DNA of 64,000 nucleotides, taken from the NCBI GenBank assembly GCA_008632985.1, contig QPGO01000048.1, forward strand, positions 1-64,000. Reading direction: 5' to 3'. The position numbers were made by a program, and so were the translations under genes. Each line of letters begins with the position of its first letter. Positions within the stretch are counted from its first letter, which is position 1. The notes under the pieces are model-generated. The model searched no databases, had not been told where the DNA came from, and saw nothing but the letters and a program-made list of their open reading frames with translations. This DNA is from Psammoneis japonica. Taxonomy: Eukaryota. This document shows positions 1 through 64,000 of this stretch, in pieces.

Positions 1-488
1 GGCTGCTGACGCCATGAAAATCACAGCAAAGCACCGTCTTGTTACGAAACCTTGTATCATTTTTCCACTTTTCAACGAGAATTTAGGATTTTTTCGAGAG
101 AACCGCACTGAGAAAGAAGGCTTTGCTTTATCATTCGTCGATAAGTTCAGCTGATAGTTCCATCCAACATTGACCTCGTTGTTTCCAATCTTCGCCTCTT
201 CTTGCTTCTTGCGGTCGCAAAAAGTGCGGGGGCGACAAAAACCGGCATGCAGGTTTCAGTACTAGCTCTTCGTAGAAATCTACGAAGTCTCATTCATCTT
301 TCACTTCAATCTCATCCAAGATCCAAGCAGCCGCTGTCAATCGCGGAAGTATTGTTTATACTTTCAACTTCAGCGCTATACTTTCAACTTCAGCGCTCAG
401 CGCTCTCCATCTCCAATCGTCAACCAAACCTGCTCGGCATTTTTTGGCAGACCCAGTTTTGTTTTAGTTTCTTCCGCCTCTCACCACA

Positions 489-2048
489 ATGGGATTGGAT
501 TACGATTCTTTTGACATTCTCAGAGACCCTCAAGATGATTGGCCTGATGAAGCAGAAGACATGTATGATCGTATCGGAGTTATCGGGCGTGGCAGCTTTG
601 GTTTGGTGTGGATGGCCAAGCGAAGGGCTCCTCCAGTTGACAAGAACGACGATGAATTCGTAGCGCTAAAAAATATCAAGATTAAGGATCGCAAAGGCCT
701 CATCTTTGCGGAGCGTGAGATTTCTATTCTAACAGAACTGCACCATCCGAATGTGATTCGCCTCATTCGAGCATTCCCTATTCACAAAGCTCCATCCAGT
801 ACCAACCAAACACGGCTCGTGTCCATGCAGTTGGCACGAGGACCAGACCTCCAGGCTTTGGTGGCAGAAAGAGGTGCACTTGGATTACCGCTTGTGCGTC
901 TTGTGTCTCGACAACTCATTGCAGCGGTGAGCTATCTGCATGGGAGGGGTGTACTTCATCGGGATATTAAGCCGGCTAATCTCCTGATAGAAAACAGGCA
1001 GCTATCACCGAGTGATGATTACTACTGGGAGGCGGATGACGATTTGTGGAGCGATGGTGAGAGTGCGGAGAAGAACACAAAGAACGGAAAGTGGAACCTG
1101 CTTCTGATTGATTTTGGCTTTGCCAGGGCATTGACGAAGAAAGAGATACTGAACAATCCAAATCATTTGAAAAATTCAATTGTCAACGAGGGGCAATCGA
1201 TGGTAGATGCCGCCAAGGCAGTTTCTGAATTGGGTGAGCTGGTTGAATCATCCGGTGAAGATGAAGAAGATGGCGTTCAAGACATTGCGTTGCGGAATCT
1301 AACAACCAAAACGGACAGCTTGCCGCAAGAATTCGTTGAAGGAGAGCAAATTCTCGTCGGTGACCAAGTAGAAGCTACTCGGAAACGATATTCGGGTATA
1401 ACTGAAACGATAATGCCAGTTGATTCAGGGACTACCGGGAAATCCACCAAGAGACGACCCAGTGGACTTCTGATAGGAACTCATGGGCGTCGCAGAGGCT
1501 CATCTACCCGAACAAAGTTACGGTCTATGAGTGCCCTGGGAACGAAGGCTTTTGCCGCGCCGGAAATCAGACACGATCTCCGTGAGAAGGAAGAAGCTGA
1601 TGTGAAGAGATCAAACGAAGCGCTGACTACATGTGTGGCTGACTATGGAATGATCGTTGATGCATACTCTGTGGGATGGACGTTAAGGGTTGTGTTGACT
1701 GGTGTTCCACCAAACTCAACCATATCTGAATACCTTTATCAATTAGCAATGCAGGAATCCGTGGTTGAAACAGGTTGTTGTGGGAGGAAGACGCGACATC
1801 AGGAGCCAAAGAGGATTGTGCGCGAAAGTTCAAACATCCCCTCCGACGCAGCTTCGTTAATCAAATCATTGACGATGCCCAAGCCAGAGGATCGAATGAC
1901 AATTCGCGAGGCGCAGAATGAGCCCTGGATAAAAGGTAGGCCGAATGAGACACCGTATGTTGTGGCGCAAGGCGATTATCCTTCAAAACATGGGGATCCG
2001 GTGGTACCATTGGAATGTGCTGAGCTACTTGCAGGTCAACAACTATAA
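489..2048 (+). CDS. Ser/Thr protein kinase with long activation-segment insertion
   Basis: GRGSFG Gly loop, VALK, HRDIKPAN catalytic loop, DFG, and GTKAFAAPE motifs in the 519 aa ORF. Confidence 0.92.
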   Translation: MGLDYDSFDILRDPQDDWPDEAEDMYDRIGVIGRGSFGLVWMAKRRAPPVDKNDDEFVALKNIKIKDRKGLIFAEREISILTELHHPNVIRLIRAFPIHKAPSSTNQTRLVSMQLARGPDLQALVAERGALGLPLVRLVSRQLIAAVSYLHGRGVLHRDIKPANLLIENRQLSPSDDYYWEADDDLWSDGESAEKNTKNGKWNLLLIDFGFARALTKKEILNNPNHLKNSIVNEGQSMVDAAKAVSELGELVESSGEDEEDGVQDIALRNLTTKTDSLPQEFVEGEQILVGDQVEATRKRYSGITETIMPVDSGTTGKSTKRRPSGLLIGTHGRRRGSSTRTKLRSMSALGTKAFAAPEIRHDLREKEEADVKRSNEALTTCVADYGMIVDAYSVGWTLRVVLTGVPPNSTISEYLYQLAMQESVVETGCCGRKTRHQEPKRIVRESSNIPSDAASLIKSLTMPKPEDRMTIREAQNEPWIKGRPNETPYVVAQGDYPSKHGDPVVPLECAELLAGQQL

Positions 2049-2181
2049 TCTCATACGCTCTCGAAACGTTTGTTGTGAATATGCTGGTATCAGCGACTTG
2101 AATTGAAATAGCAATTTTACTAGTGTGATACAACATTTACCCTTTTACCGATGTAGCTAGAGAGCTAACGTACAAAACTCG

Positions 2182-3049
2182 CTAGAAAGACGCAAGGTCA
2201 CTGCCCTCTTCGTTGCTGATATCGATGAATTCTGGCGGCTTCATAGTTCCATCTGGTCTCATAGCATTGAGGCGACGCTTCCTACGATATGTAATCAGAC
2301 CTGCGAGTGCGATCACAATGGCAAGCACACAAAGCACAATGGAAGCAATAGCAGCCCCCGAGAGGCCGCCACCCCACCTCCGCCCCCTCCATTTCCGTTG
2401 TTGTTTTCGCCGTAGGTGTTTTCTCCATTACCTTTATTCAAGTCGACATAGAAGACACGCACCAGCTTATCATTAATTTCGTTTGCCCTGGGGCTTGTGA
2501 CCTTGAGCGATTTCTCAACTACGGGGAGGATATCTGAAACTTTGGATCCATAGACGAGCACTTCTCCGGAATAGATTCCACAATAGTTTCCCTCGGCTTG
2601 GACTTCGCATTCCACTGCAGAACAACGCAATGACAATCCCTGTAAGCTCAGCCATCATACAAAATTGATGATACGCAATGGTACGAGGATTCTCACTAAC
2701 CGTCTGTTTTATCCAAATCCTCCTGTTGTAAGGATGGGGAAAAGGAGAAACCTCCAGCACCAGTGACCGATCTCCTGATTGAGCCTAAGCCGCACACAGA
2801 TGGAAAGGTGTTGGTGATGAGGAAGTGTTCGACGCTTTTCTTCACGCCCTTTAGTATGATATCCACGTCAGACGCAGATCCGGGTTTGGTTTCGACGCCC
2901 ACCCCATATCGCACCACCCGATTTGTTCCGTCGCCAACTGTTCCAAAGTATCCGTTGACATCCGGGAAGCAGTAATCCGGTGATCTGAAGACATTTCTTT
3001 CAGTTCCAGGATCATCCTCCTTTCTTTTAGTTCCTAAGTCATCATTCAT
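2182..3049 (-). CDS. Single-pass membrane protein of unknown function; one intron (~2640-2700) and an apparent frameshift near 2371
   Basis: ORFs 2696-3154 and 2313-2636 join through a GT-AG intron. An alternative frame downstream gives a TM helix plus basic stop-transfer (AAIASIVLCVLAIVIALAGLITYRRKRR). Confidence 0.5.
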
Positions 3050-3669
3050 TTGTGCGGCTCTTTCTCTGGTTGGACGAGACTGCCTTCCCTGGGCCGTACT
3101 CGTTGCTATGACAGCTTCGTGGCTAAAGTAGGGTTTAGGTTTCGATTGAACCACCTAGCAAAGAAATGAGAAGACGATCAAAAGACGTCTTGGTCGAACA
3201 GGGACGCAAGAGTGCAGACTTGGCACGATTGGTGTCCTCTCGAGGTGCTTTGTTTTCCTATTGCGGACTTTGCCAGATCAAATTTTGTGAGCAACTCAAC
3301 GGCGAGTGGAAGCGTTGAATTTGAAAATTTGGCTCAATTTCAATTTCTAAATTTATGGATATGTCTATTTACATATTTGCAGCCAATACCGTTTCATGAC
3401 CGTTATTTCATTCACGAGATGAGTCACGGTATGTTTGGAAGGTCACCTTTTATTCCGATATTCATGCCGATAAATTATAAATTGATATGTTCAAACGGGT
3501 TTTTGAATATTTTTATAACCCGAGTACACGTAGATTTTGTACCATGTTATACGACTAAAAACAAATAAACGGACTCGTGAGTACAAACACGCGACGTCGT
3601 GACTCGCTCGTGACCGGGAGCGCGAGCATGTGACTACTGTATTTCATCTGCCTTCGTTCGACGGCAACC

Positions 3670-5749
3670 ATGGCGGCGCAGCAACCAATGGCCAACCCTT
3701 TCGCGGGGGCTCCACCCGACAACCCCTTCGCCGCCGCCCCTTCTCCATCAGGTCCGACAACACAGACCGGAAATCCGTTTGACCCGATGGCACCTCCTCC
3801 GCAAGACCCGTTCGCTACGCAGACAGCGCCTCCGTCGGATATCGTGCCCGAACCCGGAGCTGGGATCCCGGCGAGCAACCCGTTTGCTCCTCCGACGCAA
3901 CAACAGCCAATGCAGAACCCGTACCAACAACAGGCAGCGCCTCAACAGCCCCAACCAGTTCCTCCTGAGACACAACCGATTGTAGGAAACCCGCCGTTCG
4001 GTGCCCAGCAGCCGGCACAGGCCAACGCTATGGCTTCCACGGCGTTAGTCCCTAGTCAGCAGCCCTCGAATCCTTATGGCGGCTTGGTACCGCCTCAGCA
4101 GCAAGGCCAGGTGGCATATGGGGCGCCCCAAAGCCAAGCAGTAGTACCCGCGGCTCAACAGAATTCTCAGTGGGCCGTGCCGTCGTCTGGAGGAGCTGGT
4201 GGTGCCACCTTCGATCCCTTTGCTCCTCCTCCCGCTCCAGTACCAGCAGCTGCCCCACCCCCTGCGCCTGTACCTGTACCTGCAGCTGCCCCACCTCCTG
4301 CGCCTGTGTCACAGGAGCTAGTTGTGACGCCCTGGGAACAAGGCCCGGCTTCGCAATACCAGCTCCCACCGGAAACTAATCTTACCGAGAGCGCTAGTGT
4401 CGCTCCACCCTTCCAAGACCATGGCCCAGGATTTGGTGGCGGACGGTCTGTTGCATCTGAACCAGAAACGCCGGCCAATCACCGTTCCACGCAAGAAATG
4501 ATTCCTTTTCAGCAACCTGGTGAAAATAATACGACAACGCAGCAGATTGTTAATTCTCCTCAAACAAAGTATGGTCGCATACTGGCTCAGAATGCTCCGC
4601 CGGGGGCATCGCCTCTACCCAAGGCGGAACTTGTGCGGAAGACTGGTTTTATTCTTGCCCGCGTCTCTTTCCGAACAATAGTTATGAAGAAATGGAAACA
4701 AGCCTTTTGGATTCAATATGGTCCTCACACGATGATTTGGTTTCGTACGCAAGAAGATTTTAACGATTGGCTCAACAACCCGTACCATACGCAATCGCAG
4801 CGAAACTTTCTCATCAAGCTCGCGGTCAATTTTGTTCATGATTTGTATCGTCCGAACGTTCGAGGATATCAAGTGACTCAGAGCCGCACCAAGAATTATG
4901 GACGAAAGACAATGAAGCAGTTCAAACTTGAACGATGGATGGACTATGGACCGACGATTGCTGCTGCCTTTGCGTCTCACGATCCAAAAGAAGTGGATGC
5001 GCTACGAGAAGCCATCGTGGAGTGCATGCGGAACACACCGCAAGACTCTGGCATCCGAGCCACAGGAGCAGTTCGACAGAACCATGGAAATGGCGAGCAT
5101 CACCATGAGATCAGTATGGTATGTAATTCTCGGTTGATGATGTGGTCTCTTGTTGTCTTTGCTAACATTTTCGTTTCTTGCGCTTTTTAGATTCAGACCA
5201 TCATGGAGCCCATCACGACGATTACGACGACGGGTCTCACTACAGCGGCTCCTATGCTCCGTCCTATGGTTAGTACAGTAGGCCCTGCGACCTGCGACCT
5301 CAATGAAGAGTTTTATGCGTGTTGCGACTTTATCTCATTTTTTGCTTTTTGTGTTTGACTCTCGAATGGAACAGCCGAGTCATCGCGTGGTCATCGTCAA
5401 TCTTCACAGGATTTGGGATACCAGGGAGGATCCGAAAGAACAATGGAAGCACCGGATGGCTGCTGCTGCTCCTGCTCCTGTTGCTGACTTGCTTGATTTC
5501 AGCAGCGACCCAGCTCCTGCTCCTGCGCAGCCAGCTGCGGCGCCTCCTCCGGCAGCAGGCAACTACCACTACGCAGCAGCAGGTCAACCTCAGCCTCCTA
5601 CACAACAATACCCGGCCGCAGGACAACCACAGCCTCCTGCACAACAATATGCTGCCGCGGGACAACCACAGCCTCCTCAGCAATACTACTCGGCCCCGGG
5701 ACAACCGCAGCCTCCTGCACAGCAGAGTTATGCCCAGTACCAGTACTAG
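3670..5749 (+). CDS. Pro/Gln-rich protein with NPF/DPF motifs and a PH-like domain; 3' exon structure uncertain
   Basis: Repeated NPF/DPF motifs (endocytic adaptor-like), globular region KKWKQAFWIQY...LREAI, intron after ~5118, and a downstream DLLDF motif with GQPQPP repeats. Confidence 0.65.
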
Positions 5750-5898
5750 AAACAGGAACCGAGTGCATGGAGAAATGAGTTTGCGATGGGATGGGGTGGG
5801 GGAGATCGGTGTCGCTACAGTGCTAGTCGCACATTGATGCCTGCTTACCGTAATAAATCTGTCTAGAGAAGCTGGTTGTAAGGCCTTTGTTATAATTG

Positions 5899-7119
5899 TT
5901 ATGTTGGTGAGAACTTGCGATATTTTCTCCGGGATGGGTCCATTGTTCTGGATCTGTGCTTCTTGTGTTTTTGAGCAGGATATATAGCCAAGTGCTTGGA
6001 CCTGATCTCTTGTATCAGCTTCTCGGTCACGGGTACAATGTCGAAGCTGTGTTTGTCAATGTTATTTGCATTCATTTCTTGCGAATTCGTGGGAATTGTA
6101 TTGGGAAAGCGTTGCTCCTCTGCACGACGTTGGCACTGGGCGTCATCACTTGAGAGCGATTCAATCTTAAAAATATAAACGCAGGCATCATGGCATGGAA
6201 ACGACTTGCGGTCCAAAGCTTTGCGGGGCGTGTATGGTGGGAGGAGTGCTCGATCCAACACGATCTTCCCCACAAAGTGAGAGCGGCAATCGTTGACCTG
6301 TTCAAATGCCTGAGAGACTACTTCTTCAAGTTCCCATTGATTGTAAGGAGGTTTTGTTTTGTGGCACATGTGTATCTCCCCGTCGCGGTGTAGGAAGTGG
6401 CGGCAGTTTGCAACAAATCGTCGAACAAGATTCTTGTTGCTTTCAATCGCATCGTTCTGTCCGTCCTGCCCCGAGGGATCTGCTGTACACGGAAAATTCC
6501 AAACGATTCGATGGTATTTTCTTCTTTGACCACTATCGGTTCTGATTACATCTTTTGGCAGAGTTTCCTCCAGATTTGTGGCATCCACCTGAAAACAGAC
6601 CTTCGTCTTCAATGCTGCAAGCTCGTCGAGCGTCTCGTTAATGTCTGGATATACATTCTGGAGTGTTTCTTTCAATTCATAGCTGGTTGAAACAATATAT
6701 GGTTTTGACTCATGTGAACTGAGCGAAGACAACATGCGGGCAACTGCGAGAGAGAAACTAAAGTCGCCGTCACCGATTGTGAGCACCGACATTCCATGTT
6801 TGTACCCCATCGTTGGAACGCAGTGAACACCCACGTTACCAATTCGACGACACTGTTCTGGTCGCTGATTCGGAACCTTTCTTCGGAAATCTGTATCCAG
6901 TGCCACATCAAAGCATCCCACCTTGTAGGCACACGGGATACAAGACAACGCACAGTCAACGGTCCTCGTACTGGCATAGAGAAGTTTGCAATCTCGAATT
7001 GGCACGACATCCAATTCCTTTTCACAATCTGTCTCTGATTCTTTCCCTGCTACTTCATTCTTTCTCTTCTTATTCGTCTTTGTTTGAGGAGGCGTTGTGG
7101 GTGGACGTTTTTTCACCAT
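5899..7119 (-). CDS. DUF2431 / BMT5-like 25S rRNA (uridine-N3)-methyltransferase domain protein
   Basis: VLTIGDGDFSFS, FQVDAT, RIVWNFPC and GEIHMCHK..PYNQW motifs. Confidence 0.85.
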   Translation of the reverse strand: MVKKRPPTTPPQTKTNKKRKNEVAGKESETDCEKELDVVPIRDCKLLYASTRTVDCALSCIPCAYKVGCFDVALDTDFRRKVPNQRPEQCRRIGNVGVHCVPTMGYKHGMSVLTIGDGDFSFSLAVARMLSSLSSHESKPYIVSTSYELKETLQNVYPDINETLDELAALKTKVCFQVDATNLEETLPKDVIRTDSGQRRKYHRIVWNFPCTADPSGQDGQNDAIESNKNLVRRFVANCRHFLHRDGEIHMCHKTKPPYNQWELEEVVSQAFEQVNDCRSHFVGKIVLDRALLPPYTPRKALDRKSFPCHDACVYIFKIESLSSDDAQCQRRAEEQRFPNTIPTNSQEMNANNIDKHSFDIVPVTEKLIQEIRSKHLAIYPAQKHKKHRSRTMDPSRRKYRKFSPT

Positions 7120-7446
7120 CGTCTGCTCACGCGGCTCCGCTTGAATGAATCATTACAGAGTGAGTCGTCGTTTTTTTGGCGGGAGAATCCGTCTGCCCTT
7201 CGACCGCAACTTGCAATGCTCGGCGCATTTTCAACTCTCTATTTTTATTTGCGGCGCAAGATGCCGAACACGGAACACGCGACCACACATCCATACAATC
7301 CAATCCATCGCCAATAAGAACTGACCTATCCAGCATCGGAGGAGAACCCCTCTATTGTCTCATGTTGCTCCACGTGAGGGTGTAGTGTTCAGCGGATAGC
7401 AAAATATAGGACTCCCTATAGGACTCCCAACCCAATTGAACGCCAC

Positions 7447-9360
7447 ATGATGAAGCACGTTGTTTCCAAAGCCACGGCCAAAGGGCAGGTGCTGGATCAA
7501 CCACTGCCATGGATCATGGTCGCGTTATTTTCCTCCCAAAAGGATCCAGTCTTCTCAAAGGCATTAACTCTTCCGAAATACGATACAATTGTGCAGCCCA
7601 GTGATGTTACAGACGAGTTTCAAAAGAACAAAACGCTGGTTCAGTTTTTCTGCCGGCTTCTTTCTTCGCCGAGCTTCGCAGTTCATGTTCTTTTGGTTGC
7701 AACGAAGATTCTTTTGCACCACAAACACGAAACGAAAGAAAAAATACATTCGAGTTTCGGCACTGGACAACGCTCTGACGAAATTTGGAAAAGCGAGGAC
7801 GAACGCGAGATGGCATACGAAGGTTGGGCCCTTGGACTGCAAGAGTCGGTCAGTTGGGAGCAGTTTTTGGGCACCTACCTACACGTCCGAAATCATCTCC
7901 ACGTTGCCTCGCTTCCTCATCCTCTTGTACGGTATGTGTCAAAGGTTTTCACACTGTTATCTGCAGATGAACAAGAGGTCGCTGTGAGAGCTTTGAGAAG
8001 CGTCGTGAACAAAAGGTATCAACATGTTCCAACAATAGCGTTGTTAAATGCCGTTTTGGATACCTACGGACAGCGACCATGCTTGTTTGGCTTTCTATTG
8101 CATTCTCCTGATGATTCTGATAGAGTAACCAGGACGCTTCACTCGTGTCTCCCGAATGCGGAGTGGCATATGAACGACGCCGAAGGCGGCGTCAGGCCGG
8201 AGCTTTTTGCGATTTATGATGTGGAGGAAAATGAAGATTTGACTATAAGCTTGATCGACAATACTTTGCCTTACAATGAACGAATGAATGCTCTTGCGCA
8301 GAGATGTGCCGGAGAGCAAGACTCTTCGTCCTCCTGTGAATGCTGCCGTTGTAAGTTTGAAGGATATGGAAAGTTACCAAAGAATCGAGATGCATGTAGA
8401 CTTGGGCACTTGTGCTTTCAGCAAAGTCGTTACATCGATTCAGAGCGGTTGTATCGTCATGCTATTGACCAAGACAGTCAGTTATCGGACATATGGCATG
8501 CCATCGGAGCCGTGTACTTGGAACAACAACAATTTGTAAAAGCGCAGCTACACTGGAAGGATGCGGTAGCGACGCACCAGTTCTTGGCAAAGCATGAGGG
8601 GATCGCGCTACAATTGGAGAAGCAGTCTGCTTACCGATACTGGGATCGTCAGCTTCAGCATTCAAACCAATGTGCACTTCCCAGATCGCTTTCTTACTTT
8701 CAACGGCGTTGCTTTGTTACAAAGGATCCCATTGTCTCCATTGAGGATTGCGAATCAGTAATTTCCTGGGCAGAGGACGCTTCTGGTGGATGGACCACAT
8801 CCCGGCATTACGCGGTGCCTACCACTGACGTGCCTGTTCACAAGGTGCCCTCACTCTTGAAATGGTTCATTGACTGCATGGAAACAAAGATTTACCCCTG
8901 GTTGTCCTTGCAGTTTGAGCTACAAAACACGGATCGGAAACGCTGGTATGTGCATGATGCATTTGTAGCGCGATATGACTCAGCAATGAAGAACAATCAC
9001 TTGCCGCTTCATCTCGATGAATCAACACACAGCTTTGTCTTGGCACTTAACGACGACTATGAAGGAGGGGGGACGTATTTTGCAAACTACGACCAAACGC
9101 TCAATACTTCAGCAGGTCACATGATAGCTTTTCGTGGCGATGAACTTCGTCATGGTGGAAATGTCGTGAAGAAGGGCGTTCGCTACATTCTTGCAGTCTT
9201 CTTGTATCTGGATAATGTCCCCGATTTGTGCGACTCACCGGAGACAAAGCTATCGCAGAAACGGGAGAAATTGAATCACCTGTTCGAAAGGAATGCAAAG
9301 AAAACGAAAGGAGAAGCGAAGTGTTTCACCTTCGGTTTCAACATCTCTAGCCAGAACTAG
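7447..9360 (+). CDS. Degenerate SET-like + TPR + 2OG-Fe(II) oxygenase (prolyl-hydroxylase-like) protein
   Basis: LHSCLPN...CECCRC (SET/post-SET-like), TPR-like helices, and FVARY...LPLHLDES...GGGTYF...HGG...GVRYIL (HxD..H..R). Confidence 0.75.
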   Translation: MMKHVVSKATAKGQVLDQPLPWIMVALFSSQKDPVFSKALTLPKYDTIVQPSDVTDEFQKNKTLVQFFCRLLSSPSFAVHVLLVATKILLHHKHETKEKIHSSFGTGQRSDEIWKSEDEREMAYEGWALGLQESVSWEQFLGTYLHVRNHLHVASLPHPLVRYVSKVFTLLSADEQEVAVRALRSVVNKRYQHVPTIALLNAVLDTYGQRPCLFGFLLHSPDDSDRVTRTLHSCLPNAEWHMNDAEGGVRPELFAIYDVEENEDLTISLIDNTLPYNERMNALAQRCAGEQDSSSSCECCRCKFEGYGKLPKNRDACRLGHLCFQQSRYIDSERLYRHAIDQDSQLSDIWHAIGAVYLEQQQFVKAQLHWKDAVATHQFLAKHEGIALQLEKQSAYRYWDRQLQHSNQCALPRSLSYFQRRCFVTKDPIVSIEDCESVISWAEDASGGWTTSRHYAVPTTDVPVHKVPSLLKWFIDCMETKIYPWLSLQFELQNTDRKRWYVHDAFVARYDSAMKNNHLPLHLDESTHSFVLALNDDYEGGGTYFANYDQTLNTSAGHMIAFRGDELRHGGNVVKKGVRYILAVFLYLDNVPDLCDSPETKLSQKREKLNHLFERNAKKTKGEAKCFTFGFNISSQN

Positions 9361-9525
9361 GAGACTACCCGTCACCTCTCGATGCAACACGTACAGAGAG
9401 TATTTGCGAGATTCCTACGAGTCTTACAGACACCGTACGGTTACGTAATGGCTTATCCCCAGAAAGAACTACGCAACATGAAAATGATAAGAGGAAAGCA
9501 CCGAATTTGAGACAGCTCTTGTACT

Positions 9526-11361
9526 CTAAGAATCCGCGGGAAAGGCTGCAAAAGCTGATAGTCTGTGTCGTTTGTGTAGAAGCTCGCGGAAAATCTCGTT
9601 TCGCAGGTTTCTGCCTGCTCTGGGTGGGGGGATGTCCCACGTCATGTCAGCGCCACTTGCCGACATTCTCTCGCTGTCTTCTTCGAGATGCATCGATACT
9701 CCGATAAGCAACGGAACACGTGAAAGAAGTGATATCGAGCTTTTTGTGTCTGGTGAACTTGACAAGTGAGATTCAACAGACTCAGAACCTTCAGTATGCA
9801 TGTCCTCCTTGTGAAGTAATTGAGAAGCAATGCTGAGGAGATTTGAGCCTGACATGGGATGCTCTGTGTCAACATCAGGCATTTCATCCGACAGGCCCGG
9901 CTCTGAACCTGGAGCCGCCTTCTCTGTCACGACAGGTAGAACTGAAACCCCTTGTTGACGACGACCCAGTCTTTCCTCTGCAATGATAACGTCGAAATGG
10001 TCACATCGAGACAAGCTTGGTCGGATTTCTTTTATCGCATCTTCACCGCTTCGTACGGCAAGAATGCTAGCTTGTGGGAACATTATTTTGATTGACATGA
10101 CAAAGAGCTTTTGGATCGCTTCGTGAAAAACGACAATAAGGACCTTCCTGATTTCGGATGCTATCAAATCCTTCATTGTATCACTATCCTGGATATTGGG
10201 GAGGCTTGCGTCGCTATTTGCAGACAATGCCGGATTCGTAAAGATTGCTTTTTGTCTCACCTTCCCGGTGACAGGGTCGCGATGTCCCACCTGAAATTCC
10301 TTGGCAACCTGCGGATTCAAGCGCATGTAGCGATGAGCAAGTACAAGAGCCTCGTGTTTAAACGAATCGAGCTCTTTCTCTGTGAACCATTTCTGCCCGG
10401 ATGGTTCTTCAAACTCTGTGATAGTGACTCGTGGATCGAACCGCACCAAGGGTTTGTTCAGGCCGAATGCAAAAGTTGCTTCTGTTTCTGCTCTCTCTTG
10501 TGCCATGGAGAATCCTGTAGAAGCCTTCTCGTCTCCTACTGACGAGCTGGAGTGACTATCGGACTCGAGATGTTTAGCGTTTTCACAGCGGGAGTCGGGA
10601 TGTTCCGCGACTTGCCTGTCCCCATTCTGGTCACAGCTTGTAGTACTCTCGTCCCGTCCATTCACGGAATCGAATCGACTGGTTCTCAATATGGAGGCTG
10701 GCTTCACGAGCGGATAAACCCCTCCTTGTTCCCCGCAATATCTTAACAGCGGTGATGGTACTGCGGGTAGCGACATGTTTTCAGGTGATGAGAGGTTGGA
10801 AAGGAACCCCTCCACTGGGGAGAAACGCTTACTCAATAACGATCGGTGCTGTTGTGGTGGAGAAAACTCGAGAATGTCAACCGGTGGAAGTTCCAGGTGT
10901 GAGCCAATTACTGCTTCTTCTCTGTGCCAAAACTTCTTGAATATTGTCCGTCGGCTGGGGTCGTAGGCACAGCGAGAGTTGCCTGCTGTCCCTTGACTGT
11001 CTCCATCTGAGAGCGGACTTTCCGGAACGGAGTTGTTATGAATGGAGCTGTTTTCTTCTGTTGTTTTAGCCAACACTATGTTTGGCGTTGGGGAGCTTCC
11101 AGCGAGTCTTTCGATAGCTCCGTCTTTGCTTCTTGCTAATCTGTCGGCGGCTTGTGGTGGGTTGCTCGTTTTGATCGTGCTTGCTTCGCCGCTTTTGTCT
11201 ACTAGCGTCCACTCAGCGCTGCAATTACAAGCCCTCTGGTTATCATTCTTCACCGACTTCTTCTCTTCCAAGGGCCCACTTGATATATTCGCACTCTTGT
11301 TAACCGACGTCGAATCGCGAGCTTCTCCTTCTTTGTGATGGGTCATCGGGTGAACAATCAT
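9526..11361 (-). CDS. Protein with VRF motif and C-terminal atypical response-regulator receiver-like domain
   Basis: KVLIV...SGEDA...FDVIIAEE...MSGSNLL...LLIGVS...GAD..W..PPP pattern of a receiver fold. Confidence 0.6.
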   Translation of the reverse strand: MIVHPMTHHKEGEARDSTSVNKSANISSGPLEEKKSVKNDNQRACNCSAEWTLVDKSGEASTIKTSNPPQAADRLARSKDGAIERLAGSSPTPNIVLAKTTEENSSIHNNSVPESPLSDGDSQGTAGNSRCAYDPSRRTIFKKFWHREEAVIGSHLELPPVDILEFSPPQQHRSLLSKRFSPVEGFLSNLSSPENMSLPAVPSPLLRYCGEQGGVYPLVKPASILRTSRFDSVNGRDESTTSCDQNGDRQVAEHPDSRCENAKHLESDSHSSSSVGDEKASTGFSMAQERAETEATFAFGLNKPLVRFDPRVTITEFEEPSGQKWFTEKELDSFKHEALVLAHRYMRLNPQVAKEFQVGHRDPVTGKVRQKAIFTNPALSANSDASLPNIQDSDTMKDLIASEIRKVLIVVFHEAIQKLFVMSIKIMFPQASILAVRSGEDAIKEIRPSLSRCDHFDVIIAEERLGRRQQGVSVLPVVTEKAAPGSEPGLSDEMPDVDTEHPMSGSNLLSIASQLLHKEDMHTEGSESVESHLSSSPDTKSSISLLSRVPLLIGVSMHLEEDSERMSASGADMTWDIPPPRAGRNLRNEIFRELLHKRHRLSAFAAFPADS

Positions 11362-11918
11362 GCTCAATGTTGTATCGAAACCAGATCAAAACTCTTCCGC
11401 TCTTTCCGCGAGGTATTTTGAATTTAGGACTTTCAATTATTATTTACAGGCTAGTCAGGAGCAACAGCCGCTTCTGAAGAGCTTTCATCGCAATCACGTA
11501 ATCCAAGAGTGGCAGAGATCAATAATAGGAGTGTTCGTCAATAGCGGTAACAGAGACGCACAAGCGAACTCGACTGATCGAAACACGATCTGTCAAAGCG
11601 AACGCACACCGCAACACAAAGAGAGCAAAAACAAACAACCTCGCTCGCGAGAGAACATGCCGCCATCAAACTACTATCAGTTGAGTCGTGCTTTAGACAA
11701 AAGCATTGAGTTGATCTACGACACTGGATAAGGTTATTTCGTTGCCGTTTTTATAGAATATTCATCTCTTCCATACTATATTTGTTTTCCATACGTGAGC
11801 TTACCAAGATTTTCTACATACGTCCTGTTCAGTACAAATGCTAGAGGAAATTCAAATTTCGGCTAACGACTATGCTGGTGTGCCAAAACCAGGAAACATG
11901 CCAGCCGCCGAGGGAAGC

Positions 11919-14900
11919 AATGGAGCAAAATGAAAACCTGAGCTGTGAGTTGCAGAACATTCGATGATTCATCAGTAGTTGAATGGTTGTGGCTTTGGCA
12001 TAGTATGGAGATTTTTCTCGACTGTGACGTATCTTTTCAAACACGAAAGTCAAACGAACAAGGAGATAGGACCCGTACGGTACCTAGTAGAACGAAGAGT
12101 TTTGGTGCTCCGGCTCGGCGACCGTTCACGCCCCACAAAAATCTAAATCTCAGCATTCGAGACGGACCCAAAGAAGCTGGACACCAACATAACAAGCAAG
12201 GAGCAGTTCTGAGCGACGTGTACGGCAAAGAGAATCGTCGGCAAGGGTCGATCGTAACTTCTCCCGAACGCAAATCGGATTCAATGATAAGTACCGGTAG
12301 GACGACGATGGATGGGACGAGCTCGTCCAAGAAGGAGAATGTACATCCTTCTTCAAGACTTTCCAACGTTAGCTCTCTTAGACGAAATCTCCGAGGTACG
12401 ATGCTGTCGCCACCCTCGACGAAGAAGCATACAGAGACAACGGTTCTCTTACCCACAGACTCCTCTACCAGGTTGAACTTACGTCGGCCAAATCCAACGC
12501 TCAAGAACACTGTCGGATCGAGACGACGAGAGAATGGCGGCATAATTGCTGACGACGAAGACCACTCAGTGCTCGACAGAGAGTTGGAGAGATTTAAGAG
12601 CGACGAAAGCCTCCTGATTTCACCGGATGAATCTGGGTCCGATGAAAGACAAGCACGTCGTTTGCAAGACCAGTCCGAAACCAAAAACTGGACACTCTCC
12701 GATGGTCATTGTAAAGGAGGAATCTCATCTCAAGGTCCGAGGGAACGGCGTCCAGATGGATCTCTCTCATGTGTTTGCATCCGCATCTGTGGGTTCTGCG
12801 TCGAAGAAACGAGACGTTCTCGATGCTCAAATTCGCCCTCGATATTCCACTTCAACGAAAGCTATACAACCAATGTCTGAGCATGCTTCCTCGGGACCTG
12901 CAGACTCACTCCGGCCTTCTCACAGTGCCATACCATCTTCCAACATTGACATTCAGGCGAGCGACAACTACAAATGGGCTGAGAAACAATGCGAGGCTTT
13001 TACGAATTGGCTGAATTTCAAGTTCCATCCATCAGAGGACGAAGATCACGAGTCATGTAAGCAGAAATCGCTGGTCGAAGGACAAGGGAGTTCGCCTTCG
13101 AGTTACCAGGCCTTTCGACGTCTTTTGGTTTATCAAAGGATGACACAAGTGCGTCTAAAGGCGCTAGATCTCTTTAACGGCGAGAAAATGGCCAAGGTCA
13201 AACAAGTAGTTGGCAATGCTGTATCTACTGGTCGGCTTTCCATCCGAAAAGATAGGGATATGTATGCTGACCTTACACTCCGTAAGAAGATATTGTCCCT
13301 CCTGATGTCTTATTCGCTTCCGTGGCTACGGCTGGGCTTGGAAACTTTGTGCGGCGAAACGATATCACCTGAACTGTATGGAGTCACTTCGACTCACAAG
13401 AAAGTACCCCAGCGTTCGAATCAAATGGCGGTGAAGTCGGGAAAGGTGCGTGCTGTCTCAGTTTCACCTTCTAGTAATTTCGCCATTCATCTCGAGTGAC
13501 ATCTGATTTTCTTGTTTTTGACACTTCATTTCAGAAACCCATGAGTCGCATGGCACGTGCACTTAGAGAGTTCATTATTTCTCGTGTCCTTTCTGATCCA
13601 GATATCCTTTTCAAGTACACAAAGGGGAAATGCAAGGTACCATCTGGTAAATTTGAAAAGCTTTATAGAGAAGATATAAAGAAGCACGCTCTTAGCCGGA
13701 TATTGATCCTAATCTTCTTTCTCGATGAAGCGAAACTCGCAAATGTCACCGAGAAGGTTCCAAACCTGTTTGCTGAGGAAGCCACCGTAAAATCATCCCG
13801 CGAAGTTCTCGTCAGACTTTGCCGAGACTTTCTCTCATCCGAAGGTGACATCATCAAGCATTTGTCGCGGATGGGACTCACCGTGTCGTACAAACAAGAT
13901 CGTATCGATGAGTTAGATTTCACTGTCACTGAACTTGCGGTGGATTTGAGAGACGGTGTTCGACTCGCAAGACTCACTGAAATCTTGAAGGGTGACAAGC
14001 CGAGAACACTTTTAGCACAGCTACGTCTTCCGGCGACATCACTACAGAGAAAGTTCTTTAACGTGGACTTGGTTCTTGCGAATCTGCGTCGCACCGGGGT
14101 CCCGATCAGTGAAGATGTCATGTCGCATCACGTTGTGTACGGACACCGCCAAATTGTGTTAGATTTGTTGTGGTCGGTGGTTTCATTCTTCGAATTCAAC
14201 TCGCTTCTGAAAATTGACGTTTTGAAGGACGAAATCCTAAACATCCGGAAGGCCAAAAGGAAGAGAATGCCCTTGCAGGACTTTTCTTCAGACTCTGCTT
14301 CTGATAGATCTTCATATGGACCGCGGGCTGATGTTGAGTCGCTGCTCCTTTGTTGGTGTCAAGAAGTATGCTCCTGCTTCGGTGTTGCTGTCAAGGATTT
14401 CTCTTCTTCTTTTGCTGACGGGAAGGTGATATGTTTGTTGCTACACTATTATCATCCTGGGTTTCTTTCGTTATGTGAGATTCTACCCACAACGAGGGAC
14501 CTACCTCTGTCTGCAAAATCCTCTGACAAACTGTATCACGAAGCACTAAAGCAAGAGCAGCAAAACTCGTCTATCGCAGCCCGCAAAATCTCGGAATTAG
14601 GAGGCGTGCCCCATATACTCCCAACCACCGACTCCAACAGTATCCCAGAGGAGAGGTCCGTTTTGATTTCTCTCGCTTTCCTATTCTCACGACTAATGGA
14701 ATCGAGTAAGGAGGCTTTGGCGTCCATCACAATTCAGGCTTGTTGTCGAACCTTTCTAGCAAAGATTCATGAAGAGCGGAAGAGCCGCGCCGCCACCATC
14801 ATTCTCAAGGAGTGGCGAAAGCGAAAGGAACAATACTTTGTCAACAGGAAGCGGAAATACGAAGAATCCGTGTTCGCCATTGAGGCTTTTGTCCAAAGAT

Positions 14901-17900
14901 TCAAGCACAACCTCAAGCTTCTCCGTCGCGATAGGCTAGAGAAACAAGAGCGAACGCGAGCTGCCACTGTGATCCAGGTAAATAGTTGGAGAAGCATTGT
15001 GTTCTCGACGCTTGATTGATTGACACCGTGCCTCACCTCGTGTTTTGAGCCTTTTTAAACAGAGATGCGCTAGGCGAGGGTATGCGAGCACTCTGGTCAA
15101 GTCTCTTATTCGTAAGCGGAATTCAGCTGCACGCATTCAGTGCTGTTGGAGAAGGTATAAGATCCTCAAACATTTCGTCAAGGCCAAGGCCTCCGCAATC
15201 ACCATACAGTCGCGTTTTAGAGGCTGGGCAGTTCGACGCATTATAAAAAATTGGAATACGAGTGCTACACAAATTCAGCGAGTCTTTCGAGGATTCTTGT
15301 GCCAAGTTTTCTTCAAAATGGATCTATTCGACATTGTTGTGGTCCAAAGGTTCTTTCGTCGTCGTATTGCGGCTCGCTCCCAGAGCCGGAAGAATCGTGC
15401 AGCTCTTGTGATACAACGTGCATTTCGAAATCTACTTGTAAAACAGGCTGCGTCGGAGAAAGCGTCCGTCGTCTGCGCTTCGGCCATTGTGTGCCAGGTG
15501 AGTTGTCGGCTACTTTCGTTGTCGATGAGAAGGGAAAAAAAGCAAATTCTAACTCTCTCCATCTCTTGCTGTGTAGAGAGTAATTCGTCGTCACCTGGCT
15601 CGAAATGTTGTGCAAGCTTTGTTTCGAGAGAGAGCTGCGACCGTTCTCCAGAAGAACTGGAGGGCGTTCCAGCATGAGCATCGCTTCGATACAGTCCGTC
15701 GTGGCATCGTTTCTGCACAATCTGTAGTCCGTGCCTTTGCTGCCCGTCGATACATCGATACATTGCGGTTGAGCGCCTTGAAGGTCCAAAAGTTGTGGCG
15801 GGGATACAGTGCACGGCTTTCATTTCAAGAAATGACGGAAAGAAGAAGTACAGCTGTCGTGACCATACAGGCATGGGCTCGTAGCCAGATTGCCGGATGT
15901 TTGGTGCAGAGTCTTCGAGCCGCGGAGAATCAAAGACATGAAGAGCAAGCCGCAGTGGTTTGTCAGGTATGGAAAATGAGGTCGTTTGCCCTTATTTGTA
16001 TTATCACCGCTTTTTCCTAATCGTGTCACTTTTTGCTTGACTGTAAGAGTGTGGCTCGCAGGTTTTTAGCTCGATCGAAATCTCTTTCGCTTCATGAAGC
16101 ATCCATATCGATACAGCGCTGTTGGAGAGGGTATATGACTCGGTCTCGTTTTGACCAGACATGCAGTTGCGCAGTCAAAATACAAGCTTTGTTTCGAGGT
16201 GTAGCTGCCCGAACTGTGCTTTCTTGTCGCAACAACTGTGCAACGTTTATACAGAGTGCATGGCGTGGACACTGGGGTAATCTTCACTATCGAATGGATC
16301 TGCAAGACATAATCATAGTACAGAGCATCGTGCGGCGTCGGAGCGTTTTGAAGGACATGGTAGAACGCAAGATTGCAGCTGCTACTATCCAGAGACAATT
16401 CCGTTGCTCTCAAGCTATGCACAAGGTTGCAACAATGAGAAAGCACCGTTCCGACTTGAAATATCTGGTGGAGGCTTCTGTAAAATGCCAGGTATAGCTG
16501 CGCTTGTAACGTCTACTTCCTGCATTCTGTTTCATGATATCTCACATCGTTTTACTTTTCTGACAGGCTCTTGTTCGCCGTAGACTTGCTCTTAAAAGGG
16601 TGAACCTGCTGCGCAAGCAAACCAAGAGTGCCACATCGATTCAGTCACATCATCGAGCACAGAAATGTAGAGCAAAGTTTCATCTGATGATGGCATCAGT
16701 GCGAAAGCTACAGCAATGCTTCAGAATGTATTTGATGAAATGCAGGAACGAGATTCGCTCTTCTTCCGCCGTGAAAATTCAGAGATATTGGAGGGCGTCC
16801 GTCGTGGCAAGAAAGTACAGACAGCTAAGAGCTGATATTATTCTCTGCCAGAGTGTGTGCCGCCGTCACATAGGTCGCGTTGAACTGAAACGGAGATTGG
16901 CCGCGGTTGTTCGGATTCAGTGTCTTGTTCGTTTGTGGCAGGCACCACGTCACCTTGCCTTACTTCGAATTGAGAGAATCGAGAGGGAACGACTTCTCGG
17001 GGAGCGACGGCGTCTTTGTGCTACCGTTTTGCAGGCAAATTGCAGAGGATACCTCGCCCGACGCGATTTCGACCACCTAAAAGTCCAGACAATTATGGTA
17101 CAAAGTGTTTGGAGAGCTTTCGTATCAAGAAATCAATACCGGATGGACGTTGTCGACATAATTCTTGCTCAAGCCGCAGTTCGGAGAAGAATTGCTTGTT
17201 CGCAAGTAAAAAATCGAAGGATTAATCTCCAAAACAAAGCAATTGTGATTCAAACGGCATGGCGACGCTATGTACTGCACATGGACTACAAGATTTTGAG
17301 GTCGTCCGCTTCCATCATCCAGTCTTGTGTAAGAGGTCACTTGGCGAGGCTGACTTGCATCGGCATGGGTCGCCAAAATATGCAAGAGGCTACTGTACGC
17401 ATTCAATCTCGTATCAGAGGCTACTTAGTGAGGAAGTCCACTTCGAAACAAGTTCGCACGGCCGCCAAACGAATGGATCGAGTTTTCAGAACTTGCAATG
17501 ACCATCGAATGTGCTTGGGACCGCGTACAGTTGCAGCGCTGAATACTCTTCGATCAAGCAAGAGTTTGTACAAGATAACCTCAGCAGTGAAAACCCTAGA
17601 GGTTACAACTCGCTACTCGAAAGAGTGCTGCGTCACTTTCGCGAACGGAGGTGGTCCTGAGCACCTATACGATTTCATCCCCAGTTGCAACAGAAGCCGT
17701 CCTCATATTCAACAGTTGAGCTTGGTGTTGTCAGTTCTCATGAACGTGAGGAGGTACCCATTTCTCTTACCGACTTTGGCGACTGATAAATCAGCTGCCG
17801 TTCTCATACCGGTTATTCAGATGTTTCGCGAGACTGATGAAGTCTTCTATTTTTCAACGTGCTTATTGTACGCGGTCATATCTGTTCGTAACGATTTGAA

Positions 17901-18219
17901 GGTGAGGTAGCCATTGAAGATTGAAATGCTCGGATGCCACTTTGTTATTGATTCTCGTTTCTCACCGATGATTCTTGGTTTTCTGTCTGAAAAGATGCAA
18001 TGTCGAATAGCAGAAAATCTGAAGGCATTGGAAGAGGTTCACGAATTGGTGCATCGGATGATTCTTATCGAAAATCCGGTGGTTTCAAGTAGAATGGGCG
18101 CCAGAAACCACGCGAATTGTCGCAGAACTCGACTTTCTGACTACGAGCAAAAACATCCCGCCATGATTTTTGGCATGGAGAATCTGCGAAAGATTATCGC
18201 CGAAACGAAGGCAATCTAG
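11919..18219 (+). CDS. ASPM: Abnormal spindle-like microcephaly-associated protein homologue (multi-exon)
   Basis: AFTNWLN, WLRLGLE and DLRDGVRLARL CH-domain motifs, SFADGKVICLLLHYYHP, many IQxxxRG repeats over several exons, and a C-terminal SCNRS.PH ARM-like region. Apparent frameshift near 12620. Confidence 0.88.
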
Positions 18220-18506
18220 GAAGTGGATTTCGAAGTATATATTATAGTCGATACTGAAAGTACAGAGTCATTTCAATGTTTAGATTACATAGCTGTAAAA
18301 GCCACAAAGGAACATTACGACTCAATGACTTCAAGACGAAACCGTGTCATCCTATCATGTCGTCCCAGGCCAATCCCGAAGGCGGGGCTCTAGCAAACTG
18401 GAATGGGCGCTGATAAACCAGAATACTACCCTACCGTACAGTAGCTTCCCTCCAACAAGCATCGTATTCCTCGCCTCCCGGAAATCCTAAAAGCTATACT
18501 AGCCCT

Positions 18507-19385
18507 CTAATCGCCGTCTCCATCGTCTCCATCACCTCCTCCCCCTGTCTGGACAACACGCGGAGGGAAGAGTTTTCGTAGTTTATCAATGCCCAAGCTC
18601 TGCAGCCATATTTTTCCCGGTCCACGAAGATGGGTGTGAAAGAACCCCTCCCCACCACAACATGCAGTCGCGCAGGTACCAACGAAACGAATGTCGAGCT
18701 GGACACTCGATTCAAAGCAAAGGATGCTATCAGTATCCACCAAGACGGCTTCTCCTTGCTGCAGAGTTCTCGTCACCACAGTGCCCATGGCCATGAGGAA
18801 GGCCCACTCGCCGTGTTCCAAACTTTGCACGATAAAGTCCACTCCACTACAGCAAAAGCCTCCGACGGACGACGCAGGGTTGAATCCTGCTCCAATGTCT
18901 GTTTCGACTCCAGACAAATCAATGGTGGAACAAAGAAAGGAGTCTCGCATGGCCAAGATGCGTCCTGAAGTTGACATGTTTATAGGCACGATGACACCCG
19001 GGTAATCTGGTGTCATGGCTATGTATCCGTCCTCGGTGTTGCTAATGTTTGTGTAAGTGAGCTGGAAGAGGCTGCCGCCACCGGCTGCGAGTTTCACCGA
19101 AAAGGAGAAAAGAATGAGACAAAGAATCGTACTCAAACAAACCACAAAAAGAAATATCGCACCAAGTCTACCAAATGTCTTTTTCAATCCAGCTAGTTTA
19201 GCGTCTAGCTTCACGTGATCAGACATGTACGCCATTGCGCCACTGAAGCATGTTACCGAGCGCTGGGCTCGGAGAGGAAATTGCACAATCTGCGCATCCG
19301 TTCCCAGAATCTCGTAGATGGGTATCCCGTCCTCGTAACTCGGGGCTTTTGACGGCACCCAGAGTTCAAAACCAGCTAACTCCAT
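18507..19385 (-). CDS. AIM24/TRAP-like (TIGR00266) family protein, paralogue 1
   Basis: YEILGTDAQIV...GAMAYMS...GG.LF...GGEGFFHTHLRGPGKIWLQS; in-frame intron ~19085-19165. Confidence 0.85.
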   Translation of the reverse strand: MELAGFELWVPSKAPSYEDGIPIYEILGTDAQIVQFPLRAQRSVTCFSGAMAYMSDHVKLDAKLAGLKKTFGRLGAIFLFVVCLSTILCLILFSFSVKLAAGGGSLFQLTYTNISNTEDGYIAMTPDYPGVIVPINMSTSGRILAMRDSFLCSTIDLSGVETDIGAGFNPASSVGGFCCSGVDFIVQSLEHGEWAFLMAMGTVVTRTLQQGEAVLVDTDSILCFESSVQLDIRFVGTCATACCGGEGFFHTHLRGPGKIWLQSLGIDKLRKLFPPRVVQTGGGGDGDDGDGD

Positions 19386-19636
19386 TGCCAAGACAACCAA
19401 AGTATTGTCAAGATTGGACCAGAGGTAGGTGACACCTGTGTCAGCAGTCAGCAATAAGAAAAATTGTGGGAAGAAGATAAGCTTATTTACGTGTACCGTT
19501 TTTGGAACGCAAAGATTTCTCATATAACTTATCTTCATATCTTAATAAAATAAATTCAGTGGGAGCAGCAGGATTTTGCCGGTCTGAATCTGACACTGAA
19601 CGACACCAACAGCCGACACCCAACACGCAGTTCTCG

Positions 19637-20504
19637 ATGATGGATGTCAAGGACGATGAGCTCGTACTAAAGGCGACGGGATGGAACCATCTTTATATTC
19701 CCGAGCCTCGGGTATCAAAGGTTAGTTTAATTTGAACTAGATACGATCGTTGTACAGAAGATTGATCATTACCATATTTTGTTTTCGTCTCGCAATAGAC
19801 GCAGGAGACACAGTCAAGAGCGAGCCTGGATCAATGATGTTTCTCACAGGTCAAATGGAACAAAGCATTCAGTGTGAAGGCTGTATGGAACGGTGTTGCG
19901 CAGGCGAGGCATGCTACGTTGTCAAGTACTTTAATGCAGGAAACGACCAGGGATTTGTGGCGCTGACACCGAGTTTCCCGACTGCCAAGGTTGTTCCAGT
20001 TGACTTGTCGTCACCAGATGTGAACGGTTCTCTCATTTGTCAGCAGGGTACTTTTATGGCATCATGTAAGAATGAAGCACTCGTTGTCTTTCACTTCCAT
20101 TTCAGATCAGCTCACAAAATGATGTTGCTCAAATCATAGATGGTAACGTCGTGGTGGGAGCAAGTGTTGACTGTAACTTTATGCGATGCTGCTGTGCTGG
20201 TACAGGCTTGGTCCGACAAAAGCTCACTGGAGACGGCACAGTATTTCTGCAGGCCACGGGCACGATCGTTCAGAAAGTTTTGGCGCCGGGGGAGATTATT
20301 CTGATGGATACAAACTGCGTCCTGGCTTTTGCAGAAACTTGCACACTTGATATCCGCCGAACAGGTGGTGCCGTCGGCATGATTGGCGGAGGAGAAGGCA
20401 TTTTTAACACTACCTTGACTGGTCCCGGGTTAGCACTCGTTCAGAGCATGAATGAGATCGTCTTCCGTGAGGCTATGGTAGCGAACAAGATGTATCGAAG
20501 GTAA
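19637..20504 (+). CDS. AIM24/TRAP-like family protein, paralogue 2 (2 introns)
   Basis: SEPGSMMFL, ALTPSFP.AKVVP, GGGEGIFNTTLTGPGLALVQSM. Confidence 0.85.
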
Positions 20505-21048
20505 TACTGTAACGCTAAAGGGTGTCGCTTTCTCGCCTCTGTATGTCCTTCGATAGTTCTCTACCTTTCTGAACTCCCAGACGCCGAAGCGAGGATACTA
20601 ATTATATACTCTCTAGATTTGGTTTTAGCCAGTTAGCCAAGAGCAATATCTCTGCTCGCTACAGGTAGAGCCACACTGCACTGAGACCAGACTCTAGTGT
20701 ACTGCGACGTGAAAAGCTCTCTCTCAATAAGAACATACAACACTAGATGGCTTAGTGGATTCTAACACAAGGAGGTTGATGAAACTTCATTCCTTCCTCG
20801 TTCGGAATACCCTTTTGGGCAACAGTTAACATCTCAACTGAGAAATTGTGAGGAGAATAGGTTAGGTTAGTTAGGTAGGTGTGCTTGCGTGCTTGCTTTA
20901 CTTGAGTCAGTACGGTCCGTCCGTCCGTGCACATGCTCAGACACGGGCTTCATTATCCATTTCATCAAGACCGAGGAATCAAAATACAAAGATATTTTCC
21001 GCATCACAATTATGTAAGGTTACCCATTTGCATCGGCAAGAGATCGAG

Positions 21049-22014
21049 ATGATGGCGCATGCAGCTGCTGCAATGGCTGAAGGAGATATCGATTTAAGCG
21101 CAGAAGAGAAACAGGGTCTAGTGGAAGTGAAAAACAGAGATCCGCTCAATTCAGGATTTATATGGTGGGAAGCGCCGGTGGCGCTAAATGAGGAGCACAC
21201 CTCGTGCCGCCGCATCTGGTCAATATCCGGTGCGTATGCGATGGAAAAAGTTGTTCCATCTCCTATCTGACCCTAATACTTGCTTTGATTTTCTGTCTGA
21301 CTTGCACTGGCAGGTCATGACATGCAAATTCTCACCTCGACTCTTCCAACTGGCAACAATGTTTTCACGGAAGTCGGATCTTTCCTATTTATGCACCCGG
21401 GCATGACATCCGAGTCGGAGCTCACCCTGTGCACCAAGGGAGGCTGCGGAGAGGGATGCGGTCGAATCATGGGCGGGGAGAGCTGTGTCAAGCTAATTCT
21501 GAAAAACGAAACAGGCGAGGAGGGCTATGTTGGACTCACGCCAAACTTCCCCGCGAAAGTCATACCTGTGAGGTTCGGAGACACTGTACAGTCCAACTCG
21601 GCTCTCTTTGCACAGGGCGGCTCAATCATGTCGCAGTTTGGTCAAGTCGAGGTTGGGTGCGATCTTATGTGTACCTGTGCTTCGTGTTGCGCCCTCGGCC
21701 TCTGTCGCCAGAAAATCACGGGAGAACGGGATAGCATGGCTTTTCTCGCTGCCGGGGGAACCATAGTACAACGCCAATTACAGAATAACGAAAGGATAAT
21801 CGTGGACAAAAACTCAATTGTAGCCATTGAAGATTCTGTTGATGTTGGGTGTGTGCAGAATGGACGCTTCTGCATGGGTTGCTTCGGCGGAGAAGGCTGT
21901 TTTTCCACTTCATTGAGCGGACCGGGCGTCGTGTATCTACAGAGCATGAATCTTTCCAAGTTTCGAAACGCAGTTCAACAAACCATTTACGACAATGAAG
22001 AGATGGATAGGTAG
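21049..22014 (+). CDS. AIM24/TRAP-like family protein, paralogue 3 (1 intron)
   Basis: EVGSFLFM, GLTPNFPAKVIP, GGEGCFSTSLSGPGVVYLQSM. Confidence 0.85.
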
Positions 22015-22721
22015 GGAGGCGGTATTGACCTGTTGGCATCCTTCGGGATGTAGTGTTTCCCTGAAGAATGAAGCAGTCACTTTGCCATGGAGTGCATAAA
22101 TGTAGCTCAGAAGTACAAAAAAAGTAACGAAACCAAGATCACCCACAACCATTGCGAAATTGCCCCTATTCATTGTAAGCAGCGTGTCCAGCTTTCCGTG
22201 GAAGGTATGCCTCGCCCGTGATGGTAATCACGTCAGAGTGGAGCGGAATCACGACAGGAATCTTATGCGTGGAATGGATTTGAAAAGAGGGCAAATTAAC
22301 CTGAAAAGAGGCAGAAAGAACAAGGCTAATAATCTTCATTGGGCATCAGTTAAAAATGGTAACGAGAAACAATCTAAAAGGTTCCACAACCGTCGGAGAA
22401 GGTCGAGCTACCGTAGCACTGGCCTGATCACAGAGGTATAAACTCAGCAGTGCTCCGAGCTGAGCACCAGATGCTCACACACACAAATACGCGGCCCCCG
22501 GCCGCTATAATCCAAAGCCCTACACGCAGTGCTGTCGAGGCTTGTGGCTTTATTGTGTTGCTTGTATTCACTCTGTTGCGTTGTGCGTTGTTGTGTCACT
22601 TGACTTTAGCACCGTGCGTTTTGTCGATTCAGCACAGCGCATAGAGGAGCTTGGTAGGCCCTCTAGTGGCATTTCAGTTGTTACCGAAGCAATAATTTCA
22701 CAATCCGCTTCTCATTTAGCG

Positions 22722-23324
22722 ATGCTCAGCGGCAAGTCGTTGTTTTCTCGATTTCTGAGGGCGTCGTACGATGAAGGGGTCACGCGTTTGTCCCATGCTG
22801 TTTGCAAGGGTAGAGCGAACACCGTAAAGGCGATGACGCACAGGAACTTTGGCTCCATGAGACCGAATTCTTTTATGAAAAACCAAAACGCTTCGCCGCT
22901 ACGCGCGTTCTCCTTGGGCAACCAGGTTCTCCACGACTCTTCTTCCAAGGGCTACCAAATTCGTTATCGGAGCAATCGATCTCGACGAGGATTATATGAC
23001 GGGAAAGATATAAGAAGCGGGAACAAGCGCTCCTTTAGTATGAAGAAGACAAAGCGCAAGTTCAAGCCAAATGTTTTTCTCAAGAGAGTTTATTCAGAGA
23101 TTTTGGATGAGATGGTTCGATTCCATTTGACCGCTTCAGCCCTGCGATCCATTGACAAGGCCGGCGGTCTTGACAACTACTTGCTAACGAGCAAGCATGT
23201 GCAAGAAGGCGAAGGACTTGCCGTAAAGAAACGTATACTGAATAAGATGAAACGACGTGGAGCGATTGAAAACAAATCATCTTTCGACTCTAGCGAAAAC
23301 GAGGCACCCCAATCGACTGAATAA
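22722..23324 (+). CDS. Mitochondrial ribosomal protein bL28m
   Basis: RSRRGLYDGKDIRSGN..SFS..KTKRKFKPNV...ALRSIDKAGGLDNYLL; Arg/Ser-rich presequence. Confidence 0.88.
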   Translation: MLSGKSLFSRFLRASYDEGVTRLSHAVCKGRANTVKAMTHRNFGSMRPNSFMKNQNASPLRAFSLGNQVLHDSSSKGYQIRYRSNRSRRGLYDGKDIRSGNKRSFSMKKTKRKFKPNVFLKRVYSEILDEMVRFHLTASALRSIDKAGGLDNYLLTSKHVQEGEGLAVKKRILNKMKRRGAIENKSSFDSSENEAPQSTE

Positions 23325-24139
23325 GCCCATAAATTTCTTTTCAATTCAATAGCATTTCATTTCCACCTTTGTAGATAATGTATGATATGCACATCATTTG
23401 GTTTCCAAGCATACAGTAGTTCCCGTCGAGCTAGCTGCACGTTCGGATACAATTAAAGCCACTTTCATACCACTCTCTAAATGCCTCGAGCTCTATTCTA
23501 TTGCAGAGGCGAGACAGTTGTAGGTGTTCCTCTGCTGCATTGTCGAAGGCTCTCTCCAGCTATAGAGGGCCCTGTAGCCATGGTAGTAGAAGTAGATAGC
23601 TCTAGAGAGTGACACCGGTGGTGCTACCGTAGAGGGAGGAGAACCTACAATAATTGGGCACTCTCGAAAGGCTGGTCGTTTCAGGCAGAGGTGGGAGCAA
23701 ATAAATGCCCATGTGGATTTGCGCAGCGGGGTGATTCTTTTTTCAGAGAAAAGGACCGCACCCAACCTTCTCACTCGGCGAGGAATCATCGCGGCGGCGT
23801 CTGGGAGTGTACATGCCTCTCTTAGAAGTGCACAGGTGGACCCCTGGGAAAAAGCGGGGCCCACCCGCTAAAAATCTTAAGCCCTCTCATGGCCAGCAGC
23901 TGGCTGCTCTAGAGAAGAAGTACAGTGTGGCAGGGCCCCACCAGTGGAGGGCCTCCACTCTAGAGTTGTCGGGGGGTGTCCTCTTGAGAGAGAGGGATGA
24001 TGTGCTGACGTCTCCTTGATCCTTGTCTTGGGACGTCTCCAGCTGCTGGCAGAAGAATCATCAGCAGCTGGCGCCAGGGCAGCGATGGTGGAATCCACCT
24101 GTGTCTCCCCCCTGACCTGCCCATGAAGTGTCACGCACC

Positions 24140-27100
24140 CCCATGTTTCTGATGTGTTGTGTGGCATTGACAATTGCACTGGACATTCCAGAGCCGTTGT
24201 GATGGGCTTTGCTGCTGATGATTGTGACATCCAGTTGCCTTGGTCTCTTCTCACAACTTTGTTGTCACTGAGGTCTTTGTTTGTTTGACCTTGCACTGCA
24301 GCAATTGCGGTCAAAAGGAGAATGGATTGAGGCTGTGAGACTCATTCCAACAAGTTGACAAAGCACGAGATGCAAGAATCATGTGCAAGAGATGTGCAGT
24401 TTGGGCTGTTGATCCCCATGAACAAGAGAGAGTCAATGATGCGCAAACTTTGTGGACAAGATTTGATGAGTGATTTGAGTGCAACAGTTGGAGAACAAAG
24501 CAGAGTCCCTGGAAAGGGCCATTGAGGAGCAACCGTGCTTTTTGCTCTGTCTTTCACAGTGGGTGGGTCAACATTCAACAGCTTTCCTTGCCCGCGGTGT
24601 GAGATGTGTGCTCAAGTGGGGTGCTTGACAGCTGACAACAGTCTTGCCAAGATCATCAACCATGCAAGCAACAAGAAGTCCTTCACTGACAAGGGTGGCA
24701 GCAAGAAGCAAAGCAAAATGAGGAGGGGTGCTTCTTCTTGTTCTTTTTTCTTCTTTTTCTTCTTCTCAAGCCTCAAGAAAACACAATCATGGCAGCAGCA
24801 CTGGGGTCAATGCAGAGGCCAGATGCCCAGCACATGCCAGCTGTGATGGCAAGTGGAAGCATTGCATTGCAAACCCAGAGAGTCAGAACTGTCAACCAAG
24901 GTCAGGCCATGGTGGCCACAGAAGCAGTTGTGATGAGTCCACCGCAGCTTCCAAGGCTGAGGTTCAGAAGGTCAAAGAGGTTGTGGCAACCACCAAGACT
25001 GAGAGTGCAGTGGCTGCAACAGACAAGGTTAAGGTGGTGGCCATGGCAGCCATGGCCATGACAGCCATGGTGTTCTGATGAGAGAACTCTCAAGGAGGTG
25101 GACCCTGTGCTGTGGAAATCTGGCTGGAGCAGCTTTTCCTCTTGGTGGCTGATGATGTGTCCCAGTGCATGGATGAGTTGGTTGTTGTTGCAGTGTGTGT
25201 GTCATGCTGGTCCTGGAGAATTTGACATGCTGGGGCTGGAAGCAAGCAATGCACAAGACACAAATTTGCTCACACAGTGCACAGGTTCTGCTTGGAATGT
25301 CTCATTTTTATGGATCTTGGTCATTGTCAAAGAACAGCAGCATGACAATCATTGGAGCTGTCTCCACATGAAAAAAGAAATGAGGACAAAGCTGTGCAGT
25401 TGTCATGCATTGTGGGTTGTTGTTCTTGTGGATGGCAACAAAACGGCAGAGAAAAAAATCATGTTGTTGCAGCCATTGCTTGGAGAATGTGAGTGCCCGG
25501 GTGGAGACTGCTGTTGGAAGATTTTGCTCCTGCCTTTGAGCATGGTGTTGATGGCAAGAACAATGTGCTGGTGGATTGTTTCTCTTGATTGCCTTGCATG
25601 GATCCCACTGTGGAAGAGAGGCATGCTCCAAACAAGGGCAAGTTGATGGACCTCAAGGTGATCAACACAACACTGCCATGCTGCCACACAAAGAGGATGA
25701 AAGGCCCAACAAGCAAACTGTGTCCTGTTTCTCTCCTTTTCATGAAGAATCTTCTCACTTTTGCTCCTCTTGTGTGGATGATCATGAGTTGTTTGAGTCA
25801 ACAATTCCCACAACTGCCCAACTCTTGACAAGATGCCAAAACCTGCTGCAATCCAACAAATCCAAGAGCATGAATTTGTTGACAACAAATTGACTGACAT
25901 GTGTTGGTGTGGTGACCAAAGTGTTTTGTGGTTGAACGTGTGAGTCAGCATCCTGGGATCTGTTGTCATGCTCAGCTGGCTGATTTGCCAGCTCTGTGGA
26001 AAATTTCATTCCTGCTGCTTTGCTGGCCACCTGACTGGGTGCAGCGGCACTGTCATGATGTGTTGGGACAAACAGGAGTGCATCAAATGCACTCTGCTGT
26101 TGGCTGTTGGCACACTGTTTTGTCATCCTGTCTTGCACTGATGTTGTGAAGAGCTTCATTGCCCTGATTGCCAGCACTTGAAAACATCAGGTCCTGGTTG
26201 TGGGAACCCTCTGAGCATGAAGCATCATCGCTGCCCTGACTGAAGCTGCTGCAGATCTCACTGGCCCCAGGAAGATTGAAGTCCAAGGTCAAGAGACATT
26301 GAGTTCTGTGCATTGACATGCATTGATGTGGTTTCCACTGTTGAGGAACTCACCCAGATTGAAAACAAGACTCCTTGCCACATTGCACAGCAGCTTGGAA
26401 ATTGTTGGTTGTCTCTCTTGTCCAAATCATTGCATTCATGACAATGGCAGTGGGTTTGCAGGTGAAGATCATCTGCTGCTTTTGAAATGTGCTGGTGTTG
26501 ATGATGAACCTGATGCTTTGTGCAGTCTGCAGGCCAACGCAGTGTGTGAATGTGCACATCAAACTGTGGGTGACATCTTGTGCACATTGTCTCACACTTG
26601 TCTTCTGCAGAATGTTGGGCAAGCAGCAGGCCAGCCAGCTGACAACCCATTGGGGTGACTGCAATGCATGCCATGTGGTGCACAGCACCCCATGCTCTCA
26701 AAACATCTTCAAGAGCAATGGCACTCCAATGTGATGCAATTTTAAACCTGCCAGCTCTGACCACTGTTCAAGAATGTCATCAGGCTCTTGTCAAAACAAA
26801 CCTGTGCTGAGAAAAAACTTGCAATTTTGCAGTCAGCAGTCAAACACTTCTCAAGGTGTCAATGATCCTGCCAAGCTTGAGCCACAAGATCATGAGCCAC
26901 ACCCTGCAGTGCAAGCACACACCAATGGGGCTGTTGTGGTCCAATGAGCACCTCATGCAGCATGCAGTGGAGTGGTGGACTGACACTCAGTGCATCGTGC
27001 CACATCACATCTGAGACCAAGGGCATTTTCCCCAACATCTGGGTTTCCCTTTGCTCTGTGCACAGAATTTGAATTTGAGTTCTTGAAATTTTTGAATCCC

Positions 27101-27212
27101 ACATGATCTGATGATGTGTGGATGGCAATGACTGATTGCAACCTTGTCACCTTGGTCTCTCCTTGCAACTTCATTGCCGCTGAGGTCTGTGTCTTGTTTG
27201 ACCTTGCACTCC
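24140..27212 (+). mobile_element. Degenerate Ty3/Gypsy LTR retrotransposon relic
   Basis: gag knuckle-like CPAH...WKHCIANP (~24820), protease-like MDLG (~25310), RT-like FAGH.DWVQ (~26020), integrase CIHDNGSGF...QANAVCECAHQTVGDIL (26323-26658) in PR-RT-IN order, and degenerate direct repeats at ~24237-24297 and ~27149-27210. Confidence 0.7.
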
Positions 27213-27799
27213 ACATGCAACTGACTGGAGACAGATGGGTGGGCTGGACCAGGGCCAGACAAAGTTGAGGTTTGGGCTGATCACTTCCAAAATGATTGAG
27301 TTTGCAAGAGAGCGATCTTTGCACATGAAACAGTGTCCAACAACTTTTGAAGGCTTCTGCATCATGCAAACAACACACAAAACATCTAAATTTTGCATTG
27401 CCTCAGAAGTCATTTTTTGGTTGGAAAATGACTGCACCTTCTGACCAATGGACTGGCTGTTTTTTCATTGCTTTTGTCATTGATCTTAAGAACAATTGAG
27501 TGCCAGTCTCTTCATGTCTTCAATTGTTCACCATCCTTGGTGGACATGCAAGATTCATCAACAGCAAGCGTGCTGCCATCAAAACTTCAAATCACAGTCA
27601 AGACAGAATCATCAAGAAAAAACCACCCAACCCTTGTTTCAATGCCTGACTCTGCAACTGTGGTGCAACACAACCCCAGATTTCCACTGCATTGTTGAGA
27701 ATTGGAACGGTGTGTTGCACGGTTGTCTGATGTGCTGCTGTGCTGCCTGTCTCACATTGACATTTTCATCTGCAGCAGGAGGAACCTGAGAACCTCCTT

Positions 27800-29300
27800 C
27801 TTGGAGCACTCTCATGCTGCACCCAGAATTGCTGAGAAACTTGCTCAATGCTGTGGCATTCCCTTTTGTTTTCCTGCCATCAAGTTTCCTCCTCAGACAC
27901 TGTTTTTTTTTCCTTTGGTGACTCCAGACAGAGCCACACCTGCCCCCACAATCCCAGCTCTCTCTGAAGTCAAAGTTGTTCACAATCAGGCTCTCAGCTG
28001 CCCTCCACTGGAGCTTGCAGAGGTGGCTGTGTGGTTCATGCCATTTTGCACAAAACTGGGAGCTGGGTCATTTGCATTCTCTTGTGGCTGATTCTCAGAG
28101 CTTTTTTTCAAGAACAAAACCCATCACAGAGACAGGAAAGTTGGCAATGCATGTCTCTTTCTTTGGAGCCAACTTGAGACTGACATCTCCCTGTTTTGTC
28201 CCTTTTCTCATGCCTCAAGATGGTGGGCTCAACTCATGAAACACAGGCTGAGCTGACCCAACAACCATCAATCCTCATCAACTCCAAATCTTCCAAAGAA
28301 ACACCTTTCTTCAGCTCAATTCCCCCAGAAACCAACAGGGCTGCTGGCCTGCTTTTCTCAACATCTTCATTGCAGATTGTTGCTTAGAGGGCAGCAATGG
28401 CAAAGCTTGAGAGGTGGGCCCACATGTCTGGATTTGTTGCCAGCTTGCTTGACATGGGCATCTGGACAGGCTGCAAACAAAATGTCCTCAGGCAGCTCAT
28501 TCTGAAATTTCACATGCTCCCACCTTGCATTTTGCCTCCTTTTCTGCTTGAGGTTGCTTGCGTAGATCACAATGTTGTGGGGGCTGGATGTGGCTGTACA
28601 AGAGATTTTGAGCATGTGTCCCCTCTTGCACCTTCTTTCAGAGCTTCACTTTGGCATTTCCCATGGGGTCAATGAGGTGGTCACATGCCAAGCACACTTT
28701 GGCAAAATGCTTGTTGCCTTCTCCATGTGCTGGGTCACCCAGCATGGCTTTTGCATTCCTGGCTGCTTTTTGCTTTTGTGGTGCCAGCATTGGCAACCAG
28801 CATGGAGGGTGCTAGAACAAGGAGCTTCATTGGGGGGTCACAAGGGCTCATCTTTCAAGAAGATTGTGGCAACTCTTGTGTCAAGAGAGCATCAAGGACA
28901 AGGGTGCACATGGGCTGCTGCTTGCATTTTGTTGAAAAAAATGTGAGGCGCTTCACGCAGATTTGGTTGCATGTGTTCATTCACTGAAAAAAGTGTGAAG
29001 CTGCTTTTTCATGTTTTTGTTCAAAGCTTTCCAAGTGATCAATGCAGATGTTGATGTTGGCTGAATGACATTGTTCAAATGTCCACAATGCTTTTCAAAA
29101 ACAAGTCAGCAATGCACCACAAGATGTGGGCAATGAGAGCCATGTGCTTTCATTTTTTCCTTTGTCAGACCATCTGCCTCACAGTTCCATTTTGACACTG
29201 ACACTGTAATTTACAAGCAGGTGCACACTTGGTCTTTTCCTTGCCAGCACCATGGCTGTTGACAAAGCAAGAAGCAAGAACAAGCAGCAGCCAAGACTCA
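27800..29300 (-). mobile_element. Degenerate Pif1-like SF1 helicase remnant (Helitron-like element)
   Basis: Fragmented motifs: FVNSHGAGK (Walker A-like, ~29250), IVD..MSF (~29080), PPLKLCHCCPL (~28400), KLQWR..ESLIV...W (~28000), VALSGV (VALSRV-like, ~27930). Confidence 0.55.
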
Positions 29301-31419
29301 CAAGAAGAGACACCAAGTCCAAAGAAGGCAAAAGAAGGAAAAGTGGCCTGCATGCCAGAGAAAAAGAGCCCTCCTCTTTGTGTTCAAACAATGGCCCTCA
29401 CAGTGTCACTCAGCCAGCTTGTGTTTGTGGACAAGGAAACAAGATTTGCTTTCTGGGGGCAGCTGAACAAGGGTGTGAGAAACAGACACAGCTGGTGGGT
29501 TGAGAGAAGGATGAAGATCTAAAGGAATTGGTTGGTTGTCCTGACTTGTCTGACCACAAGTGATTGTCTGACCACAATTGATGAGAACAATGCCAAGCCA
29601 CATCTTCAACTTCATCAGTTTGCATGTCACAAGTTGGGCAACAAGCCACAAAAAGACAACAAAAGTGCAAGACAGAGTGCTTTGTTGTTGATGATGAATT
29701 TGTGTTTGACATTGACATGTGCACTTTCTGCTCATTGCACTGGACCACTTGTGAGCAGCAAACAAGTGCCATTGTCAAGTTGACCAGAGAGGTGCATGAT
29801 GAAGATGATGCTGACCCAGCTCTTGTGCATGTGCCACCACACCATGTCTTGAGTTTGCTGGCAACAAACTTCCAAAGGAAGCCCAAGAGCATTGCAGGTG
29901 TCCTTCTCTCTAAGACTGACAAATGCAACAACATTCATCACAATTCTGGCATCTGCTGGCTCATTGTTGCTCTGTGCTTGCAAAGACAGTGAAACACAGC
30001 CATCCACCAGCAAAGCATCCACTCCAATTTGCACTGAAAAGTTCATCAATCAGTGCATTTGGGGAGCCTGCAGTGGCAATGCTGTGCCATGCAGTGTGCC
30101 AGCGGAGAGCAGAGAGTGAGCAAAAATTGCACTGGCAAATCACAAAACTTGCCAACAGGGCAGATGTTTTTCAGGCAGCTGCTGGCTGGCCCACCTGCCT
30201 GGCCTGGCTGGAGATGCCCCCACCCTGGCAGCTTCTCAAACAGCATGGGCAAAGCTGCATGATGACAACACTCAAGTGGACAGCAATTCCTTGAGTGAGT
30301 CTCCCTCTTGTGGCTCATGACTTTGACTTTGTGAGCTGCCTGCACAAGAGAAGTTTGCAAGCTGCACAGTGCAGCTTTTCATTGCCCTCCCTGTGCAGCT
30401 CACAACTTTGTGCACTGCACAAAGGAAGTTCACAAGCTGCGTGATGCAATGTTTCATGATGGAAGCACCCAACCTTGCTTGCTCAAAACAACACAAGAAA
30501 CAGACCATGACAGCAGCAGCAACAGCCAATGCCAGATTGTGCCACCAAACCTTTTCCCACCAAGAACACCAATGCATCACATGCCACAGCATTTTGCTCT
30601 GACAAATGCATCCATGAAAAGAGAGGTGAGACAAGTCAAAAATGGACGAAACTTCTTCTTTGACTTTGCTGTCATTCCTGCTTAAATCTCACAACTTTAA
30701 CAGCTGATGCTGATTTGCCACCAAACTTTTCAGGCCAACAATGCCAACATGTGACATGCTTTGTTGCACTCAGAAAAGTGCACACAAGAAAAGAGAGGTG
30801 AGAAAGAAGTCCAAAAATGGACAAACACTCCTTCCTCATGCTGAGATTTTGCAGACATTCACACTCTTTTTTCACAACTGTTGCATTTCAATTTGTTTGT
30901 TCTCAACAAATTGAAGAGTGCAGACCATTGCACAGATGATTGAGACTCGTTGTGATTTGTGATGCCAAGTGTTGGGCAGAGTTGGTTGGGTTGGCAAGCA
31001 GCCCACAGCAGGGTGAGGCAGGCTGGAGATGATGACGATGAGCAAAAGAGGATCAGGGGGGCAACTCAAGTGTGTGGAGCACTCATCATGGGAATCTGCA
31101 ATCTGCCACTTTTACAAAGGTCCAGGAACAACTGGCTGATGAGGTTGCTGTTGTCCTCTCTAAACATTTGAGTGACTGCCTGGGTTGGCTGACTTTTGAC
31201 TGCAGCGGCACCTGTGCAATTTCTTTCTGCAAAGATGTTCATGTGGCTTGAGATCCCCCACCTCTGAACATTGAGACAGCCGACAAGAGCCAAGGGGTTG
31301 CTCTCTGGCAAGGCATTGATTGATGCTTCTAAGGAAGGGAGTGTTCTTGATTCAGCAGACCCAAAATCTCAGTTGCAACAAGGCTTGGCTTCACTCAAAA
31401 GCCAGTGCATGTGAATTGA

Positions 31420-31662
31420 CTGCTGCTGGCATGACTGCTGCAACCACTGCCATTCTGACTGCTGCCATTGCAACTGCTGCTGTTGCAACTGCTGCCATTT
31501 TGACTGCTGCTGTTGCAACTGCTGCAGTTTGCAACTGGCACTGTTGTGAGCACTGCCATTTTGACTGCGTTGCAATTGCTGCCATTGCAGCCATTGCCAT
31601 TGTGGCAACCACGACAATTGCAACTGCCATTGTTGTGACTGCTGCCATTGTGACTGCCACTG
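31420..31662. repeat. Degenerate minisatellite of (G/T)CAACTGCTGCCATT / TGACTGCTGCCATT-like units
   Basis: Recurrent actgctgccatt / actgctgctgtt units visible in the sequence. Confidence 0.8.
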
Positions 31663-32049
31663 TTTTTAGACTTTTGTTGTTGCATTTGCCATCATTGGTG
31701 GGGCTGCAACTGTGGCTGTTCAGACCCTGCTGCTGTTGAAAAAGCTCAATTGTGCTCTTGCTTTTTGTGTCAATTGGCAATTTTCTCCACATCTTGTTTG
31801 TTCTTGAAATCCCATTTTGCCTGACTGCACCCTTCCTCTGTTTCCAGCACCCTCACACAAATGCTCCTCTTTTGCTTCACTGACAAGCAACTCTGCCATC
31901 CTTGCTTGCCATGACTTGCTTGAACATTTGCTGGTGAGCCTGGGGCATTTTGCTTTCATGCCAACTCTTCTTTGGCATCACACTTGTGGCCCCAAACAGG
32001 GTTCCTTGTCCTTTGATGTGGTCTGATCTTCTTCTGCCAGAGCCCTTTC

Positions 32050-33210
32050 TGCTGCCACCACTGCTGGTTCCACCCATGGCATGCTGGGGTGACAGGTGCT
32101 GAACAGTGAGTTCTTTAGATGTCAGGGGTCCATGGCAAAGGAGGAGGTGGGTCAACAGGGATGTGTGGTGGGAGGGTGGCATGGAGTGCACTGAGTGATG
32201 GAGAGAAGAAAGATGAGCCAAGAGTGTGGACAGACAGTTGGGAGGAAGAGTTGTCAGTGACAGTTGGGTGTCAAAGAAGGAGAGTTTGGCATGCAGAGAG
32301 GTGGTTCAAGAGAATGACACTGAAGTTGAGGCTGAGGATTTGTGAAGCCCAAAGTTGGGGGGTTGCACGGTGTGATGGGAGGTGCCAAAGTGGTCTGGTG
32401 ACACTTGCTTCTGGGTGATGTTGGAGTGGGTGAGGAAGTTGGAGGGGGGTGGGAGCGAGCATTTGAAGGCAGAAAAGGAAGCTTGGGAGTTGGAGAGGGA
32501 AGATGGATCAGCCCAAGGTGGCTTGGGAGGGAGAGGAGGGATGCCGGAGGAGGATGTTGTGGTTTGTGGTTGAGACACCAAAAAAGAAGATGTGGAAGTG
32601 GCGTCCAGGCCAATGCCACCTGGGTGATCAAAGGTGAAAGGGAGGAGGAAAAGTCCTGCTTGATTGACAGTGTCAATGATGTCAGAGCAGCAGGCGGATG
32701 ATGCAGTGCGACCAATGAGCTTGTCCCGTGTGCTGCTGAGGCGAGCCTTGTTTGACAGGTTTTCAGGGGCAGGCAAACCAGGCGCAGGAGGTGGGGGAGC
32801 TGGCAGTGCAGCAACATCAATGGCTGGAAATTGGTGGCTTGATGGGGCTTCCGACGGTGCAGAACCAAGCACAAATTGAGCACCAATGTTGGCGGGGTGT
32901 TCCAAGGGGTGGTCGTCCACTGACAAGAAGACCGGTGGGGTCTGGATGAACTTGTTGTCGAGAGTGGCACAGACCACCAAGGGGGGCCAGTGTTTCAATG
33001 ATGGTGCAGATGATGGTGTCATGGATGTGGTTTGAAAAAGGGCTCTTGTGCATTTTGGGGCAGGTGAAAGCACGGTCTCCGCAAGGGGCGGTCTGGGCAG
33101 GTGTGACCGAGTGGACAGTCGTGTTGGAGCAGATCAGGAGAAACAATGGGGAGCCACAGCTTGAGGAGAAGGAGAAGTGTGAACAGGGTTGGTGGGAGTT
33201 GGTTTGAGGC
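32050..33210 (-). mobile_element. 3' fragment of an RLE-type (CRE-like) non-LTR retrotransposon
   Basis: CCHC-like PCGDRAFTC.K.HK...SNHIHD, followed by HPANIG (RPAD-like), AIDV and LLPFTFDHPGGIG restriction-like endonuclease motifs. Confidence 0.6.
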
Positions 33211-33528
33211 ATGTAGTCGGGAGAGAGAGTAAAGGCATGAGGATCGTTCCAACACTTTGTTATTTTGGCGAGTTGACGACGGCTCCTCTCGCTCGCTTTT
33301 TATTTGTTCTTCTTCCGCACCACTTAGGTACAGCTTACAGACCTCCCAGTCATTGGGAGTGCGCGGCTGCCGCGGCTTTATCGATCGCTTTTGGCTTTTC
33401 CCCCTCCCCGCCCGCCCCGCGGCCGCGGCCGCGCTCATTCATACATCGGTGTTGCCGAACTTCCAACATTTATACAAAACAAACAACACACCACTCCACT
33501 CAGCAAACAGCGACAAGCAACCACAGAG

Positions 33529-34800
33529 ATGACAGACAAGGACAAAGAAGAAGTTCGCCACGCGTTCAAACCAAGAGTTGTTTCGTCTCTGAAGTCTTTA
33601 CCAGTCCCTGGTGGCGACGGCAATCTAAGCAGCTCGAGTTCAGCCGACGGCAGCGAGAACTCCGATGACGGTGGACCCTTGGCATGCAGCGAAAGCCTTC
33701 CTTTACAACCACAGTCGACACCTGATGATGGTTCTGATAAAAACGATCCACTAACTTGTCATGAGAGCCTCGGCGATTTCGATGCGTCCACCGTAGAGTC
33801 AACCTCAGACATTGAGCAGAACCTGTCGGCCGCGACCACTGGGCGACCTGATCTAGCAAACAACAGCCGTGATGTCTATCAATTATCAAAATCTGGGGGT
33901 GAGACGGAAGATTCGTCGCAGATTCATTTAGAGTTGAAACCATCCAAACTTGTGCCTCGGTCGCACCAGTTACCGGTACCCTTTGGCTCTTCCGCGTCAA
34001 AGCCTGAGCAGTTTAGGAAACGAGCTAGTAAAGGTCGATCTCTACCTACAGCCGCTTCACGGAAATCTCAGAAGAAACCTCGTCTCGGAGAGATTTCAGA
34101 ATCAGACGTGACAAGAGAGCAGGTCAGAAAAGAAGTTGCGTATCTGTTGAACAGCTCCACACAGCTCGCTTACTCCTGGGACAGTCTCGGAGTGGGAGAG
34201 GAATTGGGCAGCGCTGATTTAAACAGGTACATGACCAGGCTTCGAGAGCAAGGAGGAGTCGGAGGACCAGAAACTACTCCAGATCTCACTGTACAAGAAA
34301 CGTTGCAAATCATGACCAGCTTGCGAGTCAGGACATTGCTGCCACCGCCCAAGAGCTATTTACACAAAGTCGTACAAAGGAATCGATTCGAAAATAGGTT
34401 AGCACTCTACGGCTCTTCAGGTCTGGGATGGGGGATCGACGAAGTAGGTGCTAAGAGTGGAAACCCGGCAGATGCCGAGGAATGCCGTCTCCCTAAGAAA
34501 ACTTTGGCAAGGCTTTACGAAGTTATGTGTGCTCAGGACGCGGACGATGGCCTGTCGAATCGACGCGAGGCACAGTATTTGTCGGCAGAAGCCACCATTG
34601 AGAGGCTTCGATCGCTCGAGAACAAGGCTTGCGAGCTTAAACTTAACGAAGCTGAAGTGCTCGGGAAAGGAAGAGAGCTCGGTTTACTCAAGCCAATCCA
34701 TCGGTCGATCCCACGATATGCTGAGGTGAAATATCGAGGACAGAACACGGAATCGATGTATGGTCGAGCAGATCCTATGGATCGTCCGAATAAGCGTTGA
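33529..34800 (+). CDS. Hypothetical protein (disordered N-terminus, coiled-coil C-terminus)
   Basis: Long ORF with normal composition and codon use. Confidence 0.7.
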   Translation: MTDKDKEEVRHAFKPRVVSSLKSLPVPGGDGNLSSSSSADGSENSDDGGPLACSESLPLQPQSTPDDGSDKNDPLTCHESLGDFDASTVESTSDIEQNLSAATTGRPDLANNSRDVYQLSKSGGETEDSSQIHLELKPSKLVPRSHQLPVPFGSSASKPEQFRKRASKGRSLPTAASRKSQKKPRLGEISESDVTREQVRKEVAYLLNSSTQLAYSWDSLGVGEELGSADLNRYMTRLREQGGVGGPETTPDLTVQETLQIMTSLRVRTLLPPPKSYLHKVVQRNRFENRLALYGSSGLGWGIDEVGAKSGNPADAEECRLPKKTLARLYEVMCAQDADDGLSNRREAQYLSAEATIERLRSLENKACELKLNEAEVLGKGRELGLLKPIHRSIPRYAEVKYRGQNTESMYGRADPMDRPNKR

Positions 34801-35260
34801 GGAGGGAACGGACGCGAAAATCTTGTTGCTTGCAGGTAAGAATGAGGACTCTTTCAGACGATCTTCCTTTCTAAATTAGAGAGTGCGCCACCAGCATGTC
34901 TGTCATTGATTTTGCGGTTAGTACAGTAGTAGACAATGGATATTCGTTGCTTTACTCTCTCTACTAGCTAGAGGTAAGATTACTGCAGAGAGTAGACCCT
35001 CTACTCTAGTAGCCCCTCTCCAAGCCCACTCTCTACTAGCTAGACCCTACTACTCTCTCTATGAGTACTCTCTAGCTTAGTAGAGTAGAGTGGAGAGTAT
35101 GGCACGGCAGCTGAAAAGCGGGGGTGGGAGGCGCAGATTCATGACTGGGGGCGTCCATGACCCATGACTGAAACGACTGACTCGAGTAAAAGGAACAATG
35201 AACAAAGCCAAAAGCCAAGCGCAATGATGCGACTAGCAATGAAGGCGCACCATCTTCAGA

Positions 35261-36677
35261 ATGAAGCAAACAAATCCTGTACTCAATCGTCGGCGAAGAC
35301 GTCGTAGAGCGAATAAATCGCCTGTGATACTATATCTACTTGGCGTTTGCATCGTTCTTGTTGGAGTATGTTTCGTCTACACAGCGATGATACTCCTCGA
35401 CGACGAACACGCACACGGATCGGCTCACTCCCCAGCAGAGCTCGAATCACCACTAAGACCAATTCATGATGCGGTTCACCTAACTCCACTAAGAGAAGTC
35501 GACCGATCGTTTTATACGGTTCGGATAAACACATGGGAACGACCCGAGCAATTGCTTGTATCAGTAAATCACCACTCTCAGTGTCCGGGAGCGATGCAAA
35601 TTCAGGTTGTCTGGTGCGAGGCTCAGAACGGGGAACCGCCTGTCGAAATAACACGAAACCCGAAGGTCGTAATAGAGCGACACTCTGTGAATTCTTTGAA
35701 CGAACGCTTCAATGTACAGTCTGATACACCCACCTTGGGTATTTTGAGTATTGATGATGATGTGCTGCGACCGTGCGAGGCGATCGACTCTGGTAAGCAG
35801 CTTGAAGCTGGTCTCTCTTACTGATTGAAGGTTGTACTTACTAACGCCATTTACCGGATTTGCAATCCCGCTTATTCACCTCCACAAGGTTTCTTTATTT
35901 GGACACATAATCCACACCGAATGGTAGGCTTCGATGCAAGGTTGCATGTGGAAGAACCCGATAACTGGAAGGTGAGGATACGAAGCTATGCTCGTCGATT
36001 CAAATCCGTGATGTTCGTTCCTCCGTCGTTTCTTACTTTTATGTGACAATGATTAGTACGGTTACTTGAGTACTACAGAAAAATCCAATCGATACAGCAT
36101 CTCATTGACTCGGTATTGCTTTCTTCATCGGGACTACATGGATCTTTACATGGATACTCTGCCAAAGCCAATCTTCAGCACGGTGGAGAAATCTTTTAAT
36201 TGCGAAGATATTGCAATGACATTCTTCATTTCTTCCTTTACTGAGGGACGGCCGCCGCTTTTGGCTGACTTTTGGGCAATGAAGGCAATGCTTAAACTCT
36301 ATTCGAAATCCAAAATTAGTGGCACAAAGGATCACAAAAAGATTCGGGATGGCTGTGTGGATAGTTTTTCGGAACAACTAGGTCTAAAGTTTGGGGTGTC
36401 GAGGCTGCAAACGGCTGTTTTACAGCATAAGAAGAATCGCTTCTTTGCTTGCGGGGCAGATCCGGATAATGTCATTATGGATCAACGCGACATCGATGTT
36501 TCTAGACACAAGGATCTTGCAGAAAAAGTCGCCAGATGGAAGGAGTCAGGCTTCGATGTTTTTCGAAAAGAGGTTGCGGACATGCGGAATGACATCAGTT
36601 TGCAAGCTTGGAAGCATGGTCTAATCGAAAAGTCAGAACCGTGGAAGAAGAAGTTTGGCACGCGGCAGGAGAGATAG
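35261..36677 (+). CDS. Glycosyltransferase family 64 (EXTL2/EPC1-like), type II membrane protein, 2 introns
   Basis: N-terminal TM helix, IQVVW, NSLNERF, ILSIDDD, RMVGF.AR.H, NCEDIAM motifs. Confidence 0.9.
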
Positions 36678-37128
36678 TGGAGCTCAACCCGATAATACAA
36701 CATGTACAAAAACAGTTGTTGACTTGGATATTCGTTATCGTATGTAGCATCAATTGTTTTCTTCTGACTCTACAACATGATTTGCTACGACCGCTCCAGT
36801 AGCACATGAATATATCGTCCTCTGCCTCTATGGCGTGACTGTGAGCTCAAATCTTGACTTCGTCAAAAAGTCGGAAAAGCAGGCGTCCACAACATTCAGT
36901 TTTCATTTATTCGAATGCTGCAAATTTTAAAACCAGCACCTCTAGCTAGTCGATTACGAGTATACGAGCGCAATCGAAGGACAGTGAAAATTGTGCGACG
37001 CCCAAGCACTTGATCTGTGGATCAAGTCCTTCCTGAGGATATACCCGTGTTACAAGTGCTATCAACTTTGATTTCTTAAAGCTTATGTATCCGTTTCTAT
37101 AACATTCTTCACTACTGTGTTGCACGTT

Positions 37129-38010
37129 TCACCTTACTTTTGACCCTTTCTTCTTGCGGCCAAGAGATACCATTGCGACCACGACCGCGCTAAGCAATAC
37201 CAAGACGGCAAGAATGCCGGTCGTACTACTTGTATCTGATCCAGCATCCAGGTAAGCCTTTCCAAGCTCATTTTGCTGAGCTGTTGCTCCAACTTTTGGT
37301 GGATCTTTTATCATTTGCTGCTGTTCTGTCTCTCTCTTCGCCGATTTACTTTCCCTCTCAACCGTGCACTTGAGAAAGTTATCCGTAAGCGGAAACTTGT
37401 CTTCAATGTACCTGCGCCCGGAGTAAATCTTTCCCTGTTCAGGTCCTTCACCCCACGGTGGCATATCTCCATAAGAGTAAAAGTTTCGAACATTTTCCAT
37501 CCCTTCAACTACCTCTCCAACGGGAGTTTCCCACGGACTTGATCCGAACGTTCCCCCATAAGAAATAAAGAGGTGCGACGTCCTTGAGTTATCGCCGCTG
37601 CCTGCAAAAGAAATCGTGCCCGCCTTGAATTTGATCGGAGGATCCCACTGTGGATCATCAAGAATGGTTGATTCCGCAAAGTTTTTGAGCATTTCGCTGT
37701 TTGTGTAGGAGATGCCAAACTGGACAAGAAAGTCCGGCACAACACGGAAAAAATGAGAGTTGTCATAATAGCCTTTCTCAAACAGAGCAACCGCCCGGTC
37801 GTATCCATGTGGCGACCAAGTCCGAGTAAACTTCATTGCAAATTTACCAGCACTTGTACCGCATCGGACAACGGCGACTTCGTCTTCAGGGACCGGCATG
37901 GTGGAATGCTTCTTCTTGTCTTTGTGCAACTTTGTGTCGGTAAAAGGTTGCATGTCCGTCAAAGCAATGACTGCAAGCTGGAAAGCGCGGCGGCGCGCGG
38001 CGGTAGACAC
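37129..38010 (-). CDS. Cyclophilin-type peptidyl-prolyl isomerase with C-terminal TM anchor (start uncertain)
   Basis: WSPHG..R, FFRVVPDFLVQFGI, GTISFAGSG.NSRT, PVGEVVEGME motifs. Confidence 0.85.
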   Translation of the reverse strand: MSTAARRRAFQLAVIALTDMQPFTDTKLHKDKKKHSTMPVPEDEVAVVRCGTSAGKFAMKFTRTWSPHGYDRAVALFEKGYYDNSHFFRVVPDFLVQFGISYTNSEMLKNFAESTILDDPQWDPPIKFKAGTISFAGSGDNSRTSHLFISYGGTFGSSPWETPVGEVVEGMENVRNFYSYGDMPPWGEGPEQGKIYSGRRYIEDKFPLTDNFLKCTVERESKSAKRETEQQQMIKDPPKVGATAQQNELGKAYLDAGSDTSSTTGILAVLVLLSAVVVAMVSLGRKKKGSKVR

Positions 38011-38275
38011 GCAAAGTCGAAATGGTTCATTATCTTATTAGTTGATTTATATATCTTATTGAAATAAAAACCTTTCAAGTTTGAATATAAATTGATATAT
38101 ATATCTGTAATCGTTGGCTGTTCCTACCATATCAAATCTATTAGAGCATTGATACTTAGGAAATACAGTAAGAATGTAATCATCCATTAATATATTTTAT
38201 TTAAAATTGTTTGCAGGGAAACAGCAACAGCATTTTGTCAAACACCATTGCACCCAGAAACAAAACGCAGCCACC

Positions 38276-38862
38276 ATGTCGGTTCCAACAACGCTTATCA
38301 GCGGTACAATTGCCTACCTTGTTCTTTTTGGTATCCTTATTGGATTAGTATTTGCCTCTTTGGCAACTGGCATGCTGAATAAGGACAATGCAGCGTAAGT
38401 TTCAACGATTCGCTTGTGACTGACTGTCGGCGAGCTTTACGTATGATGACCGTAGCCGCATACCACGAGCATGTTGTGGGTGAACAAGACGATGCTTCGT
38501 TCCAAGCAATATCTCTTTAAGTTGTTTTTTGTCTTTCTAACGTTTTCTCGCTGTTTGTCTTTTTTCTTTGCAACAGTGTCGGACACGTAGTAGTATCAAT
38601 CGCTGTTTTCTCCATGTGGCTTTTCTGGTGAGTTTGTTCCAAGAAAACGATGGCGGCATTTGTCAATACGGTGTTTTGCTTTCAAAGGCAAACTCAGGAC
38701 GACAGGACGTTTTTATGTAGAGGGCTCGGAGAGGGCTCGTCGTTCGTATGTATTGTCTTGAGTTCTAAAGCACCGTTTGTTGTTCGATGAACTGCTTTTC
38801 ACAGGCTCTGCGCATGGATGCATCAGTGGCACCCGCTCATTCAACCGATATACGAGGAATAG
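38276..38862 (+). CDS. V-type ATPase V0 subunit e (3 exons)
   Basis: Spliced product ...SIAVFSMWLFW/LCAWMHQWHPLIQPIYEE*, two TM helices, GT-AG introns. Confidence 0.88.
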
Positions 38863-39196
38863 TCAAGGCTTTGTGGATTGAGTAATGAAAAATTCAGACC
38901 TCGCTGCAAACTTCTATGGAACAGAATAACAATAGATTTCAGCACATACATTGAACATCTCCCGATTACCATTCACAACCTCGTCAAGGAAACAGTATAA
39001 CGTATAGACCGGGGCGCACCATGCGTTGTATTGGTAGCGACCGTCTTCTTCCGATTTTGCGCCCCGAATAATGAGAAAACGATTGTAGATACTTCCACAT
39101 CATACCTGAACATCCGCTTTCAAGACTCCCAAGAGGCCTCTCGTTCCTTTCTCACAGCCCTCCTGACAGATAAGCTCCTCTCTTTTTCTTTATTCA

Positions 39197-40945
39197 TTAT
39201 GAGCCAAGTTCCTCGGTGAGAAAATATGAGATTGCTTGATTCCACCAATTTGGTAGGGGCGCTTCAACGTCAATGTCATATTCAGTGATGCACAATCATG
39301 AGGTATGCAGCAAGAATCGCTGCTGCTCACCATCCACCGGCAAAGCGGCAACATGGGCCAACGAGTCTCTGTCGTCGCTTGTACTTGAATAGTCGGTGTC
39401 AAAGAGAATGGGGAATCCCAATCCTTCGGCACAGTGAACTCACACTTGATGTTTCCTTCCAGCACGAGTTTCGATTCGAAGACACACAGGGCAGAATCAC
39501 TGCATTCTTCAACTGCAGCAAAGGTAGACTGGGGTGTGCCGACTTCCCGTGCACTGGAATGTCAATCTCCCCATGAAAAGGGATTTCCTTTGCACTGGCA
39601 GCTGCCACAGTCAAGCAGCTCTTTTTTGCTTTGCAAAAAAAAAGAATTCAGCAACAAGCTTTGCATTCATTTCATCAGTTTTTGCAAGTGCAGTGCAGCC
39701 AGGTGTCCTGCGATCAATTCTGTGAACAAGGCCCCTTCTTTCATGATTGAGTGCTGAAAGCGGGACATTGAAATGATCCAGGAAATCCTCCAAAGATGCA
39801 TCAAAGCATGTCCTGGATTGCTCTCACCCTTTCTTTAAACTGGAAGATCTTTGCAAAGAAAGAATTCAGCAACAAGCTTTGCATGCATTTCATCGGTTTT
39901 GGCAAGTGCAGTGCAGCCAGATGTCCTGCGATCAATTCTGTGAACAATGCCTCTTTCTTCATGATTGAGTGTTGAAAGCAGGACATTGAAATGATCCAGG
40001 GCATCCTCCAAAGATGCGTCAAAGCATGTCCTGGATTGCTCGCACCCTTTCTTTGAACTGGAAGATTGCATTCTTCCAGCCGAAGTCTTGCATCTCCTGT
40101 TGAAGCATGCCACACCAGGCAGTTTGATGCAACCACTGCACTCCCAGATCAATGCAAAAATTGAAAATCAAGGCCACACAAGTCTCAAAGCAGTTCTTCC
40201 ACATCCTTGACTTGTGCTGCTCAGCCCTTGCATTGAGTTGCAGCCCTTGCATGATGGCATTTTGACCCTCCTTTCTTCTTGATCAGTTTTCCATCATTTT
40301 CCAGCTTTCTCCAAAACTGGGTTGGCTTGTGACACAGTGAGGGAGCCATCAGATGCAAGGCACAAAGCTGAGCACACCAGCAACAAAACACCATGACATC
40401 AGGGCATGTTTCAATGGATTTGGACATGTCCCAAGCCAGCAGATGAGCTCCCCGGATGCAGCATCGTCAGCCAGACAACCAGACCCTGTGAAAGCACGCA
40501 AAATTCCAGACAGCTCAGGCTTGTTGTTTTCTGCTGCATCAAGTGATGTGCATTGACCAGGTCTTTGGGTGAAAGTTCAAGTGGCAATGTGTTGCAACAA
40601 ATCCAGAACAGCGTCAGTCTCACCAGCCATGGTGTGAACTTTCTTGGCATGGTCAGATGGGTCATTCATCAAAACAAGCAAACACAAGGGCTTGCTGCTG
40701 CTGCTGCTGCTGCCACTGTGCAAAGCACTTTCACAACCCAAAGGCTGGTCCATGGTGCACTCAGAGATGTCTGCATGATGACAAACCAACTGCTTTGAAA
40801 TGTCTTCCTTTCCAGGCACATTTGTGCTGCCTCTGACACCATGCCCCAATGCTCAACAGCTGACAATGTTCAAGCATCAACATTGAAAAATGGGGCCAGA
40901 GCAGCTGACAACCATTGACATCATCTCTGTCTCAATCTTCATCAT
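39197..40945 (-). pseudogene. RluA/RluD-family pseudouridine synthase pseudogene with internal tandem duplication
   Basis: KLPGVACF (motif I), GIVHRIDRRTSGC (motif II, twice), ETRAGRKHQV*VHCAEGLGFPILFD (motif III), RFLLHTS*L...VEAPLP.WW; in-frame stops and frameshifts; 5' end approximate. Confidence 0.85.
39641..40066. repeat. ~218-bp-period tandem duplication
   Basis: aaagaattcagcaacaagctttgca...aactggaagat occurs at 39641-39848 and again at 39859-40066. Confidence 0.95.
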
Positions 40946-41039
40946 GGGATTCATTTGTTGAGAGACCATGCCCGATGAGCGCTCACAGGGGGGGAAAGCA
41001 GGTGCCTTCTTCATTTGTTTTCATGTCCAGCTGTGCCAG

Positions 41040-41998
41040 CTTTTCATGCCATCATGTTGTGGTGCTGAGTGTTGCTTTCAGTGTTTGATTGTGTGGTGTT
41101 TGGTGTGTGGCACACAGGGCCAGAATTGTGCCCCCATGCAGGCCAACTTAGCAAGGACTTGCACATTTCAGAGCAGCAGAACAAAATCCAAAACTTGCTG
41201 CTCTCACTGTGCCTGTGCTCATGGCAGCCTGAGCCACAATTGGCAGCAACCTCTGTCATTCAGTTGGCAGCAACCTTCATCAATTGGTGGCCACAGGCTC
41301 AGGCACTCAACCTCCCTCTCAGCTTTCAGTGACACCCCAATCTCAACAATCTCAACGAAGGGAACCTCCATCAGCTGGCAGTGACATCTCTGTCAACTGG
41401 CAGCAACCTTCATCAATTGGTGCAAACAGCACCATTTGTGCCACACAATGGGTGACAACCATCAACATCACCTCTGCCTCAACCTCAATGTCCCAAAACT
41501 CATTTGCTCAAGGACCGCGCCTCTGCCAACCTCTTGGCACATCCCTCTCTCATGCAGCTGCCAGGGGTCTCTGGTTTGTGTGTTCTCAGGTGAAGTGGCC
41601 TTTCCAACTTGCTTCTATCCACCCCCTCTTTGTGCTGTCACTTTTGTCATGCTGAGTGTTGCTTTGAGTGTTTGATTGTGTGGTGGGGTCCAGTGCATGT
41701 GTGGTGTGCATCAAGCAGGGCTGTTGTCATGCCCACATGGACCAATTCAATGAGGACTTGCACATTTCAAAAAACACAAAATCCAAAACACCATTCTCAC
41801 CATGCCTGCACTCTTGGCAGCCTGAGTCAATTGGCAGCAGTGACCTCCATGAATTGGAGCGATGCAAGTGACACCAGCACTTGTGCCATGCAACAGGCAA
41901 CAACTTCCTCCTCAATCTCAATCCTAAAACTTGTCTGCCAAGGGACTATGCCTGCCGAGCTCTTGGCTTCCATCTCTCTAGCAGCTGCCAGGGCTCTC
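41040..41998. repeat. Degenerate nested direct repeats, TpA/CpG-depleted
   Basis: gctgagtgttgcttt.agtgtttgattgtgtggtg at ~41064 and ~41651; tggcagcaaccttcatcaattggtg at ~41265 and ~41398; cagctgccaggg at ~41555 and ~41982. Confidence 0.8.
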
Positions 41999-42340
41999 TA
42001 TTTTTTGTGTTCTCTCATTGTTTCTAGTAGAGAAAACGTGGATTTCACTTCGTTTGGAATCCCTGATGTCCACACAAGATTAGCAATCGCGACCTACCAT
42101 CCATCACGGGATTGACATAAATGAGAACGGCGTCCTTAGAACTACTGATTATATTGACAGGCAGTTAAGATGTGTTTTTTATGTTCTTTGCCGCAAGATC
42201 CATACAAAGCAAGGAATCAGACGTATGCTCAAGTCCACCACTACACTGCAATACCAGCACAACAGGCGTATGCTGTCGTCTTCAAGCCGTTGCGCGGAGT
42301 ATGACAAATATACGGCACGCCTTCTACCAGGCTCTTTCAA

Positions 42341-43817
42341 CTACGGATCATCTACTTCTGGATTGCTTTTCGGTTTCACTCGTACGACGACGTCGCTGTG
42401 CGATGGCAACGCAGTCGCACCTCCTGCGTTCTTAACAATTCCTTGTTGAGCACAAAGTTCCACAAAATCCTCATGGCTGGCGAGATCAGCCCAACGACTT
42501 TCTAAGGTCCGTGGATGTCGACCGGGGAAGGCCCGAGATATTTGGATCCAGTCCAAGCTTTGGGAGTCCCTGACTGCAAGCAACAATCTTTCATCTTCCT
42601 CGGGAGCAAAGGGCTTCGTCGATAGGTCTGGGTCAAGGGAGCGATTCCATTTTTCTGACACAGATTTTGACGCTCGATTAGGAAAGTGAACCTGATGCAA
42701 TAAGTAGAAAATGACAGAATGAGATCTAAGTCCGAAAGTAAGCAACGAAACAGTGGACAACAGAGACTCTCGTATTTTCTTACAGCAGCCTTGACAAGCG
42801 GGGAGGGCTCATCGCGATACACTTTCATACAAAGAACAAGCTTCCTTTCTTCGTCCTTCGACCAAACATCATGAATATAGTTGGGATTAACAAGTGATGC
42901 ATGCGCCCTTGATAAAATCTGTCTTGGGACTTGTCCGGTAGCATTCGAAGTGACATTTGAGCAGCTGCATGGAGATTAAAGACCCAGCCTGGACCCATTG
43001 CAGACGCGTACTTAAACAGCATTTCATCCTCTTCAGGAGACCACTGTGATGCACGAGATCGTTTCGACTGGTAGTTGGAAAAGCACTGCCACGTGGTTCG
43101 ATTAGTGTCAAGAGAGGAAGCAACATCGTCCCAGCGAACAGCGCCGTTTTGCGTTTCTTGATATTGTATGTTCTCCAGAATCATATTCGACTCTTGCGTC
43201 GTGAGGGGAGTAGAAGTAGATGTCGAGTGTAAGAATTTCAGGCGACATTCCGATCCAGTACGAGTGTGCGCCGAGCCACCTTTAGCCCTAATTGTCTCAT
43301 TTAATATGTCCGCCACGCGTTCAAAGTTAACTTCTTGAAGGGAAGCAGAATCCGCGCAAGCCGCCTGAAGTTGAGACACGATACCACAAACACTTTCTAA
43401 TTCACCCTTTGACCACGGTGGAGATTTACTGAATAACACTTTTCCCTCTTCCAAGCTTCGTCTTTTGTTGGTATCCTCATTGTGGGGAGGAATGCTCCCG
43501 TCAGGGTCGACGAAGAATCTTTTGGTCCACTTTCGATACGGATCGTAGTTCCACTTCTTCTTCAAATAGCTCGTATGCCCCCTACTTGACGAGGACTCGT
43601 TACGCGTCCGCCTTGGCTGTTTTAGAAGTTTTTCCGGCTCTTGCGAAGCATCTTCGAGCTTTTCCCACGTCACCGCCAACTGAGCCGCAACACGAGAGGC
43701 AACGCGACGGTTTTCGGCCTTGTGTCGTGCCAATCGTTTCAGTTCACAAAGAATCTTTGCTTGAAACTGACGATTGGACTCGAGCGCTTTTTCAATCGAA
43801 ATAGCCGTCTCTTCCAT
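42341..43817 (-). CDS. Myb-repeat protein (SNAPC4-like); intron and apparent frameshift near 42915
   Basis: PWSKGE, WDDVASSL.TNRT.WQC, WSPEEDEML, FAPEEDERLL...WIQIS..FPGR. Confidence 0.75.
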
Positions 43818-44159
43818 GGCGAGGATCGTACCGGTATCAACACAACACGAAACCTTTGCCTTGGGAGCGGCGGCGCATTGCTTGTTGCTTGCTTGCTCGC
43901 TTGCAAGCTTGACCAAAGAAGAACAGTGCGAACAGCCGCCGATCGCCGATCGAAGGTTCCTTGTGCGCGGCCGCGCGGCCGGGCGGGTGTGTAGGGGCAA
44001 TGACGTCATCATTATTTAGCCACATTCGTTCGTGTCACGAGTCAACGAGAACGCGAACGTGACAAAATGACGCGCACAAATCCAAAATCTTTGCCAATGG
44101 CAGCCGATCCCCGCCTGCGTACGGTACGATAGCCATTGTCACCTCGACACCATATAACA

Positions 44160-45902
44160 ATGTTGTCGCATCGATCACTGCGTCACAAGGTATTCCAGGA
44201 ACTGAAATTTGGTATACGAAGAAGCAGTGTCTCTAGTTTGCGTCCTGTTGTGTCCGCTACGAAACGATTGGGTGGAGTAGTATTATGCGAACCGCCCTGC
44301 CGATCACAGTCGACTGCTACTTTTCCGGTAGACATTGAACAAGTGCATATCGGGAAAGAGGGTGAAGTATTTCAAGCTAAGCTTGATGATGAAGGCTCCG
44401 GCGTTGAACTGACATTCCCAATGAGCAGGGGCGAGTCTGTCACATCGTATTTTCACGCCCCGTGGCTCTGGTCGAACAACCCATCCTTTGTTCATCCCAC
44501 CTCCGGGCAACGATTGAAGACTCCAGGTCGATATCCTGGCACCAAAATTGCCGCAGTTGATTTCTTGGCTGGTGAAGACGAGCTCAAATCTTCTGGAGCA
44601 ACATTACCGATCCCATTACCACCGAAGGGCTGCGTGCATCCAGTGGGAACTGTTTTCAAGCAACCGAACAGTAATGACGATGAATCACAGCTGTTAATTC
44701 GTGTCGAATGGGAACCGACTAGTAACGAGCAGGACCTTTTCGTCTCATATTATTCTGTCGACTGGCTTCGGCAGTGGAGATATGACGACGAGGCTTTACA
44801 ACAAAGACAATGTCTCTCTCAGGTTACTGAAGAGCATTGCATCAGACGAAGAAGAAATGAACAGGATGGGCTTCTTCACGTCGACTTCAGCGAGTTAGCT
44901 ATCGATGATTGTGACGATACAAGGTTTGAGATATTACAGGTACTGTAACAACTCGAAGCAATGATACGCTCTTCTCCCTTTCTTCCACACAGCAATTTCG
45001 CTTTCTAACTCTCATTCGATACGTTTCGTGCTTTTCAGGCAATTTTCCGAGATGGCGCCGCGATTGTCAAGAACGCTCCAGCGATTCCACCATGTATCGA
45101 TTCTTCCGTTGAACTCGTGGGTCGTAAATTGGGCGGGACACTTTCACACGGGGCTTTGTATGGCGACGTCTTTCATGTCCAATCCTTTCCTGATGCCCAC
45201 AACTTGGCTTATACCTCGGTACCGCTACAACCACATCAAGACCTTGCTTATTATGAAAGCATGCCGGGATTGCAGTTGCTGCATTGTGTTGAGAATAGTG
45301 GGGTCGATGGCGGGGAGAGTGTTTTGATAGACGCAATGGCAGCAGCAAATCGTTTCCGACAAGTCGCTCCACAGTACTTTGAAATATTGATGACGTGTCC
45401 TGCAACCTTTGTAAAGCAGCGAGAGGGCGCTGATATGGTGTACCGTCGACCGCATATTGCTGTGGATGCCATGGATGGCGAAATTGTGAGCGTGTCCTGG
45501 AGCCCCCCATTTGAAGGACCAACAAGCCTACCGGCTCATTTGGTTGAGGCATATTATGAAGCTTACGCTGCGTTTGAACTCATGTTGGATAATTCCCTAC
45601 CTGAAAACTGCCAGGCTAGTGTGATCCCTGAAGCTCTCAGTTCCGTGTTACAGGATTACGCACATGAACACACTTGGGAGCGTCAGCTGGAGCCCGGCGA
45701 GATTCTTGTTTTCAACAATCGTAGATTGCTACATGGTCGCCGCGGATTCTCAGTGAATGAGGGTGCCGGCCACGGTCGTCACCTCGCGGGTGCGTACACC
45801 AACATAGATGACACCTTGAAAGAGTATAGATGCCTCCGAAGAAAAAGGAACGATTGTCGCCCAGTGCCAAATGCGGGGAATGGGAGTATCATGGTGCTGT
45901 GA
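44160..45902 (+). CDS. TauD/gamma-butyrobetaine dioxygenase-like 2OG-Fe(II) enzyme (1 intron)
   Basis: NLAYTSVPLQPHQDLAYYES.PGLQLLHC, GGESVLID, FNNRRLLHGRRGF. Confidence 0.88.
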
Positions 45903-46074
45903 CAAGCACTTTGCGAGTCGTCGTTCTTGCATTTCCAGGAGCAAGTAACAGGGCAGTAGAACAAGTATTTAAAAAAGAGAATCTGTCAAGCCTCAATTGT
46001 GTTGAGCTCAAATCCCACAGAATGAAAATAATGAAGTGAAACAGATTTGCGTTAGCTAGCAATTAGCGAATTTT

Positions 46075-46746
46075 TTATATTTCATCGGGAACATCTTGCA
46101 AAAGGCCGAAGAACTCATCAACTAGCTCCAGCTCTTGCTTATAAATGACAAGGAAGCTCTTGGCATCTTGTTTGCTCACAGGGAGATCGCCTGCCTGGGC
46201 GTACTTCTGAATAAGCTTGACATTTTCTAGAGCCTTCTTTTTCTTCTCTGGATCCGAAATGCCGTTCGCGATGGCCTTCATGTCTTCGCCCACCTGGTAA
46301 AGTCTGCGAAGAAAGCCTCCGATGTTATCCCATTCTTGGGCATCGATTTCACTTGCATGCTCAGTCACTCGTTTTCCTACAGCCTGCGAACAAATGATAC
46401 AACAGCGAATGCAATGGCTTGTTAGGTGTGAGCTGACCCCTCAATTTTCGCCTTGGTAACTGCGGGATCACCAAACGTCAACGATACGCACCATCAGATC
46501 TGATTTAATATTGTAGGCCCTACTGAACTGCGCGGCCCCCTTGGGAAGTGTATTCCCGTCAGACACATCGGCACAGGAAGGTTCAACTGCGACAAAAGAT
46601 GCAGCTGTTGCCAGGCCAGAGAGGAATTGACGCCTTCCAATTCCGTCAGTTGTTGTGAAATCGCCATTTGCGGGACCAAATGAAAATGATAACGCACACG
46701 CGGCCATGGCCGAGAGGAAGAACACCGAGGCGCAGCACGTTCGCAT
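46075..46746 (-). CDS. Plastid thylakoid-lumen helical protein (PsbQ-like), 1 intron
   Basis: Signal peptide + F, twin-Arg RRQFL, A-x-A-like cleavage site, helical mature part. Confidence 0.6.
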
Positions 46747-47071
46747 GATGGAATATTCGAAGGAGACGTCAGCCGAAAGAACTTGCGCTAGGAAGCAATG
46801 CCCAGCTCGAGAAAGTCAACTCTACTTGAAAATTAAAAGTGAGCTAACAGGAACACTGAAGCTGCGAAACGACTAAGTCCCCGTGCGAATAACTCGTTAC
46901 GTATTCACTACAACAGCGCAAGAAGTTATCCGGTGTAGTGCGTGATGAGGAGTGAGTCAGAGAGGGAAATGCTGAAAATAAATCTCCAAAACGAGGAGCA
47001 AAATCGCGCCAGAACGCGCATAGTTTTCCCGCCAAATTGTGTGCGCCTTGCGGCCGCAAGCAACATGACAC

Positions 47072-48217
47072 ATGACAACAAATTCTGTTGAATGTTGTCT
47101 GCTTTTTGTGTTGAGTTTACGTTCTAGCGGGTGTGGAAATGAGATCAGTACAGATACAGTGCATCGTCATCTATTTGTTCGCCAGAGTTGCAGCTGATGT
47201 CTCAAGTTCGACGAAAGCGCGTGCAATGCAAATGGAATTGGCGTTCGGCATGTTTGGAGCAAGGAGACTCCCCAAGATCCCGTCGTCTCCCTCCGGCCGG
47301 TAAGCATATCGGAATTCAAACTTGTTATCTATTATTTTCTAGCTTCGACTCCTGATTCAACATCCGTCTAATGAGCGATATTCGCAGTGACAGACAGGCT
47401 GTTGATTCCGTAAAGGTTGCCATTTCCTCCCCGAAAGACCCTGCTTTCCCGCTCATAGAGTGTGAATTTCCACCTCTTCAGGCGTTGAACAAACTCGGAG
47501 ATGGATCGCTTCGATCCGCACTTGAAGTTGACCAGGCAAGTCTTAGGGCGCAGATTACTTTCTGGATGAGATCAGCTCTCTTTGCACTCTACTTGCACAC
47601 ATATTTCATAGCCAGCCATTTTTGTACTCACAGAAACACAGCTTACGCTCTTGCCATTCGAATGACAGGCCAACCTCGCCTTTGCAGCAAAGCTTTTACA
47701 GTCGATAGCTCCATTGCCACAAATTGGCCCCAAAACATGGCTGTTGATCAGCTCCACAGCATCTGCGAACTTCCTTGCCAAAGCGAAGCAAAAACTTAGA
47801 ACCAGCAACGTGCAATCTCTCAAGGATGGCCTCCCTGACCTTGGAGCTAAGGATGTATGTGTTTTTCTCTCTCCCTCTTCAAGGAGTGATTATATAGCTG
47901 CTCAGGATGTTGCTTCTGAGGGAAATGCAGCAGTGATATTGAATGGCTTTGCAAAAGATGCGAAAAGCGTTCCAACGAGAGCGACCATGGCTTATTTTGA
48001 GAAGCCACTCACGTACAACTCTCAAGTCGCTGGATACCTATTGCGTGCCTTTCCTTCAGAATGGACTGTGGTCGACGCAGTTACCCAAGAAGTTCTTGGT
48101 ACTTTTGGTGATGAGAAGATATTGGTTAGGGGCACCAACACTCCAGATCTCCGCGAGGCCGGGCGACTAGTTCAGAAATCAGTCGACGAAAGGGCTATTC
48201 GTGCAAGGCAAGGTTAA
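47072..48217 (+). CDS. DUF1995-like plastid protein (multi-exon)
   Basis: Signal peptide; LIECEFPPL, VILNG, GYLLRAFPSEW motifs. Confidence 0.7.
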
Positions 48218-48442
48218 TCCAGACTCACTGTCATGCAGCATGGATTGTCACAAGTTTCTCCCACCAAACTACTATTGTAGAGCTTGGTCGTATGTAGATG
48301 AAACCAAGGCTTGTGGTGTGGTACCGTACAGACTACTTTCTAAACTCTTCTTAGGGAAATTTACGGTTCGAAAGCTAGCGTACTTTGAATACGAGTAGTA
48401 TGGTAGCGGGGTGTGGCACTCTCTTTCTGCCAAACCTTTGCG

Positions 48443-49324
48443 TTACCGTCCACAACCCACCGACATTCGAGTATCGGCACCTGTCGTTGGGTTTTCGCCC
48501 TTAAGAGATGGATTCTTGCACAGATTTCTAATATCAAAGTCGCCCAAATACGCTTCAGTGAAGTCTGCATTTTCTACATCAGCGTCTTCAAAGCTCGTCG
48601 CCGTCAGGACTGCGTTAGTGAAGATTGTTCCCCGCAAACTTGAGCCTTTAAAACTCGCTCTGTCCACAACGGCATTTGTGAAGTCCGCCCCATCAAAGTT
48701 GCTATCTGCAATCCAATGTTATGAGTGTGAGCGAACGAACGAAAGACGACGATCAATGATTTCTCCAGTGATCTTACCATGAAGGTACCCCTTGCTGAAA
48801 TATGACTCGATAAACTTTGCATTAGACACATCCGTCTTAGACATGATGACACCGGAAAGATCAAAGCCGTCAGCCTTCGCACCAGAAAGCTGGCATTCTC
48901 GAAGATCGTAAAGTTTGTCCCTAGCAGCATTCGCCTGGCCCATTTTACTGCTATTTAGAACACAGCGATTTTTATCGCTCACGTCAATCGGTGGTAGCTT
49001 GAATTCCTTGGTTTGCCCTACGCTCACCGGTGAATCAGAATTCGACAAACAATGAGCAATTACCATCGAGATCGTGACAGCATTTCAGGAACTACAAGAG
49101 GATGACTCACCATCAGCGAACGCGGGGAGAGGACTGGCCAAAATAGCACATGATACAGCTGCTGCTGCAGCGGCTCTGCCGATTACCGCCAGAGCGTCAT
49201 TCGAATGGTTTTCTGCATACAACGAAGTTGGTGTGCGTTGAGGACTCCTCGGTAAAAATGCATCAGCGCCTCCATTCAGGACTGCGAACAACACGCTCAG
49301 GGTGGATAAGAGACGTGGCATCAT
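48443..49324 (-). CDS. Thylakoid lumenal 17.4 kDa pentapeptide-repeat protein (TL17-like)
   Basis: ADAF plastid-targeting motif, PAFA cleavage site, LPPID..DKNRC...GQANA..DKLYDLR.C, pentapeptide repeats, C-terminal LCKNP...GC. Confidence 0.88.
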
Positions 49325-50268
49325 CTTCAGGCAGTTTGATCCAGACAACTTCCCTTTAATGCTTGTGTAATAGTCGCAATGAATGTGACAACGTCTTGTG
49401 GTGACGGATGACGACGACCGATCGACTTGCCACAGTAGCTTGTATCGAATGATGAGATGGTCGATGGTTGTCAGTTTGAAAAGATCGAATTCTACGTGAT
49501 CCCCAGTACAAATCCTACGCTAATCCAAATCTCAAAGAAAGATCGCGGGCAAAAACACGTCACTGAGATTGACTCGTCCGATTAAATATGCATGGGCTAA
49601 TTCGCGATAAGATCTCGATCTCTCTACTGACTCTACAGTAGCTAGTAGCTCTGTCCTACTCTCTACCGGTAGTAGAGTAGAGAGTAGTAGAGAATACCTA
49701 GAAGTACTTAGTAGAGGGCTAGTAGCGGTACGGTAAAGTAGCTAGAGAGAGAGCAATGGTGCATTCCTCCGGATCAGGTGCAACATTGTAGAGAGTACTT
49801 CTAGTAGCTAGCGAGTCGAGTAGGCCCTACTCTCCTCGAGCACGAAGGGAGGCGGTTCTGCCATCACGGCTATTCTTTCGTAGCCCTCTAGGGACTAGGC
49901 CCCAGGCCAAAATGCTTTAGAATCCTCTCTATGGTAAGAAGCGAGAGGCATGTATGCACATCAGTAAATGATCTGGATCAGCGACTTATAAAATGACACA
50001 GTAGTGCTCGTGAATGCCACACGTCACCGAACACATCATCTTGTCACCCCCCAGTCGCGACATGCCATAATTGCAAAGTACGAAGTAACAGATAAACTGT
50101 AGAGTACTTTAAAAAACGACTGTTCGTTACGGTATTGCGGAAGAGGTTGCACTCGAACAGAAAAGTCATGGCGATGCACGTGTCTTCCACAAGAAGGTCG
50201 AAACGGCCGGTTACAATCTTTCGGACCGTACAATTACCTGCCGAGAATGAAGAGAATTCTTGATCATA

Positions 50269-50945
50269 TCAATTCATGGTAGAAATAGAATATGGCCCCG
50301 GCTTGACAAGTCCCTTCTTGTAAAGCGAAGACACAGCTTTTTTGAATGACGATTTGCTAACACCCGGGAATTCAGCTGCGATTTCCTTTGGTGCTGACTT
50401 GTCTCCCACGGGAAGTGTACCATCTTCACTCCATTCCAATTTCTCCAGTATCATTTCTCCTACTTGCTTGGCTTTTGCCTTACCACCCGGAACCCTCAGA
50501 GAAATATCTAGCTTCCCATCATCACGGATACGTTCGATGTATGCGCGAAGAACCTCTCCATGCACAACGTCGACGTTGCCTCGAACTTCCCTAAATGCCT
50601 AATTTCTTGCTGCAACACCAATCCATTTCCTAACGGCGGAGCTGACTCTGGAATTAGATCTTCGGGTGAATGGCCAATGCCAATAACATCAACTGATGCA
50701 CCCAGCGGCCCGAAAGATGCAACCTCGACTTGAATCTTCTGACCGTATCGAAACGGGATTTCGTCACCTCTTGAGTTAGCCTTCGAATAGAGAGGTTCCG
50801 TTTTAATGGCTCTTGGGTCCAGAAAGCTTCGGTCTAGCCTTCGTGATTGTAGCCCGACGAAGGCAAAAGCGGGGGCAGTTATTTTGCGTGATGAAGCCAA
50901 AACAAGTGAGAAGGAAGTCAGTGTGAGTGTTCGAAGTTGCAGCAT
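50269..50945 (-). CDS. S1 RNA-binding / CvfB(YitL)-like winged-helix protein; 1-nt frameshift near 50595
   Basis: YIERIRDDGKLDISLR (S1) and LPVGDKS.P.EI...FPGVSK..FKKAV..LYKKG (CvfB WH). Confidence 0.8.
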
Positions 50946-51347
50946 TTTGATATAATGAAGTGGAAGGTGCTTGAATCGATCGGAATACGGTGCTATGACG
51001 ACTCGTCCAATGTTAGACGATAACATTGAAAGCAACCTTCAACCGACAGAAACAATTTGCCGGGTCCAGTCGTCCCCCACGCCGCAGTGTGCAGATGATG
51101 CGTTCTGGAGAATTCTGGAGCTCGGGCCTGCTCGAGCGAAAACGGCGGCAGTTCTGTTGGCTACCGTAAAGGCTACGTAGGAATTGGTAATAATTATTGA
51201 AAGTACTAAGTCCCTACGAATGTTCTACATACGAATTCATGGTACTCTCTTTACAAATGTACACAAAAAGTGATAGTGATTGAGAATTGTGGCAACGGTC
51301 ACGACACCACAAAAATCTCTTCGAAAACCGCGCTCGTTTTCGATCAC

Positions 51348-51639
51348 AACTCGTCGTCTCGCACGATGTGTTGTTGTTTGCCAAGCCGGAAGCCGTAATC
51401 TCCGAGGATGGCTCGCCCTTCCTCTGGATTGAGAGCTCGCTCTTGTTTGGTATTCCACAACTCATTTTGCTTGATGGTGTGTTGTCTCTCTTTTTCAACT
51501 CGTCGTCTCGCACGAGGTGTTGTTGTTCGCCAAGCCGGAATGCCGCGATACCCAAGGATGGCTCGCCCTTCCTCTGGTTCTAATTGCCTGCTCTTGTTTG
51601 GTGTTCCACAACTCATTTTGCTTGATGGCGTGTTGTCTC
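51348..51639. repeat. ~149-bp-period tandem duplication
   Basis: aactcgtcgtctcgcacga...gtgttgtctc at 51348-51488 and 51497-51639. Confidence 0.95.
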
Positions 51640-53597
51640 AAATGGTAGCGTAGGTGTTGCCAGTTAAGTCCAGAGGTCGGGGCAAATCGAATGCGTCTCT
51701 CCGGCCTTGAGTCCATGTCACTCTCGTGTCTTTGAGCGAGGAAGTTGCCTGTTCGCTTGACCCAGTCAGGTCACGGCTGTTGAAACAGACAGCAGCGTTC
51801 GTCTGCAAAGCAGCAAAAGCTCGCCGAGCAGATCATACCATTGACGGAACACAGGTTTGGGGTTCTGTCGTATCAGTGACATGATACGGTGAGTCTTCAC
51901 TCGTAGGGAGTGTTGATTTAGAACGCGGTCGACTCGCAAGTTTTCTTGTTGTCTCCGTAGTACGTCCCCCCTTTTTCTTTTCTTGGGGTGAATTTTCACT
52001 CTGAAGATACGAAAAAGCTTGAGCGCCATCTTTTGATGGCGCTCTTGAGCAACGTACCCTACGCGACCGATTTCAATAGATACTTTTGATATTGGTGTGT
52101 TTCAAATATTTGAAACACGCTTTGAAACTTTACAATAGAAGCAGAAAGACTAACAGTACCAGATAGTAATCCTTATTTATGTGTAAGTTATTCCATGCAT
52201 ATGTCAATGGACTACGATGGCGGTCGTAGCGCTTGAAATGTCGTTGCATACTCTGATGTCGTTGTTTCTGTTTTTCTCCATTGACAATCTTAAGGCCACA
52301 GGCGATCCCTTGAGAGCAGTCTGCTCCTTGCCGTTGCCCTTGATGGAGGTCACTTTTCTTGCAGAAAGAGCTACCCGTCCAGAACGCATCATGAAGTGTT
52401 AAGCTGGTAACGTGCAATAGACGCGGGATCCCAACCACGAGAAGCACCTTAATGAAACGATAAAATATAACGCACCGTTGAATGTCTGTCGACTGTAAGA
52501 GCAGACTTGTCTGCTTCGGACCGAGTTATCCATTTCCTCAGCGTTCTATCAAAGACGTACTCATCTTCTGGCTTTTGATGATCACTCTTCTTATCAACCG
52601 TGGACAGACCTGTGCCTTGTTCGAATGAGATACTGAGAATGTTGTCAAAGTGTGATTGTTCAGGTACGCCACCTCGAGCGTCCCCGGAGCTAATCTTTCC
52701 CGACGCACTATCAAATGAAGCAGTTGTACCTTCAATCATCATTGCTATCATTGTCAAAGTACGATTGTTCCGGTGGTACGCTACCGGTATTGCTCGTGGA
52801 ATCTATTCTTCCGTGGCGCTATGAAATGAAACAGCTGTATCGTCGAACTGAGAACATGATCGTTTGAAGCGGCTGGAGCGAGGACTTGACTGATCCAAGC
52901 ACACTATGATAGCTAGAAATGGCACTTTAGCACCGTCAATGCCTTGAAGAGATCTCAGCAGAAAAAGGAGTTACCCCGTGGAATCGGCTAAACCTGCTCA
53001 GTTTGAAACTCGAAAGTTGCGAAGAAGATGGGGCATTGCAGTTTCGAAGAAGACAGGGCGGGCATTGCGGCACTGTGTGCCCCACCGTTGCGCGCAACTT
53101 TGAACATGCCACATCACGTCTCAAGAAGTCTTCTCATCTTTGACTTGTGCGACTGAAAAGAAAGCTTGTGGCGCATGGAACTTCCGCCACTCAGTGTAGA
53201 TTTACTTGCTTGCTTGACTACAGTAGAAAGCCGGTTGGGATTGATAGGCTTTTGAACACTATAATCTATGTCTTAGATTCTATAAGGCGCCGCGAGACAG
53301 AAGAGTGTTCTCTGTGTCGCCTTGGGCTTGCCAATATCAGCTGAAAGCTTGCGCATGGCATTCGCAGGCAGCTGTCTCTAGAGATAAGACTAGAATTCAG
53401 AACGGACACACCAGGCTTACGCTGACGCGATCGCATCACTCGTTCAGGAGATAGCTGCTGTGCGACTTAAGCGTTACTGAAGAAGAGCGAAACACAAACA
53501 GCTATAGAATGCAAGCTAGTCGAGTTCCTATCATGAGTGATTATTTAATTAGCATTTGCAATATTGATCCGGTGATCGTCTTGGGCGTTTTCGAATC

Positions 53598-54380
53598 TTA
53601 GTGCTCACCCGGAATCTCCATTCTTTTCAGAATAGAAATTTCATCTCGTAAATTGCTTCGTGCCTTACTTTCCATGGCAGAACGAAAAACATCAGTGACA
53701 AAAAGAACCGGTTGTTTAAGAAAACCCTCCAGTATTTCCGCACGTTTCTCACAATAGATTGTGCGATCTACAAACCGATATTCCTTTCGTATCAGACCCG
53801 CGTATACTTTGTAAGCATTCGCCTCTTTTCCAAGCACACATATATCCATATCCAACAAAAGTCTCATGCATTTGTCGTCTTCTATAACTTTGTGATTCTG
53901 TGTAGCGAGAATACAAGCGATAACCCTTTTGAACAAGGAATCACTATCCTTCTGTTTCGTTTCTGTAACAAACTTGCGAAATACAGCTGCGCTATCAGTT
54001 TCGTTCGTTTGAGATCTAGGATCGTAAATTGCATCGTGAAAGAATATGGCGAGCCCCAGCACCGAGTATTCGATTTCATCAATGTCTTCCAGCAAGTCGA
54101 GGTATCCAAACATTTCTTCTAGATGCACTACCGTGTGATAAGCTCGATCGTCGGCGCAATGTTTTTCGAGAATAGTCTCAAACCAAGAATTGGAAGCTTC
54201 ATCATGCGGTGCGAAACATTTTGTTGCTCTCCTCCACCGCTTCTTCAAGTTATCTTTTCGGCGCTTTCCATCGTTGGTGGTCACTGGTGGAAAGGTAAAT
54301 ATCTTGTTCGTGGACATCCATGACCTGGCGAAGGAATTATCTTTTTCGATACTTGACGGAGGCGTGTCCGACATAGACAT
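53598..54380 (-). CDS. HD-superfamily metal-dependent phosphohydrolase (COG4339-like)
   Basis: RAYHTVVHL, AIFFHDAIYDP, LLDMDICVLG, Y..Y...IRKEY motifs. Confidence 0.88.
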   Translation of the reverse strand: MSMSDTPPSSIEKDNSFARSWMSTNKIFTFPPVTTNDGKRRKDNLKKRWRRATKCFAPHDEASNSWFETILEKHCADDRAYHTVVHLEEMFGYLDLLEDIDEIEYSVLGLAIFFHDAIYDPRSQTNETDSAAVFRKFVTETKQKDSDSLFKRVIACILATQNHKVIEDDKCMRLLLDMDICVLGKEANAYKVYAGLIRKEYRFVDRTIYCEKRAEILEGFLKQPVLFVTDVFRSAMESKARSNLRDEISILKRMEIPGEH

Positions 54381-54678
54381 GGTCTGAAGCGGCGGCTGAG
54401 CGAGAAGCTCATCATCTATCTTCTCTCGTTGCTCGTCGTGGCAATCATCCGCACCGCTTCCACCATGCTTGTTTGGCGTGCGCTCGCGCGCGCGAGCGCG
54501 GAATCTGTCGACGCGAAAGCACGGCCGACCATCCGACATCGGACGTTTTCAAGTTTTGGTGGTGATGGCATGACGCATGACCATCACAATGATGAGCGAT
54601 AGCGCTGAGATTACGTCGTCTTTCTGAAACTCATCATTCGTTTGCGCTTATTGTACTGTCAGCCTTGTCATTATCAAC

Positions 54679-55533
54679 ATGAGCATGCTCATCAACTCGT
54701 TCCTTGTGCAAGGCGCGGGCGCAGCGCTGGCCAGTGGACTGAACACCGTTTCATCCCTTCCACTCGACGCTCTTGTTCTCATGTCTCTCGGAGCGGACTT
54801 TCCCACTTTAATTAACACTGTCGACAAAGCCAACATTGACTGTCCTGTCCATCTTACCGAGACGTATGGAATCATTGGGCATGATGATGATTTGGGACGC
54901 AACGTTGAATTGATGGAAAAAGGGCGAGGCCAAGAGCATGGATTTCAGGGCGGCAGTGGCGGGCAAGGATGTCTTGCACCAGCATTTTCACAAGGAGCGG
55001 TTGCTGGACACATGGATTCTGCGGTCCCTCAAGACGCATCCTCTTTGATGGTGATTGCCGACACATCTGGTGCTTTTGCAGAAGTGTCGGGAAAATTGCC
55101 TCTGCACTGTGGTGGGATCACAAAGGAGGCTTGGTTTCTAAACAATGGCGAACTCGAGAAAGTCCCTTGCTTTTGGGTGGCCAGCCAATCGCGCGATTGT
55201 CCAATCGGTGCACCAGCGTTCAAGGGCGATGCCAGTGAGGCGACAGAAGCCCCAATGTCAAAGCTCCCTTCAGGATGGCAACCCAGTGGACAGGTCGGTC
55301 TGTTTCCATGTCATGCACGCGGTGTGAATCATTGCGGTGCCGAGAATGTAGAAGTGGATGCCATTGCATCACTTCTTTCAGAGAAGGGTTCTGCTCCTCA
55401 CATTTTTGGCATGTTTGCTCACGGCGAACTCGGTCCGTCTAGCTTCAGTGGGTTCATGAACGAGAAGAACGACATTGAGTGCGAGAAACACAGCATGACG
55501 AGCATTTTGTCAATCCACACGTCAGTGGGTGAG
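54679..55533 (+). CDS. FIST-C domain protein, interrupted 3 codons before its stop by the Copia insertion and hypermutated
   Basis: LFPC.ARG...E...IFGMFAHGELGP (FIST-C). The native end GCG TCC AGC TGA lies after the 3' TSD at 62118-62129. Confidence 0.75.
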
Positions 55534-55880
55534 TGTGACAATGTTCATGTTTGCATGTTTTTACAACAACATCGGACCTCCACGATTCAAATCAGAGATC
55601 CAAGATTCGAACCCCGTGTGCGATGCTCAGTCTCGAATCCCGCGGAAGCCGAGTCACGAATGCGATGTTTGTTCCCAGCTTCGCGCTTGTTCAACTTCGC
55701 GTTTCCTTTAGATGGCAGCTGCATCTGCTCATAAAAACTGCTCACAATCTTTCCAATGCACTGATTGTCACCTCTCAACTTTTGGTGCAACAAAGTTGCT
55801 GATTGATTGTTGTGTCGCAATCACAGCTTTTAATCACTGAAAGTGCAGACGAATCTTAGAATTCCGGCTACTTTCCCACA
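55534..55880 (+). repeat. 5' LTR
   Basis: tgtgacaat...ctttcccaca; 338/347 identical to the 3' LTR by manual alignment. Confidence 0.97.
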
Positions 55881-55954
55881 CGCTTCCTCTGCGAAACCCA
55901 CAAGTTAAGTCAATCGATCTTAAGCTCTCGATTCTACTTCACTCTGCTGTCACC

Positions 55955-57462
55955 ATGGTCACGCAGACACGAACCGCGGCTGCTCTAGCTGCCTCTGTTG
56001 CAGCTCCCGCTGCTGCACCCGCTGCAGCTCCCACCACTGCTGCTGCTCCGGCAACAGCACCTGCTCCTGCAGCCGCTCCAGTTGCTCCTGCACCTCCCCC
56101 AGTCGTTCCTCCCGGTGCACCTCCAGGAGGAAGTGGCGGAGGAGGTGGAGGAGGAGGCGGAGGTGGAGTCCCACCAGGTGGAGTCCCGCCAGGTGGACCA
56201 CCATTGGCACCTGTGCCACCACTGCCGATCTTCGCGTTGACTCCAGGTCAACACCGTCCCAACAACTTCATCGACTGCGGCACATCGCAAGGCCTCAAGC
56301 TTTGGAACGCCGCTGCTGCACCGCTGCCACACGAGTTCAACGGCGATTCAGAAGGTCTCAAACGGTTTTGTGAGACACTCAGTCAACGAGCTGCCGAGGC
56401 AGGATGGAAAACAGGGGCAAGAGACATGCTTGCCATTCCCGACGCGAATGGAACTCCACGAGATCTCATCTCCGAGTGCGGGCTGCTCACTCTGCAGGAT
56501 GTGAGAACCCACGCGAACACCTTCGCGAATCCACCTGCGCGACAAGCACAGAACAATGTGCAGATGGCCGAGGCGATCTCTCAATCCCTTGCGGAGGAAG
56601 CAAGAGACAAGACATTGGCTGAGATGGATTCCCACACGATCAATGGAAATCAAATCGGCACACTGTTCTTCAAGCTGCTTGCGCAAAAGGCCATCGTTGA
56701 CACACGCTCTGCCACCAACTGCTTCCGCGAGAACTTGTCAAGCCTGGACACGTGCATGGCGGCTGTTGGCTCGGACATCGAAGAGTTCAACAAGTGCGCC
56801 AAGCTCAACGTTGACGGACTCCAAGCTAGAGGAGAGCAGTGCGACGACCTTGTCATGAACCCATTCAAAGGATGCACCGCAGCTGCTGACGAAGCATTCG
56901 TCAAGCACATCATGTCACACAAGGACAGGTGCGACGACGGTGAGGAATTCACGCCGACACAAATCATGACGTTGGCACTGAACAAATGTGTTTGACCTCA
57001 AGCGCGAGAAGAAGTGGGGAGCACTGTCACCGGCTGAAGAGCAAATCGTCGCGCTTGCAGCCAAGGTAGACTCCATTTGAGGATCAGAACCTTCAGCCAT
57101 CTAAAGCTTTGAAGGCCAAGGCTGGTTCAATCAAGGAAAGAAGCACACGGTCAAGGAAGACCAAGACCACTCCACGTCAGAGACAGAAAGCGGACGAAGC
57201 CTGGAAGAAAGTCCCGCCCAAGGAGGACGCTCCCAAGAAGACAGTGAACGGTCATCAGTGCTGTCACAAGCGCGTCAACAATCGCGACTGTCACTGGTGC
57301 CCACATCACACTGCTTGGGTCATGCACTTGCCTGATGATCCGGGCAACCAAGGCTGTAGACTCCGCAAGCAACAGTCTGCTCCATCCACAGACACGTCGG
57401 ACAAGAAAGTCTCCTTCGCAAGTGCTGTCTCTGCCATCCCAAACGAAGTGGATCAAGAGTGA
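55955..57462 (+). pseudogene. Copia gag (frameshifted near 56990 and 57078; no Tyr in the two main ORFs)
   Basis: FALTP...IDCGT..GLKLW, PFKGC..AAD..FVKHI, WKKVPP, WCPHH..W..H motifs of CoDi-type gag. Confidence 0.85.
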
Positions 57463-60400
57463 CTGCTCTGCAGGTTCACTCTGACACTGCTGCTGTCCTT
57501 GCAGACAGCCGTCACTGTGTCAGTGCTCCTGATGGCGGTCGCTGGCGTCATGAAATGTGCAGCATCGATCTGGATCATGCTGCTGTTCATGATGCCATCC
57601 CTTCCTTCAGAAAAGTGCAAGCGCCTGTCACATGCCGCAATGACGCTGGGTGAGTGGGTCATCTCACATGTCCTGGCTGAACTGGGCACAAGACAAGTTA
57701 AGACTTGCCAGCGACGGCCAACGACGAGGTGCTGCGCACGGCATCATGCGTCGACGAGGCCAGGTCACCGCTCCAGAGTGGCCACCAAGAAGGCTCACTG
57801 TGTCATTGCACGACACAAGACGGTTAGAGCGTGCAACTCAGCCACACCACACCGTCCCGAGCGAACGGAGCCCACTTGCGATTCGGACTCATTCGCAATC
57901 GGCGTCGACTCGCATTCTTCCTGCACCATGTCCAACAACGAGGCACACTTCATTGGTCCTCTTCGCAAATCCAACAAAGTGGTGCTCGGTGTCAAGGGCT
58001 GCTTGCGTGCTGAGGGAGAAGGAACAGTGCAGTGGGCAATTGAGGACGACATGGGACGAGTGCACAGCATTAAAATTCGAGACGCACCCCATGTGCCGGA
58101 CTTGCCTCATTGTCTTCTCTGCCCGCAGCAATGGAGCCAACAAGCTAATGACCACACGCCAGAGCCTCACGGAACCGTGTCTTGGACCAGGGACGACGGA
58201 CCATTGCTGATGTGGGACCAGCGCAAGTGCCATCGCCTGATTCCATTGTCCGCCAACTCTAACGTCGCCAAGATGCGCTCCGCACCCGGTTCCAACAAAT
58301 GCCGGACCTTTGCAGCCGCTGTCGAAGAACAAACCGACATCGAAACTATCGAGCACGTGGCCTGTCAAGCTCACATCATGCCACCAGACGACGAGAGCAT
58401 TGCGAATGATGACGAGGCTGCAATTGATGCAGACGTCTTCAGAAGTCCATCCGAGACACGTCCTTCTGAGACGCAAGACGCACGCAACACTGCTGATGAG
58501 GATGCTCCTGTCTCATTTGAGCCAACAGACGGAGCAAGTCGTTCAGACTCAGACGAGGAAAACCTGAGGGATTTCACGACACCGGAGGTGCAGCAGGACT
58601 TGCCGGAACCCATCAACATCATACCAAATGATGACGCCCTTGCTGCCACAGATGACCAGGGTGAACTATTGCGTTGGCATTGCCGCCTGGGCCACATGTC
58701 ATTCAAAATGATAAAGCCATTGGCCGCCCTAGGCATTCTACCGAAACGCCTTACAAAGGTGCACAACCCAAAATGTGCCGGCTGCCCATACGGTGCCATG
58801 ACGAAACGACCATGGCGATCCAAGTCCAAGCGGAACCGACGAATCCACTTGGCAACTTCGCCTGGAGAAGCCGTATCCGTCGACCAGCTCGAGAGTCCTA
58901 CTCCTGGATTGATCCCACAGCTCAAAGGGAGACCTACGAAACAAAGGTATCGAGCAGCGACAATTTTTGTTGATCATTTCAGCGGATTGGGGTGCATGTA
59001 TTTGCAGAAAGGACTTACCTCAGCCGAGACGCTCGAAGCCAAGCACGCTTTCGAGGCATTCGCACGCCGGATGCACGTCCGTATTCAACACTACCACGCC
59101 GACAATGGAAGATTTGCTGACAATGCTTTCATACAAGACGTCAAGAAGCAACAGCAAACAACATCCTATTGTGGGGTCAACGCCCACTTCCAAAACGGCA
59201 TCGCGGAGAAAAGAATGAGGGACCTCCAAGAGCAATCTCGGAAGCAACTCCTGCATGCAAAAGTGAGATGGCCAACGGCTATTGAGTTGAACTTATGGCC
59301 AAGCGCTCTCAGGAACTCAAACGAGATCAAGAATCACTTACCAAATCACGAGGACGGCTCTTCTCCGCTGGAACGTTTCTCGTCCGTCAAGGTCCAGCCT
59401 AATCTCAAACAACACCATACCTTCGGCTGTCCCGTCTACGCCTTGCACAACCGGTTGCAGGGAGGAGGTAGGCTGCCTAAGTGGGACCCAAGGGCAAGGT
59501 TAGGAATCAATTTGGGACCATCAACAAGACACGCAGGTTCAGTTACCTTGGTTCTGAATTTGCAGACCGGACTCGTATCGCCGCAATTTCACGTACAATT
59601 TGACGACTTCTTTGAGACTGTTCGTCCATCTGCTGGGAATCCTCCTACATTCTCACAATGGCAAGGCATTACAGGTTTCAGACAACTCAAGACAAGGAGC
59701 ACTTTCAACATCTTTGGGAAATCAAGTGACGTACCGGTTGAGGGATTAGTCCCTACCACAACGGAACCACCTGAGCCGAATTCGGATATCCCGTCTCAGC
59801 TGCTGCATCCTACTGATACGTCTACCACTGATGACTCATTTGATAATGCCCAACCGGATGATGAAATGCTATACACGCCTCCAGATGATTCTGACGCACC
59901 ATCTGAGCCACAGCGCACTATGGGTCAACCCAGTACCAGTAGGTCCGGCCGACAACGACGCCCGACCGAAAGGATGCGCGAGAGCCAACTACAACGGGCT
60001 CAAGGCATTGTCTCCTACAATGCAGAGGCAGAGGCATATTATGATGCGATGCACGAGGATGATTACAAACTGCAGGACGATATGGACTCACCTATCTCTT
60101 TTCTGGCGAGCTCGGACCCCGACACCATGTACTTTGATCAGGCCATGCGTGAACCTGACAGAGACGAATTTATCAGGGCCTGTGTTAAGGAGGTCAATGA
60201 TCATATTGAAAGGAAACATTGGATACTCATTCCAAGAGAGGACGTACCTGACGACGTCGATGTTCTCCCTTCGGTATGGTCTATGAAGCGCAAAAGAGAC
60301 ATTAAGACCCAAGCCGTCTACAAATGGAAGTCCCGACTTAATGTGCACGGCGGAAAGCAAGAGTATGCTGTCAACTACTTCCAGACCTACTCTGCCGTGG

Positions 60401-61722
60401 TCTTCTGGTTCACTATCCGGCTCCTACTGATCATTGCCATTCTTAAGAAGTGGCATACACGCCAAATCGACTTCGTTCTGGCGTATCCGCATGCCGATAT
60501 CGAATATGATATGTACATGGAGTTGCCTGCAGGAATTGAAACAAAATATGGCAATGGTAAGACTCATGTTCTGAAGTTGCTCAAGAACTTATATGGACAG
60601 AAGCAAGCAGGGAGAGTATGGCAAGAACACTTACGTGATGGATTGTTAAGGATTGGTTTCGTACAATCGGCGGTTGATGAGTGCCTGTATTTTCGTGGCA
60701 ATGTCATTTTCATTCATTATGTCGATGACGGTATCTTTGCATCCCCTGACAAGTCTGCTATTGACAAGGCGATACAGGATATCAGAGATGAGAATTTTGA
60801 TATTGATGATCAAGGCACTCTGGACGACTATCTCGGTGTCAACGTCGAGACACTACCAGACGGCAGAATGAAACTTACCCAACCTCACCTTATCAATCAG
60901 ATACTGGAGATGGCCAATATTCCAAAGAGACTACCAGATAAGTCTACTCCTGCTCCTTCCTCCAAGATCCTCCACAGGCATATGAGTGAGCCTGCTTTCC
61001 AAGGGAGCTTTCATTACCGATCCATCATCGGCAAGCTCAATTTTCTGGAGAAGAGCACTCGACCGGATATCGCTTACGCGGTGCACCAAGTCGCACGCTT
61101 TTCTTCCGATCCCAAGGTTTCTCACGGTGAAGCCGTACTATGGCTCTGTAAGTACCTAAGGTCAACCAGAACTGAAGGTATTATACTACAGCCCTCAACG
61201 GACAAGTCCCTTGAAGTTCACGCCGACGCGGACTTTGTGGGCAATTGGAATAAGCTGACTGCACCCGATGACGTCGGCACTTCCAAATCTCGAACTGGGT
61301 TTGTCATCACCTATGCAGGGTGTCCGATTGTCTGGACGTCCAAGCTACAGACTCAGATCGCGCTCAGCACTACTGAAGCTGAATTTATCGCTCTTTCGGA
61401 AAGTCTTCGAAGCGCCATCCCAATTATGAACCTCATTCAAGAATTTATGGATCACGGTCATAATGTCCCTTCCAAGACACCAGTCGTACATTGTAAGGCT
61501 TTTGAAGACAATTCTGGAGCATTGGAGATCGCGAGATTGCCTAAGATGCGTCCTCGGACAAAACACTTCAACCTCACTCTCCACCATTTTAAAGACCATC
61601 TTCGCAAAGGTCTCATATCAATCCTACCAATTGATACGGCGGATCAGATTGCAGACATTTTCACCAAACCTCTACCACAGAATCTCTTCATTAAACACAG
61701 GAAATCGCTCCTTAAGTGGTAA
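57463..61722 (+). CDS. Copia pol: protease, GAG-pre-integrase, integrase, RT, RNase H
   Basis: IGVDS, WHCRLGH, VSVDQ...HADNG...NGIAE, QIDF..AY, LYGQKQAGR.W, YVDD, DADF, STTEAE, EDN, ADIFTK. Confidence 0.95.
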   Translation: MLCRFTLTLLLSLQTAVTVSVLLMAVAGVMKCAASIWIMLLFMMPSLPSEKCKRLSHAAMTLGEWVISHVLAELGTRQVKTCQRRPTTRCCARHHASTRPGHRSRVATKKAHCVIARHKTVRACNSATPHRPERTEPTCDSDSFAIGVDSHSSCTMSNNEAHFIGPLRKSNKVVLGVKGCLRAEGEGTVQWAIEDDMGRVHSIKIRDAPHVPDLPHCLLCPQQWSQQANDHTPEPHGTVSWTRDDGPLLMWDQRKCHRLIPLSANSNVAKMRSAPGSNKCRTFAAAVEEQTDIETIEHVACQAHIMPPDDESIANDDEAAIDADVFRSPSETRPSETQDARNTADEDAPVSFEPTDGASRSDSDEENLRDFTTPEVQQDLPEPINIIPNDDALAATDDQGELLRWHCRLGHMSFKMIKPLAALGILPKRLTKVHNPKCAGCPYGAMTKRPWRSKSKRNRRIHLATSPGEAVSVDQLESPTPGLIPQLKGRPTKQRYRAATIFVDHFSGLGCMYLQKGLTSAETLEAKHAFEAFARRMHVRIQHYHADNGRFADNAFIQDVKKQQQTTSYCGVNAHFQNGIAEKRMRDLQEQSRKQLLHAKVRWPTAIELNLWPSALRNSNEIKNHLPNHEDGSSPLERFSSVKVQPNLKQHHTFGCPVYALHNRLQGGGRLPKWDPRARLGINLGPSTRHAGSVTLVLNLQTGLVSPQFHVQFDDFFETVRPSAGNPPTFSQWQGITGFRQLKTRSTFNIFGKSSDVPVEGLVPTTTEPPEPNSDIPSQLLHPTDTSTTDDSFDNAQPDDEMLYTPPDDSDAPSEPQRTMGQPSTSRSGRQRRPTERMRESQLQRAQGIVSYNAEAEAYYDAMHEDDYKLQDDMDSPISFLASSDPDTMYFDQAMREPDRDEFIRACVKEVNDHIERKHWILIPREDVPDDVDVLPSVWSMKRKRDIKTQAVYKWKSRLNVHGGKQEYAVNYFQTYSAVVFWFTIRLLLIIAILKKWHTRQIDFVLAYPHADIEYDMYMELPAGIETKYGNGKTHVLKLLKNLYGQKQAGRVWQEHLRDGLLRIGFVQSAVDECLYFRGNVIFIHYVDDGIFASPDKSAIDKAIQDIRDENFDIDDQGTLDDYLGVNVETLPDGRMKLTQPHLINQILEMANIPKRLPDKSTPAPSSKILHRHMSEPAFQGSFHYRSIIGKLNFLEKSTRPDIAYAVHQVARFSSDPKVSHGEAVLWLCKYLRSTRTEGIILQPSTDKSLEVHADADFVGNWNKLTAPDDVGTSKSRTGFVITYAGCPIVWTSKLQTQIALSTTEAEFIALSESLRSAIPIMNLIQEFMDHGHNVPSKTPVVHCKAFEDNSGALEIARLPKMRPRTKHFNLTLHHFKDHLRKGLISILPIDTADQIADIFTKPLPQNLFIKHRKSLLKW

Positions 61723-61765
61723 GACGTTTTCGAGTCATCATTCCACCCGACATTGTTGAAGGGAG

Positions 61766-62112
61766 TGTGACAATATTCATGTTTGCATGTTTTTACAACA
61801 ACATCGGACCTCCACGATTCAAATCAGAGATCCAAGATTCGAACCCCGTGTGCGATGCTCAGTCTCGAATCCCGCGGAAGCCGAGTCACGAATGCGATGT
61901 TTGTTCCTAGCTTCGCGCTTGTTTAACTTCGCGTTTCCTTTAGATGGCAGCTGCATCTGCTCATAAAAACTGCTCATAATCTTTCTAACGCACTGATTAT
62001 CACCTCTCAACTTTTGGTGCAATAAAGTTACTGATTGATTGTTGTGTCGCAATCACAGCTTTTAATCACTGAAAGTGCAGACGAATCTTAGAATTCCGGC
62101 TACTTTCCCACA
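61766..62112 (+). repeat. 3' LTR
   Basis: Direct repeat of 55534-55880, followed by TSD gtgag. Confidence 0.97.
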
Positions 62113-62717
62113 GTGAGGCGTCCAGCTGAGTCGCTTGAGTTGAGTCCATTATTTAGGCTACATTGCAACACATTGTGTCTTTTACGGGACACTTTTTGTC
62201 GCAACTGTATCAAGCCTAACAGTTGCATTTAAAACAAGACATTTACAAATCACAGAGATTACAGCACCTGCATCTTCCTTGAAAACTTTTCAGGCTTATG
62301 GCAGTTGATGAATAGAGACTCTAACACTGGAGCTCTCGCGGTCGGTCGTACTGTACGTATTGTACGTCGGGCGGGCGGTCCAGTCCCGATTCCCTACAGC
62401 ACGTGATTCAAAACGAGATAGTGCCATTCTGACGTTCTACGCGCTTCTCAGTATGTCTCCATGTACCTTATTTCAGTACGAACAGTTTGTCGTATGTAGG
62501 GTTTGTACTCAATCCTACGGCCTGACGGGACCCGGCGTTGGAAGCACAAAGTCAGAAGCGAAGCACGCACACACAGAACAAAAAGCACGGCAACAAAGAC
62601 GAAGTTGTTGCCTGTGTCATTTGCGTCGTCGGAGTTCCCTCGTCCTCTGCACCGACCGCAGAAGCAACCGTACCGTATCAAGTTCAAGGACATCAGAGAC
62701 TCAGCGACTGGCATTGA

Positions 62718-64000
62718 ATGAGGAAACGCGTCTTTTCCCACGAAGAATCATCAACTTCAAGATCGCCGTACCTACGTTCCGTACCGAGAAACGTTCTGGC
62801 GGTTGTCTGTATTCTCTTTGTATCTCTCTCCGCAGTGGTACTTGTCGACAACGCAAACAGCTCTTCCCATAATGGTCGCCATCACCTGAGGTCTGCGTAT
62901 GATGCAGTTCTTGACGGGGTTGACAATGACGAAGGCTCTGTGATTGACAGTTCTGGCGCGCGAAAACGATGGAGTCGGTCCCTCCAAGAAGAGCTTTCCA
63001 CCAAAGACTGTGCCACAGAATCAAATCCCTTTGACTCGGTACCAGACGCGGTCCAATACATAATGATTGTTATTCTAGTCATGTTCTCCGCGCTCTTCAG
63101 CGGACTTACACTGGGGCTGATGAGTCTCGATAAGACGGGGCTCGAGATTGTTATGGAGGGCGAAGACGAGAAGCTGGCGGAAGCTGCGAGGAAGATATAC
63201 CCGGTTCGAAAGAACGGCAATTTGCTCTTGTGTACGCTTCTTCTTGGAAACGTTGCAGTCAATGCGCTTTTGTCGATTCTTTTGGCAGACAAGGCTGGAG
63301 GTGCAGTCGGTTTTGTCGTTTCTACGGCGATTATTGTCGTTTTTGGCGAGATCTTGCCCCAGGCTCTTTGTTCGAGGTATGCTCTGCAGATTGGAAGTAG
63401 GACAGTCCCGTTGGTCAAAGTCATTATTGTGATTCTCTTCCCGATTGCATGGCCTTTATCCTTTGCGCTCAACAAGGCGCTTGGGCACGAGCTGGCAACT
63501 ACATACTCTACTCAGGAAATGCTCAAGCTGTTAGAGATTCATGTCGAAGAGGGAAGGTTCGACCAGGAGACCGGGACAGCCATGACAGGGGCGTTGAAGT
63601 ATAAGGTAAGTTACTACAGCTAGATTGCATCGTGAGTGGGAGACCGTGTGAACTTACCTGAACTTACCGGCTTTGTTCTTCTTCTATGCGATACCAGGAT
63701 ATCATGGTGAAGGAGGTGAGTAGATGGACACGTTATGAGTTCTGACTCGACTGGTTGAATGATAGCAATCCTTACGTTCATGTCCGTTGTGTTGCCGCCA
63801 CTTTCTCTCAGGTAATGACGCCTCTTGATAACACCTTTATGCTCGGAGTTGACGAGGTAAGTGGTGGAGTCCTTTCGTTGAAACTTTTGACAATCATGTA
63901 TCTCTTCCAATCTCACGGTGGTCTCTCCATTTTTTTATCAAAGAAACTTTCCTTTGAGACGATTGCAAAGATTTTCAAACACGGATACTCTAGGGTAGGT
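62718..64000 (+). CDS. CNNM/DUF21-CBS metal transporter (runs off the window)
   Basis: SALFSGLTLGLMSLD, LLCTLLLGN, FGEILPQA, GALKY/DI.VKEVMTPL...GYSR. Confidence 0.92.

Follow-up and report, generated by a model that had tools for sequence, protein, structure and literature searches.

Nested TpA and CpG depletion in a pennate diatom: probable traces of two region-targeted mutation processes

The closest described system is the chlorarachniophyte alga Bigelowiella natans. TpA hypermutation, read as the mark left by a genome defence that edits DNA, was reported once before, in this unrelated alga, in a 2026 preprint (Mettrop et al., bioRxiv 10.64898/2026.01.13.699255). According to the preprint, two viral insertions of mutation-accumulation lines carried 231 mutations, of which 230 were A-to-G or T-to-C. 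The GC-biased mutations all fell at TpA and arose at more than 1000 times the background rate. They were de novo events, seen in some lines only. The genome contained 124 TpA-poor, CpA+TpG-rich clusters, defined as runs of three or more adjacent 1-kb windows in which the TpA ratio was at most 0.43 and CpA+TpG at least 1.52. Reverse transcriptase and DDE domains were enriched among the affected genes.

We analyzed a 64-kb stretch of DNA (the window) that contained three TA-poor zones with sharp limits: islands 1 and 2 and one end of a Copia element. The islands are probably nuclear tracts of a pennate diatom that came under two region-targeted mutation processes, a fast one at TpA and a slow one at CpG. 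Their flank encodes a kinase; the nearest named relatives are Nitzschia, Cylindrotheca and Fistulifera.

Table 1. Positions of the TA-poor zones and associated features in the window
Feature	Position	Strand	Description
Island 1, TA-free zone	23962..33213	.	20 TA and 58 CG in 9,252 nt
Island 1, left edge	23962..24595 (634 nt)	.	0 TA, 12 CG (18.9/kb), intermediate CpG decay
Island 1, core	24596..32367	.	TA and CG both erased; 2.6 TA/kb, 25 CG (3.2 CG/kb)
Island 1, right edge	32368..33213 (846 nt)	.	0 TA, 20 CG (23.6/kb), + strand G-rich
Island 2	39391..41924	.	TA and CG erased; core 40082-41924
Island 2, left edge	39391-40081	.	2 TA, 13 CG kept
Tandem ~218-nt duplication in TA-free edge of island 2	39637..40066	-	PseudoU_synth_2 fragment in each copy
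Conserved host gene	54685..55533	+	About 290 aa, 83 relatives; last 665 nt in edited zone
Target-site duplication GTGAG	55529-55533 and 62113-62117		5 bp, perfect; flanks Copia
Copia 5' LTR	55534..55880	+	6 TA remaining
TA-keeping patch in edited zone (LTR end and leader)	55831..55986 (156 nt)	+	TA at flank-like density
TA-free half of Copia, gag to protease	55987..58621	+	10 TA against ~109 expected; CG kept, 63/kb
Copia pol ORF	57463..61722	+	gag_pre-integrs, SH3_retrovirus, RVT_2
Copia 3' LTR, unedited	61766..62112	+	14 TA, 19 CG

Nested loss of TpA and CpG in the islands

The last flank TA before island 1 was at 23961, and the next TA at normal density was at 33214. The flank rate of 0.0413/nt predicted ~382 TA between them, and 20 were found (Poisson log10 P = -132.5); for CG, 58 were found against ~525 expected. 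TA-free gaps within the island reached 1,434, 1,098 and 1,069 nt, whereas the longest gap outside the three zones was 208 nt. The observed/expected ratios of island 1 and its flanks were 0.03 and 0.60 for TA, 0.11 and 1.00 for CG, 1.80 and 1.10 for TG, and 1.86 and 1.14 for CA. The four dinucleotides together made up 23.7% of the island and 23.6-24.1% of the flanks. A near doubling of TG and CA with an unchanged sum is the signature of transitions. When TA and CG conversion was simulated on the flanks, the resulting ratios (CA 1.87, TG 1.85) reproduced those of the island (CA 1.86, TG 1.88 in this comparison), with r = 0.98 over all 16 dinucleotides. By the definition used for Bigelowiella, island 1 formed a cluster of nine consecutive 1-kb windows (24001-33000), in which TA ratios were 0.00-0.06 and TG and CA ratios were 1.52-2.16. 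TpA was also mildly under-represented throughout the window, as the flank ratio of 0.60 indicates.

The two losses were nested. CpG loss with reciprocal TpG/CpA gain was clear in the core of island 1, which had 3.2 CG/kb against 56.8 CG/kb in the flanks, and its TG/CA content was reproduced by the simulation. Both edges were free of TA, and about 60% of the CG in them was gone, so mere spreading into unmethylated flank does not account for them. The left edge of island 2 showed the same nesting, with the TA-poor zone wider than the CG-poor zone. Each copy of the tandem duplication in that edge contained a piece of a pseudouridine synthase reading frame. The first-pass annotation of this DNA had estimated by eye about 20 TA in ~9.2 kb, and the count proved exact. 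Its view that both dinucleotides were erased and converged on TG/CA agrees with the ratios (TA 0.03, CG 0.11) and the conserved sum. Edges that kept some CG without TA, which it had also described, were found on both sides (0 TA, 19-24 CG/kb; core 3.2). The observed/expected scan it had proposed for the whole genome, run here on the window, separated island 1 (TA 0.03) clearly from the flanks (0.60).

No Pfam match above noise was found for the 94 ORFs (at least 60 aa) scanned across 23900-33300. Neither Copia homology nor a protein domain was found in island 1, and no homologs of the right-edge ORF 32309-33133(-) were found. Within the 64-kb window, one ~70-nt internal repeat was the only repeat of island 1. 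As no mobile-element or viral protein was recognisable in island 1, targeting of foreign DNA was demonstrated for the Copia element alone; searches for an identifiable origin of the island 2 core also found none, and a host gene flank was affected as well.

Contigs of another run, X1, carried the same islands, and 2 of the 20 residual TAs of island 1 were CA in them. X1 differed from the window at 3 positions in 763 nt of left flank, at 0.26-0.37% of island 1 and nowhere in island 2. All runs, including X1, came from one sample, so they give limited independent support for the islands being real. The differences had much the same frequency in the left flank and in island 1 and thus weakly support ongoing activity.

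TpA conversion in a Copia element and the adjoining host gene

The third TA-poor zone (54866-58650) comprised the 5' end of a young Copia element and adjoining host sequence. The two LTRs differed at 9 positions in about 347 nt. Eight of these were TA in the 3' LTR and TG (3) or CA (5) in the 5' LTR, so that A:T to G:C changes accounted for 8 of 9 differences, all 8 at TA. The ninth was CG in the 3' LTR and TG in the 5' LTR, and no other type occurred. Thus 8 of 14 TA sites had changed, and none of about 280 positions outside TA and CG had. Per site, TA was converted to TG/CA about 16 times faster than CG to TG.

TA loss from gag to protease was about 91%. The TA-keeping patch upstream contained 6 TA, or 7 if the boundary-straddling TA at 55986/55987 is counted. 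Simulated conversion of TA alone matched the Copia zone, including its CG ratio (0.85 predicted, 0.80 observed). Residues 1-386 of pol contained 0% Tyr, 4.1% Cys and 4.7% His, and all three conserved-Tyr columns there were replaced (His, His, Cys). No Tyr was seen in the gag translation, which was read by eye without a script count. In pol 3' of about 58650, TA was normal and 23 of 32 conserved Tyr were kept.

The last 665 nt of the neighbouring host gene (54866-55530) contained 3 TA against about 27 expected, and CG was normal there (49.6/kb). Its four conserved Tyr in the zone, at residues 104, 161, 181 and 236, had become His, Cys, Cys and Cys, respectively. Tyr80, just outside the zone, was retained. 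Edits in this single-copy gene thus ran 665 nt past the target-site duplication of Copia. Together with the eight TA-to-TG/CA differences between the LTRs, the Tyr-to-His/Cys replacements in Copia and the host gene indicated a process that acted after integration, on DNA, on both strands and regionally, and that spread into the host gene.

These data also bear on the first-pass annotation. TpA loss that came first and covered a wider zone than CpG loss was apparent from TA-free, CG-bearing edges and from the ~16-fold rate difference between the Copia LTRs. The nesting order does match that of the Copia element, whose zone had lost TA and kept CG. The Tyr-less, Cys/His-rich ORFs it described recurred in Copia, in gag (by eye) and in pol residues 1-386. 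Sharp boundaries that stop short of genes hold for island 1, which begins ~640 nt past the ribosomal L28 ORF and ends ~115 nt ahead of the next long ORF; they do not hold for the Copia zone, which enters the host gene by 665 nt.

Editing depended on sequence context. Surviving TAs were in Y-TA-R context in 23 of 34 cases, compared with 16.8% of flank TAs (p = 6e-11). Their -1 base was never A, and TAG and TAA predominated. A thus seems to be edited most readily in 5'-TAY. At 8 of the 9 sites for which this rule predicts a product, the observed one fitted. Applied to tetranucleotide classes in the island 1 core, the rule gave a sum of squared errors of 52, compared with 167 for a 50:50 choice; in the three smaller zones it fitted no better than the null. 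The rule is not absolute: in the 5' LTR, three Y-TA-R sites were edited and two other sites survived.

Similar replacements were found in public Copia proteins. Tyr-to-Cys/His changes affected 19 of 28 columns in P0029 and 18 of 33 in P0004, against 0-1 in four controls. Among 78 environmental Copia loci, none showed strong TA depletion (lowest 1.5-kb window 0.17) or clear Tyr-to-Cys/His loss.

Proposed process and alternatives

We propose that a fast step would turn TpA into TpG or CpA by an A:T-to-G:C change at the A of 5'-TA, whichever strand carries it. This step would work on integrated DNA, after insertion, covering silenced mobile or repeat-like DNA and extending about 0.6-0.9 kb into neighbours. 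It would be strongest where a pyrimidine follows the edited A (5'-TAY), so that Y-TA-R sites would last longest. A roughly 16-fold slower step would convert CpG to TpG/CpA, as expected from methylated-cytosine deamination in silenced DNA; it would trail TpA loss and occupy a narrower zone. Run to completion, both would give the end state of island 1. As proposed for Bigelowiella, the TpA process may be enzymatic deamination of adenine to inosine by an ADAT2/TadA-like enzyme. It presumably serves as genome defence, and CpG loss is presumably driven by methylation. A bolder reading, which we hold tentatively and with some doubt, is that diatoms carry a targeted chromosomal adenine editor ("reverse RIP") that would recognise new or silenced DNA, change A to G in 5'-TAY on both strands at hundreds to thousands of times background, and spread into genes. 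If so, occurrence in a stramenopile as well as a rhizarian would point to a long-standing genome defence of the SAR group, and the editor would be a natural A-to-G editor of double-stranded DNA.

The same process could run on thymine chemistry, with a TET/JBP-type dioxygenase or other activity modifying the T of 5'-(R)TA. Oxidised thymine mispairs with G. A product such as 5-formyl- or 5-hydroxymethyl-uracil would therefore give T to C, indistinguishable from A to G on the other strand. Because TA is its own reverse complement, T-to-C in R-TA fits every result as well as A-to-G in TA-Y. We still regard this version as unlikely. We know of no regional thymine-modifying activity of this type, and a 5'-T with a 3'-pyrimidine is close to the U-A-C of the anticodon loop on which adenosine deaminases of the TadA type act. 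Moreover, the sole experimental precedent was read by its authors as adenine deamination (bioRxiv 10.64898/2026.01.13.699255). The same preprint cites amphioxus and Trypanosoma ADAT2 as deaminating both A and C in DNA, and a single enzyme that attacks both the A of TpA and the C of CpG, independently of cytosine methylation, would explain why both losses lie in the same tracts and why the young 5' LTR has one CG-to-TG change. The losses were, however, separate in location and speed: more than 85% of TA had gone from the Copia zone and the host-gene flank, where CG fell by no more than the normalisation effect accounts for. The preprint reports no C-to-T excess in the Bigelowiella lines, and CpG methylation is documented in diatoms, covering about 6% of the Phaeodactylum genome (earlier work cited in PMC6604790). 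A dual-specificity deaminase is accordingly improbable.

Two further explanations have very little probability. ADAR-like A-to-I editing of retroelement RNA before reverse transcription, with insertion of edited copies, would suit a retrotransposon and the preference of ADAR-type enzymes for a 5' U (bioRxiv 10.64898/2026.01.13.699255). The two LTRs, however, are copied from one template at integration and differ at 8 TA sites, both strands were affected (3 TG, 5 CA), and edits continued 665 nt into a single-copy gene beyond the target-site duplication. For the Copia zone, LTR asymmetry and flank spread refute pre-integration RNA editing. ADARs also favour a 3' G, and the survivors here were mostly TAG and TAA. 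A non-mutational origin, either selection or compositional constraint against TA and CG or a sequencing or assembly artefact, could draw on the mildly low TpA of the whole window (flanks 0.60). It scarcely fits the replacement of conserved Tyr in two unrelated proteins, LTR differences confined to TA or CG sites, or a pattern that ignores reading frame over 9 kb, with 0 of 94 ORFs having a Pfam match above noise. The islands also stood in the X1 contigs (0.26-0.37% different; same sample and thus of limited independence), which argues against an artefact.

The TpA process proposed here would bring a type of mutation so far described in a single 2026 preprint to a second lineage, one that is ecologically dominant. 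It would also show this mutation acting on retrotransposons that have already integrated and damaging a host gene as a side effect. Diatoms are major primary producers of the ocean. The context bias provides a testable rule for any candidate enzyme: TAY edited, Y-TA-R spared. In genomes with such editing, LTR divergence would overstate element age, and edited tracts would yield long false Tyr-less ORFs and be missed by repeat annotation. The local A:T-to-G:C drive would run against the usual AT-biased mutation, and a naturally occurring adenine editor of chromosomal DNA would be of technical interest too.

Comparison with known systems

Fungal RIP is likewise a dinucleotide-specific transition hypermutation of mobile or repeated DNA that runs to saturation, destroys coding capacity and leaks into adjacent single-copy sequence. 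Its direction is opposite: RIP converts CpA/TpG to TpA through C-to-T changes and enriches for TpA and AT, whereas the tracts here have lost TpA and show stable or higher GC content. RIP was rejected on this reversed direction, since TA and conserved Tyr were missing from the edited parts, and TA was normal in the reverse transcriptase region and the 3' LTR, both unedited. Decay of methylated CpG in silenced repeats resembles the slower loss in its conversion to TpG/CpA, its matching TG/CA excess and its confinement to silent repeat-like DNA. It would explain the CG-free cores; it cannot account for TpA loss, which is faster and wider. Animal ADAR and APOBEC enzymes also produce deaminase-type hypermutation against mobile or viral nucleic acids, and ADAR prefers a 5' U. 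Their substrates are RNA or single-stranded intermediates of replication, and the marks they leave are strand-biased and set by the time of integration, unlike the post-integration edits here, which lie on both strands and reach into flanking chromosomal DNA.

Bigelowiella, as described in the preprint, is the nearest match. Both systems show exclusively TpA-to-TpG/CpA changes, on both strands, regionally and at a rate that exceeds background by orders of magnitude, with TpA-poor, CpA+TpG-rich clusters as the long-term trace. The host here is a pennate diatom, a stramenopile, rather than a rhizarian. The dated target is an LTR retrotransposon, compared with a giant virus or virophage. TpA is almost completely depleted here (ratio 0.03), compared with a ratio of 0.45 in the Bigelowiella viral region. 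The abstract, Results and Discussion of the preprint do not mention spread into a host gene or a TAY preference, both of which were found here. Beyond the earlier reading of this DNA, our analysis added polarity and timing, spread into unique host DNA, the 3'-neighbour preference and a precedent in another lineage. Relative to the Bigelowiella account in the preprint, it adds a pennate-diatom case in which CpG was erased as well.

TA and CG erasure in the affected zones

The nine 1-kb windows from 24001 to 33000 had TpA observed/expected ratios of 0.00–0.06, unlike the 0.4–0.9 found across most of the window. Their CpG ratios were 0.00–0.24 against about 1.0, and TpG and CpA were raised to 1.5–2.2. 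When limits were set by exact TA positions, the last flank TA was at 23961 and the first TA of normal density was at 33214. The 9,252 nt in between (island 1, core 24596–32367) contained 20 TA and 58 CG, whereas 382 TA were expected from the flank rate (log10 P = −132.5). The biggest TA-free gap was 1,434 nt inside the three affected zones and 208 nt outside them. CG density was 3.2 per kb in the core of island 1 and 56.8 per kb in the flanks. The first-pass annotation had proposed that both dinucleotides were erased in 23970–33210, and had named a flank-like TpA ratio as the result that would speak against this. The counts bear out the proposal, and the ratio did not resemble that of the flanks. 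The erasure is real, and the annotation's interpretation was essentially right.

Positions of the affected zones and neighbouring features
Feature	Position	Content
Island 1, left edge	23962–24595	0 TA, 12 CG
Island 1, right edge	32368–33213	0 TA, 20 CG
Island 2	39391–41924	TA and CG lost; left edge (39391–40081) retains CG
Copia zone	54866–58650	TA lost, CG retained
Conserved host gene upstream of Copia	54685–55533	~290 residues
Copia element	55534–62112	347-nt LTRs; 5-bp target-site duplication (GTGAG) without mismatch; Copia domains in the pol ORF
AIM24-family genes	18507–19541(−), 21301–22014(+)	divergent pair, ~1.8 kb between
Repeat, flanking gene region	5528–5722	39-nt in-frame repeat, 4 units, Pro/Gln-rich
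Repeat, flanking gene region	51347–51639	pair of ~150-nt tandem repeats

The TA-free zone was wider than the CG-free zone, as the annotation had also noticed: both edges of island 1 had no TA and still kept CG. The TA-only margins were 634, 846, 691 and 665 nt long. About 60% of CG was also gone from the edges of island 1, and these are best read as zones where a slower CpG process lags, rather than as untouched flank.

If transitions turned TA and CG into TG or CA, the sum of the four pyrimidine–purine dinucleotides should be unchanged. The sum of TA, CG, TG and CA was 23.7% in island 1 and 23.6–24.1% across four flank segments, in agreement with the earlier statement that the sequence converges on TG/CA. 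We then simulated flank sequence with 95% of its TA and 93% of its CG converted. This gave CA and TG ratios of 1.87 and 1.85, close to the 1.86 and 1.88 of the core itself (r = 0.98 over the 16 dinucleotides). GC content was 0.465 in the simulation and 0.477 in the observed sequence. A simulation with TA alone converted matched the Copia zone (CG ratio 0.85 predicted, 0.80 observed), indicating that this zone formed with essentially no CpG loss.

Direction, timing and spread of the change at the Copia element

The two LTRs of a retrotransposon are identical at the time of integration. The LTRs of the Copia element differed at nine sites, all of them in the TA and CG classes. At eight sites, the 3' LTR had TA and the 5' LTR had TG (three sites) or CA (five sites); the ninth was CG versus TG. 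The 3' LTR contained 14 TA, a flank-like number, and the 5' LTR contained six. No ordinary substitution was found at the approximately 280 other LTR positions. Per-site loss in the pair was about 16 times faster at TA (8/14) than at CG (1/19).

The pol ORF was affected in the same zone. Residues 1–386, encoded by the TA-free part, had 0% Tyr, against 3.2% in 40 homologs, and all three conserved-Tyr columns in this part were replaced (His, His and Cys, encoded by CAT, CAT and TGC). The remainder of the ORF kept Tyr in 23 of 32 conserved columns. The gag translation, read by eye, also had no Tyr. The LTR differences and the Tyr loss together indicate that the change is TA to TG/CA, made in DNA after integration and on both strands.

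Three other explanations were weighed. RNA editing of the element ahead of reverse transcription and compositional selection are both excluded by the LTR pair together with the Tyr evidence. A RIP-like C-to-T process would create TA, whereas TA was lost in the element, and is excluded as well. The mutation process itself, TA to TG/CA in integrated DNA, is shown; the enzyme behind it, a signal that guides it and a part for methylation are at most inferred.

The conserved host gene upstream of the element was reached by the same process. It had 83 relatives at E ≤ 0.001, the best being 55% identical over nearly its full length, and it matched no Pfam family. The element was inserted three codons ahead of its stop codon (54685–55533, 62113–62129), and the reading frame continues into the LTR. 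The last 665 nt of the gene (54866–55530) contained three TA, against about 27 expected, with a normal CG density of 49.6 per kb. Conserved motifs were altered at Tyr: GSEYGF now reads GQEHGF, LHYGGITK reads LHCGGITK, VPYFW reads VPCFW and VNQYG reads VNHCG. Tyr80, at the last TA ahead of the zone, was intact. The TA loss and Tyr replacement in this gene indicate that the process is regional, not bounded by the ends of the element, and harms unique genes.

A patch of 156 nt within the zone (55831–55986, the end of the 5' LTR and the leader) kept a flank-like TA density, with six TA, or seven if the TA straddling 55986/55987 is included. The DNA on either side of it had lost 60–90% of TA. The three TAs in its LTR part were the same as in the 3' LTR. 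The patch appears to have been shielded by something.

Sequence context of the edited sites

The surviving TAs of the three zones (n = 34) were analyzed for their neighbors. The −1 base was never A and was a pyrimidine in 82%, and the +1 base was a purine in 82%. Because TA is self-complementary, these two biases are one statement. Y-TA-R accounted for 23 of the 34 survivors but for 16.8% of flank TAs (p = 6 × 10^-11). Back-mutation of TG or CA was considered as the source of this excess and rejected, since it would yield TAs about evenly in the four flank classes. The process preferred 5'-TAY as target, and an A before a purine was a poor target. The preference was not absolute, since editing had also reached three Y-TA-R sites of the 5' LTR.

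The TAY rule also predicts the product, TG from Y-TA-Y and CA from R-TA-R. The product fitted at eight of the nine sites where the ancestor was known and the rule named a product, namely 4/4 in the LTR and 4/5 at Tyr codons after a pyrimidine. Over the eight flank classes of TG/CA in the core of island 1, the squared-error sum was 52 under the rule and 167 under a 50:50 null. YTGY occurred there at 42.6 per kb, with 39.7 expected from the rule and 33.8 from the null. In the smaller zones, where the uncertain baseline dominated, the rule fitted no better than the null.

Strand-coordinated runs of TG or CA were not found: runs tests gave z from −1.3 to +0.6, and clustering was no greater than in the flanks. 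This argues against long processive editing of one strand. TadA-type enzymes act in a U-A-C context, and ADARs favour a 3' G. Provided that this holds, an enzyme of TadA/ADAT type is more likely here than one of ADAR type.

Two sequencing runs of one sample, X1 and X2, were compared as contigs with the window. X1 contigs spanned the islands and agreed with the window apart from 0.26–0.37% differences in the pieces of island 1. Divergence in the left flank was about the same as in island 1, and island 2 had no differences. Among the 40 of 68 differences listed, 27 were in island 1. Of these 27, two were window TAs, at 28563 and 29207, that were CA in X1; both were R-TA-R, as the TAY rule predicts. 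One site was TG in the window and TA in X1, and five sites were CG versus TG/CA. Taken together, these differences hint weakly at recent activity. The summed X1 depth was raised over parts of island 1, with many short contigs 90–95% alike; this suggests related copies elsewhere and is not a copy number.

X2 contigs covered the flanking genes and had GT..AG joints. X2, filed as "DNA?", looks like RNA; its depth over the islands was about nil, and this lack of cover was not taken as evidence. X2 contigs skipped 38394–38577 and 38626–38804 (182 and 177 nt, GT..AG ends). Both stretches resemble introns, spliced out of a gene within the AT-rich 38.1–39.0 kb.

Origin of the islands, other loci and known systems

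We scanned 122 ORFs of at least 60 aa with Pfam. The 94 ORFs of island 1 gave nothing above noise, and the 28 of island 2 gave noise except for a duplicated pseudouridine synthase reading-frame fragment in the island's left edge, a parallel to the reach of the process into the host gene beside the Copia element. In a tblastn search of both islands with 120 Copia proteins, no match was below E = 0.01; the top match, 40564–40427(−), had a weak integrase-core likeness (E = 0.021 among 120 queries) and was not relied on. A Copia profile HMM did not match the six-frame translations, and Rfam gave no match across the window. The longest ORF of island 1, 32309–33133(−), had no homolog at E ≤ 0.01 among proteins of 151–482 residues. 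A transition-tolerant purine/pyrimidine word search found no large repeats in the window. Its sole repeat was about 70 nt long and lay in island 1 (~24226–24300 and 27138–27210). Part of the divergence between the two copies consisted of double changes, TG versus CA, which is the pattern predicted when a single ancestral TA or CG gives one product in one copy and the other product in the second. The period-3 signal of the purine/pyrimidine sequence was uninformative. A 15-nt tandem array of about 13 degenerate units (31415–31672) gives a false period-3 signal in island 1. That island 1 is mobile or foreign DNA is unproven.

Genes in the window have long, open reading frames, and their domains are complete. 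The closest named relatives of the flanking kinase ORF, at about 50% identity over its full length, were from Nitzschia, Cylindrotheca and Fistulifera (raphid pennate diatoms, Bacillariaceae). The source of the window is accordingly a pennate diatom and not Bigelowiella.

Two Copia proteins from public assemblies, P0029 and P0004, had Cys or His in 19/28 and 18/33 conserved-Tyr columns, against 0–1 in four controls, and both had Tyr-free stretches of 300 residues. They carry the same Tyr-loss signature at other loci. Among 78 environmental Copia loci, drawn from the best 80 of 310 confirmed and biased towards intact copies, no 1.5-kb window had a TA ratio below 0.17, and none was clearly affected, a result that, given the bias, tells little about generality. 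Four of them (L042, L045, L046 and L048) had TA ratios of 0.17–0.19 in their lowest 1.5-kb window and were moderately poor in TA and CG over their whole length (CG 0.21–0.28, TG/CA about 1.6); L046 and L048 retained most conserved Tyr.

In literature searches, TpA-specific hypermutation was reported only in a preprint on Bigelowiella natans. A search by term in the accessible parts of diatom transposon, long-read reassessment and mutation-rate papers (PMC2806351, PMC8147415, PMC4504042, PMC6604790) found no mention of the process. As far as the available text of the preprint goes (bioRxiv 10.64898/2026.01.13.699255), 230 of the 231 mutations that an integrated giant virus and a virophage acquired in mutation-accumulation lines were A-to-G or T-to-C, and the GC-biased mutations were all at TpA. 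The rate was about 6 × 10^-7 per site per generation, more than 1000 times background, in some lines only. The genome had 124 clusters that were TpA-poor and rich in CpA and TpG, and the authors proposed an ADAT2-like DNA adenine deaminase.

Nine consecutive windows of island 1 qualify as a cluster by the definition of the preprint. The lack of matches in island 1 agrees with a remark in the preprint that most TpA-depleted genes are unannotated. The host here is a pennate diatom, and Bigelowiella, in which this kind of system was described only months before, is an unrelated alga. New relative to the preprint is the diatom lineage and, relative to its available text, the post-integration proof in an LTR retrotransposon, the saturation of the TpA process, the slower CpG decay superimposed on it, the spread that reached a host gene and the preference for TAY.

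Follow-up and report, generated by a model that had tools for sequence, protein, structure and literature searches.

Flank-dependent TpA hypermutation of a young copia retrotransposon and two repeat-bearing islands in DNA most likely from a diatom

The first description of TpA-directed hypermutation acting on invading DNA dates from 2026 and concerns a single chlorarachniophyte, Bigelowiella natans (Mettrop et al., bioRxiv 10.64898/2026.01.13.699255). According to the text of that preprint, mutation-accumulation lines revealed that integrated giant-virus and virophage DNA changes almost exclusively by A:T-to-G:C mutation. According to the same text, the mutations are restricted to TpA, which becomes TpG on one strand and CpA on the other, and to local tracts, at about 1000-fold above background, and the long-term outcome is TpA depletion with CpA/TpG enrichment, including in reverse-transcriptase and DDE-endonuclease genes. 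Its authors propose adenine deamination, from an ADAT2 homologue, and the same preprint cites reports of DNA activity for the amphioxus and trypanosome enzymes. The words "trinucleotide", "context", "flanking" and "CpG" do not occur in its main text, and our literature search found no report of TpA hypermutation for diatoms. The signature described here is thus already on record for B. natans, without flanking context; what is added is a sequence footprint around the target and a host that is most likely a diatom.

Three tracts in the window, the 64-kb stretch of DNA analysed here, have lost nearly all of their TA dinucleotides (Table 1), with TA rho values of 0.00-0.10 and CA/TG rho values of 1.4-2.2, CA and TG both being approximately doubled. 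The changes constitute local, DNA-level A:T-to-G:C hypermutation at TpA on both strands, in tracts of 2.6-9.3 kb on repeat-bearing DNA, with repeats present in all three islands. We consider the best explanation of the whole, with a probability of roughly 0.7, to be local, DNA-level, context-dependent TpA-to-CpA/TpG hypermutation by what would be a sequence-reading enzyme.

Table 1. Coordinates of the TA-depleted tracts and associated features, as positions in the window.
Feature	Coordinates	Strand	Description
Island 1	23962..33213	.	TA-free tract, 9252 bp; 20 TA left
Island 2	39391..42024	.	2634 bp, TA- and CpG-depleted; 8 TA and 25 CG left
Pseudouridine synthase (PF00849) gene fragment	39430..39754	-	Left edge of island 2; E = 1.4e-5, profile positions 33-151 of 152
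Tandem duplication in island 2	39637..40067	.	Copies 39637-39849 and 39855-40067, 92% identical
Flank upstream of retrotransposon	54866..55530	.	3 TA in 665 bp vs ~27 expected; CpG kept
Ty1/copia LTR retrotransposon	55531..62112	+	LTRs 55531-55880 and 61763-62112
Mutated 5' part of element (with flank, island 3)	55531..58621	.	TA rho 0.02-0.10; CpG kept
Gradient zone	58622..59750	.	TA density climbs from 5 to 8 per 250 bp

Given 41.5 TA/kb in the background of the window, island 1 would be expected to contain about 384 TA. The exact count agrees with the roughly 20 surviving sites given by the first-pass annotation; the first lies at 25030 and the last at 32116, so that the range reported there (25025..32120) runs from first to last survivor, but depletion extends over some 2 kb more. 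Also in agreement with that annotation, 17 of these 20 sites are part of TTA or TAA, versus 774 of 1996 background TA (38.8%; binomial p = 3.0e-5). Five of the 17 are TTAA and 12 are one-sided, and TTAA alone accounts for 5/20 survivors versus 4.0% of the background (p = 9e-4). CpG is nearly absent too, with 37 CG in the 8397 bp of 23971-32367; at the right end (32368-33213) TA is lost and CpG partly kept. Diverged internal repeats are found at 30521-30696/30699-30879, 31416-31740 and 24219-24300/27133-27213, and profile searches recognised no gene in island 1, no Pfam domain being detected in six frames with stops read as X, nor in 56 open frames. Island 2 carries internal repeats (41040-41256/41626-41850 and others) and a host-type gene fragment, encoding pseudouridine synthase, with a second PF00849 match at 39835-40164 (E = 1.7e-6). 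The two copies of its tandem duplication show a single TTAA (39836) versus TTGA (40055) difference, their remaining differences being mostly CG versus CA.

The third tract lies on a young copia element but takes in single-copy DNA, covering the 5' LTR, the 5' half of the element and 665 bp of upstream flank. Bin-mean depths (48.4 for 54424-55090 and 1174 for 55091-55757) suggest that the flank is single copy up to the LTR, the copia family having ~20-40x single-copy depth in run X1. Only 10 TA are left in the core of the mutated element part (55991-58500); beyond 59750, TA reaches a plateau of 12-14 per 250 bp, and the TA rho of the unmutated half (0.57-0.74) is like that of the background and of relatives (0.43-0.86). 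Open frames of the element occupy 55955-56995 and 57499-61722 (1407 aa, with RVT_2, gag_pre-integrs and SH3_retrovirus domains). Frames of 1407 and 346 aa stay open through the tract because TAA and TAG are removed and no new stops are made, TAA plus TAG standing at 1.8 versus 16.3 per kb per strand.

Alignment of the two LTRs over 350 bp yielded nine differences, all transitions, with 0 transversions (100% purine/pyrimidine identity). Eight of these are TA in the 3' LTR versus CA (5) or TG (3) in the 5' LTR, and the ninth is a CpG-to-TpG change; 14 TA are counted in the 3' LTR and 6 in the 5' LTR. Since the LTRs differ at 8/14 TA sites versus 1/322 other positions, the mutations arose after integration. 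The changes that the first-pass annotation had listed are all seen in the alignment, namely TAA to CAA at 55745, 55754 and 55791, TTAT/TTAC to TTG at 55767 and 55798, and a hit TTAA at 55692 (TTAA to TCAA), together with three that it lacked (ATAT to ATGT at 55543, CTAG to CCAG at 55676 and ACG to ATG at 55757). In 17 metagenomic relatives, LTR-like repeats show 320 differences, 37 of which are TA-type changes.

Flanking bases of the surviving sites were analysed in 51 TA from the three islands, or 84 TA in six zones when the gradient zone was included. YTAR accounts for 33 of the 51 survivors versus 17.0% of the background (p = 4e-14), by island 14/20, 4/8 and 15/23. Per-strand hazards fitted to the 84 surviving TA, expressed by the base 3' of A relative to T (1), were 0.70 for C, 0.24 for G and 0.17 for A, with equal rates rejected (LRT 63, p = 1e-13) and a purine/pyrimidine model as good as the full model (p = 0.15). 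The second flanking base was also informative (LRT 27.6, 3 df, p = 5e-6), with relative hazards of 0.014 for TA-R-A (nearly immune), 0.47 for TA-R-B and 1 for TA-Y, and RA = RB rejected (p = 9e-7); no effect was seen at flanking positions +3 to +5. Survivors relative to expectation in the saturated zones were 10/12.2 (RA,RA), 16/46.3 (RA,RB), 13/98.9 (RA,Y), 7/50.9 (RB,RB), 4/233.7 (RB,Y) and 1/201.8 (Y,Y). At the duplex level, RTAY has therefore been removed almost completely (1 of ~202 left), 5' Y and 3' R flanks protect, and the hexamer TYTARA is almost untouched and essentially immune, the flanks contributing additively to the hazard of a site. These hazards come from a small sample and from models picked after seeing the data, and the genic background of the window, instead of the ancestors of the islands themselves, served to estimate the expected ancestral contexts. 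When the unmutated half of the element is used as reference, equal rates (LRT 85.8) and protection by A only (LRT 71) are still rejected; taking the element plateau as reference swaps the ranks of A and G (0.25 vs 0.06).

The strand on which each hit fell is resolved weakly, and composition tests are mixed. The first-pass annotation had proposed that hits fell on the strand in which a base other than A comes after the target A, which holds at 5/5 informative LTR sites and is not established beyond the LTRs; similarly, 4/4 purine-versus-pyrimidine sites of the LTR pair were hit on the strand whose A precedes Y. Islands 1 and 2 show an excess of YTGY over RTGR of +182 ± 52 and an A-versus-non-A contrast of +141 ± 44. 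The contrast in these islands is confounded by CpG decay, which is itself biased towards TCG (T 1, A 0.61, C 0.68, G 0.54; p = 0.026) and could supply roughly 60-70 of it. The A-versus-non-A contrast finds no support in island 3 (-5 ± 21 against a maximum of 34), the R-versus-Y contrast in the element part of that island is +43 ± 25 with a retroelement baseline and +19 ± 25 with a genic baseline, and flanks that retain CpG, 1.5 kb in all, give a contrast of opposite sign (-30 ± 16). The LTR hits at 55692 and 55754 fell on the TAAA/TAGA half, for which the survivor model predicts immunity, so that the second position may exert its effect across strands; with two-position rates, same-strand and cross-strand readings fit six informative LTR sites about equally badly. 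Codon-based inference gave three informative events, one for and two against, with two look-alike events in the unmutated control, and the tandem duplicate of island 2 adds one TTAA-to-TTGA change. Comparison of contigs from other copies with the window gave C>T 434 + G>A 414 versus A>G 352 + T>C 364, a T/A-over-C/G surplus of 132 that roughly equals the TA loss of the element.

The context rule of the first-pass annotation, 5'-TAB-3', held that only an A 3' of the target A protects, with TAC, TAG and TAT equal targets. The resistance of A followed by A is a correct part of the footprint but not the whole, and as written the rule is quite improbable. It accommodates the TTA/TAA share of island 1, the five LTR sites and the A-versus-non-A contrast of islands 1 and 2, but the full, four-rate model fits significantly better than one that sets only A apart (LRT 39.8, p = 2e-9), G protects about equally (A = G not rejected, p = 0.35; G = C rejected, p = 1e-5), TAG half-sites form 38 of 102 surviving half-sites (37%) versus 21% expected, and the second position matters as well. 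Modification of thymine instead of adenine, for example to 5-hydroxymethyluracil at TpA on silenced DNA, which would mispair with G and give T-to-C changes, is unlikely but deserves some weight. In dinoflagellate DNA, 5-hydroxymethyluracil favours TpA and TpC. The footprint can be restated as T after purine hit and T after T-Y spared, A-to-G on one strand being T-to-C on the other with symmetric counts; for B. natans, the authors of the preprint propose adenine deamination. Chance survivor contexts, or TA regenerated later by ordinary C-to-T changes, might be entertained for a set of only 51 sites in CA/TG-rich islands, where TA can arise, yet Y..R flanks surround 23.8% of the islands' CA/TG versus 65% of survivors, so that survivors are not regenerated TA. 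The enrichment moreover recurs in all three islands and TYTARA stands at background density, which leaves this explanation with hardly any probability.

ADAR-type A-to-I editing of double-stranded retroelement RNA, fixed by reverse transcription, would likewise give A-to-G changes that cluster on a retroelement and favour U/T on the 5' side, and contigs of the copia family are abundant in run X2, which holds spliced contigs. The LTR asymmetry contradicts it, since the two LTRs would share any edits that predate integration, and we regard it as extremely improbable. The tract spans the single-copy flank and stops mid-element, a host gene fragment lies within island 2, and the hot spot given for ADAR in Table 1 of PMC10661471 is 5'-UAG, yet TAG is protected here. 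Contigs from X2 also have an asymmetry opposite to that of editing (C>T 71 + G>A 79 versus A>G 25 + T>C 29). Modified motifs are a source of transition errors in nanopore consensus, and base-calling or consensus errors at modified bases (5mCpG, or a TpA modification) in a long-read assembly could therefore mimic the pattern. We consider such an artefact very improbable: symmetric modification would give conflicting strand calls, not clean CA or TG; one contig of the independent set X1, at a single-copy depth of 60.6, matches 41751-42178, at the right end of island 2, with 0 differences; and among the differences listed for 51992-56420, including the TA-depleted flank that appears to be single copy, none is at full depth, with same-depth differences listed elsewhere. 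The B. natans preprint also reports the same signature with Illumina reads.

Under the preferred reading, hypermutation of DNA at TpA, each flank would govern the adjoining adenine, and the preferred target would be 5'-T-A-Y-3', with adenines spared where A or G comes next and most of all before R-A. The agent would be a sequence-reading enzyme; the first-pass annotation's suggestion of an enzyme is reasonable, since chemistry alone would hardly produce a footprint of about six bases. The leading candidate would be a TadA/ADAT2-type adenine deaminase acting on DNA, as proposed for B. natans; the 64-kb window contains no gene for a deaminase of this type with the HxE-PCxxC motif. The extra CpG loss of the older tracts would most simply reflect 5-methylcytosine deamination on silenced repeats. 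Tentatively, diatom and chlorarachniophyte might have in common an old defence enzyme, a "reverse RIP", that reads about six bp around TpA, with RTAY as its target and TYTARA left alone, and that clears silenced mobile DNA of TA while making no stops. If so, the TpA footprint would be the fingerprint of the enzyme, recoverable from the 231 published B. natans de novo mutations and usable for its biochemical identification. A signature that saturates a young retrotransposon, most likely in a diatom, would extend the process to a major marine algal group and from viruses to transposons. The flank footprint is a concrete, testable property. The sparing of TAG speaks against an ADAR-like activity, the T-A-Y preference is compatible with an activity of the TadA/ADAT2 kind, and RTAY and TYTARA provide biochemists with positive and negative substrates, respectively. 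Because the process removes TAA and TAG and cannot make new stops, mutated tracts keep long open frames in which gene finders will call false genes.

Among known systems, ADAR hyper-editing of repeat double-stranded RNA resembles the process in its A-to-G changes, the U/T 5' of the target, clustering and repeat association, but differs in its 5'-UAG hot spot, TAG being spared here (relative hazard of G, 0.24), while LTR asymmetry and flank involvement imply action on integrated DNA. TadA/ADAT2 enzymes deaminate A34 of tRNA, which comes after the invariant U33, and its U-A-C context resembles the preferred T-A-Y, although these enzymes naturally act on a tRNA loop. Anticodons in which G or A comes after A34 are edited by eukaryotic ADAT2/3 as well, so that the immunity of TARA is not predicted. 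The context given for TadA/ADAT2 in Table 1 of PMC10661471 is 5'-ACG. RIP of ascomycete fungi, which is set off by sequence duplication in the sexual phase, is similarly a tract-wise, dinucleotide-specific transition hypermutation of repeats that spills into unique neighbouring DNA and leaves a dinucleotide-skewed island, but it converts CpA to TpA, whereas here TpA becomes CpA/TpG and GC is not lowered. The TA rho of the mutated half of the element is depressed relative to the unmutated half, the opposite of the rise in TpA that RIP produces. Unlike RIP, the change here never makes a stop codon, as TGA arises only from TAA. The process in B. natans differs in its chlorarachniophyte host and its viral targets, whereas the tracts here fall on a copia element and its flank, a fragment of a host gene and two non-coding islands that carry repeats, and in that depletion here is saturated (rho 0.02-0.06), with CpG loss in older tracts. 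It is alike in that changes are almost only A-to-G/T-to-C (8/9 LTR differences), occur at TpA to give TpG or CpA on both strands (8/8 TA-type LTR differences) and form local tracts depleted in TpA and enriched in CpA and TpG.

The window as a whole is eukaryotic, gene-dense, and 48% GC, with a dinucleotide background of moderately depleted TA (observed/expected ratio, rho, 0.4-0.9) and CpG at its expected level. Three islands depart from this background in having nearly all TA converted to CA or TG; both products are elevated in all three (rho 1.4-2.2), and repeats are present in every one (table below). The prediction for island 1 was based on the background density of 41.5 TA per kb. Pfam scans of island 1 gave no match and no recognisable coding remnant. 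Island 2 contains a pseudouridine-synthase gene fragment and a tandem duplication: frame pieces of PF00849 lie in two frames at 39430-40164 (reverse strand), straddling the 218-bp duplication at the island's left edge, and thus place a host-type gene fragment inside a mutated tract. Outside the islands, a short repeat at 51089-52422, with an internal tandem pair (51347-51488 and 51496-51639), reached about 80-90 times the single-copy contig depth (4516-5018 vs ~57), and this copy is not TA-depleted.

Coordinates and residual dinucleotides of the islands, the Ty1/copia element and the open frames
Feature	Coordinates	Length	Remaining dinucleotides
Island 1	23962-33213	9252 bp	20 TA (~384 predicted)
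Island 2	39391-42024		8 TA, 25 CG
Island 3	54866-58621		23 TA, 225 CG (CpG normal)
Ty1/copia element	55531-62112
5' LTR	55531-55880
3' LTR	61763-62112
pol frame	57499-61722
Open frame in saturated tract	54679-55734
Open frame in saturated tract	55955-56995
Open frame in saturated tract (pol)	57499-61722

In the two older islands (23971-32367, where 37 CG remain, and 39391-42024) about 90% of CpG has gone to TpG/CpA, whereas young island 3 retains it, a pattern most simply explained by 5-methylcytosine decay on silenced repeats. The base before C mildly affected whether CpG survived (p = 0.026; hazards T 1, A 0.61, C 0.68, G 0.54), and a T before the target is thus favoured by both the TpA and the CpG process. 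In 32001-33000, the right end of island 1, TA is gone, CpG is partly kept, and G exceeds C with a skew of +0.41, so composition baselines cannot be relied on in this stretch.

Of the three, island 3 tells the most; it takes in the 5' LTR and 5' half of a Ty1/copia element, along with 665 bp of flank. LTRs are identical at the time of integration; this pair now differs at 9 of 350 positions, by transitions only, with changes at 8 of 14 TA sites vs 1 of 322 other positions. TA loss is therefore a local, DNA-level process acting after integration. In all eight TA-type differences it is the 3' LTR that carries TA, and the products (three TG and five CA) indicate that both strands were mutated. Six of these sites had been named by the first-pass annotation, as TAA becoming CAA, TTAT or TTAC becoming TTG, and one TTAA change at 55692, and all were exactly as claimed; the remaining differences are ATAT to ATGT (55543), CTAG to CCAG (55676), and CpG to TpG (55757). 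The tract ignores the element's borders, starting 665 bp upstream and fading mid-element, with 0-2 TA per 250 bp until 58.5 kb, 5-8 over 58.5-59.75 kb, and 12-14 beyond.

The direction of change is TA to CA/TG, opposite to fungal repeat-induced point mutation (CpA to TpA), because the TA-poor half of the element (rho 0.02-0.10) is the odd one out against its other half (0.57-0.74), the window background, and 73 metagenome relatives (0.43-0.86). These relatives, used solely as a control and composition baseline, had no TA-free tract at any of the 73 loci (lowest 1-kb rho 0.15) and no TA-type excess in their repeat pairs. One sample has three sequencing runs, and contigs aligned to 41751-61750 supplied copy depth and the number of changes of each type. 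Depth is consistent with single-copy DNA in the upstream flank (consecutive bins average 48.4 and 1174; single-copy genes lie at ~57, the element at 1155-2277), and the 11 in-element differences among 40 listed of 2138 contig differences are ordinary copy variation, not TA-type. Over ordinary genes at 42295-49236, 23 single-base differences separate the window from single-copy contigs of one run (depth ~57-61), which would fit allelic or strain variation. Another run includes spliced contigs, skipping 72 and 93 nt with CT..AC ends in a gene at 48.3-49.4 kb. The same run shows 12 skips of 70-114 nt on the retroelement (55531-61750), six with CT..AC ends, which would equal GT..AG introns on the element's antisense strand; these skips may reflect real antisense splicing or the alignment of diverged copies.

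Conversion of TA to CA or TG makes no stop codon, since TGA arises only from TAA, and both TAA and TAG are removed. Accordingly, TAA and TAG together number 1.8 per kb per strand in island 1 vs 16.3 in the background, and long reading frames persist across the saturated tract. Neither the 346-aa frame nor the 351-aa frame that crosses flank and LTR has a Pfam match, and both may have arisen through stop loss without being genes.

The few surviving TAs carry a flanking-base footprint. Island 1 retains exactly 20 (first 25030, last 32116), and, as reported by the first-pass annotation, 17 lie in TTA or TAA, vs 774 of 1996 (38.8%) elsewhere in the window (p = 3e-5). Over the 51 survivors pooled from all islands and read on each strand, the base after A is most often A (44%) or G (37%) and less often C (13%) or T (6%), vs 21%, 21%, 29%, and 28%, respectively, in the background. 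The context YTAR accounts for 33 of 51 survivors vs 17% of the background (p = 4e-14), and its enrichment is seen island by island (14/20, 4/8, and 15/23). Regenerated TAs were ruled out as the source of survivors, as Y..R flanks occur at just 23.8% of the CA/TG in the islands.

A Poisson survival model was fitted to the TA sites, with two adenines per site, a hazard for each set by its 3' neighbour, separate exposures for six zones, and ancestral contexts drawn from the background. Relative to T (1), the fitted hazards were 0.70 for C, 0.24 for G, and 0.17 for A. A model with equal hazards was rejected (LRT 63), as was protection by A only (LRT 39.8, p = 2e-9); equality of A and G was not (p = 0.35), and a purine/pyrimidine model fits no worse than the full one. 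With the element's unmutated half as reference these rejections hold, but A and G trade places, so we claim that both protect and leave their order unclaimed. The selectivity and the protective A first proposed are thus upheld, and the exclusivity of A is not.

A target of 5'-TAB-3' (B, non-A) is also too narrow, since the second base counts. Among surviving half-sites (TA plus the following bases on one strand), A stands at +2 in 27 of 38 with G at +1 (31% expected) and in 22 of 45 with A at +1; including +2 improves the model (LRT 27.6, p = 5e-6), and positions +3 to +5 show no effect. Hazards for three half-site classes are TA-Y 1, TA-R-B 0.47, and TA-R-A 0.014. In the saturated zones, the hexamer TYTARA is essentially immune to TA loss, with 10 survivors vs 12.2 expected, followed by (RA,RB) sites with 16 vs 46.3, (RA,Y) with 13 vs 98.9, (RB,RB) with 7 vs 50.9, (RB,Y) with 4 vs 233.7, and RTAY sites, with pyrimidines on both sides, with 1 vs 201.8. 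Additive half-site hazards are calculated to fit this survival better than multiplicative ones.

Survivors alone are silent on whether the protected adenine is adjacent to the purine or on the opposite strand; the direction of change is needed. The first-pass annotation held that the strand whose A is not followed by A is mutated, and the LTR pair agrees, favouring the adjacent adenine at 4/4 purine-vs-pyrimidine and 5/5 A-vs-non-A sites. Product-composition contrasts, informative only when pooled as purine vs pyrimidine (single four-base classes are out of balance with expected losses), are mixed and leave the claim not secure. In islands 1 and 2, YTGY exceeds RTGR by 182 ± 52 (genic baseline; total gains 558 vs expected losses 571); CpG decay feeds the same product classes there, and its mild TCG bias could produce about one-third of that excess. 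Within the part of island 3 that belongs to the element, where CpG is retained, the contrast is +43 ± 25 (retroelement baseline) or +19 ± 25 (genic baseline), and that between A and non-A is -5 ± 21. The purine-vs-pyrimidine contrast is reversed (-30 ± 16) across 1.5 kb of flanks, a stretch with strong G/C skew. Since the LTR changes at 55692 and 55754 lie on the TAAA/TAGA side, +2 may exert its effect across strands; a test on hexamers for which strand the second flank position protects gave +23.5 ± 20.7 of at most 27. If TA is the ancestral state, the one TTAA vs TTGA difference in the tandem duplicate shows that TAA can become TGA. Other copies were also compared as proteins, the best relative of the 1407-aa pol being 60% identical. 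Ancestral-codon inference from 120 homologues yielded two events in the saturated part when conservation was set at 70%, and eight in the mutated parts at 50%, with two look-alikes in the control; it was set aside either way as too thin. With the LTR pair in favour and the composition, +2, and duplicate results mixed, we give the same-strand 5'-T-A-Y-3' reading about two chances in three.

As for the agent, the adenosine targeted by TadA/ADAT2 is preceded by U33, and the footprint is compatible with an enzyme of this type as a candidate. The TadA/ADAT2 context is listed as 5'-ACG and the ADAR hot spot as 5'-UAG (PMC10661471), and the latter speaks against an ADAR-like activity. Thymine-directed modification may instead be the cause, as it would leave an identical sequence record.

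TpA hypermutation is a very recently described kind of mutation. According to a 2026 preprint (10.64898/2026.01.13.699255), mutation-accumulation lines of the chlorarachniophyte Bigelowiella natans acquire the same signature de novo. Only an integrated giant virus and a virophage are affected, with a rate some 1000-fold above background; that genome also contains 124 TpA-depleted clusters, and the authors suggest an ADAT2-type adenine deaminase. Neither flanking bases nor CpG are discussed in the preprint's main text, and the footprint is not yet in print within the literature searched. The same search turned up no diatom case of TpA hypermutation, term look-ups in two diatom-transposon papers (PMC2806351, 10.1101/2025.10.24.684338) included. 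The host here is not B. natans and is most likely a diatom: named matches among the best 120 to the window's BMT5-like protein (best identity at most 56%) are all diatoms (Chaetoceros, Thalassiosira, Seminavis, Pseudo-nitzschia, Cyclotella, and Mediolabrus). The flank selectivity of TA loss is real, with the earlier rule partly right, and the host group in which the process is seen here is both new to it and important.

What the first reader, a model, noticed from the sequence alone, without database searches (positions are those of the whole stretch)
39197..41998. A cellular gene (RluA pseudouridine synthase) with an internal duplication has been destroyed by the same process
No TE protein is recognisable here, yet TA nearly vanishes from ~39.4 to 41.9 kb. 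Motif III reads ETRAGRKHQV*VH (inferred ACT->GCT across a TA, and CGA->TGA). The catalytic HRID exon region is tandemly duplicated (218-bp period), and the copies differ partly by TA/TG and CG/CA changes. Adjacent degenerate direct repeats at 41.0-42.0 kb may be the trigger. This suggests that repeats or duplication, not only TE identity, can attract the mutator, as in RIP. The mutation fades at the 3' end of the gene.
Basis: partly seen in the sequence, partly recalled or inferred. Interest (0 to 1): 0.78.

Follow-up and report, generated by a model that had tools for sequence, protein, structure and literature searches.

The report
Dead gene copy records TA erasure
In what appears to be a diatom, a spare copy of an RNA-modifying enzyme gene that lies beside a small local repeat has had nearly every TA and most CG steps rewritten to TG or CA while the working copy elsewhere is untouched, so this DNA-mutating process can hit the cell's own dead DNA but is not set off by gene duplication alone.

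Summary
The erasure is real. An intact, intron-less paralogue lies on contig C227. Against it, inside 39.4-40.9 kb, 40 of 43 TA and 49 of 66 CG became TG/CA, with 1 and 7 kept. An age-matched paralogue pair keeps 25 of 45 TA.

The cell did not lose the gene: the window copy is a spare without the parent's upstream DNA. The 218-bp tandem is younger than the erasure (7 of 8 changes shared), so it is no trigger. The 41-42 kb array is older than the erasure (14 TG/CA swaps), occurs only here and lies in the most erased core.

Duplication alone does not suffice: a linked 2-kb duplicate keeps 73 of 75 TA, and 6 of 12 retrotransposon copies are barely touched.

Best reading: a silent domain nucleated at the array or junction is A-to-G mutated at TpA (TAC preferred), with slower CpG decay. 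It is not RIP. TpA hypermutation is published for Bigelowiella (2026 preprint), and this scan already noted the process many times on other DNA of this genome.

The parts
39102..40906 (-). Dispersed duplicate (pseudogene) of an RluA-type pseudouridine synthase gene; homology to the C227 parent starts inside its 5' end (between its two in-frame ATGs) and ends about 95 bp past the stop
   Evidence: 21 indels against the parent, most of them frameshifting; 5 internal stops plus one beside an indel; 11 of 13 Tyr codons changed
39400..41920 (.). TA/CG-erased block
   Evidence: 4 TA and 23 CG in 2521 bases; 200-bp profile
40100..40906 (-). Core of the block within the gene copy: every scorable TA and CG lost
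   Evidence: 0 of 29 TA and 0 of 44 CG kept
39400..40099 (-). Halo: TA lost, a third of CG kept
   Evidence: 1 of 14 TA and 7 of 22 CG kept; CG core against halo p 0.0002
39102..39399 (-). Spared 3' end of the gene copy
   Evidence: 5 of 8 TA and 8 of 15 CG kept; TA halo against end p 0.011
39637..39854 (-). 218-bp tandem unit A (second HRID), younger than the erasure
39855..40072 (-). 218-bp tandem unit B (first HRID)
39426..39476 (-). Motif TGRKHQxRxH with A>G across a TA and CGA>TGA
41004..41587 (.). Upstream local array, unit 1 (with internal sub-repeats)
   Evidence: 77-80% to unit 2, 14 TG/CA swaps; no second locus
41598..42014 (.). Upstream local array, unit 2; its right end (41925-42000) still holds TA and marks the edge of the block
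40897..40983 (.). Probable partial third array unit abutting the 5' end of the gene copy (weak, 64-68%)
   Evidence: blastn E 7e-6 for 33 bases
55531..62062 (+). Control, not part of the locus: young Copia-type retrotransposon, 5' half TA-erased with CG kept, 3' half untouched

Best explanation
A copy of an RluA-type gene, lacking the parent's upstream DNA, came to lie against a small single-locus tandem array (about 0.55-0.6 kb units) between two working genes. The array and junction became a silent chromatin domain. In that domain a strand-symmetric mutator turned A into G at TpA (TA>TG on one strand, TA>CA on the other, TAC preferred), reaching about 1.5 kb into the gene copy and fading. 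A slower C>T loss at CpG followed in the same domain and is complete only in the core. The 218-bp tandem arose afterwards.

SHOWN: the spectrum, the nested core/halo/spared zones, the order array < erasure < 218-bp tandem, the single-locus array, the intact parent, and that duplication alone is not sufficient.

INFERRED: that the copy was dead from about the time it arose; that the array or junction is the nucleus; that the domain is 5mC-marked heterochromatin; that the chemistry is adenine deamination by a TadA/ADAT2-type enzyme (about 0.6 on its own), with the CpG half being 5mC deamination.
For: Spectrum: A>G 40 of 86 strand-sites at TA against 19/186 AA, 17/182 CA, 9/172 GA (p 2e-16); C>T 50 of 134 at CG against 6-8% elsewhere. 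Strand choice 18 TG: 22 CA.

Zones and order. The array is local, while the same kind of DNA search finds erased TE remnants at 64-82% identity in dozens of places.

Dead early: outside TA/CG sites, the catalytic domain differs at 34 of 411 0-fold and 17 of 99 4-fold sites, a ratio of 0.48, as expected if only one branch was under selection.

TA faster than CG, same domain: in erased zones of 12 retrotransposon copies A>G at TA is 433/1132 and C>T at CG 70/2214, against 120/4541 and 62/6812 outside. TAC preference 18/25 here and 203/353 there. E. coli TadA-derived editors prefer UACG (PMC8052359, passages). The genome encodes TadA/ADAT2-like deaminases and many C5 methyltransferase matches. 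DNMT5a-dependent CG methylation of TEs is shown in another diatom (PMC9998398, passages). A young 401-bp tandem in a blind sample differs at TA/CG-class sites in 9 of 11 differences.
Against: No methylation, chromatin or small-RNA data were seen. That the array lies in the core is one case. The core's right edge falls inside array unit 2, whose last 90 bp keep TA. A linked 1.97-kb direct duplicate is unhit, so local repetition alone is not enough either, unless that pair (99% alike, both frames open) is too young or is transcribed. The 151-bp tandem at 51347-51639 is ambiguous (TA o/e 0.28, CG 0.98). The array may be the remnant of an old low-copy TE that I cannot recognise. TadA/ADAT2 homologues are ordinary tRNA editors in most eukaryotes (own knowledge), so their presence is weak. 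Polarity rests on one intact paralogue; there is no DNA outgroup. A third, partly erased version of the gene at half depth is not explained.
Confidence: 0.55

Rival explanations
1. Silence alone: any long-untranscribed stretch (here a copy without its promoter plus junk) falls into the mutated state, and the array is a passenger.
For: Intact, open-frame duplicates are spared; dead fragments are erased (TauD fragment 13 of 14 TA; L166 0 of 20 TA kept); 140 of 340 blind 500-bp bins are TA-erased; the Bigelowiella target is single-copy and silent.
Against: The equally dead 3' 300 bp are spared and erasure is graded toward the array, though nearness to the next active gene could explain that; retrotransposon tracts are anchored at the 5' end, which points to a nucleus.
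Confidence: 0.2
2. Spreading from a TE: the 41-42 kb array is the remnant of an old, low-copy or extinct mobile element, and the gene copy was hit by leakage or was carried inside it.
For: Tracts leak out of TEs in this genome (TA falls in the 1.5 kb left of the window's retrotransposon); a TauD gene fragment sits between inverted repeats on C24 and is erased.
Against: No second locus by blastn or by three TA/CG-tolerant patterns; no terminal inverted or direct repeat above shuffles around the block; no Pfam match in the upstream open frame.
Confidence: 0.15
3. RIP-like homology sensing: the dispersed duplication itself (window copy against C227 gene) marked the copy, and selection kept one intact copy.
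For: The gene copy is a duplicate and is erased. A third version at half read depth also shows TA>TG/CA changes, one of them on the other strand than in the window copy (loose ends compared by eye).
Against: The parent is unhit. The best-matching 3' end is spared and 1 kb without homology to the parent is erased. Age-matched dispersed paralogues keep 25/45 and 28/48 TA symmetrically, a linked 99% duplicate keeps 73/75, and the 3' part of a family with at least 15 near-full copies is mostly untouched.
Confidence: 0.1
4. The 218-bp internal tandem triggered the mutation.
For: It lies inside the block and is in the size range that triggers RIP (155-220 bp, PMC4858203, passages).
Against: All 4 scorable TA changed identically in both units; the 7 sites changed by a canonical transition in both units all chose the same strand (p 0.008), and only 1 is private; 0 TG/CA swaps in 211 steps; the tandem lies in the halo, not the core. 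Gene conversion between the units could hide independent hits, but they differ by 8%.
Confidence: 0.02
5. Chemistry rival: error-prone gap filling (polymerase-eta-like, WA motif; recalled from somatic hypermutation) during repair of deaminated 5mC makes the A>G changes as a by-product of CpG decay.
For: CpG decay is 3.5-fold higher in TA-erased zones, and A>G at AA (1.6%) and CA (2.3%) is slightly raised there; AA 0.10 against GA 0.05 in the gene copy (p 0.11).
Against: TA exceeds AA about 25-fold, and TA is erased in young copies whose CG are 97% intact; 43 of 340 blind bins are TA-only against 7 CG-only.
Confidence: 0.1
6. Assembly or sequencing artefact.
For: None found.
Against: Short-read contigs of run X1 repeat the block with no other letters over 39412-40684 and 40723-42178, at the same depth as the flanks. 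X1 may be the sample the window was assembled from, so it checks the assembly and is not an independent occurrence.
Confidence: 0.01

Closest known systems
TpA-specific hypermutation of integrated NCLDV and virophage DNA in Bigelowiella natans (Mettrop et al., bioRxiv 10.64898/2026.01.13.699255; parts 1-3 of 5 read, plus passages; supplements closed)
   Same: A>G/T>C confined to TpA, giving TpG or CpA; regional; a silent, single-copy target is possible; clusters of TpA-poor, CpA+TpG-rich windows; ADAT2 proposed, not shown.
   Different: A different lineage (homologues named by the sources are diatoms). The target here is a host-gene copy plus a non-coding array, not viral DNA; erasure is near saturation and comes with CpG loss. 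The words diatom, CpG, TAC and pseudogene do not occur in that paper's main text. The rate was measured there, not here.
Repeat-induced point mutation (RIP) of Neurospora and other ascomycetes, with leakage into single-copy neighbours (PMC4858203 and PMC3105345, passages only)
   Same: Regional, context-specific transitions that kill repeats and leak into neighbours; the end product is dead DNA of skewed dinucleotide content.
   Different: [quoted passage not shown] Here the leading change is A>G at TA, tract limits ignore homology limits, and linked 99% duplicates are spared.
CpG decay by 5mC deamination in silenced DNA (general knowledge); DNMT5a-dependent TE methylation in Phaeodactylum (PMC9998398, passages)
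   Same: Accounts for the CG>TG/CA half and for its restriction to dead DNA.
   Different: Cannot give TA>TG/CA, which here runs more than tenfold faster in young copies.
RluA/RsuA-type pseudouridine synthases (PF00849)
   Same: The parent on C227 has the domain over the cut-off, with HRID and TGRKHQxRxH conserved across 13 aligned homologues.
   Different: The window copy is a pseudogene; the substrate and compartment of the parent were not tested.

Membership tests
RluA-type pseudouridine synthase (parent gene) | PseudoU_synth_2 domain with catalytic Asp in HRLD/HRID | tested here: met
   PF00849 80.4 bits against cut-off 26.8; H349 R350 D352 invariant in 13 sequences
RluA-type pseudouridine synthase (window copy) | Intact reading frame | tested here: not met
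   21 indels and internal stops against the parent
RIP | C>T transitions as the mutation | tested here: not met
   The leading change is A>G at TpA; C>T is confined to CpG and slower
RIP | [quoted passage not shown] | tested here: not met
   3' 300 bp of the duplicate spared, 1 kb without homology to the parent erased; parent unhit; retrotransposon 3' parts mostly spared
RIP | Linked near-identical repeats are efficient triggers | tested here: inconclusive
   Against: 1.97-kb linked pair keeps 73 of 75 TA; for: 401-bp tandem with 9 of 11 differences in the TA/CG class
RIP | RID/Masc1 methyltransferase, premeiotic timing | not tested
   27 PF00145 matches were listed but not classified; timing cannot be tested with these tools
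Bigelowiella-type TpA hypermutation | A>G/T>C restricted to TpA, both strands | tested here: met
   40/86 at TA against 5-10% in other contexts; 38% against 0.7-2.3% in young copies
Bigelowiella-type TpA hypermutation | Regionally confined, with normal DNA beside it | tested here: met
Bigelowiella-type TpA hypermutation | Target of foreign (viral or TE) origin | tested here: not met
   The gene part is a host-gene copy; the origin of the array is unknown
Bigelowiella-type TpA hypermutation | About 1000-fold raised rate per generation, on in some lines only; same enzyme | not testable with these tools
   Needs mutation-accumulation lines and knock-outs

The most novel reading that the evidence does not exclude
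The TpA mutator is a homology-guided, adenine-deaminating counterpart of RIP that acts in trans on host genes. The erased window copy, or the array beside it, has directed erasure to the second allele of the parent gene, which is the half-depth third version seen in run X1, leaving the cell with one working allele.
Probability: 0.12. Interest if true: 0.88.

Novelty: new variant of a known kind. Interest (0 to 1): 0.55.

Why it matters
TpA-directed A>G mutation of chromosomal DNA has, in my searches, one published case, on viral inserts in an unrelated alga. This locus shows it reaching saturation on host-derived DNA in an apparent diatom, where 140 of 340 blindly sampled 500-bp bins are TA-erased. 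It also separates what the process reads. It does not read TE protein identity or copy number, and it does not read homology to a parent gene. It follows a local domain with a nucleus and a gradient. That makes targeting (array, methylation, silence) and enzyme (TadA/ADAT2-like, TAC preference) testable in transformable diatoms; a natural DNA adenine deaminase would interest the base-editing field. The locus itself is one more record of a process this scan has already noted many times in this genome, and its most striking claims (gene destroyed, internal duplication as trigger) do not hold.

Tried and rejected
Internal tandem as trigger: rejected.

C227 as an allele of the window locus: rejected. 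The flanks share nothing, and window 33-48 kb has no second haplotype in the assembly.

Array as degenerate upstream DNA of the parent: rejected; the TA/CG-tolerant alignment scores 163 against a shuffled mean of 212.

Terminal inverted or direct repeats around the block: scores 24 and 34 against a shuffle maximum of 38.

Synteny to tell the old locus from the new: 6 of 80 metagenome loci (the best-scoring) were compared by tblastx. The output was cut at 60 rows, and no convincing neighbour match to either locus was seen; uninformative.

WA (polymerase-eta) signature: AA against GA not significant in the gene copy (p 0.11).

Expression: no RNA holder was listed. Run X2's contigs skip GT..AG introns in flanking genes and so behave like RNA; in the gene stretch the listed X2 pieces match the C227 type exactly (46 and 20 differences). 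No window-type X2 piece was listed in the block, but contigs cannot show absence and the table was cut, so this is no evidence of silence.

Third version in the assembly: not found by DNA or protein search.

Literature: searches for diatom with TpA, RIP or A-to-G hypermutation listed no diatom description; one search gave the Bigelowiella preprint, after the lead. Only open-licence PMC and bioRxiv texts were searched.

Look-ups of earlier scan notes by sequence and by relatives were blank. Methyltransferase and deaminase matches were listed but not assigned to families beyond Pfam. No structure or complex prediction was run.
Full report
WHAT IS THERE. The window is the first 64 kb of contig C44 of a 91.4-Mb, 597-contig assembly. 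The closest homologues of the gene that carry names are from diatoms (Bacillariaceae sp., Cylindrotheca, Nitzschia), so I treat the organism as a diatom. Three stretches of the window have lost TA: about 24-33 kb, 39.4-41.9 kb and 54.5-58 kb. In 39400-41920 there are 4 TA and 23 CG, where the window's genic background predicts 104 and 144. Short-read contigs of run X1 reproduce the block with no other letters over 39412-40684 and 40723-42178, both tandem units included, at flank depth. X1 may be the source sample.

THE PARENT. A DNA search of the own genome finds one other locus, C227:77.5-79.1 kb, 74-82% identical; the protein search adds only remote family members. The flanks are unrelated and the window has no second haplotype in the assembly: this is a dispersed duplicate, not an allele. 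Homology runs 39102-40906. It starts between the parent's two in-frame ATGs, so the copy lacks the parent's upstream DNA. It has 21 indels, most of them frameshifting, five clear internal stops (three from CGA), and 11 of 13 Tyr codons changed. Outside TA/CG sites the catalytic domain differs at 34 of 411 0-fold and 17 of 99 4-fold sites. The ratio of 0.48 is what selection on the parent branch alone would give (inference); in the N-terminal part the two classes are nearly equal (51/341, 15/86). The cell lost a spare, probably one that was dead early.

SPECTRUM. Counting each parent site once, within the block 40 of 43 TA became TG (18) or CA (22), 2 became AA and 1 is kept. Of 66 CG, 49 became TG/CA, 10 changed otherwise and 7 are kept. 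Per strand-site, A>G is 40/86 after T against 19/186, 17/182 and 9/172 after A, C and G; C>T is 50/134 before G against 6-8% elsewhere. An age-matched control lies beside the parent: a C227 gene and two 86%-identical paralogues on C138 keep 25 of 45 and 28 of 48 TA, symmetrically (p 1e-8 against the block). TAC is preferred: 18/25 against 22/61 (p 0.004). Polarity rests on the parent being intact; there is no DNA outgroup.

ZONES AND ORDER. Kept sites by zone: 40100-40906, 0/29 TA and 0/44 CG; 39400-40099, 1/14 and 7/22; 39102-39399, 5/8 and 8/15. The fully erased core therefore runs from about 40.1 kb into the upstream repeats, with a TA-first halo toward the 3' end.

In the 218-bp tandem, 12 parent TA/CG sites can be scored. 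All 4 TA changed identically in both units. Of the 8 sites with a canonical transition, 7 are shared with the same strand choice (0.5^7 = 0.008) and 1 is private. There are no TG/CA swaps in 211 steps. The four TA/CG-class differences between the units are two CG losses, one CG gain and one TA gain. The tandem is therefore younger than the erasure; conversion between the units is a caveat, but they differ by 8%.

The upstream array (units about 41004-41587 and 41598-42014, a weak partial unit at 40897-40983 touching the gene copy) shows the opposite pattern. It has 14 TG/CA swaps among 20 double transitions in 405 steps (two alignments that share about 30 bases of unit 2; TG and CA make up 101 of those steps). 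Its units were erased independently, so it predates the erasure (p 0.003 against the tandem).

IS THE ARRAY A TE? blastn and three TA/CG-tolerant patterns each return only the local units, with 0 matches in the reversed controls. The same kind of DNA search finds erased TE remnants at 64-82% identity at dozens of places, so a high-copy family would probably have shown. The tool warns that it skips very common words, and an extinct low-copy element cannot be excluded. No terminal repeats bracket the block, and the long upstream open frame has no Pfam match.

IS DUPLICATION ENOUGH? Mostly not. The parent region has normal TA. A 1.97-kb direct duplicate 6.4 kb apart on C24, 99% alike with both frames open, keeps 73 of 75 TA. 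The C227/C138 paralogues are unhit, whereas a fragment of the same gene lying in an erased block keeps 0 of 20 TA. The window's TauD gene is intact while its fragment on C24, between inverted repeats, lost 13 of 14 TA and kept 12 of 24 CG.

Of the 12 best-scoring copies (of 23 matches) of the window's Copia-type element, 6 carry an erased tract starting at or near the 5' end and 6 are barely touched. The 3' third is largely spared (one copy has partial loss further 3'), although it is as repeated as the 5' part. Results the other way: a 401-bp, 97% tandem in a blind sample differs at TA/CG-class sites in 9 of 11 differences, though TA-poor bins lie near it; the 151-bp tandem in the window has 4 TA in 293 bases (o/e 0.28); several erased blocks in the blind sample hold local repeats.

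TWO PROCESSES, ONE DOMAIN. In erased zones of the young copies A>G at TA is 433/1132 strand-sites and C>T at CG 70/2214; outside, 120/4541 and 62/6812 (the zones were defined by TA loss, so the TA contrast is partly by construction, the CG contrast is not). TA erasure thus runs more than tenfold ahead of CG decay, which is itself 3.5-fold raised in the same zones. Other A contexts stay at 0.7-2.3%; TAC is again preferred (203/353 against 230/779). Of 340 500-bp bins from 17 stretches of 10 kb taken at arbitrary coordinates on large contigs (18 asked, 1 absent), 97 lack both TA and CG, 43 only TA and 7 only CG.

MECHANISM. Best reading (0.55): array or junction, then a silent and probably CG-methylated domain, then A>G at TpA spreading and fading over about 1.5 kb, with slower 5mC decay. 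Adenine deamination by a TadA/ADAT2-type enzyme fits strict TpA with a TAC preference (TadA-derived editors favour UACG; PMC8052359, passages). Such genes exist on C38 and C26, but they are expected tRNA editors (own knowledge), so this step is inference. DNMT5a-dependent CG methylation of TEs is shown for Phaeodactylum, and diatom DNMT4 is RID-related with unknown function (PMC9998398, passages); I did not classify this genome's 27 PF00145 matches. Rivals: silence alone (0.2), unrecognised TE remnant (0.15), RIP-like sensing of the dispersed pair (0.1), internal tandem (0.02); for the chemistry, error-prone repair (0.1).

AN OPEN END. Run X1 holds three versions of the gene: window type at depth about 60-67, C227 type at about 27-35 (records with exactly the 21 and 23 differences predicted from C227), and a third at about 34 with 58 differences where C227 would give 50. 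From the rows shown (35 of the 50 sites; the table was cut) it lies roughly 4-7% from C227, far beyond the 99.2-99.8% identity of three apparent haplotig pairs, and it shares some letters with the window copy. One 30-base loose end differs from C227 at two places, both TA>TG/CA, one on the other strand than in the window copy (comparison by eye). It is not in the assembly. It may be a single-dose third copy or an erased allele of the parent; the latter is my novel case (0.12).

COMPARISON AND NOVELTY. It works like the TpA hypermutation measured in Bigelowiella natans (bioRxiv 10.64898/2026.01.13.699255; abstract to conclusion read, methods only as passages, supplements closed and possibly bearing on flank preference). 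There the main target is single-copy and silent, which also argues against a homology trigger. It is not RIP: the base change is wrong and the tract limits ignore homology (PMC4858203, passages); leakage into neighbours is the shared trait (PMC3105345, passages). My searches found no description in diatoms or on host-gene copies. This scan has noted the process repeatedly on other DNA of this genome, dead gene copies included; those notes are unchecked and are not counted as support. Class: new variant of a known kind; interest 0.55.

Noticed in passing
window 39193-40631, run X1 contigs: A third version of the RluA-type gene at about half depth, neither window nor C227 type, absent from the assembly, with TA>TG/CA changes in a loose end.
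   Followed up: partly
window 55531-62062 and L026-L036: Young Copia-type family: 6 of 12 copies have a 5'-anchored TA-erased tract with CG nearly intact; in those six, TA>TG outnumbers TA>CA on the sense strand 307 to 200 (p 2e-6), unlike the 18:22 in the gene copy.
   Followed up: partly
window 54500-55530: TA falls in the DNA left of the retrotransposon (14, 9, 3 per 500 bases toward the LTR), into an open frame without a Pfam match.
   Followed up: partly
window 24000-33000: A 9-kb block without TA and CG, with 15-bp tandem repeats at 31.4-31.7 kb; its right edge (33000-33240) matches about 30 other places at 67-82%.
   Followed up: no
window 45041-45417 and G000:C24:662667-664022 (L007, L134): A fragment of the window's TauD-family gene lies on C24 between 360-bp inverted repeats (87%), like a gene piece captured by a DNA element; 13 of 14 TA erased, half of CG kept.
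   Followed up: partly
G000:C24:658563-660520 and 664981-666953: Linked 99% duplicate of a 595-codon open frame, between erased blocks yet unerased; the protein was not identified.
   Followed up: partly
L139:4149-4946 (G000:C4): 401-bp tandem, 97% alike, 9 of 11 differences in the TA/CG class, including two TG/CA swaps: possibly early erasure of both units.
   Followed up: partly
G000, PF00145 search: 27 C5 methyltransferase matches on many contigs, several with stops or in clusters (C297, C10, C301); an unusually large set that may include element-borne copies.
   Followed up: no
L047:313-1785 (G000:C79): One open frame joins a deaminase-type domain to a 2OG-Fe(II) dioxygenase (DIOX_N plus 2OG-FeII_Oxy); the fusion was not verified at transcript level.
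   Followed up: no
window 38277-38863: Small three-exon gene left of the block, spliced in run X2 at GT..AG joints 38394-38577 and 38626-38804; it resembles V-ATPase subunit e from recall, not tested.
   Followed up: no
window 51347-51639: 151-bp tandem (88%) with low TA (4 in 293) but normal CG in otherwise normal DNA.
   Followed up: partly

Follow-up and report, generated by a model that had tools for sequence, protein, structure and literature searches.

Does the scarcity of TpA (TA) in a host gene of the diatom Psammoneis japonica reflect hypermutation that spread into the gene from an adjoining retrotransposon? An earlier note, made from the sequence alone, proposed that it does, and that the process acts in situ after insertion of the element, reaches at least ~0.8 kb into the flanking DNA and damages host genes. 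Here, the proposal is followed through the composition of the locus, diatom orthologues, the two LTRs and other copies of the element, and contigs of public sequencing runs. The window denotes the whole 64,000-bp stretch that was analysed, and its features are collected in Table 1.

Table 1. Features of the window in order of position; o/e is the observed to expected ratio of TA.
Feature	Position	Strand	Remarks
Source stretch: Psammoneis japonica, GCA_008632985.1, QPGO01000048.1	1-64,000	forward
Tract A	23962-33213		TA-poor
Tract B	39526-41924		TA-poor
HD-phosphohydrolase-like neighbour gene	53598..54539	-	control; 140 bp from host gene
Tract mutated in place across host/element border	54640..55805	.	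left edge approximate; ~0.9 kb host DNA + first 272 bp of 5' LTR
Host CDS, FIST_C-like protein found across diatoms	54679..55533	+	285 codons before insertion
Target-site duplication GTGAG, left copy	55529..55533	.	5 bp
Copia element, whole	55534-62112	+	target duplication GTGAG on both sides
5' LTR	55534..55880	+	347 bp, TG...CA; 6 TA
TA-normal stretch	55806..55986	.	end of LTR, leader and first gag codons; 7 TA
gag ORF	55955..56995	+	346 aa, 0 Tyr
TA-depleted inner zone of element	55987..58600	.	10 TA in 2614 bp, o/e 0.08
pol ORF	57499..61722	+	1407 aa; Pol_BBD, gag_pre-integrs, SH3_retrovirus, RVT_2
3' half of element	58601..61765	.	normal TA: 130 TA, o/e 0.63
3' LTR	61766..62112	+	unmutated; 14 TA, o/e 0.51
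Target-site duplication GTGAG, right copy	62113..62117	.
Displaced end of host CDS	62118..62129	+	last three codons + stop (GCG TCC AGC TGA)

TA and conserved tyrosines have been lost from the host gene

The host CDS is interrupted by the Ty1/Copia insertion three codons upstream of its stop codon, and in the inserted allele its frame reads 66 codons into the LTR instead of the native end (orthologues are 278-300 aa long). The name FIST, given to the gene in the earlier note, stands as a suggestion: FIST_C matches, all under the curated cut-off, are found in 28 of 46 aligned members (45 orthologues and the window protein; best E 2.5e-4), and the window protein itself has no Pfam match. The family profile also matches the C-terminal part of FBXO22 (E 1.3e-4), which we take to be the FIST_C domain of that protein.

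The CDS carries exactly 7 TA in 855 bp, where 48.6 are expected from base composition (o/e 0.14), and encodes one Tyr in 285 aa, in agreement with the counts first reported. This TA count is below those of all 906 background segments of 855 bp (minimum 9, median 34), which were drawn with the three TA-poor tracts of the window masked. In the depleted sequence CA and TG are raised relative to background (o/e 1.61 vs 1.15 and 1.32 vs 1.11, respectively) and CG is not (0.79 vs 0.98). The depletion is graded inside the gene, with o/e of 0.30 in 54679-54865 and 0.08 in 54866-55533, and along the whole tract that crosses into the element the values run from 0.30 through 0.08 to 0.15. Depletion is thus strongest in the part of the gene adjoining the element, weaker further out, and then gives way to normal sequence: the neighbouring HD CDS has 41 TA in 942 bp (o/e 0.59) and the 855 bp beyond the 3' LTR have 37 (o/e 0.66), both normal, as the earlier note had stated.

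Comparison with 45 diatom orthologues gives the polarity of the change. Of eight conserved Tyr columns the window protein keeps only one (the others hold two His, three Cys and two Phe), compared with 139/157 among the conserved columns of other residues (Fisher P = 6e-6), whereas the HD gene product keeps 7/7 of its conserved Tyr columns. The orthologues average 8.7 Tyr per 285 aa (minimum 5.7). Six motifs had been picked out beforehand as probable sites of converted codons, and all six coincide with departures from the orthologue consensus: Y58H in PVHLT, Y87H in QEHG, Y144C in PLHCGG, Y164C in VPCFW, F/Y212H, T213A and Y219C in FPCHARGVNHCG, and L192P and L193M in EAPMSK. Two His and three Cys are the products of TAY to CAY or TGY. 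At the five lost columns Tyr is conserved in 34-45 of ~45 orthologues, and the refuting observation named in advance, orthologues with the same residues and the same poverty, is not what is seen: His or Cys occurs in 0/45 orthologues at four of the columns, with His in 3/45 at the fifth (column 164). Further replacements that fit the same change are V178A (GCA), L192P (CCA) and T213A (T|GCA). The reverse polarity, in which the other copies would have changed C to T as in repeat-induced point mutation (RIP), can be rejected from the Tyr of the orthologues. Since five conserved Tyr columns have been lost, the host gene is likely to be damaged, as the earlier note had proposed.

In-place mutation of the 5' LTR after insertion

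The inserted element is a Ty1/Copia LTR retrotransposon, as indicated by RVT_2 in the pol product (E 1e-36), an integrase upstream of it, LTRs with TG..CA ends and a 5-bp target duplication. The purine-rich tract GAAGGGAG lies before the 3' LTR. The element is highly repeated, with a word depth of ~900-2500 vs ~57 in the flanks.

LTRs must be identical at integration, and therefore any difference between them arose afterwards. The two copies, 347 bp each, are 97% identical: nine of 347 positions differ, with no other changes. At eight of the nine the 3' LTR has TA where the 5' LTR has TG (three) or CA (five), the ninth being CG to TG (sign test P = 0.008; location at TA sites P = 1.5e-8), and none of the nine changes is in an AA context. 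Relative to the 3' LTR, 8/11 TA sites are converted within the first 272 bp of the 5' LTR. Mutation of the 5' LTR thus happened in place, after insertion, and the in situ action that the earlier note had predicted from the host flank is borne out by the LTR pair. In the adjoining stretch 55806-55986 no TA is converted (0/7 vs 8/11 in the mutated part of the LTR, P = 0.004), and five of its seven TAs are in a refractory YTAR context.

That YTAR sites resist conversion is seen in all three TA-poor tracts. Among surviving TAs, YTAR makes up 10/16 in the tract at the element, 14/20 in tract A and 2/3 in tract B, against 16.8% in the background (pooled P = 6e-12), and RTAY makes up only 1/39. This survival indicates an enzyme-like context rule. 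A strand rule, TAY to TGY, is not claimed: 12/17 mixed-context sites fit the directional prediction, and the tract's k-mer gains give no sign of it. Clusters coordinated by strand, of the kind that single-strand deaminases leave in kataegis, are likewise rejected, as TG and CA changes are interleaved in both the LTR and the gene. Together the three TA-free or TA-poor tracts span ~15.6 kb, about a quarter of the 64-kb window. Tract B also holds a 218-bp tandem duplication, which is uninformative.

Overall, the TA-depleted domain extends from ~54.65 to 58.6 kb, centred around the element's 5' end. In the inner zone there is no TA in 55987-56826 and TA density climbs toward 58.6 kb. The pol product lacks Tyr over residues 1-367 and has 28 within 368-1407. 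Other copies of the element family in the same sample have TA at many inner-zone sites. At 25 of the 40 variant places listed, other copies have TA where the window has TG (14) or CA (11), so both strands have been hit. Many of the TG/CA states of the window in gag-pol are common to 10-88% of family depth, and part of the inner depletion may have come down from a parent copy that was already mutated. None of six Copia loci from metagenomes, a small and distant sample (37-57% aa identity), is TA-depleted (o/e 0.63-0.86).

A second allele, the proposed process and its rivals

Contigs of public run X2 ending at the insertion point carry 32 differences from the window in 925 bases across the gene (15 + 17, over 54604-55528), whereas the flanks differ at 4/3691 (1/1421, 2/882 and 1/1388). 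Divergence at the flank rate would give ~1 difference over 925 bp (P = 1.6e-36), although X2, a further run (X1) and the assembly may derive from one sample and are then not independent. The X1 and X2 pieces both stop at 55528 (the target duplication being assigned to the opposite side), and an X1 contig over 62113-63500 has 194 extra bases on its left side; this geometry fits an empty site, and a join across the site would follow from it. Protein searches for the empty allele, at similar and shorter lengths, gave no match closer than 60% identity. The earlier note had called for comparison with an insertion-free allele and expected differences almost all of TA to TG/CA. The excess of differences in the gene agrees with this; among the 32, the one listed (55491) has CA in the window where the contigs read TA, and a TA context is predicted for the remainder. 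The X1 contig that reaches the insertion point differs in its last 194 bases only at 55491 and may be a mosaic of both alleles. Another X1 contig, ending at 54635, matches the window except at one base (53984), and the divergent X2 contig begins at 54604. The mutated allele is itself present in X1 reads, as a 330-nt X1 contig equals the window exactly over 54881-55210 at a depth of 36.5 (vs ~57 in the flanks).

It is probable that the locus records a real and recent hypermutation of TpA to TpG or CpA, acting in place after the Copia insertion, with RIP-like leakage into the host flank. At 5'-TpA-3', the change would be an A-to-G transition of either strand, made by an enzymatic, DNA-level process, most simply by deamination of adenine to hypoxanthine at TpA. 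A domain of silenced chromatin that nucleates at the element's 5' end could recruit such a process, which would leak from there into the flank, as RIP leaks into single-copy DNA beside repeats. Its reach would cover ~0.9 kb on the host side (most of the CDS), 272 bp at the start of the 5' LTR and possibly gag with the initial 1.1 kb of pol, the element's 3' half with its LTR, and the flank on that side, being spared; the element-bearing allele would thereby be inactivated and the empty allele left intact. Of the spread proposed in the earlier note, the extent of at least ~0.8 kb agrees with the ~0.9 kb found in host DNA, and its direction, out of the element, is what we infer. The TA-normal stretch that interrupts the domain and the equally repeated but unaffected 3' half both sit poorly with a simple outward spread from the whole element.

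These same features would be expected if the process acted on chromosomal domains set by other causes, such as chromatin or replication state, with the element at the edge of a domain or inserted inside it and the gag-pol depletion derived from a mutated parent copy or a recombinant cDNA, which we consider rather unlikely. The part certainly mutated in place (~54.65-55.8 kb) is three-quarters host DNA, and the TA-normal stretch separates it from the inner zone. The TG/CA states common to other family copies are what inheritance predicts, but they are also expected from recurrent hits at the same TA sites. In tracts A and B no Pfam domain was found in 19 stop-to-stop ORFs, nor in the six full frames of tract A read through stops as X, and no LTR-like repeats were found in either; because the two tracts are without a recognisable TE protein domain, targeting of transposable elements as such is not established. 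Against an independent domain, the post-insertion changes in the 5' LTR mean that the process was active with the element present, it is the divergent, presumably unmutated contigs that end at the insertion point, and depletion peaks beside the element and fades outward to normal.

Hypermutation of integrated DNA also has to be set against ADAR-like editing of double-stranded element RNA followed by reverse transcription, the flank being converted from read-through cDNA. The X2 contigs over 56.3-60.6 kb look like abundant spliced antisense transcripts of the Copia family (12/14 joints tested have GT/GC..AG on the minus strand; our guess, from uneven depth and intron-like joints, is that X2 is RNA). 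A sense-antisense duplex is therefore plausible, and A-to-G change with a 5' T resembles the neighbour preference of ADAR. Edits made before integration would, however, match in both LTRs, and the eight TA changes are confined to the 5' LTR. The host sequence beyond the element is altered as well, TG and CA are about equally frequent (14 vs 11 among the family changes, both raised in composition) although only sense RNA is reverse transcribed, and the 3' half, covered by the same antisense contigs, is unmutated. This route is very improbable.

An artefact, either base-calling error at modified bases or an assembly that joined a diverged paralogue or haplotype to the element, is given equally little credence. 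The window does differ from all contigs compared at 53984 and 55491, and the divergent X2 contigs are what the true unmodified sequence would look like. The identical 330-nt X1 contig, at about half of flank depth, argues against it, as do X1 exact-word contigs of up to 315 kb, which indicate accurate reads. Strand-specific miscalls would leave TA or make CG, which is not raised, and the context rule and LTR asymmetry occur inside one molecule; the flanks match the reads at 99.9%. Finally, that codon usage or selection made the gene poor in TA and Tyr from the outset is hardly conceivable: TA is indeed under-represented window-wide (background o/e 0.60), but this explanation is refuted by the Tyr content of the orthologues, the rarity or absence of His and Cys at the lost Tyr columns, the background segments and a second allele that is 3.5% different.

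Known systems and significance

The closest parallel is fungal RIP. Both show dense, dinucleotide-tied transitions made in place, in kb-scale tracts at repeated elements, and both extend ~1 kb into unique genes alongside, with inactivation as the outcome (here a probable one). RIP leakage from neighbouring repeats is known for Leptosphaeria effector genes, and leakage into adjacent single-copy genes of Neurospora was reportedly described by Irelan et al. in 1994; the corresponding leakage is seen here, with ~0.9 kb of a single-copy gene depleted in a gradient toward the element. The chemistry runs the other way, however: RIP changes CpA to TpA by C-to-T transition, so that TA is gained and GC falls, whereas here TpA becomes CpA or TpG, TA is removed and GC is raised. 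In fungi RIP depends on RID/DIM-2-type methyltransferases and takes place before meiosis. Cytosine deamination or DNMT-like chemistry cannot yield A:T to G:C at TpA. RIP also hits the whole repeat length, unlike the present element with its normal 3' half and 3' LTR, no new stop codons can arise here, and the organism is a diatom, not a fungus.

APOBEC3 likewise produces context-specific, deaminase-type clustered transitions in LTR retrotransposons, but it changes C to U on minus-strand cDNA before integration, giving a G-to-A bias and the same changes in both LTRs. Here only the 5' LTR is changed, the host CDS is changed too and there is no strand bias; to our knowledge, APOBEC editing has never been found in host flanks. 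ADAR hyper-editing shares the A-to-G change after a 5' U or T, and antisense RNA of the element seems to be present, but it would act on sense-strand RNA only and cannot alter one LTR alone or the neighbouring host DNA; only animals are known to have ADARs. The natural target of TadA/ADAT2, A34 after U33 and before C35 (UAC), resembles both the need for TpA and the resistance of YTAR, in which a purine comes after the A of either strand. This fold is capable of DNA adenine deamination, as engineered TadA shows in DNA adenine base editors, and we know of no natural DNA-acting member of the family. Polymerase eta at WA motifs, in immunoglobulin somatic hypermutation, makes A-to-G changes after T or A in kb-scale tracts. 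However, WA includes AA, a context in which changes are rare here, and polymerase eta is not known to come near saturation, whereas ~75-100% of TA sites are converted here. We are aware of no natural DNA enzyme that makes A:T to G:C changes at TpA.

Tentatively, and with more doubt than confidence, diatoms, or at least this lineage, might possess a genome-defence-like rewriting of adenines at TpA in silenced chromosomal domains, a mirror image of fungal RIP. A naturally occurring deaminase of DNA adenine, or some base-conversion pathway of equivalent effect, could be its agent, and tracts would reach zero TA before one background substitution appeared in the LTRs. As TpA to TpG or CpA creates no stops, elements would keep open frames and lose tyrosines, and spill into neighbouring genes would lead to allele-specific gene death and a local rise in GC. 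No account of TpA to TpG/CpA hypermutation was found in the parts covered of the literature searched, which included PMC9258296 and PMC9998398, with subscription journals outside its scope.

If the reading of in-place hypermutation is true, the locus shows directly that TpA hypermutation acts on DNA already integrated, as opposed to RNA or cDNA; known retroelement-editing routes would then be ruled out, because the LTRs diverged only at TA sites and the host gene lost conserved tyrosines. A host allele beside a new insertion would have been degraded before any ordinary substitution occurred in 2 x 347 bp of LTR, which implies a per-site rate orders of magnitude above background. The asymmetry of LTR TA sites and the decay of TA depletion in flanks are simple statistics that could be used for genome-wide mapping of such events. 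The process may shape genome composition, the fate of transposable elements, allelic divergence and gene loss in diatoms.

Depletion of TA in the host gene and in two further tracts

The host CDS holds 7 TA against 48.6 expected (o/e 0.14) and encodes a single Tyr, as counted in the earlier note; across 906 background windows of 855 bp, taken with the TA-poor tracts masked, the minimum is 9 TA and the median 34. In the CDS, CA and TG are raised (o/e 1.61 vs 1.15 and 1.32 vs 1.11 in the background, respectively) and CG is slightly lowered (0.79 vs 0.98). TA is at normal levels in the neighbouring HD gene and past the 3' LTR, as had also been claimed (see table). On the host side, depletion is near complete over the ~670 bp adjoining the element, partial over the next 190 bp and absent past ~54.65 kb, with 5 TAs in 54600-54672. 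Inside the element it is full over 55987-56826 and weakens toward 58.6 kb, and the 3' LTR and 3' flank are unaffected. A TA-normal gap, 55806-55986, keeps seven TAs, and none of its three LTR sites is converted (0/7 vs 8/11 in the adjoining part of the LTR, P = 0.004); 5/7 of the TAs are YTAR, a context that accounts for part of the gap, not all of it. The affected domain of ~4 kb is centred on the element's 5' end and does not cover the whole element. That it was produced by a process without relation to the element seems improbable.

Features of the window, with TA content and context of surviving TAs
Feature	Position (strand)	TA o/e	YTAR among surviving TAs	Remarks
Tract A	23962-33213	0.04	14/20	9.25 kb; 20 TA; CpG o/e 0.08
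Tract B	39526-41924	0.02	2/3	3 TA; CG o/e 0.19; old-looking
HD gene	53598-54539 (-)	0.59
Host CDS	54679-55533 (+)
Host CDS, 5' part	54679-54865	0.30
Host CDS, remainder	54866-55533	0.08
Ty1/Copia element	55534-62112			complete; directly downstream of host CDS
5' LTR	55534-55880
5' LTR, first 272 bp		0.15
TA-normal gap	55806-55986	0.48
Element interior	55987-56826	0
Element interior	56827-58600	0.12
gag	55955-56995			346 aa, 0 Tyr
pol				1407 aa; Pol_BBD, gag_pre-integrs, SH3_retrovirus, RVT_2 (Pfam)
Rest of pol		0.63
3' LTR	61766-62112	0.51
855 bp past 3' LTR		0.66
Host/element tract			10/16
Background			16.8% of 1964 TAs

Together with the TA-poor tracts A and B, the host/element tract makes up ~15.6 kb of the 64-kb window. 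In tract A, CA and TG are both ~1.86 and GC equals the background; no Pfam domain (stop-to-stop ORFs, and six frames read through with X) and no LTR-like repeats were found there. Its final 600 bp (32600-33200), without TA and with some CpG kept, look like a younger margin. Tract B carries a 218-bp tandem duplication (39629-40066, 92% identical) and further local repeats, and has no recognisable protein domain. Where DNA is TA-free, each of the six frames contains long spurious ORFs. Surviving TAs in the three tracts are mostly YTAR (P = 6e-12 for the pooled excess) and rarely RTAY (1/39 vs 31% in the background), thus sites with a purine after A on both strands are relatively resistant. That three separate tracts share the rule favours a single agent that reads sequence over an artefact. 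A strand rule, TAY to TGY, fits 12/17 mixed sites, but k-mer gains were unclear and it is not relied on.

Direction of change from a second allele and orthologues

Logan contigs of one public sample (sequencing runs X1 and X2) were aligned to 53000-63500. A 330-nt X1 contig is identical to the window over 54881-55210 with a depth of 36.5, and flank contigs have ~56-58, thus the mutated allele is present at roughly half depth. Two points also make an artefact unlikely: the mutated allele recurs in an exact-word contig assembled independently, and no CG is created. X2 contigs over 54604-55097 and 55088-55528 carry 15 and 17 differences from the window (3.5% over 925 bp). The flank contigs differ at 1/1421, 2/882 and 1/1388, a rate at which ~1 difference would be expected in 925 bp, vs 32 (P = 1.6e-36). 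In number, these 32 come close to the TA sites missing from the window there (~37 expected at background density, 11 present). The earlier note had expected an insertion-free allele to differ at TA to TG/CA; 55491, the one difference listed (CA in the window, TA in both runs, synonymous), agrees, and for the other 31 the TA spectrum is a prediction. Pieces end at 55528 in X1 and X2 alike. The X2 contig ending there has 103 further unaligned bases, and an X1 contig whose alignment starts at 62113 and runs rightwards extends 194 bases further on its left. With GTGAG assigned to the right side, these ends are arranged as in an allele that lacks the element, from which we infer a joint across the empty site. 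At 53984 (C>A) and 55491 (C>T), all aligned X1 and X2 contigs differ from the window; either the runs do not exactly match the assembled individual, or the window's variant was dropped from the contigs.

A near-length protein search with the host protein found 80 relatives at E <= 0.001, the best with 59% identity, 98% query coverage and lengths of 278-300 aa; a Seminavis robusta protein among these identifies the organism as a diatom. The FIST name given earlier to the host gene is a weak label: a Pfam scan of the window's protein gives no match, FIST_C matches below cut-off occur in 28/46 aligned members scanned (45 orthologues plus the window protein, the latter without match), and the family profile matches the C-terminal part of FBXO22 (E 1.3e-4).

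When aligned with 45 relatives chosen from the 80 (the top 28 and a spread of the remainder), the window protein matches the majority residue at 139/157 conserved non-Tyr columns vs 1/8 conserved Tyr columns (Fisher P = 6e-6). Of the seven departures, Y58H, Y87H, Y144C, Y164C and Y219C have the codons CAT, CAT, TGT, TGC and TGC, as expected of TAY codons whose TA became CA or TG. Orthologues with the same His/Cys, which the earlier note had named as contrary evidence, number 0/45 at four of these columns and 3/45 at the fifth. At the other two, Y103F and Y243F, Phe is a natural variant among orthologues. V178A (GCA), L192P (CCA) and T213A (GCA preceded by T) are consistent with the same change, as possibly are F/Y212H and L/I193M; it can explain ~9-11/25 departures from consensus, and the other 14-16 look like ordinary divergence. 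The Tyr and Leu codons named earlier as looking converted fall on departures from the consensus, L192P among them for Leu. Orthologues have 5.7-11.5 Tyr per 285 aa. In the HD gene, the control across a 140-bp spacer, conserved Tyr columns are kept 7/7 (vs its own 45 relatives). As conserved Tyr are lost in the host gene and kept in the HD gene, the window allele is derived and the change went from TA to TG/CA. Natural composition as the explanation of low TA and Tyr is excluded, being contradicted by both the orthologues and the second allele.

The insertion and its timing

A 5-bp duplication, GTGAG, flanks the element on either side, and taking out the element with one copy restores ...GGT GAG GCG TCC AGC TGA. 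Thus the insertion lies three codons upstream of the natural stop, in agreement with orthologue lengths. The host ORF continues into the 5' LTR up to 55734, gaining 66 codons (55534-55734), and the inserted allele would give a 351-aa product with a foreign tail instead of 288 aa.

In reverse transcription a single template gives rise to both LTRs of an insertion, which are identical at the start. Here both are 347 bp and differ at nine positions: at eight, the 3' LTR has TA and the 5' LTR has TG (3) or CA (5), and the ninth is CG (3') vs TG (5'), with no difference of any further kind over the 347 positions. Differences fall on TA positions in 8/9 cases (P = 1.5e-8), and all TA changes are in one LTR (8/8, P = 0.008), within its first 272 bp, where 8/11 TA sites are converted. 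Thus the process was at work on this copy once it had integrated, in situ as the earlier note had proposed, and was fast, with no ordinary substitution meanwhile. Pre-integration editing of the APOBEC or ADAR kind is excluded, as a single LTR is changed, the host flank is altered and the strands are balanced.

In the public runs, contigs of the element have depths of ~900-2500 vs ~57, indicating many copies. Variant places over the region are transitions in 232/246 cases in X1, and in X2 the change from the window is C>T or G>A at 88/113. Of 40 variant places listed, 25 have TA in other copies where the window reads TG (14) or CA (11), 2 have the reverse polarity and 13 are other changes; seven of the 25 are TA in every aligned contig, and the remaining ones in 12-91% of depth. 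The inner depletion of this copy may have arisen in place or been inherited. Pol has no Tyr in residues 1-367 and 28 in residues 368-1407. Over 55955-61722, the heavily mutated gag and 5' pol remain uninterrupted frames with zero tyrosines.

X2 contigs omit 14-15 stretches of 70-114 nt within the element (56323-60631, minus strand), 12/14 tested having GT/GC..AG ends on that strand and two joints being contiguous in a contig; such contigs resemble abundant antisense transcripts of the element family with multiple splices. Antisense-like coverage spans ~55.9-60.7 kb, with none over the LTRs. Donor sites are GCAAGT in the TA-depleted zone and GTAAGT, GTACGT or GTGAGT in the TA-normal zone, so in this copy the mutation has changed GT donors to GC donors.

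A possible mechanism and known systems

The process acts at the DNA level after integration, on both strands and on host DNA as well; it targets TpA under a rule on the flanking bases, and conversion is near saturation within the tracts. Hypermutation in place, crossing the host/element border, is the probable reading. Adenine would be read as guanine (A to G), most simply through deamination to hypoxanthine; a TA struck on either strand would become TG or CA and no longer be a target, so that CG would not be produced. The shape of the tract suggests that the process is recruited to a local chromatin state, with its nucleation site near the promoter end of the element, and leaks from there. 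Tracts A and B, which are older, are depleted in CpG too, as in long-methylated DNA, in indirect agreement with silenced domains. A dedicated adenine-deaminating defence is proposed tentatively.

The process resembles repeat-induced point mutation (RIP) with leakage. However, it lacks two features that define RIP: the base change is the reverse, and RIP covers the whole repeat, whereas the element here is hit only in part. We know of no system that supplies the chemistry of the TpA-to-TpG/CpA change. No description of such hypermutation, in diatoms or elsewhere, was found in the open literature searched, and one paper discusses diatom DNMT4 relatives of RID without reporting a mutation pattern (PMC9998398). 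Under the genetic code, TA to TG/CA removes stop codons and never makes one, thus mutated copies retain open frames and could still move.

What the first reader, a model, noticed from the sequence alone, without database searches (positions are those of the whole stretch)
55534..62112. LTR pair captures a directional TpA->TpG/CpA mutator in action: a RIP-like system with A->G chemistry
The two LTRs were identical at insertion. Manual alignment gives 9 differences, and in every one the 5' LTR has lost a dinucleotide that the 3' LTR keeps. TA->TG at 55543, 55767 and 55798; TA->CA at 55676, 55692, 55745, 55754 and 55791; CG->TG at 55757. There are no other substitutions or indels, so the element is young and the process is fast and specific. 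TA->TG and TA->CA are the same event (A->G 3' of T) on opposite strands, which points to chromosomal dsDNA rather than RNA or cDNA editing. Fungal RIP does the reverse (CpA->TpA) and 5mC decay only removes CpG, so neither explains this. Inference: a TE-targeted adenine deamination or adenine-modification pathway. I know of no description of one, but I cannot search the literature.
Basis: partly seen in the sequence, partly recalled or inferred. Interest (0 to 1): 0.97.

Follow-up and report, generated by a model that had tools for sequence, protein, structure and literature searches.

The report
TpA-erasing hypermutation at diatom retrotransposon
A young jumping gene in a diatom genome, and part of the host gene beside it, have had nearly every TA step rewritten to TG or CA, which is the reverse of the fungal RIP defence and a kind of local DNA mutation I could not find described.

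Summary
The two 347-bp LTRs (55534-55880, 61766-62112; TSD GTGAG) differ at the 9 sites named. Eight are TA in the 3' LTR against TG/CA in the 5' LTR, and one is CG against TG. Two sequences alone give no direction, and ordinary RIP in the 3' LTR was the obvious rival.

- The 5' LTR lies in a roughly 3.8-kb tract (about 54850-58800) with TpA observed/expected 0.08-0.14, against 0.60 in the background. CpG there is kept.
- In this tract pol has 0 Tyr, against a mean of 10 in 70 homologues. Conserved Tyr codons read CAT or TGC.
- The tract runs about 680 bp into a conserved single-copy host gene, where conserved Tyr has also become His or Cys.
- A read-derived contig matches part of that mutated flank exactly, and another contig carries an empty-site allele.
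- Two older tracts (23961-33214 and 39525-41925) have lost both TpA and CpG, and repeats inside them show TG-versus-CA double differences.

The host is a diatom. The chemistry (A to G or T to C) cannot be told from sequence. Targeting to transposons is plausible but not shown. Nine literature searches found no description.

The parts
55534..55880 (+). 5' LTR (347 bp, TG..CA). Holds the derived TG/CA at 8 former TA sites, all within 55543-55798.
61766..62112 (+). 3' LTR (347 bp). Keeps 14 TA. Preceded by polypurine tract GAAGGGAG at 61758-61765.
55529..55533 (.). Target-site duplication GTGAG, left copy. The right copy is at 62113-62117.
55841..56995 (+). gag-like open frame (384 aa, no Pfam hit, 0 Tyr). 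It ends in TGA. The frame is then broken near 57077 and again by a stop at 57460-57462.
57463..61722 (+). pol open frame (1419 aa) with Pol_BBD, gag_pre-integrs, SH3_retrovirus and RVT_2, the Ty1/copia domain order. Residues 1-387 carry the hypermutation.
54850..58800 (.). Young hypermutated tract C. TpA o/e is 0.13 in the host flank, 0.14 in the U3 part of the LTR and 0.08 in gag-pol up to 58622. It fades out by about 58800. CpG is kept (o/e 0.77-1.05).
55831..55986 (.). Spared island inside tract C (end of LTR, primer-binding region and leader up to the gag ATG). It holds 6 TA, o/e 0.58, and 3 of 3 LTR TA sites here are kept in both LTRs.
54628..55533 (+). Conserved single-copy host gene (about 285 aa; FIST-like by the names of distant hits) with the element inserted at its 3' end. 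From about 54850 its conserved Tyr codons read CAT, TGT or TGC.
23961..33214 (.). Old tract A (9254 bp). TpA o/e 0.03 and CpG o/e 0.11, with CA 1.86 and TG 1.80. The CpG-free core is 24596-32368, and the shoulders have intermediate CpG (0.30 and 0.36). No protein family was found in any frame.
39525..41925 (.). Old tract B (2401 bp). TpA o/e 0.03 and CpG o/e 0.14. It contains dispersed internal repeats with TG-versus-CA double differences, and a broken pseudouridine-synthase fragment in its left shoulder.

Best explanation
The element is a young Ty1/copia (diatom CoDi-like) LTR retrotransposon, inserted at the 3' end of a conserved host gene in a diatom genome.

After integration, a local process acted on the chromosomal duplex over about 3.8 kb straddling the element's 5' junction. 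It converted roughly nine in ten TpA steps into TpG or CpA. The choice between the two products was made independently at each site. The 3' half of the element, the 3' LTR and the right flank were not touched, and that is why the LTR pair differs at 8 TA sites.

One hit turns the self-complementary TA into TG/CA, which is no longer a substrate. This explains why no CG is made and why TG/CA acts as a sink.

Older tracts in the same window have gone to completion. They have also lost CpG, most simply by slower 5-methylcytosine deamination in a methylated core.

Shown: the pattern, its direction, its regional extent, its spread into single-copy DNA in cis with the insertion, and its independence from strand.

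Inferred:
- That an enzyme recruited to the locus does it. The candidates are an adenine deaminase with 5'-T preference, as in the TadA/ADAT2 family, or a thymine-modifying or oxidising activity whose product mispairs with G.
- That the locus is chosen because it holds a transposon or repeat.
- That the effect is silencing, by erasing TA-containing signals and Tyr codons. For example, AATAAA became AACAAA at 55791.
For: (1) Regional profile.
- 1-kb windows at 56-58 kb have TpA o/e 0.02-0.10, against 0.57-0.74 at 59-62 kb inside the same element.
- By segment, TpA o/e is 0.13 in the host flank, 0.14 in LTR U3 and 0.08 in gag-pol, against 0.63 in the element's 3' part, 0.51 in the 3' LTR and 0.70 in the right flank. 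There are 10 TA observed against 108 expected in 55987-58622 (P 7e-34) and 5 against 28 in 54850-55533 (P 1e-7).
- Only TA, CA and TG change. The other 13 dinucleotides stay near background, and the sum of the four pyrimidine-purine steps is conserved, 3.80 against 3.83.

(2) Direction from protein outgroups.
- pol residues 1-387 have 0 Tyr, against mean 10.0 (range 1-21) in 70 homologues. His is 18 against 10.4 and Cys 16 against 6.5.
- The 3 conserved-Tyr columns upstream of 58700 read CAT, TGC, TGC. Downstream, 20 of 28 keep Tyr.

(3) Direction from the family.
- Of the 40 best-supported differences between the window and read-derived contigs, 30 lie at or before 58787. Of those 30, 21 are window CA/TG against contig TA.
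- None of the 10 further downstream is of that type.

(4) Single-copy flank.
- The host gene has 92 homologues.
- Across 60 aligned homologues, Tyr is 2 against mean 8.5 (range 5-12). Conserved Tyr has become CAT (54850, 54937), TGT (55108) and TGC (55333; Tyr in 60 of 60). Val became GCA (55210) and Leu became CCA (55252).

(5) Reads.
- A 330-nt contig of run X1 matches 54881-55210 with 0 differences, so the mutated codons at 54937 and 55108 stand in read-derived contigs.
- A 544-nt contig of X2 joins 55088-55528 to 62113-62215, an empty site. This is deduced from its 103 unaligned letters and the matching bin depths of 1.06 and 0.92.
- That contig differs from the window at 17 places in the flank and has T at 55491, where the window has C.

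(6) Old tracts.
- Four repeat pairs inside tracts A and B show 21 adjacent TG-versus-CA double differences, against 3.5 expected (maximum 12 in 2000 permutations). There are only 9 adjacent double transitions of all other types.

(7) Strand independence.
- Among 29 polarised sites the outcomes are 14 CA and 15 TG, with 19 runs against 15.5 +/- 2.6 expected.
- TG/CA run statistics in the tracts lie within the background range.
Against: - All of this rests on one 64-kb window and one sample. No whole genome is held.
- Inside the multi-copy element I could not confirm this copy's own bases with reads. At several sites no X1 contig showed the window's base (for example 57984, 445.6 of 445.6, and 58179, 673.5 of 673.5). 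The tool warns that contigs drop rare variants. X1 held only 0.65 of the sampled words.
- At 55491 the only contigs listed show T.
- The direction for the 8 LTR sites themselves is inferred from the tract they lie in. No row for either LTR appeared among the 40 differences shown, and 587 more were not shown.
- 71 metagenomic loci with relatives of the element show no such tract. The lowest 1-kb TpA o/e across them is 0.21. That search was biased, because both search peptides contain or allow Tyr.
- Tract A has no recognisable transposon protein, so a link to transposons is shown for one tract only.
- No enzyme, DNA modification or repeat dependence could be examined.
Confidence: 0.68

Rival explanations
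1. The TpA-to-TpG/CpA hypermutation is real, but it is not a transposon-directed defence. It would be a by-product of a local chromatin or DNA-modification state, for example thymine hypermodification at TpA in silent chromatin. Alternatively it would be a one-off event tied to repair at the insertion, which happens to overlap the element.
For: - The tract is not coextensive with the element. It covers about 680 bp of host gene and only the 5' 3.1-3.3 kb of the element, and it spares a 156-bp island.
- Tract A has no recognisable transposon content.
- Shoulders with intermediate CpG around CpG-free cores look like chromatin domains.
Against: - All three tracts touch repeated or mobile DNA to some degree: the copia element in C and dispersed repeats in B.
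- The empty allele appears unmutated, so the change is in cis with the insertion.
- A break-repair event with single-strand exposure should give strand-coordinated runs, and none are seen.
Confidence: 0.17
2. Assembly or base-calling artefact. Modified bases in silent DNA were misread by long-read base calling and were left uncorrected in repeats.
For: - At many internal sites every X1 contig listed shows TA where the window has TG/CA.
- X1 holds only 0.65 of the window's sampled words.
- The affected tracts are partly repetitive, where short-read polishing is weak.
Against: - An X1 contig with word depth 36.5 equals the window over 54881-55210 with 0 differences, including two outgroup-polarised Tyr-to-His/Cys codons.
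- Strand-specific miscalls of a palindromic site would leave a mixture including TA and CG. They would not give a clean loss of TA with no CG gain.
- The 3' half of the same repeat copy is unaffected.
- X1 contigs at single-copy-like word depth differ from the unmutated 3' part by 34-56 substitutions with 0 gaps. The overall spectrum among X1 contigs is 536 transition places against 72 transversion places, so transition-rich copies exist in the reads themselves.
Confidence: 0.1
3. Reverse direction. Ordinary RIP-like or cytosine-deamination changes (CpA to TpA) hit the 3' LTR, and the 5' LTR is ancestral.
For: - With two sequences the direction is free.
- Under this reading all nine differences would be C:G to T:A, a single chemistry.
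Against: - The 3' LTR and its surroundings have ordinary TpA (o/e 0.51-0.70), not an excess, while the 5' LTR sits in a tract with TpA o/e 0.08-0.14.
- Outgroup proteins show Tyr lost to His/Cys in the 5' part and in the host gene.
- Read-derived contigs show TA where the window has TG/CA at 21 of 30 sites.
- The host is a diatom, not a fungus.
Confidence: 0.02
4. Editing before integration. ADAR- or ADAT-type A-to-I editing of the element's RNA, or deamination of cDNA intermediates, was fixed by reverse transcription.
For: - Adenosine deaminases of the ADAT2/TadA kind prefer U before the target A (recalled, not tested).
- Contigs of X2 suggest abundant transcripts or copies from the opposite strand.
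Against: - The changes fall on both strands at interleaved sites.
- The two LTRs of one integrant differ.
- The tract extends into the host gene upstream of the element.
- The 3' half is untouched.
Confidence: 0.03

Closest known systems
Repeat-induced point mutation (RIP) of ascomycete fungi
   Same: - Dense, transition-only mutation of a mobile element in its chromosomal place.
- Dinucleotide-specific, with both strands hit.
- Spill-over into adjacent single-copy DNA, and permanent inactivation.
   Different: - The direction is opposite. RIP makes TpA from CpA/TpG; here TpA is destroyed and CpA/TpG is made.
- The target base is A or T, not C, so a cytosine methyltransferase-like enzyme cannot be the agent.
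- G+C rises slightly instead of falling (0.544 in the tract against 0.482 in the element's 3' part).
- No stop codons can be created.
- The host is a diatom.
- Only part of one copy of a multi-copy family is hit.
5-methylcytosine deamination at methylated CpG in silenced transposons
   Same: - The target is a self-complementary pyrimidine-purine step, and the same sink products TG/CA result.
- It probably explains the CpG loss in old tracts A and B and the single CG/TG LTR difference.
   Different: It cannot remove TpA. In the young tract CpG is kept (o/e 0.77-1.05) while TpA is nearly gone.
APOBEC3-type hypermutation of retroelements
   Same: Context-specific deaminase signature recorded in integrated retroelement copies.
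   Different: APOBEC3 acts on minus-strand cDNA before integration and gives G to A on one strand only. It does not touch flanks, and it affects both LTRs in step with their synthesis. None of that holds here.
TadA/ADAT2-ADAT3 adenosine deaminases and fungal sexual-stage A-to-I mRNA editing (recalled from general knowledge)
   Same: Preference for a U or T immediately 5' of the edited A would give exactly TA to TG.
   Different: These are RNA enzymes. No natural DNA-acting member is known to me, and no such gene could be looked for because no genome is held.
Thymine modification by TET/JBP-type oxygenases, giving 5-hydroxymethyluracil or base J (recalled from general knowledge)
   Same: A modified T in silent DNA, with a reported liking for T before A in some protists, could mispair with G and give TA to CA.
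   Different: It is known as an epigenetic mark, not as a hypermutator. Nothing here tests it.

Membership tests
Ty1/copia LTR retrotransposon | Identical-at-birth LTRs with TG..CA ends, a 5-bp target-site duplication, and a polypurine tract before the 3' LTR | tested here: met
   347-bp LTRs, TSD GTGAG, GAAGGGAG at 61758-61765
Ty1/copia LTR retrotransposon | pol with integrase upstream of a copia-type reverse transcriptase (RVT_2) | tested here: met
   gag_pre-integrs at residues 394-444 and RVT_2 at 927-1154, E 9.8e-37. 1313 homologues were found, the best at 69% identity.
Fungal RIP | C:G to T:A transitions, mostly CpA to TpA, raising TpA and lowering CpA/TpG | tested here: not met
   Opposite direction. 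TpA o/e is 0.08-0.14 and CA/TG 1.33-1.69 in the tract, and outgroups show TA was ancestral.
Fungal RIP | Mutation can leak from the repeat into adjacent single-copy DNA | tested here: met
   About 680 bp of the conserved host gene is affected. This is a likeness in behaviour only.
Fungal RIP | Depends on sequence duplication, acts before meiosis, and needs a RID or DIM-2 type cytosine methyltransferase | not testable with these tools
   No genome is held and there are no crosses. The host is a diatom by its best named protein hits.
CpG decay by 5mC deamination | Loss confined to CpG, giving TpG/CpA | tested here: not met
   8 of 9 LTR differences and the whole young tract concern TpA, with CpG kept. 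It is met only for the CpG part of tracts A and B.
Pre-integration editing (APOBEC on cDNA, ADAR/ADAT on RNA) | Changes on one strand only and confined to the element | tested here: not met
   14 CA and 15 TG outcomes are interleaved, and the host flank is affected.
Sequencing or assembly artefact | Independent accurate reads show TA at the sites | tested here: inconclusive
   The flank is confirmed as in the window by an exact 330-nt contig (54881-55210). For sites inside the multi-copy element, this copy could not be told apart from the family.

The most novel reading that the evidence does not exclude
Diatoms, or at least this one, possess a heritable genome-defence pathway that marks a new transposon insertion and rewrites every TpA in a several-kb domain of duplex DNA to TpG or CpA. 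The agent would be a natural TA-specific adenine (or thymine) base editor. This erases TATA-like and AATAAA signals and all Tyr codons without making AT-rich DNA or stop codons. It spreads some 0.6-0.9 kb into neighbouring genes. It leaves TA-free, later also CpG-free, TG/CA-rich fossils as a datable record of past invasions.
Probability: 0.4. Interest if true: 0.95.

Novelty: categorically new. Interest (0 to 1): 0.86.

Why it matters
If real, this is a second, chemically unrelated solution to the problem that RIP solves in fungi, found in a major group of marine algae.

- It would imply a natural enzyme that changes A:T to G:C in chromosomal DNA with strict TpA specificity. To my knowledge all known natural DNA hypermutators deaminate cytosine, so such an enzyme would interest both mutation biology and base-editing technology.
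- It predicts a simple genome-wide signature, TA-free tracts rich in TG/CA, that can be searched for in any assembly. That signature would confound LTR-based dating, gene prediction (no TAA or TAG stops, no Tyr) and selection scans.
- It shows collateral damage to a neighbouring host allele, which bears on the cost of carrying transposons.

Tried and rejected
- Whole genome: none is held for this window, so no genome-wide spectrum and no search for deaminase or oxygenase genes was possible.
- Earlier notes of this scan: nothing on this genome or this LTR. A word search returned only unrelated phage cases.
- Other copies in the window: none. This holds for blastn and for purine/pyrimidine-only alignment that is blind to transitions. 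That alignment also found no likeness between tracts A or B and the copia element, and no terminal repeats around A.
- Identity of tracts A and B:
  - 58 open frames of 90 aa or more gave only three weak or partial Pfam hits.
  - A six-frame read-through with X at stops gave none in A and only a PseudoU_synth_2 fragment in B.
  - tblastn with 121 copia proteins against the window outside the element gave 5 hits, all with E 0.005 or worse.
  - The protein atlas gave no usable hit for 25406-26005.
  - The whole-library HMMER job on the open frame 32817-33212 gave 2 weak hits, E 4e-5 and 3e-4, too few for a Tyr test.
- Relatives elsewhere: 71 metagenome loci have no TA-free tract, but the search peptides contain Tyr, so hypermutated copies would be missed.
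- Strand-coordinated clusters: not found.
- Extended sequence motif around converted TA sites: none seen by eye in the 29 contexts.
- Retained TA sites against the segments skipped in X2 contigs: 3 of 10 fall in them, which shows no enrichment.
- Expression: no RNA holder listed.
- Literature: nine searches found no description of TpA-to-TpG/CpA hypermutation. So did passages of PMC2806351, 10.1101/2025.10.24.684338 and PMC9258296.
- Failed searches: two searches failed on term syntax.


Full report
**What is there**

The flagged interval is a complete Ty1/copia LTR retrotransposon.
- Its LTRs are 55534-55880 and 61766-62112: 347 bp each, TG..CA ends, no indel between them.
- It is flanked by a perfect 5-bp target-site duplication, GTGAG.
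- A polypurine tract, GAAGGGAG, sits just before the 3' LTR.
- The internal part has a 384-aa gag-like frame and a 1419-aa pol frame with Pol_BBD, gag_pre-integrs, SH3_retrovirus and RVT_2.
- pol has 1313 homologues in the large protein collection. The best is 69% identical, and nearly all come from unnamed metagenome records.
- Host genes in the window have their best named relatives in diatoms: Fragilaria, Thalassiosira, Amphora, Fistulifera, Pseudo-nitzschia and Seminavis. The host is therefore a diatom, not a fungus.

**The observation**

- Eight are TA in the 3' LTR against TG (3 sites) or CA (5 sites) in the 5' LTR.
- One is CG in the 3' LTR against TG in the 5' LTR.
- With TA sites making up 8.1% of possible transition targets, 8 or more of 9 has P = 1.5e-8.
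- In 17 LTR-like repeat pairs from metagenomic relatives, only 25 of 245 differences were of the TA type. Ten of those pairs had no difference.

**Direction**

Two sequences cannot say which LTR changed. The simplest rival was RIP-like CpA-to-TpA mutation in the 3' LTR, under which all nine differences would be C:G to T:A. Five lines of evidence reject that rival.

1. The dinucleotide profile of the window.
   - TpA observed/expected is 0.02-0.10 at 56-58 kb and returns to about 0.6 at 59-62 kb within the same element.
   - By segment it is 0.13 in the 684 bp of host DNA left of the element, 0.14 in the U3 part of the 5' LTR and 0.08 in 55987-58622.
   - It is 0.63 in the element's 3' part, 0.51 in the 3' LTR and 0.70 in the right flank.
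   - The 3' LTR therefore sits in ordinary sequence, and the 5' LTR sits in a tract that has lost TA. Only TA, CA and TG depart from background there.
2. Protein outgroups for pol.
   - Residues 1-387 hold no tyrosine, against a mean of 10.0 (range 1-21) in 70 aligned homologues. There is an excess of His (18 against 10.4) and Cys (16 against 6.5).
   - The three conserved-Tyr columns upstream of 58700 read CAT, TGC and TGC. Downstream, 20 of 28 such columns keep Tyr.
   - The gag frame has no Tyr in 384 residues.
3. Read-derived contigs of the family.
   - Of the 40 best-supported differences shown, 30 lie at or before 58787. Of those, 21 are window CA/TG against contig TA.
   - None of the 10 downstream differences is of that type.
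   - 587 further differences were not shown.
4. The host gene in the left flank.
   - The open frame 54628-55533 is a conserved protein of about 285 aa with 92 homologues.
   - Against 60 of them it has 2 Tyr where they have a mean of 8.5 (range 5-12).
   - Conserved Tyr has become CAT at 54850 and 54937, TGT at 55108 and TGC at 55333. The last of these is Tyr in all 60.
   - Val has become GCA at 55210 and Leu has become CCA at 55252.
5. Relatives elsewhere. No metagenomic relative has TpA o/e below 0.21 in any 1-kb window. The TA-free state is therefore not a family trait, although that search was biased towards intact copies.

**Is it in the DNA or only in the assembly?**

One search found three coded runs of a single sample, and they were laid on 54300-62700.
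- A 330-nt contig of X1 equals the window over 54881-55210 without a single difference. That stretch has one TA where about nine are expected, and it includes the Tyr-to-His codon at 54937 and the Tyr-to-Cys codon at 55108. The mutated flank therefore exists in read-derived contigs.
- A 544-nt contig of X2 aligns to 55088-55528 and has 103 further letters. The X2 depths of 1.06 and 0.92 in the two bins right of the element equal 5.4 x 55/281 and 5.4 x 48/281. The remainder therefore lies on 62113-62215. This contig is an empty-site allele.
- That contig differs from the window at 17 places in 441 nt. A neighbouring X2 contig (54604-55097) differs at 15.
- The window has about 27 fewer TA than expected over the same stretch. 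X2's spectrum over all its laid contigs is strongly one-sided: 88 places with window C or G against contig T or A, 18 the other way, and 5 transversions. By these counts, at least 9 of the 32 flank differences must be of the first kind.
- Both X1 and X2 show T at 55491, where the window has C. An X1 contig of 1929 nt stops aligning exactly at 62113, which also suggests an empty site in X1.
- I read this as an insertion-bearing, mutated allele beside an empty, unmutated one. That places the change in cis with the insertion and after it.

What remains open is the element's interior.
- The family is multi-copy: 1169 contigs were laid, and summed word depth is hundreds to thousands, against about 57 in the flanks. 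The tool warns that this is no copy number.
- At several sites no contig shows the window's base. Contigs drop rare variants, so this neither confirms nor refutes this copy's bases.
- X1 contigs with word depths of 41.6 and 55.7, close to the roughly 57 seen in the flanks, differ from the unmutated 3' part by 34 and 56 substitutions with no gap. Across X1 there are 536 transition places against 72 transversion places. Transition-rich copies are therefore present in the reads themselves.

**Anatomy of the young tract**

- It starts near 54850, the first converted conserved Tyr. TA sites at 54855 and 54865 are still kept.
- It is dense to 55334, then thin between 55335 and 55533, with 2 TA kept and 1 converted.
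- It converts 8 of 11 TA in 55534-55830.
- It spares a 156-bp island, 55831-55986, which holds 6 TA. This island covers the end of the LTR, the primer-binding region and the leader up to the gag ATG.
- It removes about 91% of expected TA in 55987-58622 (10 observed against 108 expected).
- It fades between 58622 and about 58800, where converted and kept sites are mixed.
- CpG is kept throughout (o/e 0.77-1.05), and no excess CpG appears, so both strands of one TA are not hit.
- TG and CA outcomes alternate as if chosen independently: 14 against 15, with 19 runs against 15.5 +/- 2.6 expected.
- This copy is in any case dead. It has a complex small change at 57077 relative to the family and in-frame stops.

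**Older tracts**

The same window holds two larger tracts, 23961-33214 and 39525-41925.
- TpA o/e is 0.03 and CpG o/e is 0.11-0.14, while CA and TG are 1.8-1.9. All other dinucleotides are near background, and the sum of the four pyrimidine-purine steps is unchanged.
- Each has a CpG-free core (o/e 0.06-0.08) flanked by shoulders of 560-850 bp. These shoulders have no TA but intermediate CpG (0.28-0.36). This echoes the roughly 680-bp spread into the flank at the young tract.
- Repeats inside these tracts give an independent test. If two copies of one sequence were mutated in place, an ancestral TA (or CG) should often be TG in one copy and CA in the other.
- Four repeat pairs show 21 such adjacent double differences, against 3.5 expected by permutation (maximum 12 of 2000). 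There are only 9 adjacent double transitions of all other kinds.
- A 218-bp tandem duplication at 39637-40067 shows none, so it is younger than the mutation.
- What tract A once was is unknown. No protein family appears in any frame. Tract B's left shoulder holds a broken pseudouridine-synthase fragment.

**How it most likely works**

Shown:
- a regional, TpA-specific, transition-only change of chromosomal duplex DNA;
- both strands hit at random;
- self-limiting at each site, because the product is not a substrate;
- fast relative to ordinary divergence, with one other LTR difference in 347 bp;
- in cis with a new insertion.

Inferred:
- An enzyme is recruited to a domain nucleated near the element's 5' end.
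- TpA is its own complement. The same products therefore follow from A to G at the A (adenine deamination to hypoxanthine, with the 5'-T preference typical of TadA/ADAT2 enzymes) or from T to C at the T (a modified or oxidised thymine that mispairs with G). Both of these points are recalled, not tested, and sequence cannot separate them.
- CpG loss in the older tracts is most simply slower 5-methylcytosine deamination in a methylated core.
- The likely effect is silencing. The changes remove TA-containing signals (CATAAT became CACAAT at 55745, and AATAAA became AACAAA at 55791) and every Tyr codon. They cannot create stop codons.
- Iyer et al. 2011 (PMC3239186; passages read) describe stramenopile-specific deaminase-SAM-Tudor proteins. 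This is a lead for the enzyme, nothing more.

**Comparison and novelty**

- The process works like RIP in logic: in-place, dense, dinucleotide-specific transitions with leakage into flanks.
- It fails RIP's defining feature, because the direction is reversed and the target is not cytosine.
- It is not CpG decay, not APOBEC-type cDNA editing, and not an imprint of RNA editing.
- Nine full-text searches and three papers searched for passages gave no description of such a process.
- Subscription-only literature was not searchable.

**Verdict**

- The adenine chemistry and the aim at transposons are open.
- I put the reality of a local TpA-erasing hypermutation at about 0.85. That sums the transposon-directed reading (0.68) and the real-but-not-directed rival (0.17).
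- An assembly artefact stands at about 0.10.
- Reverse-direction RIP and editing before integration share the remaining 0.05.

Noticed in passing
window 55986-60762 (joints listed): Contigs of run X2 (kind on record only as a guess, 'DNA?') lack at least 14 listed short segments of 70-114 bp of the element, and 6 more joints were not shown. Read on the minus strand, these segments begin with GTAAGT-like and end with AG-like sequences, as introns of a spliced antisense transcript would. In the hypermutated part of this copy the donors read GCAAGT. No X1 contig shows these joints. Either X2 is RNA-derived, or DNA copies without these segments exist.
   Followed up: partly
window 57060-57090: The window copy reads CCATTTGAGGATC where most family contigs read CCATCAAGGATC (631 of 690 word depth for a 1-nt difference in length). 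This small complex change shifts the frame between gag and pol.
   Followed up: partly
window 39637-40067: A 218-bp tandem duplication inside a broken RluA-type pseudouridine-synthase fragment. It is 92% identical in full and 97.7% when transitions are ignored. It has no TG-versus-CA double differences, so it arose after the hypermutation of tract B.
   Followed up: partly
window 31422-31664: An array with a 15-nt period (GCTGCTGCCATTGCAACT-like, 10 overlapping 48-nt members) inside tract A. In one frame it reads as Ala/Thr/Ile/Val-rich low-complexity peptide.
   Followed up: no
window 18507-19541 (-) and 21301-22014 (+): Two divergently oriented AIM24-family genes about 1.8 kb apart.
   Followed up: no
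window 51347-51639: A tandem pair of about 144 nt, 95% alike when transitions are ignored, in otherwise ordinary sequence.
   Followed up: no
window 59877-60271 and 61495-61773 (X1 contigs): Contigs with word depths of 41.6 and 55.7, close to the roughly 57 seen in the flanks, differ from the window's unmutated 3' part by 56 and 34 substitutions with no gap. They may be other copies of the family that were hypermutated in their 3' parts. Their base changes were not shown.
   Followed up: no
L053, about 4400-5400: A metagenomic relative's contig has a 532-nt TA-free gap outside the pol match. This is the longest among the 71 loci.
   Followed up: no
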